Both the position numbers and the translations under genes were made by a program. From the NCBI GenBank assembly GCA_964035545.1, contig OZ037765.1, positions 8,628,698 to 8,692,697 of the forward strand: a stretch of 64,000 nucleotides of DNA, read 5' to 3'. Position 1 is the first letter of the stretch; each line of letters begins with the position of its first letter. Shown here one piece after another: positions 1 to 64,000 of this stretch. Source of the DNA: Bugula neritina. Taxonomy: Eukaryota; Animalia; Bryozoa. The notes below the pieces were generated by a model. The model saw nothing but the letters and a program-made list of their open reading frames with translations, had not been told where the DNA came from and did no database searches.

Positions 1-246
1 ACGAAACTACAGTCGAATTGCTTGTGACTAAATGCCAATCACTCACTAGAAAGCCCACATAATCATTGTGCATCGCACAACAATACCAAATTTTGATATG
101 ACAAAGAAATTAAACGACATTAAAATGAATCTGCATTGTAGCCATGTATTGTATTACTATAATATTTTTAAAATCTTATACATTGTTTATTTTTTATAAT
201 CGTATGTTCTTTCAAACATGTATAAAAGAAGGTAAATTCAACTAAC

Positions 247-1177
247 CTTGATCATTTTAAAAAGATGAACGACAATCTGCTTCTGCTTTAAAAGATCGCC
301 CTGTTGAGATGTCACCAATTTGCACAGATAATGAAAACTTCTTTTTCGTAAAGACTGTGTGTTGTTTGGTTTAAGCCAAAGAATAGAAATGCACGTTAGA
401 ATATTATTCAGTGAAGGCCCATATTGGCACACTGCAACCATGGCGAGCAACGACTGGATAATTGTGGCAAGAAGATTGCAACTGTTGCTACACGAGCTGA
501 ATGTCATCAAGTAGAAAAGATCTTCATTCAACTCCTCATCATCTTTCCATATGTCAGATCTCGAAACTCCACATGAATTATTGTTGTTGGAATTGTGATC
601 AGATTTTGAATCCAATTGAACTGTCTCTCCAGAAAGGTTACTACTACCGTTGTCTTGCTGAAGATTATTATTACTCTCAATTACAGAGTTTTCCATAAAA
701 ACTGGCTCACAATTTGAAGCGCTGTTCACATTGTGCTCATTACACTCAGAAGTAGTATGAGAACTAGCTCTTTTGAAGCGCTGCATTGTGTTTTCCAATA
801 CTTCTGGCACAGTAAAACTTAAACTATTGTAAATAGAGTTACTTTTGGTGCTTGAATGTTGGCTAGATGAAGTAGAAGTGCAAAGCTTATGCTCATTGAT
901 GACTTTCTGAAAGTTTGAGTTTACTGTTTTATGATAAGTGGTTGAATATGGCCAGAGATATGAACGGCCTGGTTTTCTATCCAACATAGAATGCAACGAC
1001 TCTTCAAAAGTTGAGTTTGTTGCTTCCAACCACATCTAAAGCAAAAGAAAATATTAATCCTGTTTTGCTCAACTTCAATCATATACACAGTGTGATAAGA
1101 TGCCTTATAATGCTAGAAAAACATCTATGTACTAATAACATACATGTCTTTCAACTCATTTATTTTTTATGCATCAG

Positions 1178-1249
<72 letters not shown>

Positions 1250-4200
1250 GAGTTACAAAAGCTTACATTGTAGAATTCTGTTGATTGTGCAAAATGAAAA
1301 TACGGTTCCCATAAATGAAGAAACTTTTTATCTCTTGCAGCAAATACTTCATCATCAATAGACTGTTCCAAGGCCATGTATACATCACAATCCATTAACT
1401 AAAAAAAGTGCAGGCAGTAGGTATATTATTTGTAGTAATTAAAAACATGAAGGCAGTAATTATAAGCAAAGTAACTGAATAACTAATGAAAATAACAGCA
1501 AGTAGTAAGCTGTAATATTAGTTCAAAAACAAATAATTACGTAATATTTTATACATAAATATGTTAAAGCCACTAACTAGCCATAAAATGGTTTACCTGT
1601 TGAGTGATTCTGTCTAGGACTTGATTAATATAGTCTTCCTCGCCATCGACTTCTTTATAATTGGTGGTGAACAGCAACTGACGCATCATTGGCACATATA
1701 AATTGTGTTCTTTAAGAGTCTCCATGAACTTCCAAACTCTTGTTTCTTGACTTTCAAGCTTTAAAATATTTAGTTGATAATAACAATAAGTTTCCATTGA
1801 AGTGCAGCAATGGAGAAATTTCATTAAATATCAAAATAAATTTTGGCTTCAGGTGCAGCTTGAGAGAACTTGACTTCTTTTGCGATAATTATCTTCTAGA
1901 ATGCCAATTTTTGAAAATTTCTCCATGATCACATTTAATTCTAAGATTTTTTAGCAACCAACCAAAAAGAAACAAATTAACAACTTACTTATATAATTTC
2001 ATCCAAGAAAATGCTCAAGTGAAGTCATTCATAGAGCAATGATTTAGCTCAGTAGTAGGCTTTATAAGAATTGAGGACATACCTTTTGAGTGAGTATTTG
2101 CGATTCTGTGTTATCTTTAGAAGGTGTAGATGTAGGTGTAGGTGTGTCAGCAACAGATAGAATTGAAGACAACGACTTTGAATTTGTGGAGATTTGATGA
2201 TTATCAATTTGCTTTGGTTCAATCAGAATTTCAAGTTCTGCAGACAGCTTGCTGGGCTCATGTTCATCTGAAGGACTAGGGCTATATGTAGGGTTTATCT
2301 CTTTAGCTTGATAACTCGATTCTAACTCTCCATGTTTTTCCTTAATCCCTTGTTCAGCCTTTCTGTTTTCACTAGATTCATTTGAAAAAGCAGCTTTCCG
2401 CTGCTGAAACTGACTCAGAGCATTTTTCTTCCTGGTAAGTATTCTCTCTTCTGGAAATGCTTCCCATAAAGAAATTGCATTGCCCTTCTTCAGTTTACTG
2501 ACTTCTGAGTATGAAGATTGTAAACTGCCGATGTAGCTTTTTGGGCGATACCTCCTGTGATTTCTGTTTAACAATGGAACTGAATCATTACTAGGCTTGA
2601 TCTCTAGAGAATCAGTAGATAAAATCACTGAATCTAGCTCAGGTGGTGTTTGACCTTGAGAAGATTCACTTCCTTTTGGTATAGATACATTGGAATTGAC
2701 TGGTGATATATCCTCATCAACAGATGTTGAAACTTTGCTAGATTCAACTGACATATTGGAAGATATTTGTGACTGTTTTTGAAACAATGATAAAAATGGA
2801 GTAGCTTTAACGACATCAGAATTGCATCTACGTATCTTGGAATTATGTTTTGGTTTACTGTACAGATCAATATCCGACACAATTTCTCTTAAATTGTGAA
2901 CAATTACTTTTTCTCGAGCTCTCTGTGTGTGCACATCCAATAACTTATAGAGCACTCTTTGTATTTGCCAATCACTTATTTCTGATTGAATCTGCAATGC
3001 CATGTTCAATGTAAAAACAGCAACCTCTATCTATGGCCAAACAACAAAATTACAGTAGAACATTATATCTAAACATCTGCAACAAAAAATAACACCGTCA
3101 TCTTCACGCCAATATTCATATATTACTTGGATATAAAACTGAATTCTTAATATTGGTGCAAACTCACAAAGTGAAAAAGCTATTACCAATCATTATAGTA
3201 TTATTAATTTTTAATTTTTTACCCTTTGCCTTTTGGTCTTGTATTTATCTGCTGAAAGAACCCTTTCTGGTAGGGTGGAAGAATGATGATGGATAACAAA
3301 GACACTACTTGCACTGGATTCCACAGGGCTATAAGCATTGAAAGTAGACAACTTCAACTAACTCATAATTTTATTAATAAAGCAGCATTAATTTCCTTGC
3401 TACATACAATCAGAAAACATAATCTCAACAGTCATTACTCAGTTATGTTTATAGAGGCTACACTTGAGCACATTGTGATTAAAAAATTCACATACTGACT
3501 TACACCAATTCACTAGAAGTAGAGTAAGGATCTGCCTTTCCAGGTATCAAATAGTGCTTTGCATTAGATGAAGAACCATTGACAGCAGAAGAATTAGATG
3601 TATCATCTAAAATAAAGTAAAAGACATTTGTAGTTTCTGTTAAAATTACAAGAATTTGTTAAACTATCTATTTTGCATCTATCCATTCATTAATAAGTTT
3701 CTAACAACCAGAGTATATACTCACATTACGACCAAAGTTAAACTTACTTTTAAAAGAAGATGAAAGAATGTTGTCTGCAACTTGTGACACGTGAATCATC
3801 ACCCCATGTTCACGGGTGGTCTATAATTAAACAAGTGTAAAATATTTATAAAGATCAAAATTCTAAAAAACAAACTATTCAAACAAAAAAATATTAAGTA
3901 GGCTTACCAATTATTTTAAAATGAAAGATTCTTAAATGTACAGTCGAACAAAGTTGAAATTAATATTTTTCCTAGAAAAAAGGTTCACTAGTAGAAAATG
4001 TCTAAAAAAGTCGCAATATAAAATAATTGAAATTTAAGTTAAAAAATGAACTACGCGTTTAGCTCCAATAATCACTATAACCCAAAGTTTTTGCAGAGGC
4101 TATAGCTGAACTGTAAATAAAACCAAATACCATGCAGTAGCCATCATATAATTTACTAAGTAAAGAAGAACTTAGCATTCAAGTAATACATTTTGTAGTC

Positions 4201-7200
4201 ATCACTGTGAAGATGATTGTCAAATGCAGAATTCTATTTTTTAATAGAATGATTTTTTTAAAAATTCTTTCTTGGTCCTATAATTTCACAACAAAACTTT
4301 TCACCTAATCTCGTTAGACAAAACATAGTGAGACTACACCTAAAACTACAGAGCTTAAACTCAATATAATATAATATGTGATAAATCTCTGAAAAATACT
4401 TTCCAACTTGTTAATATGCATAGCAGCAAAAATAGCAATTGTCTAAAAACTTCAATATTCAACCAAGTTTATGATATTGCGAACAATAGAAATTATTAGC
4501 TCCAAAATATGTTACTAATAAACATATAGTATAAAAAGCGCATACTTGACTAGTATCATCTTTTTCTCTTTGTTCAGCATCTTTGAATGGTTGCTTTTTC
4601 TTCTGTGAGTCGTGTTTCAGGGTATCTGAACTTTTTATCAATTGTTGAGCCAAATTTTTGACCAGTTTTTTTCTTTTCAAATGCATTGAATCGATTTTAT
4701 AGGTGGGAGGAAGAGGTGATGATGCAAATGGAGATGAAATGAAACCAGTGGCTGTAGAGTTCAAAGATTGGGGAGCTCTAACAGATGTAGGGTGAACGGT
4801 CTGAGATAAAGCAGAGTGAAATAAGACATGATAAAATGCAAGTGACAGAAACAAATCACAGTGGACCACATAGAGATTTACATGTGCCAGGTAAAGTATA
4901 AGATGGTAGACCGACAGTGAAAGAAAGTCGTAAAGGAAGCCATAAAGTGCCCACGGTTCATAATGATGTGAATATAATTAACGACAAGTTGGATAAAATT
5001 ATAGAGTCTACAGTGGGTTTACCTTTTCCTTCTTTACAGACTGTTGAGTAACAGATGGTGATGCTTTTGAAGACTAAAAAAAATTCAAATTAAAAAATAA
5101 GAGTTTAATAAAACATTTATGGTTATGTACTTAACCAACAATAAATATCCTTATAACTACAAAAATGCTTAAAAGAAGCTGTATGCCACGAGTGTCGTCA
5201 TGCAATAATGTTGCTAAATTACTATTTGGTATTTATAATATTTAAATATTGTTGCAGATCTAACTTTCTAACATGTGAAATAGAGCGATCACAATATTTC
5301 AACTAATTGATAATTATTTTAAGAGTTATTTCAATAGTATGAAAATTACACTCAATCAGTTACCAATGATTTCTATGTGCAACTAAAGACTACTCTGACC
5401 TATTTTACAGGTTCCAAATAAGAGATCCATGGCATGTTTTTATTTGAAAGGTAATAAATGACTACAAACAACTCCATTTACCTGCGATACCGGTTGCACA
5501 TCTTTTTCAGTCTTTTTTACAGAACTTGATGACTTCTTAGAAGCGGCAGGGACTCTTTTTCGAGAGCTGGCAGCTTTCTTCTTCTTACTAGAGAGCTAAG
5601 ATTTATTGAACATAATTATATTAAGTCTATGGTGATACAGAAATTGATAGTATATAATAGACAGTTGAAGAATAGCAAAATACAAGTTCAGATTTGAGAG
5701 AGTGTAGGTTGATAATAACACATACTATAACATACACTATTATACTGTAACATCACTAGAGAGTATATAATTCCTCTACCTCAGATGCACCAGCCTGCAA
5801 TGATTGCCTAAGTTGCAAGTTAGCCAACTTTTCCTCCATTGATTCCTTTTCAACTGGAGCTGAAAGCTCAACATTTACTGTAACTTTTTTCTTTTTCTAA
5901 ATTGATATGAAAACAAGTCATTATTTATATGGCCATCGGTAACATGTTAACAAATCGTAGCAATACTCAACATATTAATAACTTCCAATCTAAAAGATGT
6001 ACAAGTAATAAATTGTAGTGTTTAATAATTTGGTAAACATATGAAAAATTTCAGTACCTTGCCTTGCTTCAGAAGGGCATCCACATCAATCTACAATTTA
6101 AATTATTTTGACATTATCATACATACTAGAACTTTCTAAAAAAAGATCATGAATTCTTGTGATATGTTGCTCACGAGAAAAATATTCATACATCAAAAAT
6201 TTACAAATTACCCTCCTTTTACAGACATGCACTCACGAACACATACATGTATGCATAAACCACAACTTCTGGGACGTATATGTTTCACATACCTTCATCT
6301 TATCTATACCATATTTGGTAGAAGATAGAGCAGATTTTGTAACAAGCTCTGGTACTGACAGATCATCAGGAGTAAAGCTCAGCACTAACTCTGACTTTTT
6401 CACTTTTTTCTTCTTGGCTAAGACTTGCTTGTCTAAACAAACACAAGCATTGTGAGAAACTATTTTTTTACAAACATGCAGCTTATTTATGCAAAATGAG
6501 ATTTTGGTAGATTTTGGTAGAACAGTTACTACTTTGAGCGGCCAGGTAAACAAATATGTTTAATAGTGTTTACAAGTGCGGTCATTAGTTAACCATCTAT
6601 ACAGCCTGACCTATTAACTTCAAAAAAAGAACCAGAAACTACAAATAGCTTACAGCCCCACACTTATAATAAAACTCTAAGCTATCTTCATTTGAATACT
6701 ACAGGCTATTAGAATTGTGTTCCCAACTAATGGGTTTCAACAGCAGGGAGCAAACCATTGACAATATTATGTAAAATTTACTTATCCACACTTGTGAAGA
6801 ATAGCATTTCATGACAACGAAACGGACAAGTTCATAGCAACACAATCACAATCTGATAATTCTGCATCTACAACTACTGCACTAGGTGTAAACCTAACTT
6901 GGAGGCTTCACAACAAAACTACAATTGAATAACTCATTATTAGGCTATGTAAAAATTCTAAAATTTTCTTTTTAAAGATGTTGCAGCAATTAACTAACTT
7001 GTTTGTTGTGACTTGGCTGTCTTTGCCTGTTTACTTGGTTTCTTTGCTGCAACTTTTGGTTCATCATCATCATCTGACCCGTACTCTGTACCAAACTCAA
7101 ACTAAACCCACACAGAACAAAATGCTAAATCAAATGTAAACAAAAATATTGCAATCAATTTAACAGAAATTTCCATATCTTTATTTGTGAAAAGCCGAGT

Positions 7201-10200
7201 TTTTACAATTCATTACAAATGAATAATCTAATTCATAAACAGTGATTGAATATAAAAAATTCTCACGTCTGAAAGGTCATCAAGGTCAGATCGAGAGTTG
7301 GACAATGTTTCTGCCGAGGAAACGCTAGGGGTACCACCTGGAGAGTCCCCAAACAGCGGGAAAAAATGCTCGGCGTGTTTGGGGTTAGTGACATCTAGTC
7401 TATCAAACTGCAGCTGTTTATCAACATCCGGGCTTGCCACATCTACAACCATCAAAGTAGTTATGCTAACATAATATATGTAATAATGGCAGCAATATGT
7501 ACTTAGTTTTAGTGTTTTTACAAAAAGTTTTCTCATTTGCTGATTAATTATATATATAACAAATACTATACATTTAGTAAAATGAAACCTGGCATTCTAT
7601 TGTACAGAATATACTTAACGTATTATTGAGGGCTATTTAACACACAACATATATGTGCATGTGCGTCTGCGTACGTGCATCAAACGAGTGTCAGGTGTCA
7701 AACAAGTGTCAAGTGTCAAATAAGTGTCAGGTGTTCGAAACCTTGCACATCACAAGATTTAGAAAGCATGAATAACAAACCTGCTTCAGGTTTGGTCATA
7801 ATATGTGCATGTCCACTATCAGAACTGAGTTGATCCCATTGGACAGGCTGAGGAGTAAACACATCCATGCGTGAGAGACGAGGGGTGCTCACATCCGATA
7901 TGTATGCATCAGTTGGAGCATTAGACATGATCTCAGATTCCTCTTCTTCCTGAGGTAAGAAACATTCAAATACTTGTAGAATAACATATAAATATTGCAT
8001 GCTAATAATAGGCTGCATATAGAACAGGAATTATTATGTAATCCTTTAAAAAATCCCGAGTCAGTTTTAACTCTTAACCATTTTACTACCATAATCTGAC
8101 CAAAAGCTTATATGTAGAAAAGCAAAAACTGGAACTATTAGAAGACACTGCTATCCATTTGCAACAAGTTCACAGTTATAACTAGCCAATCAACCTAAGT
8201 TTATGTAACACACAGGCACAAAATTCCTGCACTTCAGACAGATGAAAAAAATAAAATCAGCAAAGTTCTTGAATTCAGCATCGTTCATTTCCAAGAAGTT
8301 TTGTGTCCACACGTAAAGCTTTTGCAAAATTGCATTTGAAATCTTTTGAAATACACATTTAGATATTGAAAATAGCAGGTATAAATTTCTGTATAGACTT
8401 CAAATTCCTAAAGGGTAAAAATGACATATTTAGTAACAATCAGAAATGTACAGTTAGTAGTAAACTGGGTTTCATTTAAATCAAACTTATCAAATCCATT
8501 TTAATAAAAGTAATTTTATTTATAAAATCACTGGAAGATAATAATTAATTTCAACGATTATTGAAACTAAAAAATTCAAAACTGTTTAAAACTGAAATAA
8601 AAAATTACCCATACCTTTTCTCTAGTCTGCGGCCTTACTACAATATCTGTAGCTTCCAGGAAGTCTTTCGTAATATCTAGTTCGTAAGGTTTCTAAAGAA
8701 CACAATGGGGCTCACCAGTCATAATAAAAATAGAAAGAGATAGAGGTTAAGTTCAGGGAAAGAAAACGCTATAAACATAAACAGACACTCACTAGATAAT
8801 TTGAAAGATCAAGAGGCTCTAGGTTTGGCATGACTCCTTCACTGGTTACAGCTGGATCTTCATAAACATCAGACTCTGCAGTAATACTCTCAGCATAAGT
8901 GCTGACACCATACTCGTCTAGGTCTGGTAGCACTAAGGAAAGAATACAACAGCTCATCATGAAAAATAGTAAACTTGTACAATTTTGTAGAATAAATATT
9001 ATGAATAATTTTTTTTCAGCAAACTTACAAGAGTTGAGGCTGATAGAGTATATGTTGTTAAGGAAGCCAAAAACCAAGTCTCCAGTTGAGTTGAGGAAGC
9101 AAGCACAACTCAGAGTATTGTCTAGCGTGACGTCTGCTATCACACACTGATCTCTAACGGACCATATCTTGATTACACTGTCACGGCTATTAAAACAAAA
9201 AACAGTACCCATCAGTTGGAGCATTAAACATAATCTCAGATTTCACTCCTTCCTAAGGAGAGGAATATTTAAGTATTTGTAGAATAATATGTAAATATTG
9301 CATGCTTGTAAGCTTGAAGATATGCTAGTCAGTTTACAAAAAAAAAGAATTCTAAATCTGACCACCTTGTTTTCAAAAGAAATCTACACAACAATGTTAC
9401 CCGCAGGATAAGAAGAGTTTCTTTCTTGGGCAACAGTCAACACTACGGATGGCGTCTTTGTGTTCAAACTTCTTTTGCACCAGTTGACTTTGCTTGAGTT
9501 CTGCTATGTTCTTGATTTGATTTGTACGTCTGTTGATGTTATCTTCGTCTATTTCTTCCAAATTGTGAAAACTAACAGCCCCATCACTGTATCCATAAAA
9601 TACTGTATCACCCTATAAAAATAATGTACAATAATATATAAATCTTTCTTTAAAACAAATCATCAATTTGAATTATATATGAAAAAAACTCAAATACAAG
9701 ATACAAGCAATAACAGTGAGTAGAACGGCTAGCTCTATCTAAATTTTTTATTTATCTAAACATAACAATATATAACTACCATTCGAGTGCAGGTCACAAT
9801 GTCTTGGAATAAACAAAGCTCATGCTGAAGTTGAAGAGTGGGCAGACCGAATATCTGGACAATGGCAACTTCATTTCTATCACACTGTACTAGAAGCTGC
9901 TGGGTGTCTTTGTCATGTCTTATATCTCGAATCTTTAAAATATGATAATACTAAACAGTTAACTCAGCAGTCCCTGTGGTGTAATTGGTTAGCGTGCCAG
10001 CCTGCAAGCCGGAGGTCTATGGTTCGAATCCCAGTGGGGGCAATTATTTTACATATATAAGACTATATCACTGCATCTACGTGGTTATTGGTTTACAATA
10101 ACGCTGTAATGCTTACACAATGAGAGGGTTCTGCAATAATAACATTCACTATAATATATAAATAGAAGACTGTTTCTAAATGTGCGTGTTTAATTTTTCA

Positions 10201-13200
10201 AGTTGATCATGATATTTGATTACAAAATATTTAGCAACTTTTATAATTCTTATTAAGCAAACTAGAAAATGTGCTTGGAATAATAAAGGAATAATAATGT
10301 GTCTTAATACAGTAAATATTTTGTTGATTAGGTGTGAACTTAAAATTGTTTATCATCTCATTTAAAATTAGTACAAACGATTATTTAAAAATTATTACAA
10401 ATGCACACTATAAAAGCTTAAACAATACCGCATCTTTGTTGGCTCTGAAATCAACATGAAGTAATCCCCGAACAAATGGATCCATAAACAACACCCTACC
10501 ATCCTAAAACATGTGCAAAGATGACAAATTACTAGTAAACACAAATACTCTACCTACTTGTGTAAATGCTTTTGCAGACAAAATTAAATACCAAGTATAG
10601 CAAAAATGAATGCAATAAATTACAAACACAAAATAGAGTGATTATTAAGTATACAATTGCTAAAAAACACCAAAAAATTTATATGTGCAAATTTTCAGTC
10701 TCAAAATAATATGAAGTCAGACTGTGATTAAAATTTCACTCATTGCAAGATAGTTTACTGTATATATAATATATAATCATAATGCAGCATTGACTTAAAT
10801 TTTGTTCCAGTTGTTTCACATACTGATTAACACTCTGACAAAATGACATTGAAAAACAATTATACCACTAACAGCTAGTATATACTCGGTCAGAAAAATC
10901 AAATGCCAAAAAAGTCATGAAGCATAAAAAACTGACTCACAGTTTAACTCTACATAAACTTACAGTTAAGCCAACTAGTAGAAATTTACTAGACACAGTC
11001 CCAGCCCACCCCTCATCTCCCCACAGCAAGATATTGCTATCGAGAGTAGCTATAGTAGTGCAGTCACACACTTCAACATTGACGTGCATCTCTCCTATAG
11101 CCTTATGTAGAGATGCTTTTCTTAGCAAGGATTCCTTTCTGTAAATCAAGTCAACAGAGTAGCAAGAAGCAGAGAAGAAAATGAGTGACTCAACAGAGGT
11201 GTAACACAAATTATAGATACTAATAAAAGCAGTTTGAAGTTATAATTGAAGCATTGGCACCTGCTTTTTTTTCCGATGCTTTATATTCAATATAAATCTC
11301 ATGTGAACACATCACCTATTCGTTGGTTCATGAAAGCTTTGCTAATGACATACTGAAAGTTGTATAAATAACTGCAATAACAAAATCCTTTAATGAAACC
11401 TTTTCACATTTCATAAAATCTAATCATCCAAAGGTTTACAAATAAACTGAATACATGATTAATATTAAAGGGGATAATATTTAATAATTTACTAACTTAG
11501 CTCCTTCAGACTGATCACCTTCATCTTTGTTGATTAGTGTTTCCTGTATGACTTTGAAGTCCCAGTGAGCAATCCGACAAGCTGGATCAGTTCTACAGTT
11601 ACAAACATAATGTAAATTTTACAACAAGCGAACGCATAAACTCTTGCAAATAAATTATGTTTTGATGCGCTGAAAAAAATGACAAAACATTATGTCAGCT
11701 TTTTATCATTTGTCAGTTAGTGATGTTTAAATGACTAACACTAATAAATGAACGTATAAAAAATGTTGGAAGAGTTTTTGACTAATACCTTGTAGTGTAG
11801 ATCCAGAGTTTAGATTGGTTGAGAAGACAGTAAATAAGATTCAGCTTTCTTGAGTAAGATATGCATTTCACAGTTTCCAAAGGAGACAGGCATGGCATGG
11901 GTAGCACATTGCATAAATTTCTCTTTTGATGTGGAGAAAATATCCTAACACTACAAATATGTTTTAGAACTATGTCCAAAACCATCATGAAATACAACAT
12001 GGTTGACAACATCAAAAAGTTTTTCTAGTATGGAACTTATTGACTCGTTTTAGTAACTTGAAGAATTCGTTAAAGAAGCAAATAAATTATACAATATTCT
12101 ACTAATATTTGCTAATGAAAAGTTACACATAAATTCAACTTGATTAGCATGGAGACTGGTCAATATCCAAAAGGCCCATTAGTCCGAAGGTCCATTGGTC
12201 CAAATAAAATTGTTTAAAATCATACCGTTATTATTTTTATTTTGCAGGTCTATATGTATTGTTCCTAATATGTTTCAGGTTCAAATCCCAAATCTCTAAA
12301 AATGGCTTGCCATATGCGTGTGTGCATGCGTACTAGGCAAATATTTTCGAGCCAATGGACCTTTGGACCAACAAGCTTTCAAAATATTGACCAGTCCCGG
12401 ATTAGCACATGGATAATTAGCCTACCAGCTATCATCACCAACAGTCATGAGTCGTGTGCTCTTCTTTGGAGCCGACTGCAAGCACATTCTCTTTGTGTTG
12501 TTCCTACTCAACGAGAAGAAGTGAACAAAGTGATTCAAATTCCACATTGTGACTTGTCTGGAGGTGCACGCCCAGAGTAAGTTCTCGTGAGTCAGACCCA
12601 TCCACTGAATCCCATCAGATGAAACGGTGATCCTGCAATACATGCATGAGTTATATATTTTATCATTTAAATTTAAACTCAAACTAAACTAAACCATTAC
12701 TCATCACTTACACTTTGTACTCTTAACTCAAACAAAGTCTCATAAATAATCTGCATTAAACACGGAACAGTTTAAATGCAGCATCACACATATTTGATTT
12801 TTAAATCAAATTTTCATAATATGACATTTTTTTAAATTTTACCAAAGTTTTTGCCTGTTAAGTTGATGTAGCAACAAAATGTTAGAAAAGTGAGAAGCAC
12901 ATGGCAAATACAACTACACAGAGTAGAGTATGTACAATATACAAAGTAGAGTATGTACAATACACAGAGTAGAATATGTACAATACACAGAGTAGAGTAT
13001 GTACAATACACAGAGTAGAGTATGTACAATACACAGAGTAGAGTATGTACAATACACAGAGTAGAGTATGTACAATACACAGAGTAGAGTAGGCTATGTA
13101 CAATACACAGAGTAGAGTATGTACAATACACAGGGCAGAGTATGTACAATACACAGGGTAGATTATGTACAATACGCAAAGTAGAGTATGTACAATACAT

Positions 13201-16200
13201 ACGAGTAAAGAGTGTTGAGAGTGTCAAGAGAAAGAAGTTTGATGCTGCAGTCTAAGGAACAGGTGAGCACTAAGGAGGGTGCCTGTGGATGCACCATTAT
13301 CTGTGTAACAGCTTTAGTGTGCACTCTAAATGTGTTCACCAAACCTCCATTCACAATCCAGCATTTCACTACAAAACATTTCAATAATAATATTGTACCT
13401 TATTCTAGCAGTATAATTATAGTATTGGTTAAATTTGTTTTTTTCTCTGCAATGGCAGAATATTAAAGCTACATGCAAATAGTTCAATAAATTTCTGCTC
13501 ATGAAACATTTATTTATATTTTTGAAATTTCAGCTTTTCGGCTGAAATTCAGCTGTAAAATGTTTTTAAAGTTCTGCAGCTAATAAGTCAATTATAATTA
13601 AGGAAAAAGAGAAAGCTTTAATGACTGTAGTTAAGTATCAGGTTTTCAAAAATTTGTGGTCTCTTATGACTGCCTCTAAGATGATTAATCATAATAAATA
13701 AATAGAAGAGCAAAGTTTAAACAATTTATAGTTAATACATACGAAGTAAAATTGCCAAAAAACCAACTGAGTTAGGAACTGAAAAAAGCACAGATGATTC
13801 CTATCCATTAGGATCATAAAAGAAGCTACAATTGCAACAAATGAATTGACTTTTTATAGTGTTGTTATAGTAAACAATAATTTACTTCTACCTGTAAAGG
13901 TATTATAAAGAATATATCTTTACATACCTGTACAATCATTACTAGAGGTAACTATCATCTGGGCCGATGAAGAATAAAGGCATCCTGTTATGGACATGTC
14001 ATGAGCTCTACAATGACACATTAAAAATAAACATTCAACAAATTATGGATATTTACATGTTTCTGGATAAACAAGGTCCAAGTGAAATTGCGCATTTATT
14101 ACTGGCTACCTTTGTTCAAGGTTGCATAAAACAGTTATTGCATCAATAGTAAGATCTGAAAGTTTTCAATACCTAGTAAGACTAAAGATCTCATCACCAG
14201 TGTTGAGATTGTAAGCATGGAGGTCTGTTTCCGAACAGCAGTAAAGATGTCCAAGATTATCATCCATAGTCACCTTTTTAACCCAGCCACCTCCAACATT
14301 ACCTAGTGTGTACCTGGAAAATAATTCAGTGAATTTAGTACCTGCATAATGTTAAAAAGTTTTAGTAAAAACATTTAGCTGTTTTAACTTGTTGTAGTTT
14401 TAAGACAATCAGAGATGTTATAAACAAGACAAGTTCCGAACATTCAGAAATTTCTTTAACTTTAAAAACTGATAGGCTGAGCATTCAAGAAATGGGATTT
14501 TTACAGGTGAAAAAGTGCCTTTTCTTATCAAAAATCACTCTTTGCTCAAGCTAGCAAAGTCGAAACAAAAGTATTGCCCTGTTCATCTTGAATACACAAT
14601 TTTTTTCAGCAAAGAAATCCAAAGCATTATTATCTAAGTGTGTTCACCATAGTAGTATAGGAAGCATCCTTTATAGAAACAATATTGGTTGCCGTCTTAG
14701 TTGAGTTTGCATATATGTTTTGGATACAATGATCAATTGAACTAGCACAACTAAAATAATAGTTTAATAATTAAAACAAATAATATTGAGGCTCAGAAAA
14801 AAATGTTAATATATGGAAGTTGCAAAACTTATAATTATATGGAAAGAATTTCAAAGCTCACTTGTGCTGTAATTTGTAATTTGACATTGCCTTCACTTCA
14901 GTCCAGCCTTTGTCTTCAACTACTTGTACAAACTGCCATATCTAGACAAACACGTGACATGTGTCAATAAATAATATAAACAGTAAACGATGCTATTATA
15001 GTAATATATGCATTACCAATAAAATCATTTGAAATTATAAGGCATGTGTCATCGAATGCATATTCTGTACTCTAAATGAAACAAGCTGAAGCTGTACAAT
15101 CATGCTGGAAATAACTAAAAAATATTTTGGATGACATTGAAAAATGCACAAAAATAACAAGCAGTAAATATATATGCATTCACAAAACTCATCACGATGC
15201 ATGTTCCATGCTCAGCTCTCAATACATTACACAAACAAAATAAATGAAAAAATCACATATTTCTGCAATACTGGCCAATCAGATAACACATACAGTGCAT
15301 GTAAATCATAGGGATAGTAATTGTGCATTGCAAATTATAGCAATCAGAGTAGGTGCCCAGTATTTTTACACTGAACAACAAATCAATTGTAAAGTTGACA
15401 ATAGCTTAATATAAGACAGTAAACAGTATCTACTGAGCCCCAATTTCATTACAGAAATGATTCTCTAGATAACAGAGCTTCCACAATGCTTATGCATGGA
15501 ATATGAATTTTCCAATAGTTTTTTCAACACATAAGCACATAAATTATACACTATATAGACAACATATAACATTTAAAGCCACTCACAATGAAAGATGCAC
15601 TTATTTTCTATAAATAAATATCAAATGCAGATGCAAGTACAAGTAGAAACTTCTAATGAATGCACTAAATCGGCATGTATTGGTCATAATTTAATTGATA
15701 CAGTGGTATTACAAAGCGCCGCACAATTCAGACTGATGGCAAATAATATGAAATATTGTTTCAAAGAAAGATTTTTTGAAATTGAGTATTATGGTTACAT
15801 AGATTGGTAAAGCATAAGCTAAAGAAGAAAATGATTAAGCAATGCATGATGATAGAAAAGCACCAGATGCATATAAATATAAAGTGTAAAATTGGGTTCT
15901 GGGTAGACAATGAGCTGTATGATTGAAAAAGCAAAGAATGTTTCACAACTAAGAAGAGTAGCTGACCCTCACCTGTAAGCACAGGTAATCTTACCTGACA
16001 AAGCCTACGCTGACTCTGACATATATTTTAACTGGTAAAACTGTAAAACACCCAGCAGCGACTTTAATTAATCATCTTCAGAAGCAATATATACAAGGTT
16101 AGGAATAAACTAAATAATAATTATTTGTTTATAAAAATAATACATCTTTTGCTGCTGCAAATTTCAAACTAATATTAAATTCAAATACAAGATTTATCTT

Positions 16201-17968
16201 CTCCAATTATTACAGTTATCCAAATTATAACACATGTTCTTTTTGAATTTCTAACATAATTATCACATGTGAATAACTTAATCAACCATTGATTTACCAT
16301 TTAATCTAATATCCGTTTATTGTGTTCTATGCCAAAAAAGCAAATACAAAAATGATGCTGAAAAATTATTTTCCTAAAGATAAGAAGCACATATTATGAT
16401 ATCTCAGTATAATAAACTAGCTAACTTCTACAATGAAAAAATTCCATCATAATCAAAAACAGAATGTAATGAATAATGAAGATAAAAAGTTTTCAAGACT
16501 AGTATTAAAATGGACTGCTTAAAAAACTTACTTTAGAACCGCCCACACCACCTGTGATGAGCTCCTCTCTCTTTGGGTTATACAGCAAGAACATGACGTT
16601 ACGTAGGTTGGCTTCTACAGTGTAAGTTTCCTGAAATCTGTGGTTTAGAATCTACAACACAAAATATTTGAACATCTCGTTTCTATTTGATTAAATACAA
16701 TTGAAACAACAAATTTCCATGTGAAACATCATCCAATAATTTAAATTCCTTTTTCTAAAATAACAATAACAGTTTCAATTAATAAACACTTACATAATTT
16801 GCTCTACAAGGTTTGCTTTTGATCACCTGTTGGTCTTTTTAAAGTCATATTAATAAGTCGTTCTTTTAGTTAATTGTTCAAATGAATGCAAAGGAGTAAA
16901 AAACAATAAAGGGTAAACAAGGGCTGTTATGTAACCTAAAGATTTAGCAAAACTAACCATGTGATTATATATATAGAGCTAACATTATAATTGAAAATAA
17001 AACAATGCAAATAAACTAACCTTAAGAGAGAAATCTCTTCCCAAACAGAAGTAGACGTTGTGTTTCTTATCATATACAAGATTGCTATAGAGTCTGTATT
17101 GGTAAGATGGGTAGTTCAACTGCCTGACAACTAAAATAAAAATAAAAATAAAATATACCAGTATAGCAACAGCAAGTAAACTAACTCAGAGTTTAAATAT
17201 GGGAAAGGCAGAAATGTGAAGAGAAACAAGCTTGTATTATACCTGGTGGTCCAGTTTTGGCATCATAGTTCCAACTTGTGACTCCTTTAGCATCCAACAC
17301 TAAGAATTGTCTGTATCTCGGGTTGTGACAGACTAAAATATAATACAAATAACAATACAATTACTTCAACTTTGCATAGTTAATGCTACAATCAAATGCA
17401 AAAAGAAAATTCTCGAGCAGAAAAGAAAGTATTGCAAGTAGCAATGTCAAACAAGAATCAATACATATGTGAATCATTTTAAAATACTACATAAAAACTA
17501 TAAAAATGTCGTATCATAATAATTAATTTATATCACCTTTACACAGTCAATGTTAGAAAAAATTGCAATAACAATATCGAAACAAATATAAATTCAAAAA
17601 ACATATCTAATAACAACACAAAAATATTATGTAGATAGTATAACAATTAACTTACTTCCTAGCAGGGCACCACTCTTAATAGGATGACTATAGCAACCCT
17701 TTGGTATGAATCCATATACCAAGGAAGCATGGGAAACTCCAGCATCTAAGTTGGACTGAGATAGTCTGTCTAATGATGCAACAGAATCATCATCTTGTAC
17801 TAGTTGGTTTTTTGAGACTCCAGAGACAACAGTTGCTTTAATATTGTCAAAGACCAAGTCATCATTATATTCAGAATCACTTTCATTTCCCAAGTTAGAT
17901 GAAATATATCCATCAGCATCATCTGCACTGTCCTCATGTCTAAATGAGTCATTTGTTGCTAATTCCAT
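247..17968 (-). CDS. Large multi-exon WD40-repeat protein (WDR87/WDR97-like): N-terminal beta-propellers, a low-complexity Ser/Lys-rich middle and a helical C-terminal region; 3' end lies beyond the left edge
   Basis: ATG at 17968 (MELATNDS...) follows a tttttcag acceptor. More than 25 GT-AG exons, approx. 17654-17968, 17021-17131, 16532-16651, 13203-13368, 12422-12631, 9028-9188, 2083-3000, 247-1035. WD-type motifs include AHDMSITGCLY..IVTSSND, HTKAVTQIMVH..LVLTCSLDCSIKL, HKDAIRSVDC..LLLSAG and DSVIKIW. The last visible exon ends at a GTTAGT donor (246-241). The subfamily is from recall only. Confidence 0.75.
1178..1248. repeat. (ATATAC)n microsatellite in an intron
   Basis: About 11-12 perfect hexamer copies; explains the spurious IYIY/CICI ORFs. 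Confidence 0.95.
9970..10053 (+). mobile_element. tRNA-derived SINE head or tRNA pseudogene (copy 1)
   Basis: A box TGGTGTAATTGG and B box GGTTCGAATCC with imperfect stems. The tail GGGGCAATTATTTTACA is shared with a diverged inverted copy at 55331-55412. Confidence 0.75.
12151..12399. mobile_element. Mutator-like MITE (~250 bp) in an intron
   Basis: TIR core GACTGGTCAATAT...ATATTGACCAGTC and subterminal inverted GGTCCATTGG/CCAATGGACC. Flanked by 9-bp near-duplication GATTAGCAT (12142-12150) / GATTAGCAC (12400-12408). Confidence 0.7.
12915..13200. repeat. 23-bp minisatellite (TACACAGAGTAGAGTATGTACAA, ~12 copies) in an intron
   Basis: Head-to-tail near-identical units with no spacers, abutting a splice donor of the WD gene. 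Confidence 0.95.
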
Positions 17969-20234
17969 GGCACTACTGAAAAACAATCAAATAATGTGCC
18001 TTGAACAATGCCTAAGTAACTATAAAGATTCATTTTTTCAAGTTCACAAAAAAATATTGACATAACAAGGTTTCTCAATCTATATAAGAGTTGTGTTTAG
18101 TTGATAACATGACTTGTTGACAAAGATCTCCACATGCTAGTTACAAAAGAGGTTTGTCAACAAAAAATTCACCCAAAAACTGAATACATTTTGTTCATTT
18201 TACTACACAATATAGATTTGGAAAAAAATAATAAAACAAAAGATTAGATCTAAAACAATGTGTTACAATAAATTTTAGTGTTTCCATAACAAAGATTCCT
18301 GATTCAAACCATATAGCCTATTTTTTACTAGTTCTGTTGCATGATCACAAAGTCAGATAAATAAATGAGTCATTAGCCAGCAGCTGCTGTAATATGAAGA
18401 TATATTTGTTGTAATCACTATAAAGATATATCGTATGCATCATTAAAATAAAAACCCGGATGCTAAAATCAACATATTTGCTGAAAGCTTGTGCTAGATC
18501 AGTAATTTATTTTTTTGAAACTCTGCAAAAAAATTGTGACAAGTTAGTCAATATATAGCAGTGCTTCAGTAGTAGTTTGTATTATTTAAAGCCTAAGCTA
18601 AAATTATCATCAAGCTTATATGGACATGATGATAATAAATTAAGATGATTAAGCTATTCTACAAATACAATATCAAAACAGCACATCCAGAATAAAAATA
18701 AGACTTGAAGCAAAAATGACAATTATTAAGCGGCTAGCTATTCTATTGCAGCTTAAAAGTTATATTCAATCTTGATATAAAAATGTACAATTGGGTTACC
18801 ATATCGTTAGTAACATTTCCAGTTTAATTGATAGTTGAGTCTGAAATGTGCAGACTAAAGTACTTGTAGCTTGCTGAAACTGCTAAAGTGGCTTTTTAAA
18901 TGATTGACTTGATATTTAAATTATCACTATATTAAAAATATAAGCTCCAAGCTACTGCCAACAAACAATAAATGTTCAGCATTTAATATTGTAGTTATCA
19001 CATGCTTATGCATAGCTTAAAATAATCTGAGCAGCAAATAGAATACTAAAAAATGTAGCACAGAGCCAACTTGAATGATAATCATTATGATTATTTTAAC
19101 TCTAAGAAAAGTTTATATACTAAAATAGATCAGATCAGTCGCAAAATTTATTAGCATTATGATAATAATTTCAGGTATAACTCTTTGAATCATAAATGTA
19201 AAATTCAACTTTTTCAAGTATTCATATATCACAGCATTCGATTGCATTTATTGGTTGAACATTTTACTTTGGTAGGTTGAACTTGAAGAATGGAGCTATT
19301 TTAAAGTATAACTATAAGTGTAATTATATCATTATCTGCCCTGCTACTAAGTATAAAACAATAAGCTTAAATAAATAATGACCACTGTCATTTACTTCAT
19401 ATTTTAGTTTTTAAAGTTACTTGTACTACTATTATTTTTAGTTTTAGTTTCAGAATCATGATGATGAATATAACTATAAGTTTAAAATAGTTAAAATTAA
19501 ATACTTTTCAATACTAATAGTAATAGTAATAAGCAATTTAGAATGCTTTATATCTGTATTGTAACTATTAAAAAAAGCTAGTTTACAAATACAGTACTTG
19601 AATTGACACTTGCACTGCACATAAGTTGTGTCGACAGAAAATTACATCGATACATTCAGTGACTTTAAATAAAAGATTCGTACTGATACTCGAAAGTCTG
19701 CGGCCATACATCATGGTTGTGGTCGTCAATGAAATTAACTGATGATGCACGGCAATACCAGCACTACCAATAGCTAATTGAAAAGTATAAAATATAAGCA
19801 TCACGACTATTATTTTACAGTAATATAAAATGCAGTTAAATTAAAAAACAAAACTATTTATTAATAAAGCAGAGAATAGATTCAAAATGATAATTCTGTA
19901 AAATATGATTAATACGATAAATTGTTGAGGAACTGTTCTTTGAGACTAGGAACAAGAAAACAATACTGGCGCGTACTTTTCAATCCTATTTGTTGTGGTG
20001 CGCTGCATCATGGTGATTCCCTCATAACTTTATAACTTTATGTTTTAAGTTATTGTATCAATATAATTCTTCTCTTTTCTTTAAAACCACACATGGTTGC
20101 AACCTTCAGGCTCATGGCAATAGTTACAAATAAAATACTTAATATTTTTCGACTAACTCAACAATACTTATACTATTAGTATTACTATTGCAGTAATACT
20201 AATAGTAATAGTAATAATAGTAATACTATTAGTA

Positions 20235-20365
20235 ATAGTAATACTATATTACTGATAGCAATACTAATAGTAAGACTAATACTAATACTAATAGTAATAG
20301 TATTACTATTAGTATTAGTATTAGTCTTACTATTAGTATTGCTATCAGTAATATAGTATTACTAT
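20235..20365. repeat. Perfect inverted repeat: 65-bp arms, 1-nt spacer (G20300)
   Basis: 20235-20299 is the exact reverse complement of 20301-20365, checked base by base. Confidence 0.9.
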
Positions 20366-21073
20366 AACTATTACTATTACACTTAGTCTTAGTCTTACAG
20401 TAATTATGAAGATAGTCATACTCATACTCGTAGTCATACTCATAGTGATACTGATACTCTTAGTCTCGCACTGATGGTCTTACTCTTAGTGATAGTGACA
20501 ATCAGTATCACTAGCAGTATCACTATCAGTATTAGTATGAGTATTAGTATTAGTAACTTGTAACGTTAGCCTTTATGCAGATGATACCCTCTTATATCAG
20601 GAAGTCAACTGCTACGAGGAATCGGTGGAATTTCAAAAAAACATTGATGCTGTACAAGCATGGTCGCAGAAATGGAAAATGCCATTTAACGCATCTAAAT
20701 GCCATGCAATAGCATTCAACAAAAGAAGCCAAACACCCGCGTATAAACTAGGTGATGCTGACATACCTTGGACAGACAAGACTCGCTATCTTGGTATCAC
20801 GCTCCAGCAAGATCTAAAGTTTGACCAACACATCGCTCAAAAAACCAGCAAAGCAACCAAAATTCTTGGGGCTATAAAATACACACTACACTCTGCACCT
20901 ACCAAAAGCCGATTATTGGCATACACTAGCCTGTGTCGACCGATACTGGAGTATGGGGACACTCTATGGGATCCCACCAGTAAACAGACCATTGAATTCA
21001 TAGAAAGTGTTCAACGGAAAGCTGTCCGCTTCATAAGTACTGTTAACCCTTACGCGATCAATGGACCATATAT

Positions 21074-21425
21074 TGTAGTAATTTGTGCAATTACTGAGCG
21101 TGAGTTATTTACTTGCGTATAGTTAGCTGGTTATTCTGTTATCGATTACTAGGGTAGCTGTCGAGTAATTATATTTATTATCCACAATAAAGCATAAACC
21201 AAACATCACATCAAATTATCCTATACAAGAGTCAACTACTAACACATGTTACTACTACAAGCCTCCGCTTACAACAACGTGATATAATGTTAATAACCCG
21301 GGAAGTGTCACGTGACTCGGAAGCATATCTTCCGGAGCTGCTAATTGGTTGCTACATAAGAGTCTAAGTATTCCAAGAATAGGGAGAGGGCGATTCCTGT
21401 ATTTGTACTTGCACTACTCACTACA
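21074..21425 (-). repeat. 3' LTR of element 1
   Basis: Identical by eye to 25985-26336; TG...CA ends; minus-strand AATAAA near 21175. Confidence 0.95.
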
Positions 21426-21440
21426 CCGTCCCCCCCAGCA
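21426..21440 (-). other. Polypurine tract of element 1
   Basis: Minus strand reads TGCTGGGGGGGACGG directly before the 3' LTR; the flanking CCAGCAGAAAGCCCT is shared with element 2. Confidence 0.85.
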
Positions 21441-21715
21441 GAAAGCCCTACTTTCTGATAACACAATAAAAAAACATAATGAAAAACCATACAATAATCC
21501 AAAAAGGAAATATTCATAAGTAAACCCACAAAGAGTAAGAAAAGAAATAGTTAAACACGACAACGTTTACATTAGAAGACAACAGGGTGATCGATCACAC
21601 ACATCTAGTCAGCTATTAAGAGAGAGGGTGCTTACCAGCACGCGGGCCAATGTCGGAGCGCTCGTCACATCCTAAACGAGCTATAGCTCAACGAAGGTGC
21701 CTACCCCAGGCATTC

Positions 21716-22768
21716 TCATTGGTTGGACTCTGCTTCTTGTAGCGACCGTGCTCTGTGTCGAGCCTGTCGGGCCCGTAGCCGCCTCTTCAGTCGTCCCACT
21801 GAGTCTTTCAACTGGTATAGACCTGTCGTCGTATCCAGCAAGTCAGGGGCAAGTTGTGTGAACTCGGCTTGCAGTCTTAGAAGCCGCTCTTCTACGTTAG
21901 CCAGCTGGCTAGGCCTTGGTGGGGTTATAGGGGTCTCCGTTATACGGGATATGGTTGTTTCTTCTACTTCTGGGGTGTTGCTGGGGTTGACGGGGGTAGG
22001 AGGTGGGCCCTGAACCATAGGGGACTTATGGCGGGCAGATAGTAACAGTACGTGAAACCCTGACGTTAGTGCGGCCAGGGTAATAGCCTTCCTGATGACT
22101 GGCTTGATGGCATCCAGGTATAGGGGGAAACTGTCTTCATCAACAGTGTGGTTCTCTCCGGCGAAGCAGCTTAGCTTATGTACTGTCACGGGATACGGGT
22201 AGACGTCGTGGAACCCGCAGGGACAGAAGTGGAGTAGGAAATGGGCATCTACATGTAACCGCAAGGAGCGGTGCGACGGACACTCCTCAAAGCAGACCTG
22301 GCAGGTTCGGTGTGGTCCACTGGGTCCCCAGGCTTCTTCAATTCTCCTCTCTGTCGTGGGTGACACCCAACGGTGTCGTCGGCGGAGTACTACTGGTATG
22401 CCATTCTCCATTACAGGCTCTTCTTCCATAGACAGAGAGGTTGGCTGGTCCCGTGACCGGGAGGTGGTCACTCGAGTGTGATCTGAAAGAGTAGCAGTGT
22501 TAAAGATTATACACTGAGACACCGTCGGCGTGTACAGCCTGACCGGTACTCTGTTCAGTTACACTCGTGAGATTCAGGCTAATGAATAGTTGATGGAGAA
22601 CACACTCGCTATGACAGATTATTTAAAATCAAAGTCGACGTGTATTCCCACCACTGTTTATCATTATCGAATCTCCAGCTAGCTAGTGTAGCTAAGCTGA
22701 CTGATGCAGTCTAGTTATCGTACCAAAAACATAATTAACTCACCCTTCGATCCAGAATAGTAAGACAT
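21716..22768 (-). CDS. Accessory zinc-finger/coiled-coil protein of element 1; predicted exons 22768-22744 and 22482-21716 (263 aa)
   Basis: C-x2-C-x12-H-x3-H (CQVC..H VDA H), C-x-C-x12-H-x3-C, a Pro-rich linker, heptad repeat and basic tail. AAAATG start, G|GTGAGT donor, TCTTTCAG acceptor, phases compatible. The ORF is seen directly; splicing is inferred. Confidence 0.8.
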
Positions 22769-22791
22769 TTTGGAATGAGAGTGGTAACTGA

Positions 22792-25050
22792 TTACTGTTT
22801 ACTGGCACGTCTACTCTCGACTGCATCAACATAGGAAAAGACCGGACAGCGTGGTTGTGAAACGTGACTAGGGCTTTTCACTTCCAGCGGATGAATCTCG
22901 TGTGAGATTCCGCCGAGGCAAAAGTTGAGATTCTCGTGGTGATCACAACTCCCACGGCTCTTTGCCTGTTTTCCCATGCGAGGCCTCTCTAGACTTTTGT
23001 TACTGCCGCTTATACCGCGGTCACGTACACAGTCTCTGAGACACGCTGGAAGTTGCCTAGTGTGTGGTGCTGGTCCTATGTTGGCATCTCCTTGCGGAGC
23101 CCCTCCCACGGGGGGTTTTTGCACTTCCGGACCTGTTTCTGGTTCCGGAAGTGGTGATGATGGCAGGCTTGACGTTGGGGGCGGTGGGCGCACTTTCAAG
23201 GACGGAAGTGGCCTTTCTCGCCTCGCCAAGTCTTCCTGACGTGTCATGGAGGTGTTTCCGGCCAGGTTGACAGTCTCCGCCTGCCGAGACCTTCTCGCAC
23301 AATGCGTCTGCCGCCCCGCTTCACCAGGGAGACGGCTATGCTTGTTGGTCTGGCAGACTTTGCACCGTCTCACTCTGCGTCGGATATCCCGTTCCATGTT
23401 AGGCCAGTACCACCGGAGTTGTAGCTTGGTGACCACCCCTTGGACTCCTCCGTGAGTCTCCTCGTGGGTGTCTTGTATCAACTTCCGGCGGATGGCAACT
23501 GGGCAGACAACCCTCTTCCTGGCTGGCTGTCTGCTGTTGGCGGCCAAGGTCATGGTTAGCAGACCATCTGGCCCGACCCGCAGAGAGCTCCAACGTTGAC
23601 AGTACAGCCGTAACTCGGCGCATCCCTGTCGCCGTTGTGTACTACTGGGTCGTCGCCCCTCCTGTTTCGCTCGGTACACGTCGGCTACCACCCCAGGAAG
23701 GCATTCCTGGAGCTTCGGCAGCTCCCTAACGTTACCAGCCCATACAGGTTTGGCGCGGAGGCTCTGGGCAGCCTCCGGGGGCGTGTCAGCCCTCTGTTGA
23801 AGTGGCTGAGCAGGGGCGGTCCTCGCCGCCCGTGGTACCTCACGGCAGCCTGCTCTATTTAGGCGGGCTCCGTGGTTTGTGTGGCTGAACGCCTCACTGT
23901 ACCCATGTGGCAACCTAGCCCTAACCTGGCGCTTCCCGTTGCCTGTGCAGCCACGCGTCCCTGGAGGGGGGGAGGCGTGGGTTGGGACGGTCCTCCGCCC
24001 TCGAGACGGGCTCTGCTGAGGACCTTCCGTCGTAGCTCCCGACGACGGCCCAATGGCTTCCTCCTGGACAGGATGGAAGTGACCCAGCATGGATCTGGGT
24101 GGTAGGTCTACTGTCTCTGAGAAGGGGTTGACACACTGCACTGAGATCTCTCCTTGCCCCGTGAGCCGGCTAAAACTACGGGCAAGTTGGACTCTCGAGT
24201 GCGTACTTTCGACAACTCCCAACTTAGAGGTTTGGCCACCGTCTACCTTGCAGCGGACGGTAGCCCGGGAGTGGCCTGGTATAGTACAGCTCCGTACTAC
24301 CTGCACTGCTCCCGCTAGAGGACGACCAAACTTATCGACACAAGCGAGCTCCTTGTCGCCCATGATTATCGCAGATTTACTGAAATCAATGCGACAACCG
24401 TGTCGTTGTAAGAATGGCATCCCGAGGATAGCATCCTCGTTGAGCTGCCCGACGATGAACGTCTCTTGGATGGCCTGGCTACGGACGTAACCAGTTAGCT
24501 CAATAATGCCGTAGAAGGGAATGCACGACCCGTCTGCCAAGGTGCCGTGATCCCCCTCGTACGGTGCCAACCTGTCCTTGACCTTAGCGCTGAGGGTGTC
24601 AAAGAACTGACGGCTAAGGAGGTTGGTGGTGCAGCCGGAGTCCAGGAGGAAGTTGGCAGGCTTGCCGGCTAACTTCCCTGGCAGGAAGTAGCTACTTCCG
24701 TGCGGCTGCAGTTGAGTGTGCCGTGGTTGCACCTCCCTCGCTGTGGGTCGAGGGGTCCACGGTTGGCGGCGACTATTGACCAGCTGCCGAGGTTGGGGCG
24801 GTACGCCTTGCGGCGCTTGTACCGTTTCCCTCGCAGGCTCTGTGGTCAACCGTCTGCCGGCTCCGTGTTGGTGCCGGAGTGGCGTAGAGGACCCAGGCGG
24901 CGAGTGGCTTGAGCCTACTTGCCGCGGGGGTCGCCACTTCACAGCATCTCCGCGCGGCGCCCAGCGGGGCGACAGACGCGCGGGCCTCCCTGGGTGATTT
25001 ACAGACGGCCCGCAGGAGGTGGGAACATCTGCGGGCCGGGGTAGTTTAAC
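22792..25050 (-). CDS. pol: Internally deleted pol: aspartic protease, integrase HHCC finger and integrase C-terminal tail; no RT, RNase H or integrase DDE core
   Basis: FLLDSGCTTNLL and AILGMPFL (retropepsin); THEETHGG..WYWPNM..CKVC (integrase zinc finger). No YxDD or DDE core. Lies in the -1 frame relative to gag. Confidence 0.85.
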   Translation of the reverse strand, partial: VKLPRPADVPTSCGPSVNHPGRPARLSPRWAPRGDAVKWRPPRQVGSSHSPPGSSTPLRHQHGAGRRLTTEPARETVQAPQGVPPQPRQLVNSRRQPWTPRPTAREVQPRHTQLQPHGSSYFLPGKLAGKPANFLLDSGCTTNLLSRQFFDTLSAKVKDRLAPYEGDHGTLADGSCIPFYGIIELTGYVRSQAIQETFIVGQLNEDAILGMPFLQRHGCRIDFSKSAIIMGDKELACVDKFGRPLAGAVQVVRSCTIPGHSRATVRCKVDGGQTSKLGVVESTHSRVQLARSFSRLTGQGEISVQCVNPFSETVDLPPRSMLGHFHPVQEEAIGPSSGATTEGPQQSPSRGRRTVPTHASPPPGTRGCTGNGKRQVRARLPHGYSEAFSHTNHGARLNRAGCREVPRAARTAPAQPLQQRADTPPEAAQSLRAKPVWAGNVRELPKLQECLPGVVADVYRAKQEGRRPSSTQRRQGCAELRLYCQRWSSLRVGPDGLLTMTLAANSRQPARKRVVCPVAIRRKLIQDTHEETHGGVQGVVTKLQLRWYWPNMERDIRRRVRRCKVCQTNKHSRLPGEAGRQTHCARRSRQAETVNLAGNTSMTRQEDLARRERPLPSLKVRPPPPTSSLPSSPLPEPETGPEVQKPPVGGAPQGDANIGPAPHTRQLPACLRDCVRDRGISGSNKSLERPRMGKQAKSRGSCDHHENLNFCLGGISHEIHPLEVKSPSHVSQPRCPVFSYVDAVESRRASKQ

Positions 25051-25964
25051 CCTGGTGGGAGTTGAGGGCAGTTTCTCTGGAAATGTCCTGGCCTTCCGCA
25101 TTCCCAGCAGAAGTGGTGCCCCATGTCTGGTGATTGTACCTGCGGCCCGCAAGGCTCACGGGCAGTATCTACCTGGCTTGGGGAGGCTAATGTGGTGACC
25201 AGTTTATCTAGCATGTCAGTCATCTGTGAGATTTTTGACACTAGTGACATCTGGTTCACATTAGCCACCGCGGAGGGTTCCGCATTTACTTCGGTGTGAG
25301 CAGTAGAGTGCTCCGTGGTCACCTGGCGGGAGGCCACGCGGTTGCGGTGCATATGAGTCGCCAAGAAATAGGCTTCTCCCACCGCAAGTGCATCTTCGAC
25401 TGTGGTGACTCCCCTCGCTTGGAGTTGATGGTGGAGCCCCAAGTCGTTGATGGACTGCACGAAGGCATCATAGGTATACCTCTCACGGTGTACCGGAGGC
25501 AGATCGCGGAATGCGATCTGCGCTAATGGGTACACCGTGGCAGCGTGCTCTTCTAGTGACGTGTGAGGATCACGCCGCATCCTCTGCAGACGGGCCCGCG
25601 CATCTATGGGAGAGATGCCAAAACGGGCCCGCAGGGAAGCAAAGATTCCGTCTATGTCAGGTCCAGCTCCGTACGGCTTAGCTTTGCCCGTCAGCGCCAT
25701 CCTGAGCTTTAGCAACGCCACCCTTGGCGGCCATTCTGCAATCTCCATCACATCTTGGAATTCTTGAATAAACTGCTCCACTGCTTCTTCGCCAGTGAAG
25801 GTGGGCGCCTTCAGCCGGTATCTATCTTCACCATGCCCTCTAAGAATTCTCACTTCTTCATCTAACACCACTGGTTCCACAGGTATATCAACATTATCTC
25901 TCTCACCTTCATTCAGTGGAATGGGTAGCTCCGTGCCGTCTTCTGCCATGACTGCTATACGCAA
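24999..25964 (-). CDS. gag: Gag with C-terminal CCHC zinc knuckle
   Basis: KAPTFTG..VEQFIQEF..W..LRMALTGKA capsid-like motifs; CWECGRPGHFQRNC knuckle; begins just after the PBS (first ATG near 25949). Confidence 0.9.
   Translation of the reverse strand: MRIAVMAEDGTELPIPLNEGERDNVDIPVEPVVLDEEVRILRGHGEDRYRLKAPTFTGEEAVEQFIQEFQDVMEIAEWPPRVALLKLRMALTGKAKPYGAGPDIDGIFASLRARFGISPIDARARLQRMRRDPHTSLEEHAATVYPLAQIAFRDLPPVHRERYTYDAFVQSINDLGLHHQLQARGVTTVEDALAVGEAYFLATHMHRNRVASRQVTTEHSTAHTEVNAEPSAVANVNQMSLVSKISQMTDMLDKLVTTLASPSQVDTAREPCGPQVQSPDMGHHFCWECGRPGHFQRNCPQLPPGLNYPGPQMFPPPAGRL
25006..25050 (-). promoter_or_regulatory. Predicted -1 ribosomal frameshift cassette (G_UUA_AAC plus stem-loop)
   Basis: Heptamer at 25050-25044 in the correct gag phase, 5-nt spacer, perfect 10-bp stem CGGCCCGCAG/CTGCGGGCCG (25038-25029 / 25015-25006). 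Confidence 0.75.
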
Positions 25965-25965
25965 G

Positions 25966-25983
25966 ATCCCACCGCTGCCACCA
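25966..25983 (-). other. Primer-binding site, tRNA-Leu type
   Basis: TGGTGGCAGCGGTGGGAT begins 1 nt after the 5' LTR and is complementary to the metazoan tRNA-Leu 3' end (ATCCCACCGCTGCCA-CCA). Confidence 0.85.
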
Positions 25984-25984
25984 C

Positions 25985-26336
25985 TGTAGTAATTTGTGCA
26001 ATTACTGAGCGTGAGTTATTTACTTGCGTATAGTTAGCTGGTTATTCTGTTATCGATTACTAGGGTAGCTGTCGAGTAATTATATTTATTATCCACAATA
26101 AAGCATAAACCAAACATCACATCAAATTATCCTATACAAGAGTCAACTACTAACACATGTTACTACTACAAGCCTCCGCTTACAACAACGTGATATAATG
26201 TTAATAACCCGGGAAGTGTCACGTGACTCGGAAGCATATCTTCCGGAGCTGCTAATTGGTTGCTACATAAGAGTCTAAGTATTCCAAGAATAGGGAGAGG
26301 GCGATTCCTGTATTTGTACTTGCACTACTCACTACA
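25985..26336 (-). repeat. 5' LTR of element 1
   Basis: 352 bp, identical by eye to 21074-21425; adjacent to the PBS. Confidence 0.95.
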
Positions 26337-28658
26337 ATATGTCCCTGAAAGCGACACTATCCACAGATCAATGGACCATATATGGTCTTTTAGGTAAACA
26401 AACAATAGCGCTTACTTTAAACTTCCAGTTTTCAACCGAAAAGCCTAAAACTTTTTTGTAATTGAGGTTGATAGGGCAGCTTAGTAACTATGGAATAATT
26501 AGAGCCATTAAATTTGATTAAATTAATAGCTACCAAGCCAGCTAGTTGCTTTTCAATTTAATCCTAAAATTTCAAAATTGTCGGTAAATTTTAACGCTAC
26601 TTTCAAATGCATGAAACTGCTGTCAAATTATAGAGAGCCAGTTTATTTTATTCAGATTACATTTAGAAGATTATCTAAATAAACAGAAATGTTAAATTCA
26701 CTATATTTTGAATCATATTATAAATTAATTTTATCATTTTGATTTTTCAATTTTAAAATAGCGGTTTTGAGAGGCAAATTAAAATGACTGATTTTAGCTA
26801 GAATTGAGGTCTCCTGTCACTTTAAGAAGCTTTTTATAAAAGAAAATACTCTTAAAATTATAATACCCAGTTTAATTAAGGCCAAAATCAAGTGTAACTT
26901 TTTAATATTGAAATTGAAAGTTATGCAAAATTTGTTAGCAAATTTCGCGATAAACTCAAACGAGGCTTGAAATTACGTAACTTCAAAGTTGATCGCCAAA
27001 GGGTTAAAGGACGGGAAAGTGTCACTGAAGCCAGAAATCTTCTTGAACTGGTACCACTAGAATCCAGAAGACGAAACCATCGAATGACATTACTACACAA
27101 AATTCTAGAAAATGAAACCAGCAATAATACTTTATCTTCTAATTATGATGAGATCGTCAACAACCGCTTAAATACAACTATGACCACTAGAGCTGCGAGC
27201 AGAGGACAGTTAACATCAATATCTGCAAAGACTAGTGTCTACCACAACAGCTTCCTTCCCCGAACAATACGGGACTTGAGAATAAATGTTCATGAATAAT
27301 TAGAAAAAAAATCAGTGACATGCTGATTCACTGCCTACCCACTGTAACACACTGTTATAAACGAGGCATTTAACTTACACATTTTTGTGATATCTAAATG
27401 TTCTATCGACACAGAATGTGCCATCAGAATCACACTGTGACATTGTGAGTGTCCGTGATTCACTGTGACTGTAAATTCTTTATTATTATTTAATTTTATT
27501 ACTCATAAATTTGAAACTGTAACTTGAAGTTAAACTTACTCTTAGGCATTTAATGATTGATATTATAATTATAATTATACTGACAGTAACAGTAATAATA
27601 ATATTAATTATAGTTCTACTTATATGTATAACCATAGGCATAAGTCTATGACTAAGAGTAAGTATAATTAAAACTCTAAAATTAAAACTATTGTAGTAGA
27701 TTTTGGCTGTAAATATTATTAATGTTATCTTCCCTGCAGTACTTTGTAGTCTTGCATATTATTATCATGCCTGTGGGTAATAGTTGGCTGTGTACTAAGA
27801 TGCATTTAGCCGTTCATATCTAGAATCTTCTTTTACTTTTTCTTTGTTCTTATACCATGTAGTGGGTAGCGGGGTAGTTATGTATAAGCCTGGATCGGGC
27901 TAGTCTAGAACTTTCTATAACTTCCATTGTTCATGCATATGGGATTGCTTTCTATTGGTTAGTTTGTAAATAATGATGCAGTCCATATGGCGTGATGAGC
28001 TCCCTGGCAGACGCCCGAATTCGGCAGAATTGGATGCATGAATGTCGATTCGGGTATCCGATTACTCTGATTGGGACTCTTATTAGATTTTCGGACGCCC
28101 CAAATGTGCTGATTCGGCATATTTGAACGCCCAAATCGGTTACCCATCTCAGAATGAGACTTTCCACTCATATATAAGTGAGGTGGAATGCCTCGGTGGG
28201 TGAGTAGGGCCGGAGCTGCGCTTAGTGACAGTACTCTCTTTATTATTACATGTTGTTATAATTACCTTTTGGTGGCTACTCTATTGTAATGAGTCAGACA
28301 TGGGCTCTATAATAAGCAAGTCTTCAATACATTTTATCTGACTGGCAAATCTCGTCTTCTCTCTCATACTCTTTGGCAAAGAGCTCTTATGTTCTGGTTG
28401 TAGCATCAGCTTCTTGTGAATCTCCAGTGATTTTATAACCCTGCATTCCCTCGCAGGATAAAATTACTACACTATTCGAGTAATTCAAATATAAAATTGA
28501 AATAACTGTTTTCATGCTGAAATTTACTGTGTTTTACAGTATAATTATAATGATTAAGTTAATTGAAATAGCTTTTTACGAAGCATCAATAATAACAATA
28601 TTTGTTTATTTTACAGGCAAAAAACTTACCTTAATCATAACTACCTAATAGAATTCTA

Positions 28659-28867
28659 ATGCCTCGTGAAATTTCAACATATCCAATTTCTAACTGTATA
28701 AAACAGAGATTGTTCAAGGCTGGATATCAGTATGACAGCTGCCTTAAAACACCAACAGTTACTCCCTTGACATTGTCAAAAGGTAAGAAGATATAATTGT
28801 GGCTCTTCAAGTTTGATAGCCTGACTTGCTTACTATATATTATTATAAGGTATATTGAGTATTTATG

Positions 28868-28957
<90 letters not shown>

Positions 28958-31900
28958 ATATATATGTATATATGCGTGGCATTGCAACACTTTGCTTGCT
29001 AAATAAATAATAATTTTAGAGATTACTATAACACCTGCCTATTATTTACTTTTGTGTGCAGTATTGTATTTCACACTGTGGTTAGTTTGATAATCACTTT
29101 ATCACATGAGAAAAAGAAATATAAAGTTGAAATATTTTGTTAAATAATTGTAAGGAATTTAGGGCGATTTTTAGTATCTTTGCAGCAGTTAAATGTTACT
29201 GTGATTATTTTATTCCAATAAGCAGCTAGCTGCATTTTTAAGTATAATATGTAATAGTTTATTTGTTGTGATCAAACCATGGTGATAGGTCCTAAAAGCA
29301 TGATGGTTTTTGCTGTAAAGTGCTAATATTAGTTTTTCAATGATGGATAAAATGAAACAGTAGCATGTATTATAATATTCTTAACATTGTCCAGAAATTG
29401 CTACAGAATAGGAGCATTGCATTCTAATTTTTACAGTATTCTAGCAGCCATTTTTAGCAAACATAGCAGAAGTAGAGGTCAGCTAGGTATTTTTATTGAT
29501 AAATAATGTAGCATGGAGATAAAGTAGCTAATAAATGAATATAATTTCGTGTATATAACAGAACTATTAATTTATATTTTTTGATGCGCTCTTGACTATT
29601 TAACATCAAAATAAGTTTTCATAATACTAAACATTATATTACTTGTTTTAATTCATGTTTAGATGCCTGTATTTCCGTTGAAGAGGCTCTTAACGTAATC
29701 AAGCTAGTTAAAGGAAGTGCCACAACAAATGCAGATGACATCATCAAGTCTTGCACAGCAGATGTTCTAGCAAAGGAGGAGCAATCGGCATGTGGCATTG
29801 TAACATTCTGCCAAAGCATTGATACTATGTTTGGTAATGGGATTCCTTTGGGAAAAATAACAGAGTTTTGCGGAGTGCCTGGTGTTGGAAAAACACAATT
29901 GTGGTAAACATAACTTGTTGTTACATAATCGACTGGTCCTCCTATAATTGGTCTGATTAGTTCTAGTCAAAACTATTGAAAAAAATAAATAATTCAGTCA
30001 AAATAATTTATTGAATCTGATAATTATGCCAACCAATAGCAGTTGCTCCTTGAGTTGTGCTATAGTTTTTTCTCAAGTATGTTATATAATCATTGCAATA
30101 AGATGCTTTTTTCATCTATTCTTTTTTCACTACCGTAAATCTGTTCCAGTAAGACTCATAAATGGTTTATAAAAGAGATATGAATAAATCTAAATCTAAC
30201 GGGTTTTCGTAACGTTGTTAATTTATTTCTTGTATTTTCAGCATGCAATTATGTGTCGATTGTACAATACTAGAAGTGTTTGGTGGTGTGCAAGGTCAAG
30301 CTATATATATTGACACAGAAGGCAGTTTTGTGGCTGAAAGAGCAGCTCAGATATGTTCTTCAACTATTAATCATTGTCATAATGTTGCAGAACAAACTCA
30401 AGATCCAGGTATTTAGACCACAATAAGCTTATAATGCTGTGAATTTTCAAAAACTCTTTTTAAAAGTTGTCTGCCTGTATTTATAGTTGCTAAATTATAG
30501 TATGTTTATATTCAATTATTTGGTTGTAGAGATGAAATCTGGAATCAAAGATTTTACGTCCGAATATATCATGAAATCTATTCACTACTTTCGATGTAAC
30601 TCGTGCGTGGAGCTGATTGCATTGGCACAACAACTACCAAAATTCATCAAAGAAAATTGTTCCAACAACGTACGTGTTAAATTTGGCATTACACGCTTAC
30701 ACACTTTTATTCAAATTGCTTTTACAATTTTTTCCTCCAATACTGAAATGCATTCAAAGTAAGCATATCAACACAGTAATTCAACACTATTTTAGGAGAC
30801 ATCAATGGTTTTTATTTGCGTAATTTTTTTAATCATCTTATGTCGTATTTTTCATCATGCGTTTTACGTGTTAAATGGTTGTTTTGATGTTTGCAGGTTA
30901 AACTGATAGTTGTTGATAGTTTTGCATTTCACTTTCGCCATGATTGGAATGATATGTCATCGAGAACCAGAGTGATGAACAGTTTAGCACAGCAATTCAT
31001 GAAAATGGCTTTTGTAACAAAATTAGCTGTGAGTCTCACAAGTTTCACTTTTAAAACTCGCTAGGCTACACTGCATTTCCATTGCCATTATGGGAATGGA
31101 TTTTTCATTTGATGTTTAGGAACAATTGCATTCAATGAAACCACAAACATAAGTTAATGCAAACCACAATATTCATACAACATCCAATAATGCGAAGTAA
31201 TGGAAACGCAGTGTTGGAGAATCTAAACTGTCAGTAGGCCTATTTATTGTTGTTAGCATTACTATACCACTGTAATATTGGTGACAAAAACTCTAATAAA
31301 TATATTTCCAATAAATGTTGATTTAAAACTTTTCAAGTTAACCATAATTTCGAATTACTTCATGAGCTTTCGTGTGCTTTGTCGGTATATTATTATATTA
31401 GTATTGTTGTGCGAAGCACAATGTTTGTGTGGGCTTCTAGTGAGCAATATGCATCTAGTCACAAGCAGTTCACTGATATTTTCGTGTGTAAGACTTAATT
31501 ATAAAACTGTAAAATATGGCGTAGAAATCTCTATAAGTATTAGTACAATGTTACTTATCATCACGGCAAGTATACGCTAACTAACTAAAAATAAATTGTT
31601 CTGCTTGGCTTCATCCAATAATTGCCAATCACTCTCTGATTGGCAGGGGGATACGCATGAGGCGTAAACCACGCCCCATTACAGTATATAGATTTCATTC
31701 GATTGAAGTGCAAAAGTCTCTTGTAACATGTTATAAATTATATCCTTGGTTATTTTTTACTTCAGTACATTTAAGCAATTTTTGCATTTACTATATGTTT
31801 GCAATTTCTAGTTTTACTACAGACCGCCAATCATTCTCTTTTTCTATGAGTTTTGTGTCCATTCTCAAACATTGGTTCTGGTTTAAACATGCTATATGCA

Positions 31901-32599
31901 TCATAATAAAATAACACATAATTGCTTGTGCCGGGTGTCCTATGTGCTAATTAGTGTATTCTCACCTATCTCCGCTTTGTCCTGTTCGAGTAGCGGGTGG
32001 CTGCCGGAGGCCTAGCTCAATTAGTCTTCTTCACCTAAGGGTCCTAACCCATGTGCTAATTAGTGTATATATTCTGTCTTTGAACTTTTCTAGTTATAAG
32101 AAGAGTCCATTTTCTGCAGTCATGTGCATTTCAACAGTTCTATCTTTTAGGTTGTATTTGTCAATCAGATGACTACAAAGCTGAGTGGAGGTGATAGTAA
32201 AATTGTTCCAGCTCTCGGAGAAAGCTGGAGTCATGTGGCTACTAACCGAGTTCTGCTGTTTTGGAAAAATGGCGTCAGATGTGCAAATTTATTCAAGTCT
32301 CCAAATTGTAAAGAGGCCACTGTTCCATTTTGTGTTACTGTGAGTTATTATTCTATAAGATGCAGCATAATAACTGTAATATAGTTAACTCGCACAGCAT
32401 AACTATGAGCCGGGAGTTGCTTTCCCTATTTTTGTGGGAAAATTGAAAATCAGCTTGCAAGTATTAACAGATTAAAGAACATTGAAACACTATTTTTTAT
32501 AAATTACAGGTTGATGGAATTCGAGATGTGACTTGTTCTGATAGCAGTAATGACTCAAGTGATGTGTCTGCAAAAAAGAGAAAACTTTCTGAATTCTAG
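28659..32599 (+). CDS. RAD51C: DNA repair protein RAD51 homolog C (7 coding exons)
   Basis: Exons approx. 28659-28782, 29663-29903, 30242-30408, 30530-30669, 30897-31028, 32151-32339, 32510-32599. Walker A ITEFCGVPGVGKTQ, AIYIDTEGSF, Walker B LIVVDSFAFHFRHD..SRTR, NQMTTK, PALGESWSH, LFKSP and GIRD. Confidence 0.92.
28869..28972. repeat. (TA)n(TG)n compound microsatellite
   Basis: Directly visible in the first coding intron of RAD51C. Confidence 0.95.
31068..31214. mobile_element. Small MITE-like element (~147 bp) in a RAD51C intron
   Basis: Terminal inverted repeat ACACTGCATTTCCATT / AATGGAAACGCAGTGT (15/16); no clear TSD. Confidence 0.45.
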
Positions 32600-33633
32600 T
32601 TTTGTATTCCCCTGTTACTGGCTGTAAATGTGAATTTAATAAAAGAAATTTATTTTGTTACTGTATTTTGTATATTTACATTAGTATTAGTTTCTGTTGA
32701 GCATATAGTAATTGACATAACATAAGTTTGGATCTTATAATTTTCAAACTATGATTATTATTAATAATAGGTAGTAGTTGACATTAGCTCAATAGTTCGG
32801 TGAAACAAAATAACAACATTTTAAGTACTCTCAGTGTTGACTTACTTTTATGGGCTACACCTAATAAAAATTTATGGATATTTTATTTGTACCATCTAGT
32901 GTTTTTATGAACAGCTTCAGTTATGCATTAGCAGCCCTTTAATACAATTGGTTAGGTTACTGTCTGTTATACAGGAAAATGAGTTTCCATGTACATTGCT
33001 TTGTTGTTAGTTTCTTATGACTATATATTATGTATTCAATGTATTTTTGAAAGCAGGGTAAAGAGCATATCGCGCACTGTTGTGTCCAACCATTGAAATG
33101 GAATGGATATTTATAATTGTACCATTTTAATGTATATGCAACTCCTGATTTCGAAGCCGCCGTAGAAGGTGTTGAACCCTTCAGTGGAAAGATAAGGTAA
33201 CTCTGAAATGCAGACTTGTACACATGAACGCACGTGCTAATGTAGAAGTAAACTTGCTCTTCGGTTTGAGGCTACGAGCAAAGTTAATAGATCACGCTGG
33301 CTCTGAGTTTCATTACTAAGCGGTTTCGGTTTACCTTCAAGTAAAGAAACAATCAACTTAAACTAACTCTAAGCAATTTCAATTTACATTTATTGATTTA
33401 TAAATATGAAGGCAACACACTCACTGAGACAACAACTTTAGAGTCAAACTGTGAAAATAAACACGCACGTCTAGTTCTAGTAATACTATTAGTACTAGTA
33501 GTAGTTCAAAGTGTGCGTGTTGACTTTAATCGCGAAGCCTAAAAGTAAAACCTAAACTCAAACTGTCAAGTCCATTATATTGGTGATTAATATTCATAAC
33601 TGCGTGAATGCTCAATAACTTTTAGAATCTGTT

Positions 33634-36600
33634 ATGGATGGGACGGTGACTGTGTCAGGGTTTACTGGTTAGTAATTGTTAATTTAAAAATAATATTGTT
33701 TTAATTTACTTTTACTTTTAGTATTTCAATTTGCATTTTGATTTTAGTTTTACATTGTAATACTAATCGTTCAAGTTTTGCTTTTATTTCTCAAAACTGT
33801 AATCATTAAATTTAATGCAGTATAAGTAGTTGTTTGAATAAAACTTTAATGGCTAGTTAATAGTTACATTAGCTTTTTATATGGAGAGGTACAGATTGAG
33901 ATTTGATCTAAGGTTGCGGTTTCCATTTTGCTTTAAATTAAACCTTTTAGTTCTTAATAATTTATTTTATGCACTGCTAGTCAGTGCACACTAACCTAGT
34001 GTCAGTGTGACTGCCTTCTAGTAGTAGTTCTATATCGTCATCGCGAGTTTCTGGTCTTAACCATCACTGTGTAGGCTATATTAACTTTCATACACACTTG
34101 CCATGCAAAAAACTGAAATTAGACTAGAAAGTATTACTATTTGGCCTTATATAATATGCCTCATAAATAATTAATTATATATTTTTGTAGTAATAAAAGT
34201 TTTTCACAGCTCTGCCAGTAATTCAGCGCAATACACTTGGTGGTTGAAGAAGTCTAATGTTGGTAATGGGATTAATGTTACTGGGATTCCTGTATACATT
34301 AGAGAGGTTAGTATATTGACATAGTAGTAATTATACTGTTTAGGCCTTTGTAGAAAAACTAGCTATATTATTTGAAAGTTTTTATGAAATGTGATTAGCT
34401 TTTGGTATAAATAAATTCTTTGGATAAGTTTCTGCTATCTTTGTACAATGTTCATTCAAAACTAATGTTTGGTCAATATTTCAGGGTAATCTCAAGAAAA
34501 TATTTAAAAAATTTGGAATTATAGAGAAAATAAAGATTTCTCCATTGCATGGTGAAAAAGAACAGTCACATTTGCCCAGCTTTCAACAAACAAAGGTAGC
34601 TACAAAATTACTGCAATATATAACTTAAGTAAGTTATAGACCCCTTGACCACAGCCTAAAATATGTCTCCAGCAAGGTATAATGTGGTTAACATCACATG
34701 GGCATTTAGATACCTTAGAATCTTTGAAGTCACGCCTTCATAACACTCCTCTGTGAAGGTCTCCTCATCCTTCTCGAGGGTCTAGAGACTCAACACAAAT
34801 ACAGATAAATGTTTGATCATTTTATAGAAGTCTTCATTAAGTCTAGGTAGGCTTTTTAAAATTTTCTAGGTGTTCTGCTTGTTTTTATAGTATGAAGGGT
34901 TATAAAAAACTGAGTTAACAATTGGTAGGGTGTAAATGGAAGGAAGTAGTTAGGATATTTTCTAAGATAGGTGTTTTTAATATATATGTTTGCAAACAAT
35001 TCAAACTAGTTTTTTCAACTAGTATGACAACCAGCAGTGACTGACTAACATGTATCTAGAAAGGTGCCCTAATTTTCTAACAGCAATCACATTTCTACAT
35101 GTCTAAGTTAGAGTTGATATAATGACTGTGAGTTGGTAAATGATTATGAAATTTTGCCACTTGAAGCTATCCAGAAAATTATTTAAGACAGGTTCTATGT
35201 ATTGTCGTATTGTGTGGTGTTCAGGGATATAAACAAGCAGATGTATTCTTCGTCAAGTTAAGTGCAATAAAATCAGTTCTGAGGATGAAGTATGGTGACA
35301 AGTACACATTATTGGAGGAAGGATCAACATACAAACCCATGACAGATGGTAATTGTTGTGTTGGAGTTATTTTTCTCCAGGTTATTTGTAAGAATAGTGA
35401 TTGAGACACAGACACATTTTTTACGATTGGTCACACATTTTACTTGTGACCAATGATAAAAAATGATAAATAACTTATTTTAAACGACATTGCCTAATTA
35501 CATGATATACGGAGTATCTTGGCGAGAAAATAAACTCAGTTCCTGAGTTCTATACTCTATTACTAAAATTGATGTTGAAATACATTTTGTGAACACATGT
35601 TTTCAATCAATTCATAGGCATAGGCCACCTGGATGATTATGCTGCAATCCGCCTCAGTGATCATGTCATTAGAGAACTAGTAATGATTAATTCTAACTCA
35701 ATACTTGTGTTATTTGTAGCTGCTGCAATACACAGGTTATTTTTTAGGATGATTTAAATTTTGAAACCAAGGCTAAAAATGCTGCTAAGTGAGGAAAACA
35801 TATAAAACTACATTGCTTTAAATAGCAATAGTAAACAATGCTGTTCATTAGACATTTGGAAATTAAAACAACCTATATTCACTTCACATTGAAAAGGATC
35901 CAATAATTCACAGCGATGGCATCATTTTAACAGAAACTCATGCTAACTCTAGATGTAGTGAAATACTTATTTGGCGTAACATTAATAACTTATCATCTCT
36001 TGGTTACAGTTTTATTATTATTATTATAACAATCAGTCTACAAACACCCTGGCAACGAATTAAAATTATTTATATAATGATTAGATAATGACTATAGTTA
36101 TTATTACTGTCTTTTAGGCAAATTTCTTATTGATTATTATCACTTTGATAGTCACAGGTTTTAAATATTACATAGATGTACTGAGGCAGCCATGTTATAC
36201 TGTAGGCAATAGTAATGGTGTTTTATATTTTTCCAGTCTGGATTAAAGATTTGCAGACTTCGTACAACATTCAAACAGCTGATATAGCAAGCAAATGTGC
36301 AAAGTTTATGGAAGCATATGACTTGAGGAAATCAGAGGTGAGAAGTTTCATGACTTACCAGTTTCATAACTTACCAGTTTCATACTGTTGATGTGTAAAT
36401 ATTGTCAGTGCCATATGCATCTTTACACATTTATCTAACTTCTAAGCTATATTTCAGTTAGACATATTATCTTTGCTAGATATATGATATCACATCGAAT
36501 GTTTTATGTACTGTACTGAAGCATCAATACGTGTGGAAGTATGGCCAAGCTTTAGTTGCCACTACTGTAACTTTAGTTACAAGCAATACTGTTATACACC

Positions 36601-37126
36601 GTTATCTGCTCAATGTCTGGTGAAGAACAAGCTCAATGCTATTGGAGGTTCTTTGAGGTGATATACTTGCACCACTATATTATAAAATATGTAGGAGGAA
36701 AAAGGTGCAAGAAAGCTAGCTGATGAGCCAGATGAAGATGGCTGGATAACAGTTACTCGAAACAAATTCTCTCATCCACCCAAAGCTGTAAAAGCTCATG
36801 AACTGAAAAAGTTGCGTAAAAAGAAAGAAAATGCTGCTTTGGTACACTTCTACAAAAATCAGGTAATTATAATGAGTATTTTCAAGTCCTGCAGTAAGAA
36901 ACTGCTTTCCATGTTATTAGTTGCTAAAATGCAATCAAGTTTACTTCTAAATTTATATTTCATGACTAATGTGTGGTGGTATAGACATTTTGACTGTTTA
37001 ATGCACCTGTGTGTTTAGGTGACGGACACCAAGATGCAGAGAATCAGAGAGTTAAAAGCAAAGTTTGAGGAAGATAAGAAACGAATACAGGAAATGAGGC
37101 AAAAACGAAAGTTTAAGCCCTATTAA
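33634..37126 (+). CDS. RRP7A: Ribosomal RNA-processing protein 7 homolog (multi-exon)
   Basis: Exons approx. 33634-33667, 34191-34306, 34486-34594, 35225-35348, 36237-36337, 36695-36862, 37019-37126. N-terminal RRM-like segment; C-terminal EPDEDGWITV, FYKNQ and KFEEDKKRIQEMRQKRKFKPY*. Confidence 0.88.
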
Positions 37127-37679
37127 ATGTTATTAGCAAAATATTATCTGATTGTATATATTATGTAAACTTGCTTGAAGTTATACATAGCTACTATTTT
37201 GTGGAAATAAAATGTATGTAGTCTATATGGTTGCAGTTGCTATAATCCAGCTAGCGATGCACAGAATGTTGCATTTTTGCACTGTAAATACGATTGAAAA
37301 TACATCCAACTTAATTAGAGAACAAAAATTGAGATGGAGCCAATATCTTAGTATTTGAGAAAGTATTTAAGCTTTTAGAATAATACAATTTTTGCTGTAA
37401 AATACTGAACTGCTCTAACAAATTTCTGTAGGAATACTCATTTTATGTCATTCAACATCTATAACAGTTTATTTTCTTGTTTGGCGCATTTAACCCAAAT
37501 AATTTTTATCAAAATTTGTGCAAAGTACGAAATCAAACTAATAACTTTGAGCATTTAATCTGTTTTTTAAAAATGTTATGTGGAAGCAATGAAAAACACT
37601 TATTGACTGAAAGCATAAATGTGGCTGTAAAAATAGTGTTAATCAATAATTCTGCAAGGTTGTAATCCAGCATAGCTAT

Positions 37680-37967
37680 TGCCGAGGACCACATTGTAAC
37701 ATTTAGTTTGAGCTGGGGGCCACAGCATCAGTATTTTTTAAATTACGTTATTCCAAATTCCCATGATTTATTTATTACACAATAAAGTCCCAATAATTAC
37801 TGCAGGCTGCATTTTAGCATACATGTATGTAAATAGGACATTTAAAAGATGGTTTTTCCACACCAATTAATATATGGGTACAAAATAATTTCATTTCTTA
37901 TGCCTTAGAGAGCCACACAGGCTGCCCCTCCAACATCCAGCCCTGGGTCGCCTGTTGGACAGCCCTG
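37680..37967 (-). mobile_element. hAT-type MITE, degraded inverted copy
   Basis: Ends in GCCTGTTGGACAGCCCTG, the reverse complement of the start of 39422-39768; internal similarity continues for ~290 bp. Confidence 0.7.
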
Positions 37968-39421
37968 TTATATTGTATAATAAGTTGATTATATTTGGAG
38001 ACAGGGCATCAGATGATTGATGGATTCCAGAAACACTTCATAATTTGTAGATCGTTAAAAGGTGCGTAGATAGACCCTGGTAGATTCAGTAGGCTTGGTT
38101 TAAAAGTTGTGCTCTCGGTTGATGGTGTGAAAATTATAGATTGTCTTTTCTAATTTTATAATGCCATCAAATCTACTTTATTCAACTTTGGAAAAGATAA
38201 CTCCTTGTTAATATTAACATATTCTTAAAATGTTCGGTACGTAGTAAACCCACCTCAATATTACTTGAAACTGTCAAAGCAAATAATATTGCACGCTAAA
38301 AAGTGATCATGTGATCAAGCCGCCATGATCTACTAAGTTCCGGTTTGTGGAAAATCTGCATATTTGAGCATGGTAGGATATTGTCATACTTATTCATTAT
38401 TAATATTGATGTAACTATAATAAGTATTTTGCATGAATATTGAAAGAAAATTGTGTTTGTATAATTTTTTGTTATTGCAAAAGCTTTTTTTATGTAATTA
38501 TCAGTGTTGCTTGTGCTAAAACTAAGGCCCAATGGTAGTGCTATTTGATTTTCCTTATCCCGTTTCAATTTTTATGATCGAGTCACACCCCCCAAGTTTT
38601 TGTTGCTTGTTACTTCTGCCTTTTATCAGTGTTTAGAAATATTTAAAGATGCATTTCAAATAACTTTGTTGAATTCAATATGAGCGATCAACGGATTCGA
38701 ATGAAATTTAATTTAAAAAAAACCTCTCGGCTATCACTAGGAAGATGAGCATCCTAATACTAATAGTAATACATTCACCATGGCTAAGCCCAACTCCAAG
38801 AGCTAAGTATTGTAATATCGATTACAATCACTTGTTTATAAAGTTTCTTCGAGCTCATTCCTTATTTAAATTAGAAATTGGCGTCACATAATTATAATAT
38901 TAAGATGAAGATTTGCATTAAACTTAAATAATAAATGTTGATGAATTGCTGCAATGTTAGTGCATTTATCTAGTGTAAGGCAAAACTTTTCAACTGTCTA
39001 ACTGAAGATATAGTAGAGGAAGCATACACAATAAATAGCTGGAAAAAAACATAAACAGACAAAAAAGATATTAGGAACAAGAAGTAAAGAAACAAAACTT
39101 GTCAATACATCACACAGTTTGGATTTTTGGCAGGCACATTGGTGGCTAATTAGCCCAATTCAGAGAAGCATGTGATGAGTTTGTTTGTTTTGACTGGAAA
39201 AAAGTCCCAATTAATTTATTAAATAGCATGCATAATCATAATCATGATAACTTCAAATTTCAACTACTAAAATAGCATATAATTTTCAGTATATGTATAC
39301 TTTAGCCATAGTTTTAAGTGCATAAGATTTTTGCTATATCAGGAAATACAATGACCTTGCACATTAAAAATCTAGCCTTTATGTAAGGATTTAAGGTCTA
39401 GATATTGTCTACAGTCTACAC

Positions 39422-39768
39422 CAGGGCTGTCCAACAGGCGGCCCTAGGGCCGGATGTGGCCCCCAGCTTACATTTATGTGGCCCTCAAAGGCATAAAGCT
39501 AAAATAATTTTTCACTGTTTACATGAATTATAGTGAAAAGCCACCTTTTAAATGCCTTATTTATACAAATAACACAAAAAATGCAGCTGACAGTAACTAT
39601 TGAGACTTAATTGTGTAATGATTCATAAAGTTTTGGAATAACGTAGTTTGAAAAATACTGATGCTGTAGCCCCCCCCCCCCCAGCACAAGCTGAAGCTTA
39701 CAATGTAACCCTCACCATGAAATATTTCATTTCTGTGGCCCTCGGTTTGAAAAAGTGGGACACCCCTG
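39422..39768 (+). mobile_element. hAT (Charlie-like) MITE, 347 bp
   Basis: TIRs CAGGGCTGTCCAAC / GTGGGACACCCCTG, subterminal GGCCC motifs, 8-bp TSD GTCTACAC / GTCTACAG. Confidence 0.85.
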
Positions 39769-40638
39769 GTCTACAGCATCATAGTGACAGTAACCTAGCA
39801 ACCTTTAGTGTAGTAAGATTTTTTCTTCTGGCCAAAGTAAAAACGACTGCAAAAATGTGAGCAAGTAGTAGCAAATAATAAATTGAAAAAAATTGAGCCA
39901 CTGTCAAACTAATAATTATAAATTTATTATTCATCAGCTAGGTTGAGTCTATGGCTAGAGAAGTCAAAATCAAAAAGCAATTTAAATTACTCAATTGTTT
40001 CTTGTCTAGATTCAATTCAATTTTGTCATATCATTTTCTAGAATTTTTTTTCAGAGCACGTGCAATTAATAAAAATTTGATAGTTTAAAATAAAAGTTTG
40101 GTAGCTTAAATAAAATAATTTGTAGCTTTAATTAACTAATGAATCCTAGCAAATTAAGGTTGCTATGGTAATAATCGCTAAATGGTGTCTGATTACAATA
40201 GCCAGTAAGCCTCTTTAACAAAATTGAAATTATAGTTCATTGCTGGAATGATTTCAAAGAATTTTTATTGGGGCAATGTTAAATCACCATATTTGAGTGT
40301 TTAGTAGAAAAGCTACAAGTTGAATTAATTCGAAACTTTGGAATTGCTCAAATTTCAAAAGCCCATCAAAATTATCAGGTTAAATCTGATTGGATCAAGC
40401 AATTCACTTTAAATTTTTACTGATTTGATATATGTAACCTATGCTTGTTTTGACTCTGAATATTTCTTTGTTTGGCATTTGTTGATAGATGTAATTTAAA
40501 TAACTTACAGTAGTGTCTGTCTTCATTTTTTAAAGAAGTGCTTCCGGAAAATTAATATTTCAACATTAAAGCACCTATTTTAATGTTTTTTTTTGTGTTT
40601 GTTTATAGAGCAAACTTTTAATTTATTTAATATTTTAG

Positions 40639-43600
40639 GCAAGTTTTTTCAGTGGATTTGGTCAAAGTGCTGAAATATCTATACAGCTGAATGATGTGGA
40701 AGGTAGAAAAACCGTTGAGTACAAATCTACAGACCAGGACATAAAAGATAGTAAATCCCCTTTGTATTTTGATGGCGAGACAGTATCAGGACAGGTTATT
40801 GTTTTTTTCATCATTCATAAATATACTTATCATTTTGTTAATAATTTTTATCAAACAACTTTTGGATGTTTTGTTTCTTCAGGGTATTTTATTGATGATC
40901 TCTTATAGAAATTGCTATGATGCGGTGGTAATAATTTTTAATCCGTTGTGTTTTAGGTGCACATCAAACTAAAGAAGCAAGGATCTAAACTGGATCACAG
41001 AGGAATACGAATAGAATTTATTGGCCAAATTGGTGAGTTCCCTCATCGTAAATTGTCGAAATTTTATACAATGTGGTTATCAGTGTCTTCAAATAAACAC
41101 AATATATTATGTGCCACTTGTTAGTGCCTCTGATAACCTAAAGTTAGTGCATGCATGCATAATTTCAATGTTCCTGGTAATTATTTTTGCCATACATTTT
41201 AATTCACATTATTACATGATTTTAATGCCCAAATAATTTCACTGCCCACCATTTTGTAGGATCAAAAATTCCAATAGAATGCTTGTGTTTGTAATCAGTA
41301 GGTTGTTTACAGGGCATGATCGTTGATAATAATACAAGGAATTTATATTATCAATTAAAACAGTTCTTTAGTAATAGCCTTGAAACAGGATATGCCTTCA
41401 TCTTTGTTAATTAACTTTTAACTGCTATATTTACATGACTATATAACCTAGGTCTAACATGAAATTGCTCAATGCTTCAAATTGTTTATGTGAAACAAAT
41501 TTGCTTTTCTAATATTTACATCAATGTTTGTATGTAGAGTTGAGCTATGAAAGAAACACACCTTATGAGTTCACTTCATTGGTTCGCGATTTGGCGACAC
41601 CTGGTGATTTAACTGCGAATAAAACATTTGACTTTGAATTTGTCAACGTGGAGAAACCTTTTGAGTCGTACTTTGGGGCCAACGTCCTTCTCAGGTAGTT
41701 TTTAAAATCTAATCATCTTTTTTATGTTTTTGCAATTATGTTGTATGATTTTATCTGTAGTCTTGCATTAAATATTTTCTATATTTTTCAACTTGTCAAT
41801 CACCTGTATTGCTTTTATAGATACTTTCTCAAAGTGACCATTGTGAAAAGTTTGAGTGACATAGTAAAAGAGCAAGAAATTCTTGTGCACACGCTAGCCC
41901 ATTATCCAGAGCTAAATAACTCCATCCGGATGGAAGTGGGGATTGAAGACTGCCTGCATATCGAGTTCGAATATAACAAATCCAAGTGAGTTTGTGCATA
42001 CTGTATGTATTACTGAGACTAACTAAACCACTTCACTGGTACAGTGTGATTGACTGCTCCTTATTCACCCTTGTTTACCATTTCACATGCATGCGCACAG
42101 ACATATGCTGGGCCCATATAATATTTTGCATGACAATTATTTTCCAAGTGGACGTCATTCATTTATTCATAAGTCTAACTGAACAGAAGCACTAAAAAGC
42201 GCAAGACGGATAGTTGCTAATTAGGCTTGTTCGGTTTTCACGCACGATTTGAGACTTGTGCCATTATTATTGTGGCATTTAAGTGCAAATATATTTGAAC
42301 CTGATGGCACTACATTGCAAAGTGAACTTTATTCGATACAAAGTTAGAAAAGCCCTTCAATCGACAAATTTATAAAAAAAATTTCACACTCTTCACACTA
42401 GGGATATGTACAGGTACTTAGATAAGGAATTTTTTCTAATTCTGCTGTCATTACGAGTCCTAATTTGTTGGTTTGTAACATTTAATGAGTCATTATATTT
42501 ACACTAGTAGATGTTAACAGCTCACCATGGCCCAAAACCGATTTATAATGCTGTAATTCATGTTTTTTTAGGAAACTCTATTGTATCAAATTTCCAGCCA
42601 GTTTTGTATTTTTAGATACCATCTTAAAGACGTAATAGTGGGGAAAATATATTTTATATTAGTTCGTATAAAAATTAAACACATGGAAATCCAGATAATC
42701 AAAAGAGAGACAACTGGAACGGGTCCCAACACCTATAACGAGAATGAAACCATAGCCAAATATGAGATCATGGACGGAGCCCCCGTCAGAGGTAAGTTAC
42801 TTGTGCCAGTATAAATCTCTTGCTTTATGCTGTGCCAATTTCACTTCCTAGTTTTTGTCGTGTATAAGGGAGCATTATATGTGGCCCGTCCACAGGTTTT
42901 TAGTATAGTTTTTTAGTCTTGGGCTACCTCAGCGTGTAAAGTGCCAACTATAATTGAATGAAATAAATATTGATGAATAATATTTCAGGCGAAAGCATCC
43001 CCATCAGATTGTTCTTGAGTGGATATGAACTTAGCCCTACTTTGAGAGAGATAAACAAGAAGTTTTCTGTTAGATATTTCTTAAATCTGGTACTTATTGA
43101 CGAGGAAGATAGGAGATATTTCAAACAGCAGGTGAGATTTACTTGCCTTCTATTCCAATTATCTTATTGTCTGTATTTGTGGTTGCGTCTAGTAGTAATT
43201 TTGTTAAATATATATTTTTGTTTCCAATGTCTTTTCAATTAGAAGTTGTCTTCTGTACTGAAAAGTTGTTCATTCATTCACCTGGTGGCTAATGGAATTT
43301 TATACCTTGATTTCTTATATATACTGTTTTATTTATACAAGATCCTGTATACGTGTGGTGGAATTTTTTAATGGGAGGTGCTTTGAAATTGGGGTTGTAT
43401 TCACTGCATTTAGTGGTAGTTGACAAAGAAGCCGTGATTGGTTAAAAGTGCTTCTAATGGAAGTAGTTTTGATTTAATTTTATTTGACTGAACTCTCGGT
43501 GACAGTTGACTTACATGTAGCATATTTCTTAGGAAATCACGTTGTTCCGTAAAGCAGAAAAGCGAGGAACTACTCATTCACATGCTATGAACTCTGCTAT

Positions 43601-43652
43601 AACTCGACATGCAGACAGAGAAACAAATCCGTCTGCTTCAAAGGCTTCATAG
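40639..43652 (+). CDS. VPS26: Retromer subunit VPS26 (A/B type); start codon is on an upstream exon that was not pinned down
   Basis: [111 protein letters not shown] and RRYFKQQEITL across 8 GT-AG exons. Confidence 0.97.
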
Positions 43653-46329
43653 ATGTCACTGGTTCTCACCCTGTAGACCAAATCTTCGTAACCATCTTCA
43701 AGAGTGACATGGTGCTCTGACTGACTTAACTAACATAGTATTGTTATGGCTTATGCAGCCAGTTTCATGGATACTGTCATAAGATTTTGCAAGATAACTG
43801 TTTGTAGATTATTGAGTACATTGTCAGTTGCTCATTCAGTCTAAATCTTATTTATTATATTATGTAAATTGACTTGTGATGTAGACAAAATTTGTTGTTT
43901 ATTTATGCAGCACTATTTGAAATTATGTACAGTATATTTTATTATTGAATGTGTTGGTTTTCAAAGTCACACTGCAATTAGAACAGTGACTGAATATAAA
44001 AAGGTCCAACATACAATAATTTTTATTCCATATAGCATCAATAAATTATTCACCACAATCCTACCAGGCACATACATGTATTATATGTATTCCTTTTGAG
44101 TCCACCAGGCTAATTTTTTTCTGCTAGGTAGTTTATAGTTTAAGCATACTTTTAAAGCCGCCAAGTGGCAATAATATGTGAAATGCAGCATAAAGATACA
44201 TGTTAAATATATAAGTTCCTGTAACTTGTAAGGTGAAGATTGCAAACTAGCGTGATATGTTCACTTTAACCCTCTGTTGTAAACCAAAGGGGGAGAGTTT
44301 CTAGACTCGCTGTTAATGAGTTGCTGTTATGCGGGTTCTTGCCTGTTAGCCAGCCACAACTTGGTCGGTATATATTTATATTTCACCGATAGAACTTAGG
44401 TTTCCACCACGCCATCTTGTAGACAAATTATACTGGTCGTACAAGACGATGCGTCAAGGAAAAGTTAATATTATTCCTTTTTTGTAATTTAGGTCAGTGC
44501 AAATACTATACTACTGTCATTATTAAATGCATGATTTAGTTTTACTTTATCTTTTAGCTTTTTCTTGTCACACCTAATATTTAAAAAACCGGCTTTGCGC
44601 CATTACCTCTTCCTATAATATTTGCCCTCAGATTTGGCCATGGGTTTTTACAGGACACTGCAGTAGTTGCACTTGTAGTTTAATTTTATACCTTACAGTT
44701 TGAGTTACTACAGTAGACGTAGTAAGTAAACTAGTGGAGTGTTACGTACGTGTGGAGTATTATTGTTGCTCGCAGAGTTTTTATCTATCGGTAGTACAAC
44801 TACATTAATGATTAAAAATATTATCGAATTTCAATTTGATCATTCATTCAATCATATTCATTGTGATTGTCCATTGAATTTGATGATTAAATTTGAACTT
44901 GGAAGTCAACATGAGGCTCAGGCTGAAGGCTAAAACTAAAAGTAAAACTGAAAGTTATTTAAAGTGAAGGTTAAAGTTAAACTAAAACCTACTCTTAGTC
45001 TTAGTCTCAACAGTGAGTTAACTCTTAAGTCTAAGCCTAGGGTAAACTTAAACTTAAAGGTAAAAGTAAAAAAAGAACGAGTCGTCCCAATCGGCAATGA
45101 TTATGATGGCTATCACTATCAGTATCACCATCACGCGGTTTAAAATTAACATAAACATTAGCATGAAATTGAATATCAATATGAATATCTCATTCAGTTG
45201 AATTTAAAATGTAAAAAATTATTCATATTGATATTCTGTCAGTATTCATATTGATAATCATAATGATCATAAGGATGTTTTTCATTTACTAGTACTAGTA
45301 GTAGTATCTTACTTAGGCTACTCTTAATCTCACTAGACACTTCTAGAGTTGACGACTTAGAGTTAGTATTAGTATTGATAATTTAAATTATAAATATCTT
45401 ATATATCTCATTTTTAGGCACTACTACTAGTACTAGGAATAGGTAGACACTCTCAATTACCAGCTCATCATCATCCATAATAAATTTAATCCATAGCCTA
45501 TAGGTGAATTTCAAAATAAAGTTGGAAAGATTGCTTAGTCTAAGTATGATAACAAGGGTAACAGTTATATTCACTAGTCTTTTGGCTGTCCTGGTGACTA
45601 TAGTAAAGGAATGATAAAGATTTATTTTTATCTGAGTTGATCCCTGCTAGAAATTAGCCCAGGTGGATGATAGGATACACATTCTGAAATAGATAAATAT
45701 GGAGAAGGAGAAGAAAACCAAGTTGCACTCACTATTAGTTAGCAGAAATGTTTGCTGTGTGCCTAACAAAGCAAAATTGATAGCATAAAAATGCATCTAC
45801 CTTTTATGCTTGAACAATATGTCCCGTGCTTAAAAAGCTTATGATGGTCACAAATAAAAATGATCTGGTGTTTTAAAAGAATGAAAAGTGTGCCAAAAAT
45901 TAAAGACAAACGTAAAATGTGAACAAATAAAATTATAATTGTTATTGGTGGTTTGTTTTTGCGTAAAAGTATACACTGTATCAGTATGTAGCATAACTGT
46001 CATAAATGTATAATCTGATGATTATGTTGACGAAATTAATCAAAAGTAACTAAAATTATATTTTTGCTGTCTACAACCAAGTATTATAGAACAACTTTAT
46101 TAAAACCCAAACAATAGAAATTACTTATTGGCCATTTGATCATGCCATGAGTTATTTGTGGACATACATTTGCCTCGATGTTCTTCATGGTAGCTTAAAA
46201 TTTGTCATTAATTATTTGTTGTGCTTGTAAACTGCTACTATATTACACAAGGTACAATTTTTATTGTTATATTTCCCTTCAATTTTCAGTGGAAATAAAT
46301 GTTTGCATTTATTTGCACAGCGGCTAAAA

Positions 46330-49300
46330 ATGACAGATTTTGTGTCTAAAACCACACAGCTTGCTACTTTGGTTGGGGCTCTTCATCAACAAGGAGAAGA
46401 TGATTCTGATCTGACAGGCATATTAGCTCAGCTACAAGCGGCAATCACCAAGAGAGTTAGTTCCAATGCTGAAAAAGAAAGTCTGCTTGCTACTAGTTAT
46501 AGCAATCTAGAGACTCAGTTAGGTAATGAGTTTTCTGGTCTGCGTCATTCTTGTGATGTGGAGTTCCCTAAACGGAATTTTTGTTTTGAATAGCCAATTA
46601 CAATAGGATCTTAACCAAATTATTAAAATTTCGCTGTCTCAACTTACCTCAAATATCTTAGCCAACATTTTGCATAGGTTTCAACTTTAATTGATGAGGT
46701 ATGGAGTACGTATTAGTTGAAAATTGGTCTATTATTATACTTTATATGCTTTCAATAATGTATTGAAGCAATTTTTATATGTATATAAGAGCAAGTAAAG
46801 GTGAAAAAATTGATAACAGTGTGACATTAAATAATAAATCTAATAGCTTGTAGAATGCAAGTGTGAAAAGAACTTATAGACACATGAAACTTTTTTATTC
46901 AAGTATAAGGAAGAATGACAATTAATATTTTGGTGGGGGTCTACAAAGTAAAATAATAAGCCAAATCTTGCCTGTTTAATACTTCAGATTGTTGTCTGCA
47001 TAATTTTAATCACATCAATTTTACTTTGGCTTCTGTTTGAACTGTACTCTTGATGAATAGAGAAAAGTCATGAACATTTTAATGTTTATTCACAGCCTTT
47101 AACATAACCTTGTGCCTGTCAGCTTTTGTAAAATTAATATCGTAACTGGTTAGATAAAACTTCAGATGGTGTGACACGTTGATGTTCACTTTTGTTTTTT
47201 AGAAGTTAGTAATGATTCAGATCTCTCCCATGCTCAAGCTAATCACCAAGACAAATGTCCCACCAAACTTGAAGCTTCTAAGCGTAAAACAAAGTTTACA
47301 AAGACAGCTAAAGTCACCGAGGGGAAAGAGCTCACTACTGAAGTGCCCGACAGTGGTGAAAATACTGAAAAAATTTCCTGGGAGGCCGTTTTTAGTGTTG
47401 AGAGTGGGTACATAACTGTACTTGAATTAAAAATAAACATTTGCCTATGTTAAAATCTTCCAAGTTTTTTAAACGCAAATGTTTAATGAATACCATTGTT
47501 ATTTTTCAACAGTAGTTATCATGAGCTATCACTTTGCTGCTCTCACATCACTACAAATTCATAAATTATACCAAAGAAGCGCATGTTCTAATATGTCTTA
47601 TAATTTAGCAATTTCTGCCAATTGAACTAGCAAGTGTGTATTTCTTAGCTAATATAAAGACTGAGGTTAATGATGAGGTTGAAGTCTTTTCCCATGATCA
47701 GCATAGTAGTGCTAGTATCTCTGATACTGGGGATGAGGAGGTCCGAGGCTCTAAAACAAATAAGAAGAGTGGTGGTACTGCGTCATTTCAGGGTCGATGT
47801 AAAATATGTGAAGTACAGGCCGTATTAAATCGAGATGATTCGGAAGGTGAACAATTAGTTTTTTTATATCTTTAATTTTTCAATTGTGGCAGTAAACAGC
47901 AACTCTGTGATTTCTTCGTTACATGTGTCCTTACTCGCGTGCTGTCATTTTCAGTTGACATTTATTTTTTTTAGATGCATAGAGCAGAACATTTTTTAAT
48001 TTTCTCCAGAAGTGTTTTGCTAAATGTAAGCAACAGGACATGCATAATGCAATGCTGGTGTTGTTGCTTTTAGTAATCAAGTTTTTTTCTTATTTGCTGC
48101 AGATCAGATGATGCTTGCTCAACTCTCAATGACTGAGCCACCTGACAGTCCGATCTTTTCAAGTTTAATAGCTTTTTCTGCACATATAAAGGTACAGTAG
48201 CCTGTTGTGTTGTCTGTTGTAAAGAAGAGTGTGTTGTGTCTTTTGATTACCTTTCTAGCCACCTATTTGTAGGGAGAGCATGCTGTGGTGGTTGAAACTG
48301 AAGAGAATGCTGCTGGAGCAAGCACTGACATCACAACTTCGAAGGAAGTTGTGGTTAATGGAACTTTGAGTTCAGCAGAAGATATTACAGTTAATGCTGA
48401 TATTAAACTAGAGCCCTCCAATCAAAACAATCAGGTGCAGTGACATGCTGTCTCGTGTACTTTGCTATATGAATTGTATTGAGAATTGTATTCTCATGAC
48501 CATTATTATTCTAATGGGTAGTTTCCACAAAGCCCTGAGGTGTAGGCAATTTGCTGTAATAAAAGCTACAAAAGAAATTATGTTCATTGCTAAAACATCC
48601 TGTAAAGCACCATTCTTAGAAATGGAGCTGTATAATCTCGTTGACTGTCGTCTTTTGTCTGAATATACAAATAATAGTTTCTTCTTTTTTTCTAGCCATT
48701 TAAATACAGTTCACTTCGTTTATTTTTCTTCATATTTTCATGACTTATAATTTGGCACTTGCATCTTTTTGGGCAGTAGCCATAAACTGCCAGCCCTCAG
48801 CACTCTCCTCTAGTATAGGAGTCTGTGTAGGAGTCTGTAGTCTGTAGATTAAATATTGGGTATATTACTATTTATTTTAGACGTTAAACGGAGAATCAAC
48901 AATAACATTAATTGCTAAGCAAGACAACCAAGCATCTTCCAAAACCAAGCAGACAGTAAGTCTCCCAAACCTATGCTCTAAATTAAAGTGGTTTTTTGTA
49001 TTTCTGCCAAAAACACTCGAAACATGAAACTTAGTAAAGATGCGGTTCTGGCGAAAATCTTAGTACTAAAAGTCACTGTTTTTGCAATACTGTTTAAAGA
49101 TCAATTTTATTAGTAACTTGTGTTTAACATTTCCTAGTTGCAAGCTCAGATCTGAGAAATCTGTGGAAGGAGGACTCAATAAATCTTTAGCCCTTTAACA
49201 AATAAATTCCTTAATATCAATATAATATTTTTATTTTATCTAATATATATTCGTTTTATGAGATTCCTAATACATAGTTTACACTACACAGTTACAGTGC

Positions 49301-51412
49301 TATTCTAGGTTCTTTTCTTGGTGTGTCCACACTGTAGTAAAAGATATAACCTTCATGGCACTGCAAAGTCTTGTTACGATCAGCTTGCCTTCCATATGCA
49401 CAAGAAACATGGTGAAGCCTTGCCAACACATGTCACCCTTTATTCTTGCAAAGAATGTCACTTCCAGACTTTGAGGTTTGCTCGCATTACTAATCGTTTA
49501 TTCTGGTGATTATTTTTATTGCCGCAGTCTGATTGTAAAAATAAAGTCAAAATAAGCTCTATATGCTAAATTCATGTGTCTTTTATACCAAGAAAGATAC
49601 GTGTCAGTAATTAGAAATGAGTCGTATTATGAATGCAATGCTATTCTACTCTTTGTGTAGACGCAGGGACTTGGCTAGACACTCTTACGTAGTGCATACA
49701 GACCATGAGCCAAGAGGAGTTCCATGTGAGGTGTGTGGTAAACGTGTACTGCGTACTAGTATGGTCTTCCATATGGCTGCTGTTCATGGTGCAGAGGATG
49801 TTCCTGATCAAGTGAAGGCGAGGACCGCCAAGGCGCAATGCAGTATATGCGGCAAGGAATTCAGGGGAGAAGTTAATTTACAAAGACATATAAAATGTGT
49901 GCACAACAAGGTCAGTTCAGCTCTGTATTAGTTGTGACTCTTTTGATGTTCACAATTAGTTGCAGCTGTTTTACAACTGATATTTTACAAGAAGGCCCTA
50001 ATAGAGTATAGTTATGGTTTAATCTCAAGAAATATTTCTCAACCTTAAAGTAACATGATTTGCCTGACATTCATATAACATCTTTCCTTTTCTCTGGTAA
50101 CCTGTCATGCGAGTTTTCACACATTATAATAATTAGAGTAGCGTCCTTTCGCTGGTTACTTTATATTTTTATAATGAAAGTGCATCTTCTGCCTCATTGC
50201 ATATTCTCATGGTTACGGTAATTAAACTGTACACTTGATGGGTAAAGCTTTGCTTTCTTTTATTTGATTGTTTTTTGTAGGTAAAAGACCAGCTATGTCA
50301 TCTCTGTAGTCAAAGTTTTTTTGCCAAGAGAGAGCTTCAGTTACACATGTTTGCCACGCACAGGATAAACATCTCTAATATGAAGGTGCTCAAATGCCCG
50401 GTAAGTTTCCGTATTGCATCTTGTTTTATTTACTCTAGTCTGTGGTGTAAGCTAATCGTGTTATACTAGTATTATGCTGACTTGTGTAGGCTGAAGGCTG
50501 CACATATGAAACCCTTGCAAAGCGTCACTTGCAAATACACAGCACTGTGCACTACAAGACTAAAGACTTTACCTGTGAGCATTGTGGTAAGGCGTTTAGA
50601 AGTAAACCGGCTTTAGCTCAGCATCGCAAGATATTGCATACCAACGACGTGGAGTATAAGTGTACGCAGTGTGGATTCTCAAGTCACGCCAAGCAGTATG
50701 TTCAGAGACATATGGTTATTCATTCAGAGACAAAACGGCACAAGTGAGTTTCTTTAGTTTTTGTTCTGCGCAATCCTCCATGTTATTTGTGAGGTGCTCC
50801 TGCATGTTATTTACTGCTTTATTATTGAATAATTAACAACTAAAAAGTTGAATGCAAATAGGTTAATTGGGTTATGTATCTGATTAAATCTCCACTCTTT
50901 TTTGAGTCAAGAGTGAGCATCAATTTGTCATTGTATTTCTTGGAAAAAGTTAAGTTTCGTATCGTTGTAATTGACCCTGGGTTACATAACACTCATATAG
51001 TATCTAGTTGCCTCACCAAAGAGCAAAGATTCAGTTGTAAGCTATTCTTGCATTTATCTATTTTGGAATCTTCTCATTTAGGTGTGATTTTGAGGGGTGT
51101 TCTTATGCTACACATTATGTTGAAAACTTGACAAAACACAAAAAGAAGCATAGATCTAAAGATACAAACGGGTTGCTAGAAAATAGTATGGACATTGCTT
51201 TGTAACCTAATTTTCGGAGGATTGATAGTTAATAACTAGAAGTAGTTGCTGAACCGATTTTAAATCTAATAAAAGAGTTTGCATCATACGATTTCTTCTG
51301 TATTTTGATATAGTTGTGTAATTTTTTTACAATTTGACAAAATATTTGTTAAACATATATTTTGTTGCATCATTTAACTTTGGCAGTACTCAATGCGTTT
51401 TACAGATATTAA
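46330..51412 (+). CDS. Multi-exon C2H2 zinc-finger protein
   Basis: AAAATG at 46330, acidic low-complexity N-terminal exons, then about 8 fingers in exons 49309-49474, 49661-49910, 50281-50400 and 50490-50743 (e.g. FTCEHCGKAFRSKPALAQHRKILH). The terminal exon at 51406 (AG|A TAT TAA, then AATAAA near 51595) is tentative. Confidence 0.85.
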
Positions 51413-51906
51413 ATCTCTTTGATAGCAGTGCAGCTTTTAATGTAAAACATCTTGATTTCTTGGAAATTTATTTATTACTAATTATATTTTTAGCTTTCTA
51501 TGCATTTGCTCATGTGTAGCAGCAACATATTCGGTATTCAGTGGTTGTTTACATTGTTTACAAGTACAATTATTACTCGATGTTTTTATCATGTAATAAA
51601 AATAAATATTTACAATTTTAATTTTAAAAGTCTATTGCATTTATATCATGATAAGTAATAGAGTTTATAGCTGCTAGTCCTGTGCAGGTTACATCAGTGA
51701 AGTAATAGTTTTATAAAATACTGTTAGGGCATGTGAACTGCACTTGCCAACCATGCACCAGCTTAGTTATCACATCAAGTACTTATAAATGCCATATGGA
51801 ATTTGCCAAATAGTTCTGTCATTAAATAATCTCATATGTCCAAATAAGTATCTACAGTATAACCCTATTTTTCTCCTTTTGCGAATTATAATATGTTTTC
51901 ATGCCT

Positions 51907-52474
51907 ATGGAGTGCCAAATGGTCAAAAAATCCCTTATTATTGCATCTCATATGCTTACAATAAAGTATCTAGCCATTATTCTCTCTCATATGCTCACAA
52001 AACCTCTTGCAGGTCTATAATTTACTCTTATACCCTTATTATTCGTGCTCTTAGGTCTATTATTTGGTCTCACACTGTTATTGTTCATTATCATACCCTT
52101 ATTTCTCTCTCTTTTATGCTCATTATTCAGTCCATACCTCCATTATGTACTCTCATATTCCTATTATTGGCTCTCTTAAAGTCATTATTTATTCTTCTAT
52201 AAAGGGATATAAGAGTGGATATAAGAGTACATAATGGAGGTATGGACTGAATAATGAGCATAAATGAGAGAGAAATAAGGGTATGAGAATGAACAATAAC
52301 AGTGCGAGACCAAATAAGAGACCTAAGAGCATGAATAATAAGGGTATGAGAGCAAATTATAGACCAGTGAGAGGTTTTGTAAGCATATGAGAGAGAATAA
52401 TGGCTAGATACTTTATTGTAAGCATATAAGATACAATAATTTAAGCGAATTTTTTTAACCATTTGGCACTCCAT
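51907..52474. mobile_element. Fold-back structure made of two tail-to-tail copies of a ~290-bp MITE
   Basis: 51907-52160 and 52215-52474 are highly similar inverted copies; outer ends ATGGAGTGCCAAATGG / CCATTTGGCACTCCAT. Confidence 0.85.
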
Positions 52475-52878
52475 ACTATGCCCAAGTTATTAACTCTCGT
52501 ACCCTTACTCTGATCATACTGCAGTTTCATATTGTACAATAAAACACCTATAAAACATATTCACTACTACTAGCCAGAATCTAAACTTTTAGCTGCCGCT
52601 ATTACACAAATTGCTGACGCTGACTGCATATTAATATTTTGTGGAGCACTGAAGCTGCAGCTAGAAATGAGCATGAATACCTCTTGATTCTTCAAATTCA
52701 AACCTCTTTCAATAAAAATCAAAACGCTGTTGTGATCTGTATCCTTTCAACTACATTTGAGATTTTGATAGAGTACACTGGAGCAAATAATGAGCTGCCT
52801 AATCATACTATATAATGACTAGATAAAGCACTCTCTGTGTAAGCCATATCTCTTTTTATTTGCGACAGAAGGTTGGCC

Positions 52879-55800
52879 ATGCAGAGATTTTGTAAGTTTT
52901 GGATTTATAATGTTTAAAACAACACCAGGGAAAAAACTCTTTATTTGTACAGCCCATGTGCTCATGGTTGTAGTAATCATTATTATATTGAATCATCTTG
53001 AACTACTATAATAGCTGATGGCTGATCACTATAATATTATTATTGCAATATGTCATTGTTCAACCCACTTGAAATATTTTATCAAACATTCCAGATGTCC
53101 TTTGTTGTGCATGTTAAGTAAAAAAGCATATTGATATTTATAAAAATGGTAAAGCAGGTCTTGAATGTAAAACAAAATGGCATTAGCTCTATTTTACGGA
53201 GAAAGCAAATTTCTTCCTCCAAATCTTCACAGGTTTTTTATATTATGTGTGGTAAATCTTTAGGTACTGCATCTTTTTCATGATACATACTATAACTATA
53301 CATGCAGTTAATACTTTAATTTGTAGTAAAATGAACTTTCTAACCAGTGTAATATGTTTAATTGTAGACCAATGTATGATAGTATGAAACTATAAGTTGT
53401 TACATGCCAGTTACTATTTAAATATAATTATACTGGTGACTATTAGAACAAAAATGATACTCTTTGTTTCAAGGCCACCAGTTCCCAAAATGGTATAATG
53501 AGGAATTAAAAAAGGAAAAAGACATTGAAATCCCTAAAACCTCTATATCAATTGAAGTTCGAAAAAGGTACAAAGTGTGTATTGATACATCAGAAAATTG
53601 GCGACTTTTGTTGTATAGTGGCATACCATGCATATCTATTATGTAAACCATGGATGATATTGTATTTGATAAAAGCATATTACGATTAAAGTTATAACTT
53701 GAACACACCCTCTGGATGTTATGGAGTGCCAAATGGTCAAAAATTCCTTATTATTGTATCTCATTTGCTTATAATAAAGTATCTAGCCATTATTCTCTCT
53801 CATATGCTCACAAAACCTCTCATAGATCTGTAATTTGCTCTCATACCCTTATTATTCATGCTCTTAGGTCTATTATTATTATTCATTCTCATACCCTTAC
53901 TTCTCTCCCAATTTTATGCTCATTATTCAGTCCCACACCTCCATTATGTGCTCTCATATCCCTATTATTGGCTCTGTTGTAGTCATTTTTCATTCTTTTA
54001 TGGCACTCCATGCATAGGATGCTGACTATAATACTGCAGAGTACACACTTTCAAGTTTATAGTGCTGTACTATGCATACATGGCTGATAATTGAAGACTG
54101 CTGCAATATATCATAAACATTTTAAATTTAAACTTCTTATGTTTTAGTGAAGATGCTACTTCAGATACAGAGGCTCAAAAACTATCAATAGAAAAAGAGA
54201 ATGTTGCAGGTAGTGGGGAGAAAACTATGTGTAGTTTGCATAATTATACTTATACCCTACTAAGTTCTCTATCACTTTGTATTGAGTGGAAAGAGTTGAA
54301 GCGAATATTAGTGCGTTCTTCTAGCAAAAACTCAGTTGAATCACTCTTAATGGTCAGCATAAGACGTTTCATGCAGATAAAACATAATTTAGTAATTATT
54401 TCTGATTTTAACTTGTTAGTTTACAGGGCAGTGTAAAACTCAAAACTTACAGGCTAATAATTAAATCAATGAATGCTTCCTGGTATAGCTTTCAAACTAG
54501 CATATTTTCAATTGTACCCATAAGAATAAAGTTCCATGTACCTATCTGCTTCTAAATATATATATTTAAATCTTTCTTGATACAGATCTTGATTTGCTTC
54601 AAACAATTTGCCAAACTCTGAAGTTGATGAAAAAAACATCCCATGCTGGTCACAAAGCTACCTTGCTAGCAGTCATTGAACAATTGCTGGGAAATGAACT
54701 GAAGCAATCCTACAACACTAGGCGATATCCCATGCCTTTAGCCGTGAGCAGACTACAAGGCTCCAAGAACGACTTACTATCCATACTTGTGAAACGACTG
54801 CAAAGCAAAGGGTGGGAGGGTTACCATAATACAAAATTACCCAATAGTGGTCATTTTCAAAACAATAAGTTTATTCCTTCAAACCTTCGAACTCAAGAAC
54901 TACTCAAAAGGTTAGTCTGTTTGAAATTTATAGTGCCAAATTAGCTGCAACATTTCAAGGTGTTAAGATGTGATCATTTTCTCATGCATTTAATTTGTCT
55001 CCCTTTTAGCTGTAAATTTCGTTTATATGTCTGCATTGTACTATGTTTTTCATTAAACATTTATTAGGTTGGAAAACAAACAGGATTATGGCTCAGAAAG
55101 ACAACAACTGGTTAGTAAAATTCGAAAAGAGTTGCTGTCAATCATAGAAAAAGGGGACTTCAAACACAAGTGAGTTATAGTAATGTTGAATGGTAATATA
55201 ATAAGACAAAATGCTTGCGTTTAGTTTATATATATCGATAAACTTTTATTAATGTTGAAACTTTTGTTATAATGGCAACAATTCACCTATCAATCTGGAG
55301 TGGACTTTCTTCCACAGTTGTGGCTGATACTGTAAAATAATTTGCCCCTACCAGGATTCGAACCACAGACCTTAGTTGCAAGCAGGTGTGCTAACCAATT
55401 ACGCTACAGAGGTGTCAGGATTCTTAACAACAGATCCAAAATAATTATTTTTTCCCTATTTCTTGGTTTCAGATGCTCAGCCTGAAATTTATTTGCTTTT
55501 GCATTAAAGAATTTATTGCATGTTTAGGCAACACTTTAATAATCTAAAATTTACTATAAGTAAAAATAGCATATGTTATATGCTTATAAGAAACACTATC
55601 TAATTAGACTCACACTCAAGAAGTCGAGTATGAGAAGCTAACTCTGTACTGCATATGATGGCCTAATCTAATGTCTATACTACTTACATATGCACCTTTT
55701 AATTCCATTTTAACCTCTCTGTTATACAACAGCAGTTAGCTACGAAACAAGGTTTGGCATACTCAAAGTATTTTTTGCAATAAGAAGACAATTCTTAATA

Positions 55801-56271
55801 AACTCACTATGCACTTGACTTTCCTTTAAAATAAAAGTATAGTGGCATAGTTGATATGTGCTCACTCTATCTTACTAGACATTCAGAGTTTGCAAAGGTT
55901 TTAGTCCTACTACCGACAGAGTCTTTAACCAAAATGATGGATTGTAGCTTTATATTTTATTTACATCATGCACAGTTATCTAAAGTTCCAACAAAGTCGT
56001 TATAATTAATTTGTGTTTATTTTAAGCTCTTTGAGTTCCCGCCTTCATTGTTATGATGTTATTTATTTTCAGAGAGCTGCCCTCCCCATGTGCACAGAAA
56101 GTCCTCAACTCTAAGAGTAAATCAGTCTTACAAAAATTACCTGTGGTGGATTATCAAAGCATTTATGATAAAACAGCTCTGCAGTTACTGAATTTCTACT
56201 GGAGCAATTGGCATTCTACTGCCAGGCTGAATGCAAAAAACGACCTTTTGCTCCGCTCTTACACATCTTGA
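52879..56271 (+). CDS. Uncharacterised multi-exon protein
   Basis: Phase-consistent GT-AG exon chain approx. 52879-52891, 53119-53148, 53473-53567, 54148-54209, 54586-54910, 55068-55169, 56073-56271. No domain recognised; the first two exons are tentative. Confidence 0.5.
53721..54011. mobile_element. Single ~290-bp MITE, the monomer of the 51907-52474 fold-back
   Basis: 11-bp TIR ATGGAGTGCCA / TGGCACTCCAT; collinear with 51907-52200. Confidence 0.85.
55331..55412 (-). mobile_element. tRNA-derived SINE head or tRNA pseudogene (copy 2)
   Basis: Minus strand TAGCGTAATTGGTTAGC...GGTTCGAATCC...GGGGCAAATTATTTTACA aligns with 9970-10053. Confidence 0.75.
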
Positions 56272-56582
56272 TCTTCTGGTGAATCAAGTATGAACGCTAA
56301 AATGTTTTAGTTTTAATTCATCGATACCAAATTGTGATTTATGTAATTGAGAAGACATTTATTGAAGCACAATTGTAGGCATACACAAAAATATAACTAG
56401 TGCAAAAAGCATGGCAATACTGCTACGCTACGCTTCATCATTAAAATAGTAAACTGTTCTAAAGCATCTGCTAACTATAAAACAAACACGCTATTGGCAA
56501 CTATCTAAAAAAGCATAAAACTAACAGCTATAAAAATATATAAAATTATAAACATGAAAAAAATATCATTAGAGGAAGAAAA

Positions 56583-59500
56583 TTAACTAAACTTTACACT
56601 ACTTCTTGGGCTTTTGGTTGTGCTGGGAGTCCTTGCCATGGTTCTAGACAGCTTCTTTATGCCATCTGCAAGCGTTTCAAATTCTCTCCATTTCTCACTT
56701 TGAATGCTTTCGTCGAATCTTTTTTCCGTCTCAGCTGCAGCCAAATCGGTCTCTAATTCTCTTATATGAAGTTGACTGGTTGACAAGTCAGAGCTTCTCT
56801 GTGTCAACTAGAATTATGAAAAAAGAAACACAGTTTAGGCAGCCTGACTAATAGACAAAAAGTATGTAAAGCCTTGCCGATGCAAACAGCTGCACACCTA
56901 ACAGACTAATAAATTTTGTTTCAACTTACAAATAAATTGTATGAAATCTCAAGAGTTAATCAATTGATTTATTAATCCCTGAGAAACAACACAATATCGT
57001 AACTATTATGGCTAGAAAATTTTATATTTATACATTATAATATAATTTAATGTTAAAAATTGCAGTAGCATAAGCTTTAAAATTACCTGCTTCTGCAGAT
57101 CTGTTACATGATCAGTTAATATCTCTTTATCTCGCCTTAGATTGCTGTTCTCTTTCTCTAAGGTGCTAATCTGCACCTGATTCTCTGCCAAATCGACTTT
57201 CATGCGATTGTTGGTTGCTTCTAAATCAAGATATTTTTCTTCTTCATTTTTCACCTAAATAATATAAAAATTTGTACAAAAACTAGCAAATAGCAAGTTT
57301 TTGAAACTTTTTATATAAAGCATATTTGTTATCATGGCTAAACAAGAGCCACACATTTAAAAGAAAGCTACCACATGTTACGAGCTAAGTTAACAGTTTG
57401 TGTTTTTGGACATAGCTGTTGATCTATTTTTGATTACATGTTAAGTATTTTTTATAAATTGAAAATGTATAAAAAAATGTTTTTTTACTCTTGTGAACAT
57501 GAAAATGCAAAGAAATATGACAACTGATGATACATGTTTATGTAATAAACTTTGACCATATTTTATATATACACTTAAAAGAACAATCTGCAAAGAGAGC
57601 TGCAAAGATACTAACAGTCATTATGCCTACTGTATTTCTAAGTATATGTACTAACCTGTTCAAGGTACCTATCGGATCGTTCCTTCTCATTAACAACAGA
57701 TTGCTGTGTAGAACGCAAGTTCAACTGTAATTCCTTTTCTCTGTCAGAGAGCAACGTCAATTCTATCATATCTTCCGTGTGACTTTTTTCCAACTCTTTT
57801 CTTACTTCCTGTTCCTGAAAATAAAATAAAAAACTTATATAATAAATAATGAGATAATACAGTTGCAACAATAATACAATGAAACATAACTATAAGTACT
57901 TATTTCAGAGAAGGCGTCTTACAATGTTAAACTTCTTCATATGAATATAACTTAACGAACCATTTCTTTTGAGTGGATTGTCGTGATGTTGCAAGAAAAT
58001 ATTTTACAACAGGTTATGATAAGTGTAATTAAATATGTATTTGCACATTCCATCAGAGTAGGTCAAGATTTTAATAAAAACAATTCAACCTTTTCAAACA
58101 TTATAAAATTGTACCAACTAAAATCACCAACCTTCAACACTTGCTCTTCCAAGTCTATGAGTTGTTGTCTTAGCATATAGTTAGATTTATTCAGCTGTTC
58201 ATTCTCATCTTTCGTCTTGTTTTTTAAGAACCGTTCATCATGTACCTGCCTTTCCAGTTCAGTATTTTGTTGTTTTGAAATTCTCAACTCATTCTACATT
58301 TCAATAAAACTAATGTTAACAATGCTGTAACTTCAAAGCGTGTAACTATGCCCCTTTAAGACTCTAAAATAACTTCAAAGTTTAGTTGCATTTGAATGTA
58401 AACATAGACAAATTTTGTCCATTAATTGTTTTTAGCATGGTAGATGTTCTATCCGCAAGTTGTTAAGTCAAATAATTTTATTTGTATAATTTAGCAAAAT
58501 TAAAACTGCAAGATTAGTAATAAAAACTTTTATGAAAGGTTTTTATGGGAAACATGAATTAGTTTAGGTAAACATCCTCACAAAGTACTTTTTCGTTACC
58601 TTGAGCTCATTAAGCTGGCGATTATGCATGTGCTGAGTTGTGTTATAGTAATGCTCCTCTATTTTCTCAATTCTAGACTCAGCATCAATGCACTGCGCTC
58701 TCTTCTCTTGGAGATTTCGCTGAGTAATGTCTTGTTGTTCAATTTTTTCATTAAGCTACAAATAAAAAATAACTTATTATATTTTGTATATAGCCTTAAA
58801 TTTAAATTGAAATTATAATTAATCAACTAAAGCAAATTTTGCTTGTAGTAAGTAACATTACTCAAAATATATGTAGTTTACACTGTTCAATACTAATTGA
58901 GAAAGAATTGGCGGTGATTACCAAAATAACTTTAAAAGCACTCATTCTATTCATTCTCAACAAGCTCATGCAAGAAAAAAAAAGGTAAAGAGTTATAAAA
59001 TAGGAACATATAGCTGCATATGTTAACAGCAGTTTACGTAAGTTAGTAAATTAGACAGAAGTATCGTACAACTGTAAATAAAGTTGACTTTGGTATTTTT
59101 ATCACCTATAAACAGCTAATGAGACTTTTTGGTAGGTGGATGCATACAGAAAAAACAGGTTTTTTTTAATAGTTTGACATGTTTAGTATCTAACTTTTTT
59201 GTAAGAAAATAAATGAACTCTATCTTAAAGTGTTTATGCCAAGTGTGGATATATATCAGTTACCCTACTTAAACCAAACTAGAATACACTACATAACTTT
59301 AGAATAGTTTATTACAATAGATTATAACAAAGTAAGTAACGACGCCTAAAATATTATAGTTTCATTTTACTAATTAATTTACCTGCTCTTGTACCAGCAG
59401 CAGCGTATTCTGGGACTCCCTTAACTTTATTGAGACTGATTCCTTTTCTGAAAGAAGTCGCTCCACCTGATTGCCCAGCCTCACGTTTTCTAATGTTACT

Positions 59501-60894
59501 CTATCTCTTTCTTGCTTGACACAATCTAATTCATCTTGTAGCTCCAGTTTCATTCTCACCTTCTCCCCTTAACATAATTATTCTACATATCACATATAGT
59601 ACATTATGAAGGAAGGCAAACAATGTCTTATAAATGTGTCTGCATAATACTAGAATGTTCTTTTGACAACTGCTGTTCTCCTGTATAATCTTGGAATCTG
59701 TTTTACAGCCACCTTCAGGTTTTTTTAATAATGCACAATTATTACAAGTGTTCTACCACTGAAGTCTAATTACAAAAATGTCAGTATAATATCATACTGA
59801 TAAAAAATATATTTCTTGTAGTGTTTAATTCACATATAACCTTATGAAAAAGTTCTATCATTGTCACATATAAAAATTATGTTTTAAGCTGTGAAAGTTA
59901 TAATGAGATAGATTTTTTATATTTACTTTCTTCTTCTGTTAGTTTCTGGAGAACTTTACTTTTTTCTGCAGTTCTCAGCTCCAAACTTGCATCTTTTCTT
60001 CTTAATTCAAGATGTAATCCATCAATTTCAGATTGTAGAGCCTGAAAAAATAATATACTGTGTTTTAGTACAACTAAAAGCATTACGAATTAACAATTAT
60101 AAAAAAACCAAAAATATGATTTACAATAAATATTAAAATGATTGTCAGATTTTTATAAGAAGAGGTGAAACTATAAACATGTTATATAGTAATGAGAAGA
60201 TTTGAAGTGTTTATAGATACTGTTATTTGTTTGTAGATAAAAAAAGAGTGCCCATACTCAGTAGGCTATATGCTGGTTACTATAAAAAAGAAACTTTAGA
60301 AGATACTAATCTTTACTGTAATTTATTAGATTTGGTTATGATTGTGTAACTACCCTAAGTTTAGTTAACATTCGCTCTGCTTCTGCAGTCATTACTGGAT
60401 GGAGGTCCGTGGCTTTTTTTGCTTGCTCTCGCAAGTAATTCGATTCAAGTTCCAGAAAATACACTTGCTGCTGTAAATTCTTGATATAATCATTTTCAAT
60501 TTCTTTAAGCTCTGCTGACCTGCTGAAACTAGTACCAAGTTTTCTAAAACACAACACATATTAATTTACTAAACAAAACTAATACTTGCATTTCTTGCTA
60601 AGATATTGACATATAGCATGCATGTTTATCACAACTTAAAATAGCAAGATACCCGGATTGACTCTTTCTCAGATCTGTTTTGCTTGGTTGATACTCAATA
60701 GATTTGTTTAAAGGAGAAGGGGTTCTGCCACGGAGAGAATCTTTAAGTACCCCAGCAGATCTACTCCTGCTTCTGCTAAGACGAGGACCGCTTTGACTTT
60801 CATTTGGAGAACGCAATGTTGTTTTCCATGTTATAGCTGTAGGCTCTTGGTCAGTACCTAACATAGGTCGAGTAATTTCTCTGTTGATTGACAT
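56583..60894 (-). CDS. Multi-exon coiled-coil protein, family not identified
   Basis: Exons approx. 60894-60653, 60543-60354, 60042-59926, 59568-59383, 58755-58600, 58293-58132, 57813-57657, 57255-57087, 56807-56583. Heptad-rich E/K/L/Q sequence (e.g. ENDYIKNLQQQVYFLELESNYLREQAKKA); minus-strand AATAAA near 56358. Confidence 0.85.
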
Positions 60895-61894
60895 TTTCAC
60901 CTTTAAAAAAGGTTAATCCTACAATGAAAGGGTAAATAAATTTAATACAAAAAAACTAATAGAAATACAGATGTAAGCAATAATGATAAACATAAGACAA
61001 TTGTCAATTACAAAAGAGGAAATTTAGCTATGACAAGTAAAATATATTGATACAGACATAAACATATCAATTACTTGAACATGCTACAATATATCTATCT
61101 ATTCAATTTCGTATAATATCAAAAAGAAAAATAATAAAAAACATTCTATTATATTTTTACGTAACAAAATTTAATAATGATAATAAATCCCACAAAAAGT
61201 GGTAATATAAACTAAAAAGTATAGCTAAAAACTGCCCAGATTTTTGCTTGTCTGCTACGTACTGCAAGACCTTAACAAACTAGTTAAAAGTGCAACACCA
61301 GCAATATGCATATTGTTATGATTTTCAGTTTTAGGGTTGATGTGCCACCAAGAGAGTCTATTTATCACTAGAGAAACTGCACCGAGTTAAGTCGAGTAGA
61401 TATCGTTATATTTTAATACAAGAATACATAATAAAATCTAATGTACAACAGTAATGATACGCACGTCTATTTAATTTACAGCACTATCCTCAACTGAGCT
61501 AGTAGCGCGAAGCTGCTACTATTACTCATAAAACAGCCTAGCTAATTGGCTAATACATTGTTCCGGGTCAATACGCAACCTTGCGTATTGTGTTGCTGGT
61601 AGCTCCACGAGCCACCACACTGCCCCCTCCAGCAGAAAGCCCTCTTTCTGATAAAAATAAAATTCACATAAAAAAAATGTATACTTCGTTGGGGGGGGGG
61701 GGAAGAGAACAGTATAAAAGTATATACAAAAAAAACAAACAACCAATGAAATATACAGGTATATATAAAACGTGCACAATAAGTAATAAGTAAGAGAAGG
61801 TCCTATCTACAGGTAGAGTACGTGCCACCATAACGGTAGGGAATGCCACAGAGAGGTAGGGGAAGAGTAGTATGGAGTTGGAGATAGACTCAAG

Positions 61895-63024
61895 TTAACT
61901 GCGTGCCGCACGCTTCATGCGTTTAATAGACTCCTGTAAATATTTGAGTTCACTGGATGCAGCCTGTATCCGTGGGGCCAGCCTATACACTTCTTGCTCC
62001 AAGTCGTGTGCCCTAGCTTCTACTTCACGTAGGTTGCGGGCCCAGGGGGACGAGCGAGAGGAAGTCGGCTGTCTGTGTCTTTTCCGCTCTGAGGATGGAA
62101 GGGGAGGAGGGAGTGTATACGCATTCGTGTCTACCCTCTGTAGTACGACACGAGGAAAGGTATGCGGCATGCGTAGAGGACTGTGAGGTGGAGAGTTAGT
62201 AGACTGTATAGGTTTATCTGTGGCTCCAGAGATGATGGGTCGCGGGGAAGGGAAGCCTTGCTCCAGGCGAGATAGCCGAGCTGAGTCAGTGATGAGTGGT
62301 TTGATGGCGTTGAGAAATGCAGGATAGGATGATTCGTCTACTTCATAGACATGTCCTTGATAACACTGCATAGTACGTTGGTGACGCAGTAGGTAATCAC
62401 GATTGTAGCTATATTCTCCGCAAGGGCAGAAAGTGGTGATGTAATGTTGCGGCAAGTGTACTTTCAGTCTGCGGTGGGTTGTAAATCGCTGCTGGCAGAG
62501 GTTACATTCGCGATTACTTTCACCTCCTTGATGAGTCCTAATCTCCCTCTCTGTGGCAGGGGTAATCCAGTTGGAGGTTGCTTCCAACTGGGGTGGCAGT
62601 TGCCTGGTTGTAGAAGTTGTTGGGGCCGGCTCTGGGTCTCACGCCATCTCTAGAGAAGGCATGCCCGGAGAGACGGGCGCGAGTGTGTCTACAAAAGTAG
62701 AATTATTGTTAGATCGCGGTGGATCTTTACAACATAATTCTAGTGACTGTCGACCGTTGCTAGCCTGAGAGTCACAGCTTTTGGAATGCACTCGAGGAAC
62801 CGATGAATCATGTGTGGACTGACCAAGAACAGTGTCTAGCTCCAGGTCTAACAGACCGTCGGCCATTACAGTGTCTTCATCGTCATTCACATGAAACGTG
62901 GTTCCCAGTAATTCTGATTCAATCTGCTGAATTAGTTCAGAATTTACTGGCATCGAGCCCGTTTCCATGAATAGGAATACAAGACTTATACTGGCTTACC
63001 TGGGAACTCGGTATTAATGTCCAT
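61895..63024 (-). CDS. Accessory zinc-finger/coiled-coil gene of element 2; predicted exons 63024-63000 and 62688-61895, with one in-frame TGA at 62641-62639
   Basis: CNLC-x12-H LPQ H, FCPCG-x11-H..C, VDESSYP..L.AIKP and a C-terminal heptads/basic tail align with the element 1 ORF. G|GTAAGC donor and TTTTGTAG acceptor. Confidence 0.75.
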
Positions 63025-64000
63025 ACTCAACGTTCTTGGTAAGATTGGAGCTGGTTGTGAGATACGTCTGCCTTTGGCAATGTCAGCATAAGAAAAGGCT
63101 GAGCATCGTTTCTCAGGCACGAGGTCGGAACTATTTGCTTTACGCGCATTAATTCCTCCCACTATTCCGCCCTCGCAAAAGTTGATATTTGCGTGGGGTT
63201 CACAACTCCAACATTTTATCGTACGGTTTTCCCCTAGACTTTCATGTGCGCCGCTTCTAATGCAGTCACATACGAAGTCTTTTAAATATGGTGGGGGTTT
63301 CCTCGTACGCTGTCCCCTTTCTAGGGGGGGTGACACGCTTGCCGGTTCGTTAGTAGGGGCCTCTAATGGCGTCTCTACTTCACCGTTAGCGGTCACCTCT
63401 TCTTGTTCTCCGGATGGAGCCCCTCCCTCCATGGGGGTTTGCACTTCCGGAATCGGCTCGGTTTCTGGAAGTGATGGAATTAGACTTGGCGGTGGCGGAC
63501 ACGCTTCTGTTGACAAAAGCTGCCGCTCCTCTCTCACCAAGTTTTCTTCCCGCGGTATGACCACTTCGTATTCAGGTCCATGCCGCCGTCGCCCGCGCGT
63601 CGTTGTCTGCCTCCTGGGCTCTAACAACGGGGGGGCTTCTCCCACTCCGTCGGGGCTAGCCCAATACGGTTTCAAGCGAGACTCATTCTGGATAGACACC
63701 TGTCCTGAGCGCTCGATCTTGTACGTATGATTGGGCATAGCCTCGACGACCACGTAGGGCCCTACGAACTTAGGCTTCAGTTTATCAGCCTGTCCGCGAC
63801 GCCTACAGTAATTGACCATCCACACCTTATCTCCCGTTTGATAGAGAGGTGGTTCATCGGAATCTTCGTGCCGCACCTTCCACTGCTGTTGGCGCAGTAT
63901 ATCGTGTGCGGCCTTCATCCGTTCCACTAGTTCACTGGCATACTCGTGAACCGAGTTGTCTTGCTCTGGAACGTGATAGGTGAGATGGTCAGGGACACGA
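62986..64000 (-). CDS. pol: pol, integrase C-terminal part (partial; open to the window edge)
   Basis: YQTGDKVW..KLKPKFVGPYVVVE..HTYKI (GPY/F module) and RTRKPPPYLKDFV; the tail is homologous to the end of element 1 pol. Confidence 0.9.
   Translation of the reverse strand, partial: RVPDHLTYHVPEQDNSVHEYASELVERMKAAHDILRQQQWKVRHEDSDEPPLYQTGDKVWMVNYCRRRGQADKLKPKFVGPYVVVEAMPNHTYKIERSGQVSIQNESRLKPYWASPDGVGEAPPLLEPRRQTTTRGRRRHGPEYEVVIPREENLVREERQLLSTEACPPPPSLIPSLPETEPIPEVQTPMEGGAPSGEQEEVTANGEVETPLEAPTNEPASVSPPLERGQRTRKPPPYLKDFVCDCIRSGAHESLGENRTIKCWSCEPHANINFCEGGIVGGINARKANSSDLVPEKRCSAFSYADIAKGRRISQPAPILPRTLSMDINTEFPGKPV

What the first reader, a model, noticed from the sequence alone, without database searches (positions are those of the whole stretch)
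21716..22768. Gypsy family carrying a conserved non-Env accessory gene: tandem zinc fingers plus coiled coil
Seen: two diverged Gypsy elements with dissimilar LTRs (21074-26336 and 61314->64000) each have an extra sense ORF between pol and the PPT. The two proteins align: W(V/I)(S/T)PxTERxI, a classical C-x2-C-x12-H-x3-H finger, an atypical FCPCG-x11-H-x3/5-C finger, VDExS(F/Y)PxxLxAIKPxI, a variable Pro-rich linker, and LxxVExRxxxLxxExxxLAP heptads ending in a basic tail. Established: this slot holds env in errantiviruses, but these proteins show no signal peptide or transmembrane helix. Inference: motif conservation across strong divergence points to selection on an element-encoded oligomerising nucleic-acid-binding factor. 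Possible roles are LTR transactivator, RNA export/splicing regulator, anti-silencing factor or integration tether. I do not recognise a described family, but cannot confirm novelty without a search.
Basis: partly seen in the sequence, partly recalled or inferred. Interest (0 to 1): 0.92.

Follow-up and report, generated by a model that had tools for sequence, protein, structure and literature searches.

The report
Spliced zinc-finger gene of Gypsy retrotransposons
A group of Gypsy jumping genes, whose only named relatives come from bryozoans (moss animals), carries a conserved extra gene for a zinc-finger protein with a predicted coiled coil where retroviruses keep their envelope gene, and this protein likely acts in the nucleus to switch on the element's own expression.

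Summary
Real, and not described in the papers searched. Both Gypsy elements carry a sense ORF3 between pol and the PPT (29% identical, E 4e-28); all five claimed motifs are present. New here: ORF3 has the same two-exon layout in both elements (ATG + 25 nt, phase-1 intron), and element 1's exact splice joint occurs in a public contig. Synonymous sites are saturated while the finger core is kept, so selection is purifying. A profile finds 325 relatives; the only named ones are bryozoan. Two independent records show the Gypsy link: L022 (ORF-PPT-LTR-PBS-gag-protease) and P0316 (in frame behind RNase H-integrase). Corrections: element 1 is a young non-autonomous copy (identical LTRs; no RT, RNase H or integrase core); element 2's ORF3 has an in-frame stop; the last ligand of finger 2 varies; bryozoan host gene models carry the same domain. 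Best reading: a nuclear, likely dimeric, nucleic-acid-binding regulator, most likely a transactivator or anti-silencer (0.45). Rivals: CERV/Rev-like RNA export (0.27) and integrase tether (0.15). Function is untested.

The parts
25985..26336 (-). Element 1, 5' LTR (352 bp, TG...CA)
   Evidence: 352/352 identical to the 3' LTR
25966..25983 (-). Primer-binding site (tRNA-Leu type, assignment recalled); the same motif follows the LTR of L022
24999..25949 (-). gag, 316 aa from the first ATG, one CCHC knuckle
   Evidence: zf-CCHC 23.6 bits, above cut-off; 33% identical to L022 gag, E 2e-38
22792..25155 (-). Deleted pol frame (-1 to gag): aspartic protease and integrase H2C2 domain present; RT, RNase H and integrase core absent
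   Evidence: related contigs diverge from it at 23988 and at 23253-23310
22744..22768 (-). ORF3 exon 1 (ATG plus 8 codons and 1 nt; not in the pol frame)
22483..22743 (-). ORF3 intron, 261 nt, GT-AG, phase 1
   Evidence: donor and acceptor consensus; exact joint 22482/22744 in one contig of run X1, near-identical joint in run X8
21716..22482 (-). ORF3 exon 2: double zinc-finger domain, Pro-rich linker, heptad helix with Arg-rich end
22031..22405 (-). Core domain: W-helix, C2H2 finger (22241-22303), C-x-C...H...C finger (22166-22228), VD-helix
   Evidence: 6 ligands invariant in 38 diverse relatives; pLDDT 84-98 per block of ten
21719..21904 (-). Predicted coiled-coil helix and basic tail
   Evidence: helix 192-253 of the model; a/d hydrophobic fraction 0.75
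21426..21436 (-). Polypurine tract, element 1
21074..21425 (-). Element 1, 3' LTR
21070..21073 (.). Target-site duplication ATAT (partner 26337-26340)
   Evidence: empty-site joint in runs X7 and X8
62986..64000 (-). Element 2, pol 3' end (integrase SH3 region and tail); runs off the window
   Evidence: 44% identical to the integrase region of P0316
63000..63024 (-). Element 2, predicted ORF3 exon 1 (ATG + 25 nt, in the pol frame)
   Evidence: splicing not observed for this element
62689..62999 (-). Element 2, predicted phase-1 intron (311 nt); it also holds an acidic open frame from ATG 62968 that runs into ORF3
   Evidence: 25 stored homologues match this frame
61895..62688 (-). Element 2, ORF3 exon 2, interrupted by an in-frame stop at 62639-62641
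61314..61619 (-). Element 2, 3' LTR (inner edge inferred from the PPT; 5' LTR lies outside the window)

Best explanation
These Gypsy elements carry a conserved third gene, spliced in element 1 and predicted spliced in element 2, whose product likely enters the nucleus, likely dimerises through its C-terminal coiled coil, and likely binds the element's own DNA with its double zinc-finger domain to raise or protect the element's transcription (a transactivator or anti-silencer). Steps: (1) a short spliced mRNA makes ORF3 apart from Gag-Pol (splice joint shown for element 1; start of the transcript unknown); (2) basic clusters take it to the nucleus (inferred); (3) the heptad helix pairs two subunits (predicted from sequence); (4) finger 1, with Arg/Lys at helix positions 2, 3 and 5, contacts nucleic acid, taken to be DNA in the LTR or in the nucleotide-conserved block at the end of pol (inferred); (5) the acidic N-terminal region, long in family 2 and distant members and short in family 1, would recruit transcription machinery (inferred). 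The benefit acts on RNA output, which would explain why a non-autonomous copy lacking RT, RNase H and integrase core keeps ORF3 intact.
For: Purifying selection. The same exon layout in proteins only 29% identical. The layout acidic N-terminus / fingers / basic linker / heptad helix is general: upstream part net acidic in 50 of 57, downstream part net basic in 104 of 117, basic cluster in 89 of 117. Finger 1 helix position 2 is R or K in 136 of 164, and position 5 in 135 of 164 (near-copies inflate these counts). The nearest solved relatives of the finger region are DNA-binding C2H2 domains, weakly: SALL3 E 0.0013, Kaiso Z 3.9, rmsd 3.5, 59 aligned. No transmembrane segment (3 of 176 relatives exceed KD 1.8). 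ORF3 is intact in a copy with identical LTRs and no RT/integrase core. The pol tail keeps identical codons more often than ORF3 (24/35 against 22/55, Fisher p 0.01), a candidate cis element.
Against: No binding or expression data: no holder is on record as RNA and the kind of run X1 is unknown. The LTRs of elements 1, 2 and L022 share no 8-mer and no more 7-mers than the upper range of shuffles (6 against mean 2.5), although finger 1's helix is conserved, so no common DNA site was found. The fingers are joined by H-x5-C, not the usual TGEKP linker, and family 1 has an atypical finger 2 and only a short acidic N-terminus. In P0316 the domain lies in one frame with integrase, which fits a tether at least as well. 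The one functionally tested Gypsy ORF in this slot that I found, CERV, is an RNA export factor.
Confidence: 0.45

Rival explanations
1. ORF3 is a Rev/CERV-like factor: made from the spliced RNA, it would bind and multimerise on unspliced genomic RNA and get it exported or protect it from splicing.
For: Same slot and spliced expression as CERV, which is needed for Cer1 genomic-RNA export and uses invariant Cys and Arg residues (PMC10309623). The elements hold working splice sites inside their genomic RNA, and element 2's predicted donor lies within pol. Arg-rich helical tail in family 1. The nucleotide-conserved pol tail could be an RNA response element. Conserved finger residues beside unalignable LTRs fit an RNA or backbone target.
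Against: In element 1 the intron lies outside gag and pol, and intron-less forms exist in contigs of runs X1 and X8; if these runs are DNA, as their stepped depths suggest, spliced genomes are still copied. The acidic N-terminus (50 of 57) is not needed for export. CERV is described with a C4-type loop and a G-protein-like domain, not C2H2 fingers.
Confidence: 0.27
2. The domain is an integration tether or pre-integration-complex factor, made as a C-terminal extension of Pol or acting in trans, that would steer integrase to chromatin or DNA, as chromodomains do in chromoviruses (recalled).
For: P0316 is one 1460-aa frame: RNase H, integrase H2C2, rve and SH3, then the finger pair at about 1100 and the helix. 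P0266 and P0267 carry a pol-tail-like motif in frame (2 of 94; shuffle mean 0.1, maximum 2). Splicing of element 2's full-length RNA would join the pol frame to ORF3.
Against: In element 1 ORF3 is out of frame with pol and is kept although the integrase core is gone. P0316 has an internal Met followed by an acidic helix at residue 791 that looks like a separate ORF3 start. P0262 of the same cluster was called as a stand-alone 409-aa ORF. Both insertions sit at plain ATAT sites.
Confidence: 0.15
3. ORF3 is a captured host zinc-finger gene carried as a passenger, with no role for the element.
For: Five named clusters are gene models of Bugula neritina and Watersipora subatra; two share an extra N-terminal domain, and a third shows it by eye. 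Many metagenomic copies are truncated or have lost ligands (84-99% retention).
Against: Ligands, fold and exon layout are kept across elements whose synonymous sites are saturated. The slot is the same in L022, whose gag is only 33% identical. The host-annotated domains do not form one clade (AU p 0.0002).
Confidence: 0.04

Closest known systems
CERV of Cer1 (Caenorhabditis Ty3/Gypsy element; PMC10309623: abstract, passages and section 15 read)
   Same: [quoted passage not shown]
   Different: The paper reports no homology outside Caenorhabditis, a C4-type loop, a G-protein-like domain, 517 aa and an N-terminus shared with Gag. Here: a C2H2 finger plus a C-x-C...H...C/H finger, a 25-nt private first exon and a long C-terminal helix. 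No direct sequence comparison was possible.
Complex-retrovirus regulators (foamy virus Tas/Bel1, HTLV Tax/Rex, HIV Tat/Rev; recalled, Tat and Rev also in PMC7264820 passages)
   Same: Small regulators encoded 3' of pol and expressed by splicing.
   Different: No Pfam match to any of them; the host element is an env-less Gypsy.
Bdelloid LTR-retrotransposon ORF3s (PMC5408684, passages read)
   Same: Non-Env ORF3s of invertebrate Gypsy-like elements, described as typically expressed from spliced messages; includes a coiled-coil type.
   Different: Those are GDSL esterases, DEDDy nucleases, TM or coiled-coil proteins; 'zinc' and 'C2H2' do not occur in the main text, and the authors saw no significant departure from neutrality within the genome.
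Plant additional ORFs (PMC7264820, passages read) and fungal brtn-type antisense genes (earlier finding e1-7827144, unchecked)
   Same: [quoted passage not shown]
   Different: Mostly antisense or Env-like; 'zinc' does not occur in the plant review; the fungal gene is antisense with a six-cysteine domain.
Env of errantiviruses, including bryozoan gB-type elements (PMC13524379, passages read)
   Same: A third gene in a Gypsy element.
   Different: The bryozoan elements there are Gag-Env-Pol with a gB-like glycoprotein; this ORF3 has no transmembrane segment, and 'zinc finger' does not occur in that paper's main text.
Classical C2H2 transcription factors (SALL, Kaiso/ZBTB33)
   Same: Finger 1 has the C-x2-C-x12-H-x3-H spacing and the F/L core.
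   Different: Short hydrophobic H-x5-C linker, C-x-C second finger, and flanking helices predicted as one domain; matches are weak (E 0.0013; Z 3.9).

Membership tests
Ty3/Gypsy LTR retrotransposon | TG...CA LTRs, PBS, PPT, short target duplication | tested here: met
Ty3/Gypsy LTR retrotransposon | gag with CCHC knuckle; pol order PR-RT-RH-IN | tested here: met
   PR before the integrase H2C2 domain in element 1; RNase H before integrase in relative P0316. RT and RNase H are deleted in element 1
Ty3/Gypsy LTR retrotransposon | Clade placement by RT phylogeny | not testable with these tools
   no RT in the window's elements, L022 or P0316; no genome held
Errantivirus / Env ORF3 | Signal peptide, fusion peptide, transmembrane anchor | tested here: not met
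   maximum KD19 1.43 and 0.45; no Env family in Pfam; hydropathy scan only
CERV (Cer1) | Spliced ORF 3' of pol | tested here: met
CERV (Cer1) | H, M and G domains with a C4-type Cys loop; N-terminus shared with Gag | tested here: not met
   C2H2-type fingers and a private 25-nt first exon, judged against the paper's description; no sequence comparison
CERV (Cer1) | Required for genomic-RNA export | not testable with these tools
   needs experiment
Classical C2H2 zinc finger (PF00096) | C-x2-C-x12-H-x3-H with a hydrophobic core | tested here: met
   pattern present in both proteins; element 2 scores 16.9 bits, below the 25.2 cut-off, and element 1 has no hit
Classical C2H2 zinc finger array | TGEKP-type linker between fingers | tested here: not met
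   H-x5-C hydrophobic linker in the alignment of 38 relatives
Any solved or predicted viral fold for the core domain | Structural match over the whole core | tested here: inconclusive
   no Foldseek hit at E <= 0.001; the wide search was filled by the coil; the core-only model failed (pLDDT 37)
Retroviral transactivators (Tas/Tax/Tat) | Sequence family match | tested here: not met
   Pfam scans of 60 and 38 members
Retroviral transactivators (Tas/Tax/Tat) | Activates its own LTR or internal promoter | not testable with these tools
   needs reporter assay

The most novel reading that the evidence does not exclude
An old, env-less Gypsy lineage of bryozoans encodes its own zinc-finger transcription factor, making it a 'complex' retrotransposon with a self-made transactivator. 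The module is expressed as a Pol-terminal frame in some families and as a separately spliced gene in others, and hosts have domesticated it several times into new zinc-finger gene families.
Probability: 0.3. Interest if true: 0.88.

Novelty: new variant of a known kind. Interest (0 to 1): 0.72.

Why it matters
Regulatory accessory genes are a hallmark of complex retroviruses. Among Gypsy elements, CERV is the one functionally tested case my searches found. This family gives a second, unrelated and widespread candidate with a clear anatomy, a young intact copy and known exon boundaries, so transcription, export and tethering can be told apart by standard assays. It also offers a tractable case of zinc-finger genes moving between retrotransposons and hosts: similar domains sit in annotated Bugula and Watersipora genes at several places in the tree.

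Tried and rejected
No whole genome is held, so genome-wide linkage and copy-tree dN/dS could not be run. The search for related loci found no confirmed relative in metagenome contigs (19 pattern matches, 0 confirmed) or viral contigs (59, 0). The degenerate DNA pattern gave 28 loci, of which 1 (L022) is a true relative. The 'longer' homologue search covered only 1244-3550 aa and found none; P0316 (1460 aa) was missed there and found only through its cluster. No RNA holder was listed. Copy-level variants inside ORF3 were not obtained: one search lists only one place in exon 2. The core-only fold was run without an alignment and failed, so the core's fold is not properly searched. ESM Atlas gave only unnamed clusters and generic C2H2 families at 0.89-0.94. 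No shared LTR motif above shuffles at 8 letters. Env-like role rejected (no TM). Chance ORF rejected. The long coil matches to many PDB helices (Z <= 6.7) are generic. Ten paper searches showed no description of this family; most hits were seen as listings only. Repbase, Dfam, GyDB and most subscription papers were not searchable, and no supplements were read, so a Repbase note on such an ORF is not excluded. PMC6238403 (passages) did not help place the clade.

Full report
OBSERVATION. The window is AT-rich and intron-bearing, with two GC-rich islands that are the two elements. Element 1 (21074-26336, minus strand) has 352-bp LTRs identical at all positions, a PBS, a PPT and an ATAT target duplication. 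Its gag has a CCHC knuckle. Its 787-aa pol frame matches only an aspartic protease and the integrase zinc-binding domain, with no RT, RNase H or integrase core, so it is a young non-autonomous copy. Element 2 shows a 3' LTR, a PPT and the integrase C-terminus before leaving the window. Each has a sense ORF between pol and the PPT. The proteins align at 29% identity, E 4e-28, and all five claimed motifs are present in both.

GENE STRUCTURE. A donor at 22743 and an acceptor at 22483 define a 261-nt phase-1 intron that puts it in frame. Laying 4 public runs on the element showed this exact joint (22482/22744) in one contig of run X1 and a near-identical one in X8. The kind of these runs is not on record; their stepped depths suggest DNA, in which case these are intron-less reinserted copies. 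Either way the joint was made by splicing. Element 2 has the same predicted layout: an ATG 25 nt before a donor at 62999 and a phase-1 acceptor at 62689. Its first exon is the last stretch of pol, in the pol frame. Its intron also contains an acidic open frame shared with 25 stored homologues. This copy has an in-frame stop at 62639-62641, whereas several family-2 homologues are open for 355-366 aa.

FAMILY. Single-sequence searches gave 134 and 38 relatives, none of those listed named or carrying a Pfam domain. A profile of 60 sequences found 325 of 1.84 billion representatives at E <= 0.001 and 140 at E <= 1e-10. Of 30 clusters looked up, 5 name an organism, all bryozoan: three Bugula neritina and two Watersipora subatra. 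In 38 diverse members six ligands are invariant (C-x2-C...H-x3-H-x5-C-x-C), and the G, second-finger H, V-D and P are nearly so; the last ligand of finger 2 varies. AlphaFold2 with the alignment gave mean pLDDT 84.7: an ordered core of about 125 residues, a disordered Pro linker and a 62-residue helix. No fold search gave a convincing match, and the core was not searched alone with a good model.

LINKAGE TO GYPSY. Context is unavailable for most relatives. Two independent records settle that the link is not local. L022, the 1 true hit among 28 pattern loci, reads ORF - stop - PPT - LTR - the same PBS motif - gag (33% identical to element 1) - protease. P0316 is a single frame with RNase H, complete integrase and SH3, then the finger pair and helix. 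Weaker support: P0180 and P0288 align to element 2's pol, and P0266 and P0267 have a pol-tail-like motif. Against pure element linkage, five named clusters are gene models in host assemblies. On a core-domain tree neither the 7 host-annotated domains nor the 7 element-linked ones form one clade (AU p 0.0002 and 4e-8; 33 rows chosen for diversity, quick tree, groups named after I had seen an earlier tree). Several exchanges are thus likely; the tree is unrooted, so direction is not shown, and some 'host' models may be annotated element genes.

SELECTION. Between the two elements the ORF3 core has pS 0.82 (saturated) and pN 0.49 over 114 codons; the coil has pS 0.72 and pN 0.49 over 45. Among 119 family-1 proteins plus the query, mean pairwise identity is 68% in the core, 81% in the coil and 33% in the linker; family 2 gives 69%, 62% and 48% (rows covering under 70% of a region were dropped). 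Ligand retention of 84-99% among copies fits decaying transposon copies of a selected gene.

MECHANISM. Shown: position, splice joint in element 1, conservation, lack of a membrane anchor. Inferred: nuclear location (basic cluster in 89 of 117), dimerisation (a/d positions hydrophobic in 13 of 13 in element 2 and 12 of 16 in element 1), nucleic-acid binding (basic finger-1 helix) and an acidic activation-like N-terminus (50 of 57). That order of parts is that of a transcription factor, and keeping ORF3 while losing the enzymes fits a factor acting on RNA output. I put transactivator or anti-silencer at 0.45. I found no shared LTR site. CERV shows that a Gypsy ORF in this slot can be an RNA export factor, 0.27. 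The in-frame Pol fusion of P0316 and the predicted in-frame splice of element 2 keep an integrase tether open, 0.15. A passenger gene is unlikely, 0.04.

COMPARISON AND NOVELTY. Extra ORFs 3' of pol are known in plants, bdelloids, fungi and nematodes, so the kind is known. This family matches none of them by the features tested, and ten full-text searches did not show it described. Repeat databases could not be searched. Papers seen: PMC10309623 (abstract, passages, section 15); PMC13524379, PMC5408684, PMC7264820 and PMC6238403 (passages); all others as listings; no supplements. The tRNA-Leu label, the chromovirus analogy, and Tas, Tax and Rex are recalled.

VERDICT. Observation confirmed and extended; interpretation supported; function untested. 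New variant of a known kind, interest 0.72.

Noticed in passing
window 21074-26336: Element 1 is a non-autonomous deletion derivative whose 787-aa pol frame stays open across two deletions. In run X1, identical pieces have depth 4100-4900 against about 120 for rare joints, which hints at a few dozen near-identical copies; the tool warns that depth is no copy number.
   Followed up: partly
window 22482/22744: The intron-less joint has depth 843 in run X1, about 7 times the rare-joint depth. If X1 is DNA, spliced genomes have been copied back into the genome.
   Followed up: partly
window 24400-24000 (pol aa about 255-390): The region after the protease looks like a dUTPase-like fold from memory; Pfam gave no hit.
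   Followed up: no
window 22800-22950 and 63050-63230: A block at the pol 3' end is conserved at nucleotide level between the two elements: a candidate internal promoter, splice acceptor or RNA element.
   Followed up: partly
proteins P0303, P0315 (Bugula, adjacent locus tags), P0222, P0307 (Watersipora), P0300 (Bugula): Host gene models carry one or two copies of the same core domain; three share an unknown N-terminal domain with a Y-x-G...LYH motif. Possibly repeated domestications.
   Followed up: partly
window 20541-21050: Fragment of a non-LTR (LINE) reverse transcriptase directly left of element 1 (RVT_1, E 1.8e-8).
   Followed up: no
window 21056-21073 and 26367-26385: An 18-nt sequence just left of the insertion recurs about 30 nt to its right, so the target lies in a short repeated element; the empty-site joints in X7 and X8 may come from paralogous sites.
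   Followed up: no
window 238-1035, 2062-3030, 4459-4977: Long minus-strand open frames, probably exons of a host gene; weak Pfam hint U3snoRNP10 (E 0.011), no PDB match for the first two.
   Followed up: partly
window 51926-52440 and 53739-53877: 222-nt inverted repeat (94% complementary) with a partial second copy, resembling a MITE or foldback element.
   Followed up: no
window 12909-13207 and 20170-20560: 23-bp tandem array (12.7 copies) and a palindromic (TAC/TAT)-rich minisatellite.
   Followed up: no

Follow-up and report, generated by a model that had tools for sequence, protein, structure and literature searches.

The window analysed here, a 64,000-nt stretch of the Bugula neritina genome, carries two LTR retrotransposon copies, element 1 (family 1) and element 2 (family 2), both on the minus strand, as are all of the features described below (positions are those of the window, and a slash marks a splice junction). 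The two are diverged families of Ty3/gypsy-type (Metaviridae-like) LTR retrotransposons, an assignment in which reverse transcriptase (RT) sequence plays no part; the domains seen, in the order PR...IN, are a CCHC gag, an aspartic protease, an integrase H2C2 domain and a Tf2-type SH3 tail. Rfam returned one weak tRNA match in the window, which ARAGORN did not call, and Pfam searches with the other ORFs of the window were uninformative.

Element 1 has a 352-nt 5′ LTR (25985–26336, TG..CA) that is 100% identical to its 3′ LTR (21074–21425), and the pair is flanked by a 4-bp target-site duplication, ATAT (26337–26340 and 21070–21073). The primer-binding site (TGGTGGCAGCGGTGGGAT, 25966–25983) presumably corresponds to the 3′ end of a tRNA-Leu, which it resembles, and a polypurine tract with a conserved block adjoins the 3′ LTR (21426–21455). 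The gag ORF (24999–25949) encodes a CCHC zinc knuckle, and the pol ORF (22792–25152) encodes a protease and the H2C2 zinc domain of the integrase only. A Pfam search of all frames found RT, RNase H and the integrase core to be absent from element 1, which is therefore an internally deleted, non-autonomous copy. Gag, protease and the third ORF (ORF3) are still intact in this copy with its identical LTRs; the main exon of ORF3 (21716–22482) is open for 255 codons after the Asp at the proposed splice junction.

Two candidate 5′ exons are present in element 1. The first (25907–25949, 43 nt) consists of the gag ATG with 14 codons plus G, and ends at a strong phase-1 donor, D1 (GAAG/GTGAGA at 25907/25906), that follows gag codon 14 and leaves a terminal G. 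The second is the 25-nt mini-exon of the original prediction (22744–22768), in which the ATG at 22768 opens 8 codons plus G (MSYYSGSK-G); it lies 23 nt past the pol stop in a frame that differs from pol, and is followed by the donor-like D2 (GTGAGT, 22738–22743; AAGG/GTGAGT at 22744/22743), which agrees with the consensus at 8 of 9 positions, exon side included. Between D2 and the acceptor is a non-coding spacer of 261 nt (22483–22743) with stops in all frames, which is also the 3′ end of the 3424-nt putative intron from D1 to the acceptor (25906–22483). The acceptor itself, TTTCAG/AT (CTACTCTTTCAG/ATCACACTCG, 22483/22482), is preceded by a branch-like CTTTAAC (22505–22499) and a pyrimidine tract, has its AG at 22484–22483, and forms a phase-1 GAT (Asp) codon in frame with ORF3.

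Element 2 extends past base 64000, its gag start lies outside the window, and its pol frame is open to the window edge. The pol tail (62986–64000) encodes an SH3-like integrase C-terminal domain and a family-specific extension, and ends at a TAA (62988–62986). The 25-nt mini-exon, MDINTEFP-G (63000–63024, ATG at 63024), is inside the pol frame and makes up the last codons of the pol ORF (...SMDINTEFPGKPV, then the stop); a donor-like GTAAGC follows it (62999–62994; CCAG/GTAAGC at 63000/62999) and, as with D2, 8 of 9 positions fit the consensus. Only 17 nt past the pol stop, an ATG at 62968 opens a long form of ORF3, whose N-terminal 93 codons (62690–62968) make up most of the 311-nt “intron” of the original prediction and share their frame with exon 2. 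Within this coding sequence lies an acceptor-like block (62688–62713) with a branch-like TCTAACA (62713–62707), a pyrimidine tract and TAG/AC, in which the candidate acceptor, CTACTTTTGTAG/ACACACTCG (62689/62688), forms a GAC (Asp) codon; in both elements the branch-like motif lies 17–20 nt before the AG. An in-frame TGA (62639–62641), 16 codons past the junction and ahead of the zinc-finger ORF, interrupts ORF3, and the remainder (61895–62638) encodes the zinc-finger core and a C-terminal coiled coil. The polypurine tract and 3′ LTR follow (61250–61650); the LTR starts with TGTGGTG at 61619, and its 3′ end is placed only approximately, at ∼61250, because the window holds no second LTR.

In element 1, the ORF3 protein combines a C2H2-like zinc finger and long helices with a C-terminal helix rich in arginine; the remainder of ORF3 past the TGA of element 2 is 29% identical to it. 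The finger follows the pattern C-x2-C...H-x4-H, in which the Cys and His residues are invariant. The best scores against the classical C2H2 Pfam models (PF00096/PF13912) are 17.2 bits for element 2, where the cut-off is 25.2, and 14.5 bits against 25 for the relative P0010; since these are below the Pfam gathering threshold despite the pattern, the domain is named “C2H2-like” only. ORF3 matched no Pfam family, no sequence relative was found in the PDB, and neither a signal peptide nor a transmembrane segment is apparent. The AlphaFold model is of low confidence (pLDDT 56.7, pTM 0.27). Searches with exon 2 as the query, the 8-codon mini-exon being too short for searching, showed the family to be abundant in environmental eukaryotic assemblies (134 + 38 homologues). 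At the DNA level, a profile scan of metagenome contigs found no family-1 relatives, and scans of viral contigs and of genome contigs found none of either family. Two contigs did match a DNA probe made from the conserved polypurine tract; at 62–63% GC and with no other homology to the elements, they were rejected as chance matches.

One protein relative bears directly on how ORF3 is expressed. P0010, an environmental protein that is 64% identical to element 1 and encoded on a 5.3-kb contig, runs from 14 initial codons of gag straight into ORF3, with the join exactly at the acceptor position. It starts MAEEGTELPIPRNE/DHTRLT..., where 12 of the 14 leading residues are those of the element 1 gag start and the sequence that follows is ORF3, not gag. 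Element 1 has a GT in gag at precisely this point of fusion, and the phases of donor and acceptor match (phase 1). P0010 is the one case of a gag–ORF3 join among the family-1 proteins that cover the junction (n = 32), none of which carries the mini-exon peptide, and a junction-focused protein search with P0010 residues 1–45 matched P0010 itself alone. Conservation in family 1 begins at the junction, though the next ATG of element 1 is 18 codons further on. Across ∼50 relatives, the residues that flank the acceptor site fit a conserved YAG/G: 48 of 51 have Asp at the junction, and the preceding residue is S, L or V (all N-Y-A codons), inside otherwise conserved blocks. Judged by these comparisons, the element 1 acceptor (22483/22482) is a real spliceosomal acceptor. 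The intron first proposed here thus keeps its 3′ end, as the P0010 junction is bounded by GT..AG, while the only joined product uses the donor at the start of gag.

P0010 may be a cDNA, a retroposed spliced copy or a precise deletion. If it were a chance genomic deletion from gag codon 14 to ORF3, the protein would be made from internal ATGs on unspliced or internally initiated RNA. The example is a single one, AG/G microhomology is present at both breakpoints, deletion derivatives are common in the family (element 1, P0098, P0173), and some subfamilies have an ATG three codons ahead of the junction (MFSDYTR). However, the two breakpoints coincide exactly with a strong GT donor and with a YAG acceptor that has a branch-like site, and the frame is kept; other deletions in the family are not at such sites, and several relatives have I or T in place of the internal Met of element 1, which is thus not conserved. 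We consider a chance deletion extremely unlikely. The join in P0010, together with the matching donor in element 1, instead points to ORF3 being expressed like retroviral env or Cer1 CERV, from a subgenomic RNA spliced at the gag start. A donor and an acceptor of compatible phase for such an mRNA are present in element 1, and the joined product is seen in the relative P0010 only. With a gag-start donor present, an internal promoter is unnecessary for element 1.

The original prediction placed the start of ORF3 elsewhere, at the mini-exon ATG of both elements, with removal of the 261- or 311-nt intron and with an internal promoter or further upstream splicing. Its quoted mini-exon, donor and acceptor sequences are found where it placed them on the minus strand of both elements, and the spacer lengths and the phase-1 junctions that give Asp are as claimed. 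The donor has the phase 1 and the terminal G of the gag-start donor D1, and a strong donor in the right phase in both window copies is rare by chance: in shuffled spacers, the combination of an ATG, a stretch without stops and a phase-1 donor that fits the consensus at 8 or more of 9 positions occurred in ∼1.0% of cases for element 1 and ∼1.5% for element 2. A block of Met, 7–8 codons, Gly and then E, D or K is also kept near the pol stop in at least four lineages, in a protein-level comparison of six sequences: K-MSYYSGSKG-E, K-MSYYSGLRG-D, K-MSYHGWRG-E, S-MDINTEFPG-K, S-MSFNTKFRG-K and K-MLSNTGFRG-K (flanking residues set off by hyphens). Met, Gly and the RAN codon after it are kept while the flanks diverge and are unalignable across all six, and the phase survives a 3-nt change, as the block of P0198 has 7 codons plus G, is 3 nt shorter and is still in phase 1. 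In P0002, the first codons can be back-translated to GTGAGT, as in D2 of element 1. P0200, a frameshifted and decayed copy, has apparently lost the Met as well as the GT.

Against initiation in the mini-exon stands the absence of a mini-exon peptide joined to ORF3 among 158 ORF3 homologues (ORF calls on genomic contigs, and so weak evidence), alongside the junction-focused search that gave P0010 only. Splicing of the genomic RNA at this site should accumulate full-length copies without the intron, and the search for such copies found none among 31 unspliced-type relatives. In element 2, P0182 and P0197, the pol ORF ends with the block. In family 1 the whole spacer is similarly conserved (P0002, P0192, P0198), so conservation of the mini-exon there is weak evidence, and in family 2 the supposed intron encodes protein and equals the core in conservation, which excludes its constitutive removal. 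Taken together, we regard a start of ORF3 in the mini-exon as credible but doubtful.

A further reading is that the block is not an exon at all. It would instead be a C-terminal pol tail, vestigial or facultative, or a short uORF just ahead of ORF3; its GT would be incidental, and ORF3 would be reached through the gag-start splice only (family 1) or from an ATG of its own (family 2). In element 2, P0182, P0197, P0192 and P0198, the pol ORF continues through the block. In element 2 the frame of the block stops 17 nt before the ATG of the long ORF, a layout typical of uORF reinitiation, and the block of P0182 shares its frame with the METS at which the long ORF starts. A protein alignment of the pol tails also sets the two window ATGs at non-homologous positions: the Met of element 2 falls opposite an Ile codon of element 1 (22758–22756), and the ATG of element 1 is 10 nt further upstream, in another frame. 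The shared “8 codons plus G”, presented as exact in both elements, is therefore correct for the two window copies, but is not clearly a homologous position and is 7 codons in P0198. On the other hand, in most relatives the pol ORF ends a few codons short of the block (P0171, P0172, P0174–P0177, P0187, P0188 and P0178), which argues that it is usually not pol, and in element 1 its frame, though conserved, is not that of pol. That the invariant Gly is followed by no residue other than E, D or K is better explained by a GT-RA constraint than by one on the peptide, and the match in phase and terminal base to the acceptor would have to be a coincidence in both families. We therefore see a block without any role in splicing as possible, though somewhat unlikely. 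The block could serve as an alternative first exon or as a uORF, or could belong to the tail of pol.

Where pol reads through the block, splicing of genomic RNA from the post-pol donor to the acceptor would fuse Pol to the zinc-finger part, with the Met as an ordinary residue. In element 2 the pol frame, donor phase and acceptor phase are mutually in frame, and the same holds for P0182 and P0197. In element 1 and P0178, however, pol ends before the block in another frame, and no fusion at the junction was seen; the pol-tail/ORF3 fusions of P0098 and P0173 join elsewhere and are deletions. A Pol–ORF3 fusion is very unlikely on this evidence.

One spacer is non-coding and the other coding, and the claim that an intron is conserved in both elements is not supported by the comparison. 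The N-terminal extension that fills the spacer of element 2 is 59–65% identical to its relatives and open in 11 of them; the corresponding family-2 values are 50–66% for the zinc-finger core and 25–46% for the linker. The acceptor-like block here encodes the most conserved peptide block, RSNNNS..D. As the interior is conserved coding sequence, it cannot be a constitutive intron. Nor does an intron explain why the annotated ORF of element 2 begins at a non-ATG codon; it does so because the in-frame stop interrupts a longer, ATG-initiated ORF, and the ORFs of relatives are open across the position of this TGA. The junction had also been described as in frame with the zinc-finger ORF in both elements, which is true of element 1, while in element 2 the TGA intervenes. 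The near-identity of the acceptor contexts in otherwise unalignable spacers was borne out: the best local DNA alignment of the two spacers is the acceptor block with its AGs in register (p ∼0.025), and the rest does not align (z ∼1). The distance from the post-pol ATG to the junction is 95 codons in element 1 and 93 in element 2. With similar positions and lengths, the element 1 spacer might be a decayed homologue of the family-2 N-terminal domain, an idea to which DNA alignment (z ∼1) and a profile search (E > 0.1) lend no support.

We propose that the ORF3 accessory gene is expressed like retroviral env, with the full-length RNA being spliced from early gag to the acceptor ahead of ORF3, and on the sequence evidence we give this a probability of roughly 0.68. 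In element 1, D1 (25907/25906) would be joined to 22483/22482, both in phase 1, and the product would carry the gag AUG and 14 gag residues, linked via the Asp codon of the junction with a protein of 254 residues that has a zinc finger, a coiled coil and an arginine-rich part. The acceptor signals are seemingly conserved in both families. The second donor near the pol stop (ATG, 7–8 codons and G/GT-RA-N) would most simply be an alternative 5′ exon or 5′ splice site, or a short uORF. If the post-pol donor is used in family 2, the splicing there would be alternative and not constitutive, with a short isoform in place of a long one. The gag-start route leaves unexplained the translation of the long family-2 ORF3 (ATG 62968) and the conservation of the mini-exon block.

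To our knowledge, splicing schemes for a third ORF have been worked out in few LTR retrotransposons beyond those of insects (env) and Caenorhabditis Cer1 (CERV). Among retroviruses, env of avian leukosis virus and Rous sarcoma virus starts at the gag AUG, with a donor six codons into gag. Exon 2 of HTLV-1 tax/rex is a small middle exon that bears an ATG, and Bet of foamy viruses is made from an internal promoter; in complex retroviruses of this kind, the end of pol holds a tiny exon that gives the start codon and a few more nucleotides and is spliced in frame to a 3′ regulatory ORF. Exons of the tax/rex and Bet kind are what the mini-exon would be if it were used. However, in HTLV-1 and foamy viruses, upstream acceptors or promoters and the junctions are proven, while the candidate mini-exon intron here is 261–311 nt and is coding in one family.

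Expression from spliced messages is typical of the ORF3s of LTR elements (PMC5408684). In insect endogenous retroviruses, the env exons are spliced from within gag (the idefix subclade) or from short peptide exons (ZAM, Beagle) (PMC12992720), and the errantivirus scheme is similar to ours in that a third ORF is reached by splicing a 5′ exon, which supplies the start codon, to an acceptor after pol (PMC12992720; PMC4276936). ORF3 here differs in that it is not an envelope, with its zinc finger, coiled coil and arginine-rich tail, and in that a second ATG-bearing donor lies after pol. CERV of Cer1 in C. elegans is made from a spliced mRNA with its first exons in the gag frame and its last exon being the ORF after pol (PMC10309623). 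As described, CERV further resembles ORF3 in its acceptor of the TTTCAG type, its putative zinc finger rich in Cys, its coiled coil or leucine zipper and its lack of homologues outside its own lineage, and the Cer1 genomic RNA retains functional splice sites (PMC10309623). CERV has 517 amino acids and five exons, with about half from the gag region, compared to 14 gag codons and one junction here. In bdelloid rotifers, non-autonomous derivatives have lost most of pol and keep ORF3, as element 1 has, and none of the ORF3 types reported from such elements (env-like, GDSL, DEDDy, TM, CC) is a zinc-finger/arginine-rich protein of the C2H2-like kind (PMC5408684).

If the analogies to Cer1 CERV and to Rev/Rex are a guide, the ORF3 protein probably acts on the element’s own RNA, e.g., in the export or handling of unspliced genomic RNA. 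Accessory genes and regulated splicing set “complex” retroviruses apart from simple retroelements. A full programme of this kind is an unlikely but attractive extension of our scheme: two ATG-bearing 5′ exons, one at the gag start and one of 25 nt after pol, would feed one acceptor in the same phase, the intervening sequence of family 2 would act as a retained-intron N-terminal domain, and several isoforms of a new Rev/Rex/CERV-like regulator would result, kept even by non-autonomous copies such as element 1.

The annotation of both families is corrected by these results, as ORF3 of family 1 has no ATG of its own and the “intron” of family 2 is an exon. The ORF3 family is without a Pfam entry and is abundant in environmental eukaryotic assemblies. 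For these retrotransposons, the sequence and one relative provide a concrete and testable scheme of expression, in which a donor at the gag start would be used with a conserved acceptor, and a second donor-like block lies after pol.

The window is AT-rich (∼32% GC) with two GC-rich islands, each of them a minus-strand LTR retrotransposon. Element 1 (21074-26336) has LTRs of 352 nt each, 100% identical with TG..CA ends, and is bounded by a 4-bp ATAT duplication. Its PBS (25983-25966) is followed by gag from the ATG at 25949, with a CCHC knuckle, a pol ORF of 786 codons, the zinc-finger accessory gene ORF3 (22482-21716, 255 codons), the PPT and the 3′ LTR. The pol ORF encodes the protease and the integrase H2C2 zinc domain alone, and RT, RNase H and the integrase core are absent in every frame checked, which, together with the identical LTRs, marks element 1 as an internally deleted, non-autonomous, recently mobilised copy. 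Element 2 comes in from beyond base 64000, and its visible part comprises the pol tail, ORF3, the PPT and the start of the 3′ LTR at 61619. The two ORF3 proteins share only 29% identity (E = 2e-28), so the elements represent distinct families with a common accessory gene, whereas a PPT-proximal block with the first LTR bases (21419-21485 and 61613-61677, minus strand) is 81% identical, a cis element conserved for the priming of the plus strand or for integration. The sole exact matches to a 22-nt PPT probe, metagenome contigs L001 (Ga0066903_100268082) and L002 (Ga0134128_10180129), have 62-63% GC, are otherwise dissimilar and are ascribed to chance.

Two plus-strand non-LTR retrotransposon remnants lie around element 1, one (20625-21122) matching the C-terminal part of RVT_1 and cut by the LTR at 21074, the other (26967-27299) with a CR1/L2-like tail motif, an arrangement that may reflect insertion of element 1 within or next to an older LINE. 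On either side of element 1, at 20164-20569 and 27552-27666, are AT-rich arrays (AGTAATACTAAT-like) with a period of 9/12 nt. Elsewhere, a weak Rfam tRNA match at 9970-10042 on the plus strand (32.1 bits, gathering score 29), for which ARAGORN makes no call, may be a tRNA-derived SINE or pseudogene. Three successive short, charged, heptad-like ORFs adjoining element 2 (59898-60900, minus strand) look like the exons of a host gene for a coiled-coil protein; the one ORF tested has no Pfam match.

A search of a large protein collection with only exon 2 of element 1 ORF3 returned 134 homologues at 50-72% identity, nearly all from JGI/ENA/Logan assemblies. The predicted splice junction (22483/22482; a slash marks junctions throughout) is covered by 32 of these, and 31 run upstream like unspliced DNA, as ..[FL][SL]/D[HY]TR... 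The exception, P0010, starts MAEEGTELPIPRNE/DHTRLT..., with 12 of its first 14 residues identical to the gag start of element 1 (MAEDGTELPIPLNE), and changes from gag to ORF3 exactly at the acceptor named in the original prediction. In element 1 itself, G/GTGAGA (25907/25906) comes directly after gag codon 14 and is a strong phase-1 donor with a terminal G, so that joining it to the AT at 22482 restores the same Asp. The element 1 acceptor is real, and its demonstrated partner, seen in the relative P0010, is the gag start. P0010 may derive either from a cDNA or from spliced RNA that was retroposed. A precise deletion could in principle give the same protein, but this is very unlikely, as the P0010 breakpoints fall on a strong GT and a YAG with the frame kept, while genuine deletion derivatives of these families (P0098 and P0173) have their breakpoints elsewhere.

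Residue patterns at the junction add support for the acceptor. In both families, within otherwise conserved blocks, the preceding residue varies between Ser, Leu and Val, all with N-Y-A codons, and 48 of 51 relatives carry Asp at the junction itself. Element 1 has no ATG until 18 codons past the junction, and relatives do not keep the Met found there. Splicing of a gag start to ORF3 follows the plan of retroviral and errantiviral env mRNAs, and CERV, the accessory protein of Cer1 in Caenorhabditis elegans, has the same construction. In a large subfamily (P0008, P0011, P0012 and others; MFSDYTR...), an ATG in the ORF3 frame lies within the pyrimidine tract, three codons 5′ of the junction (window ∼22484-22492, minus strand), and could permit ORF3 translation from unspliced RNA there. 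The derivatives P0098 and P0173 fuse the pol tail to the ORF3 interior or its N-terminal domain, off the splice sites, and with element 1 they show that pol tends to be lost and ORF3 kept across the family.

The original prediction had paired the acceptor with a 25-nt ATG mini-exon near the pol stop, and its strings and coordinates are all correct. In element 1, the mini-exon runs from ATG 22768 to the donor AAGG/GTGAGT, followed by a 261-nt spacer and the acceptor TTTCAG/AT; in element 2, it runs from ATG 63024 to CCAG/GTAAGC, followed by 311 nt and TTGTAG/AC (62689/62688), both with a phase-1 junction forming Asp. This configuration is seldom reached by chance: in shuffled spacers, ∼1% of trials for element 1 and ∼1.5% for element 2 yield an ATG whose open frame leads to a phase-1 donor that agrees with the consensus at 8 or more of 9 positions. 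The two spacers show no overall alignment (z ∼1), and locally they match best at the acceptor block, where the AGs are in register (p ∼0.025). The prediction overlooked that, in element 2, the mini-exon is the end of the pol ORF, that an ATG-initiated ORF from 62968 in the ORF3 frame fills most of the “intron”, and that an in-frame TGA (62641-62639) lies 16 codons past the junction.

These features bear on the 311-nt intron proposed for element 2. Among 38 family-2 matches, 11 are ORFs of 317-366 aa or fragments, every one starting METG or METD, that stay in frame through all of the “intron” and beyond the acceptor-like site. Their identity to the window copy is 59-65% over the 93 codons from ATG 62968 to the junction, compared to 50-66% in the zinc-finger core and 25-46% in the linker. 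This N-terminal region is coding sequence under selection, an exon in place of the proposed intron, and begins 17 nt past the pol stop. All relatives are open where the TGA breaks the window copy, and it is this TGA, not an intron as had been suggested, that leaves the zinc-finger ORF of the ORF track with a non-ATG start. Conservation within the N-terminal domain peaks at RSNNNS..D, whose codons coincide with a branch-like TCTAACA, a pyrimidine tract and the AG, so the acceptor may still serve in family 2, where it may be an alternative site giving a shorter isoform.

An exhaustive HMMER search with the element 2 family-specific pol tail recovered 30 pol tails, most with their stop a few codons short of the mini-exon Met, while several others run through the block and so reveal it. 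The block reads (preceding and following residues in parentheses) MSYYSGSKG in element 1 (K, E), MSYYSGLRG in P0192 (K, D), MSYHGWRG in P0198 (K, E), MDINTEFPG in element 2 (S, K), MSFNTKFRG in P0197 (S, K) and MLSNTGFRG in P0182 (K, K). Met and Gly are invariant in these six, the next codon is always of RAN type, the form needed for a GT-RA donor, and P0198 keeps phase 1 despite a 3-nt length change; the flanks are scarcely alignable. The first codons of P0002 back-read as GTGAGT, and the frameshifted, decayed copy P0200 has apparently lost both the Met and GT signals. Conservation of the mini-exon in relatives lends genuine support to the original observation. A product joining the mini-exon to ORF3 was found neither among ORF3 homologues nor in a junction-focused protein search. 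Caution is also warranted because the entire family 1 spacer is conserved to a similar degree, some lineages read the block as pol tail and P0182 has it in frame with the long-ORF start, the ATGs of the two window copies do not coincide in the pol-tail alignment, and relatives include no intronless full-length copies, expected if a small intron left genomic RNA. We regard the mini-exon as a conserved element with several candidate roles. Use as an alternative first exon or 5′ splice site and a uORF or pol tail are equally tentative readings, and a Pol-ORF3 fusion device is highly improbable.

For ORF3 itself, the only Pfam matches are to C2H2 families and stay below threshold, and no PDB relative was found by sequence. 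Its alignment shows invariant Cys and His (C-x2-C...H-x4-H, then CPCG) and a nearly invariant arginine-rich C-terminus, KRRLRARQARHR (21716-21790, minus strand). Although poor as a whole (pLDDT 56.7), the AlphaFold model predicts a short beta-beta-alpha unit along with long helices, and its most confidently predicted helix, at the C-terminus (residues 193-254), carries the arginine-rich motif. We take this motif to recall the arginine-rich RNA-binding/NLS motifs of Rev, Rex and Tat. By analogy, it is reasonable to infer that ORF3 is a nucleic-acid-binding, oligomerising regulator like CERV, Rev or Rex.

The original observation is thus partly confirmed, and its splice interpretation is partly supported. 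ORF3 is probably an accessory gene expressed by retrovirus-style splicing in a gypsy-type lineage, with the mini-exon as a possible second 5′ exon. Such a spliced accessory gene is an already known kind of system, and the ORF3 family here is an undescribed one.
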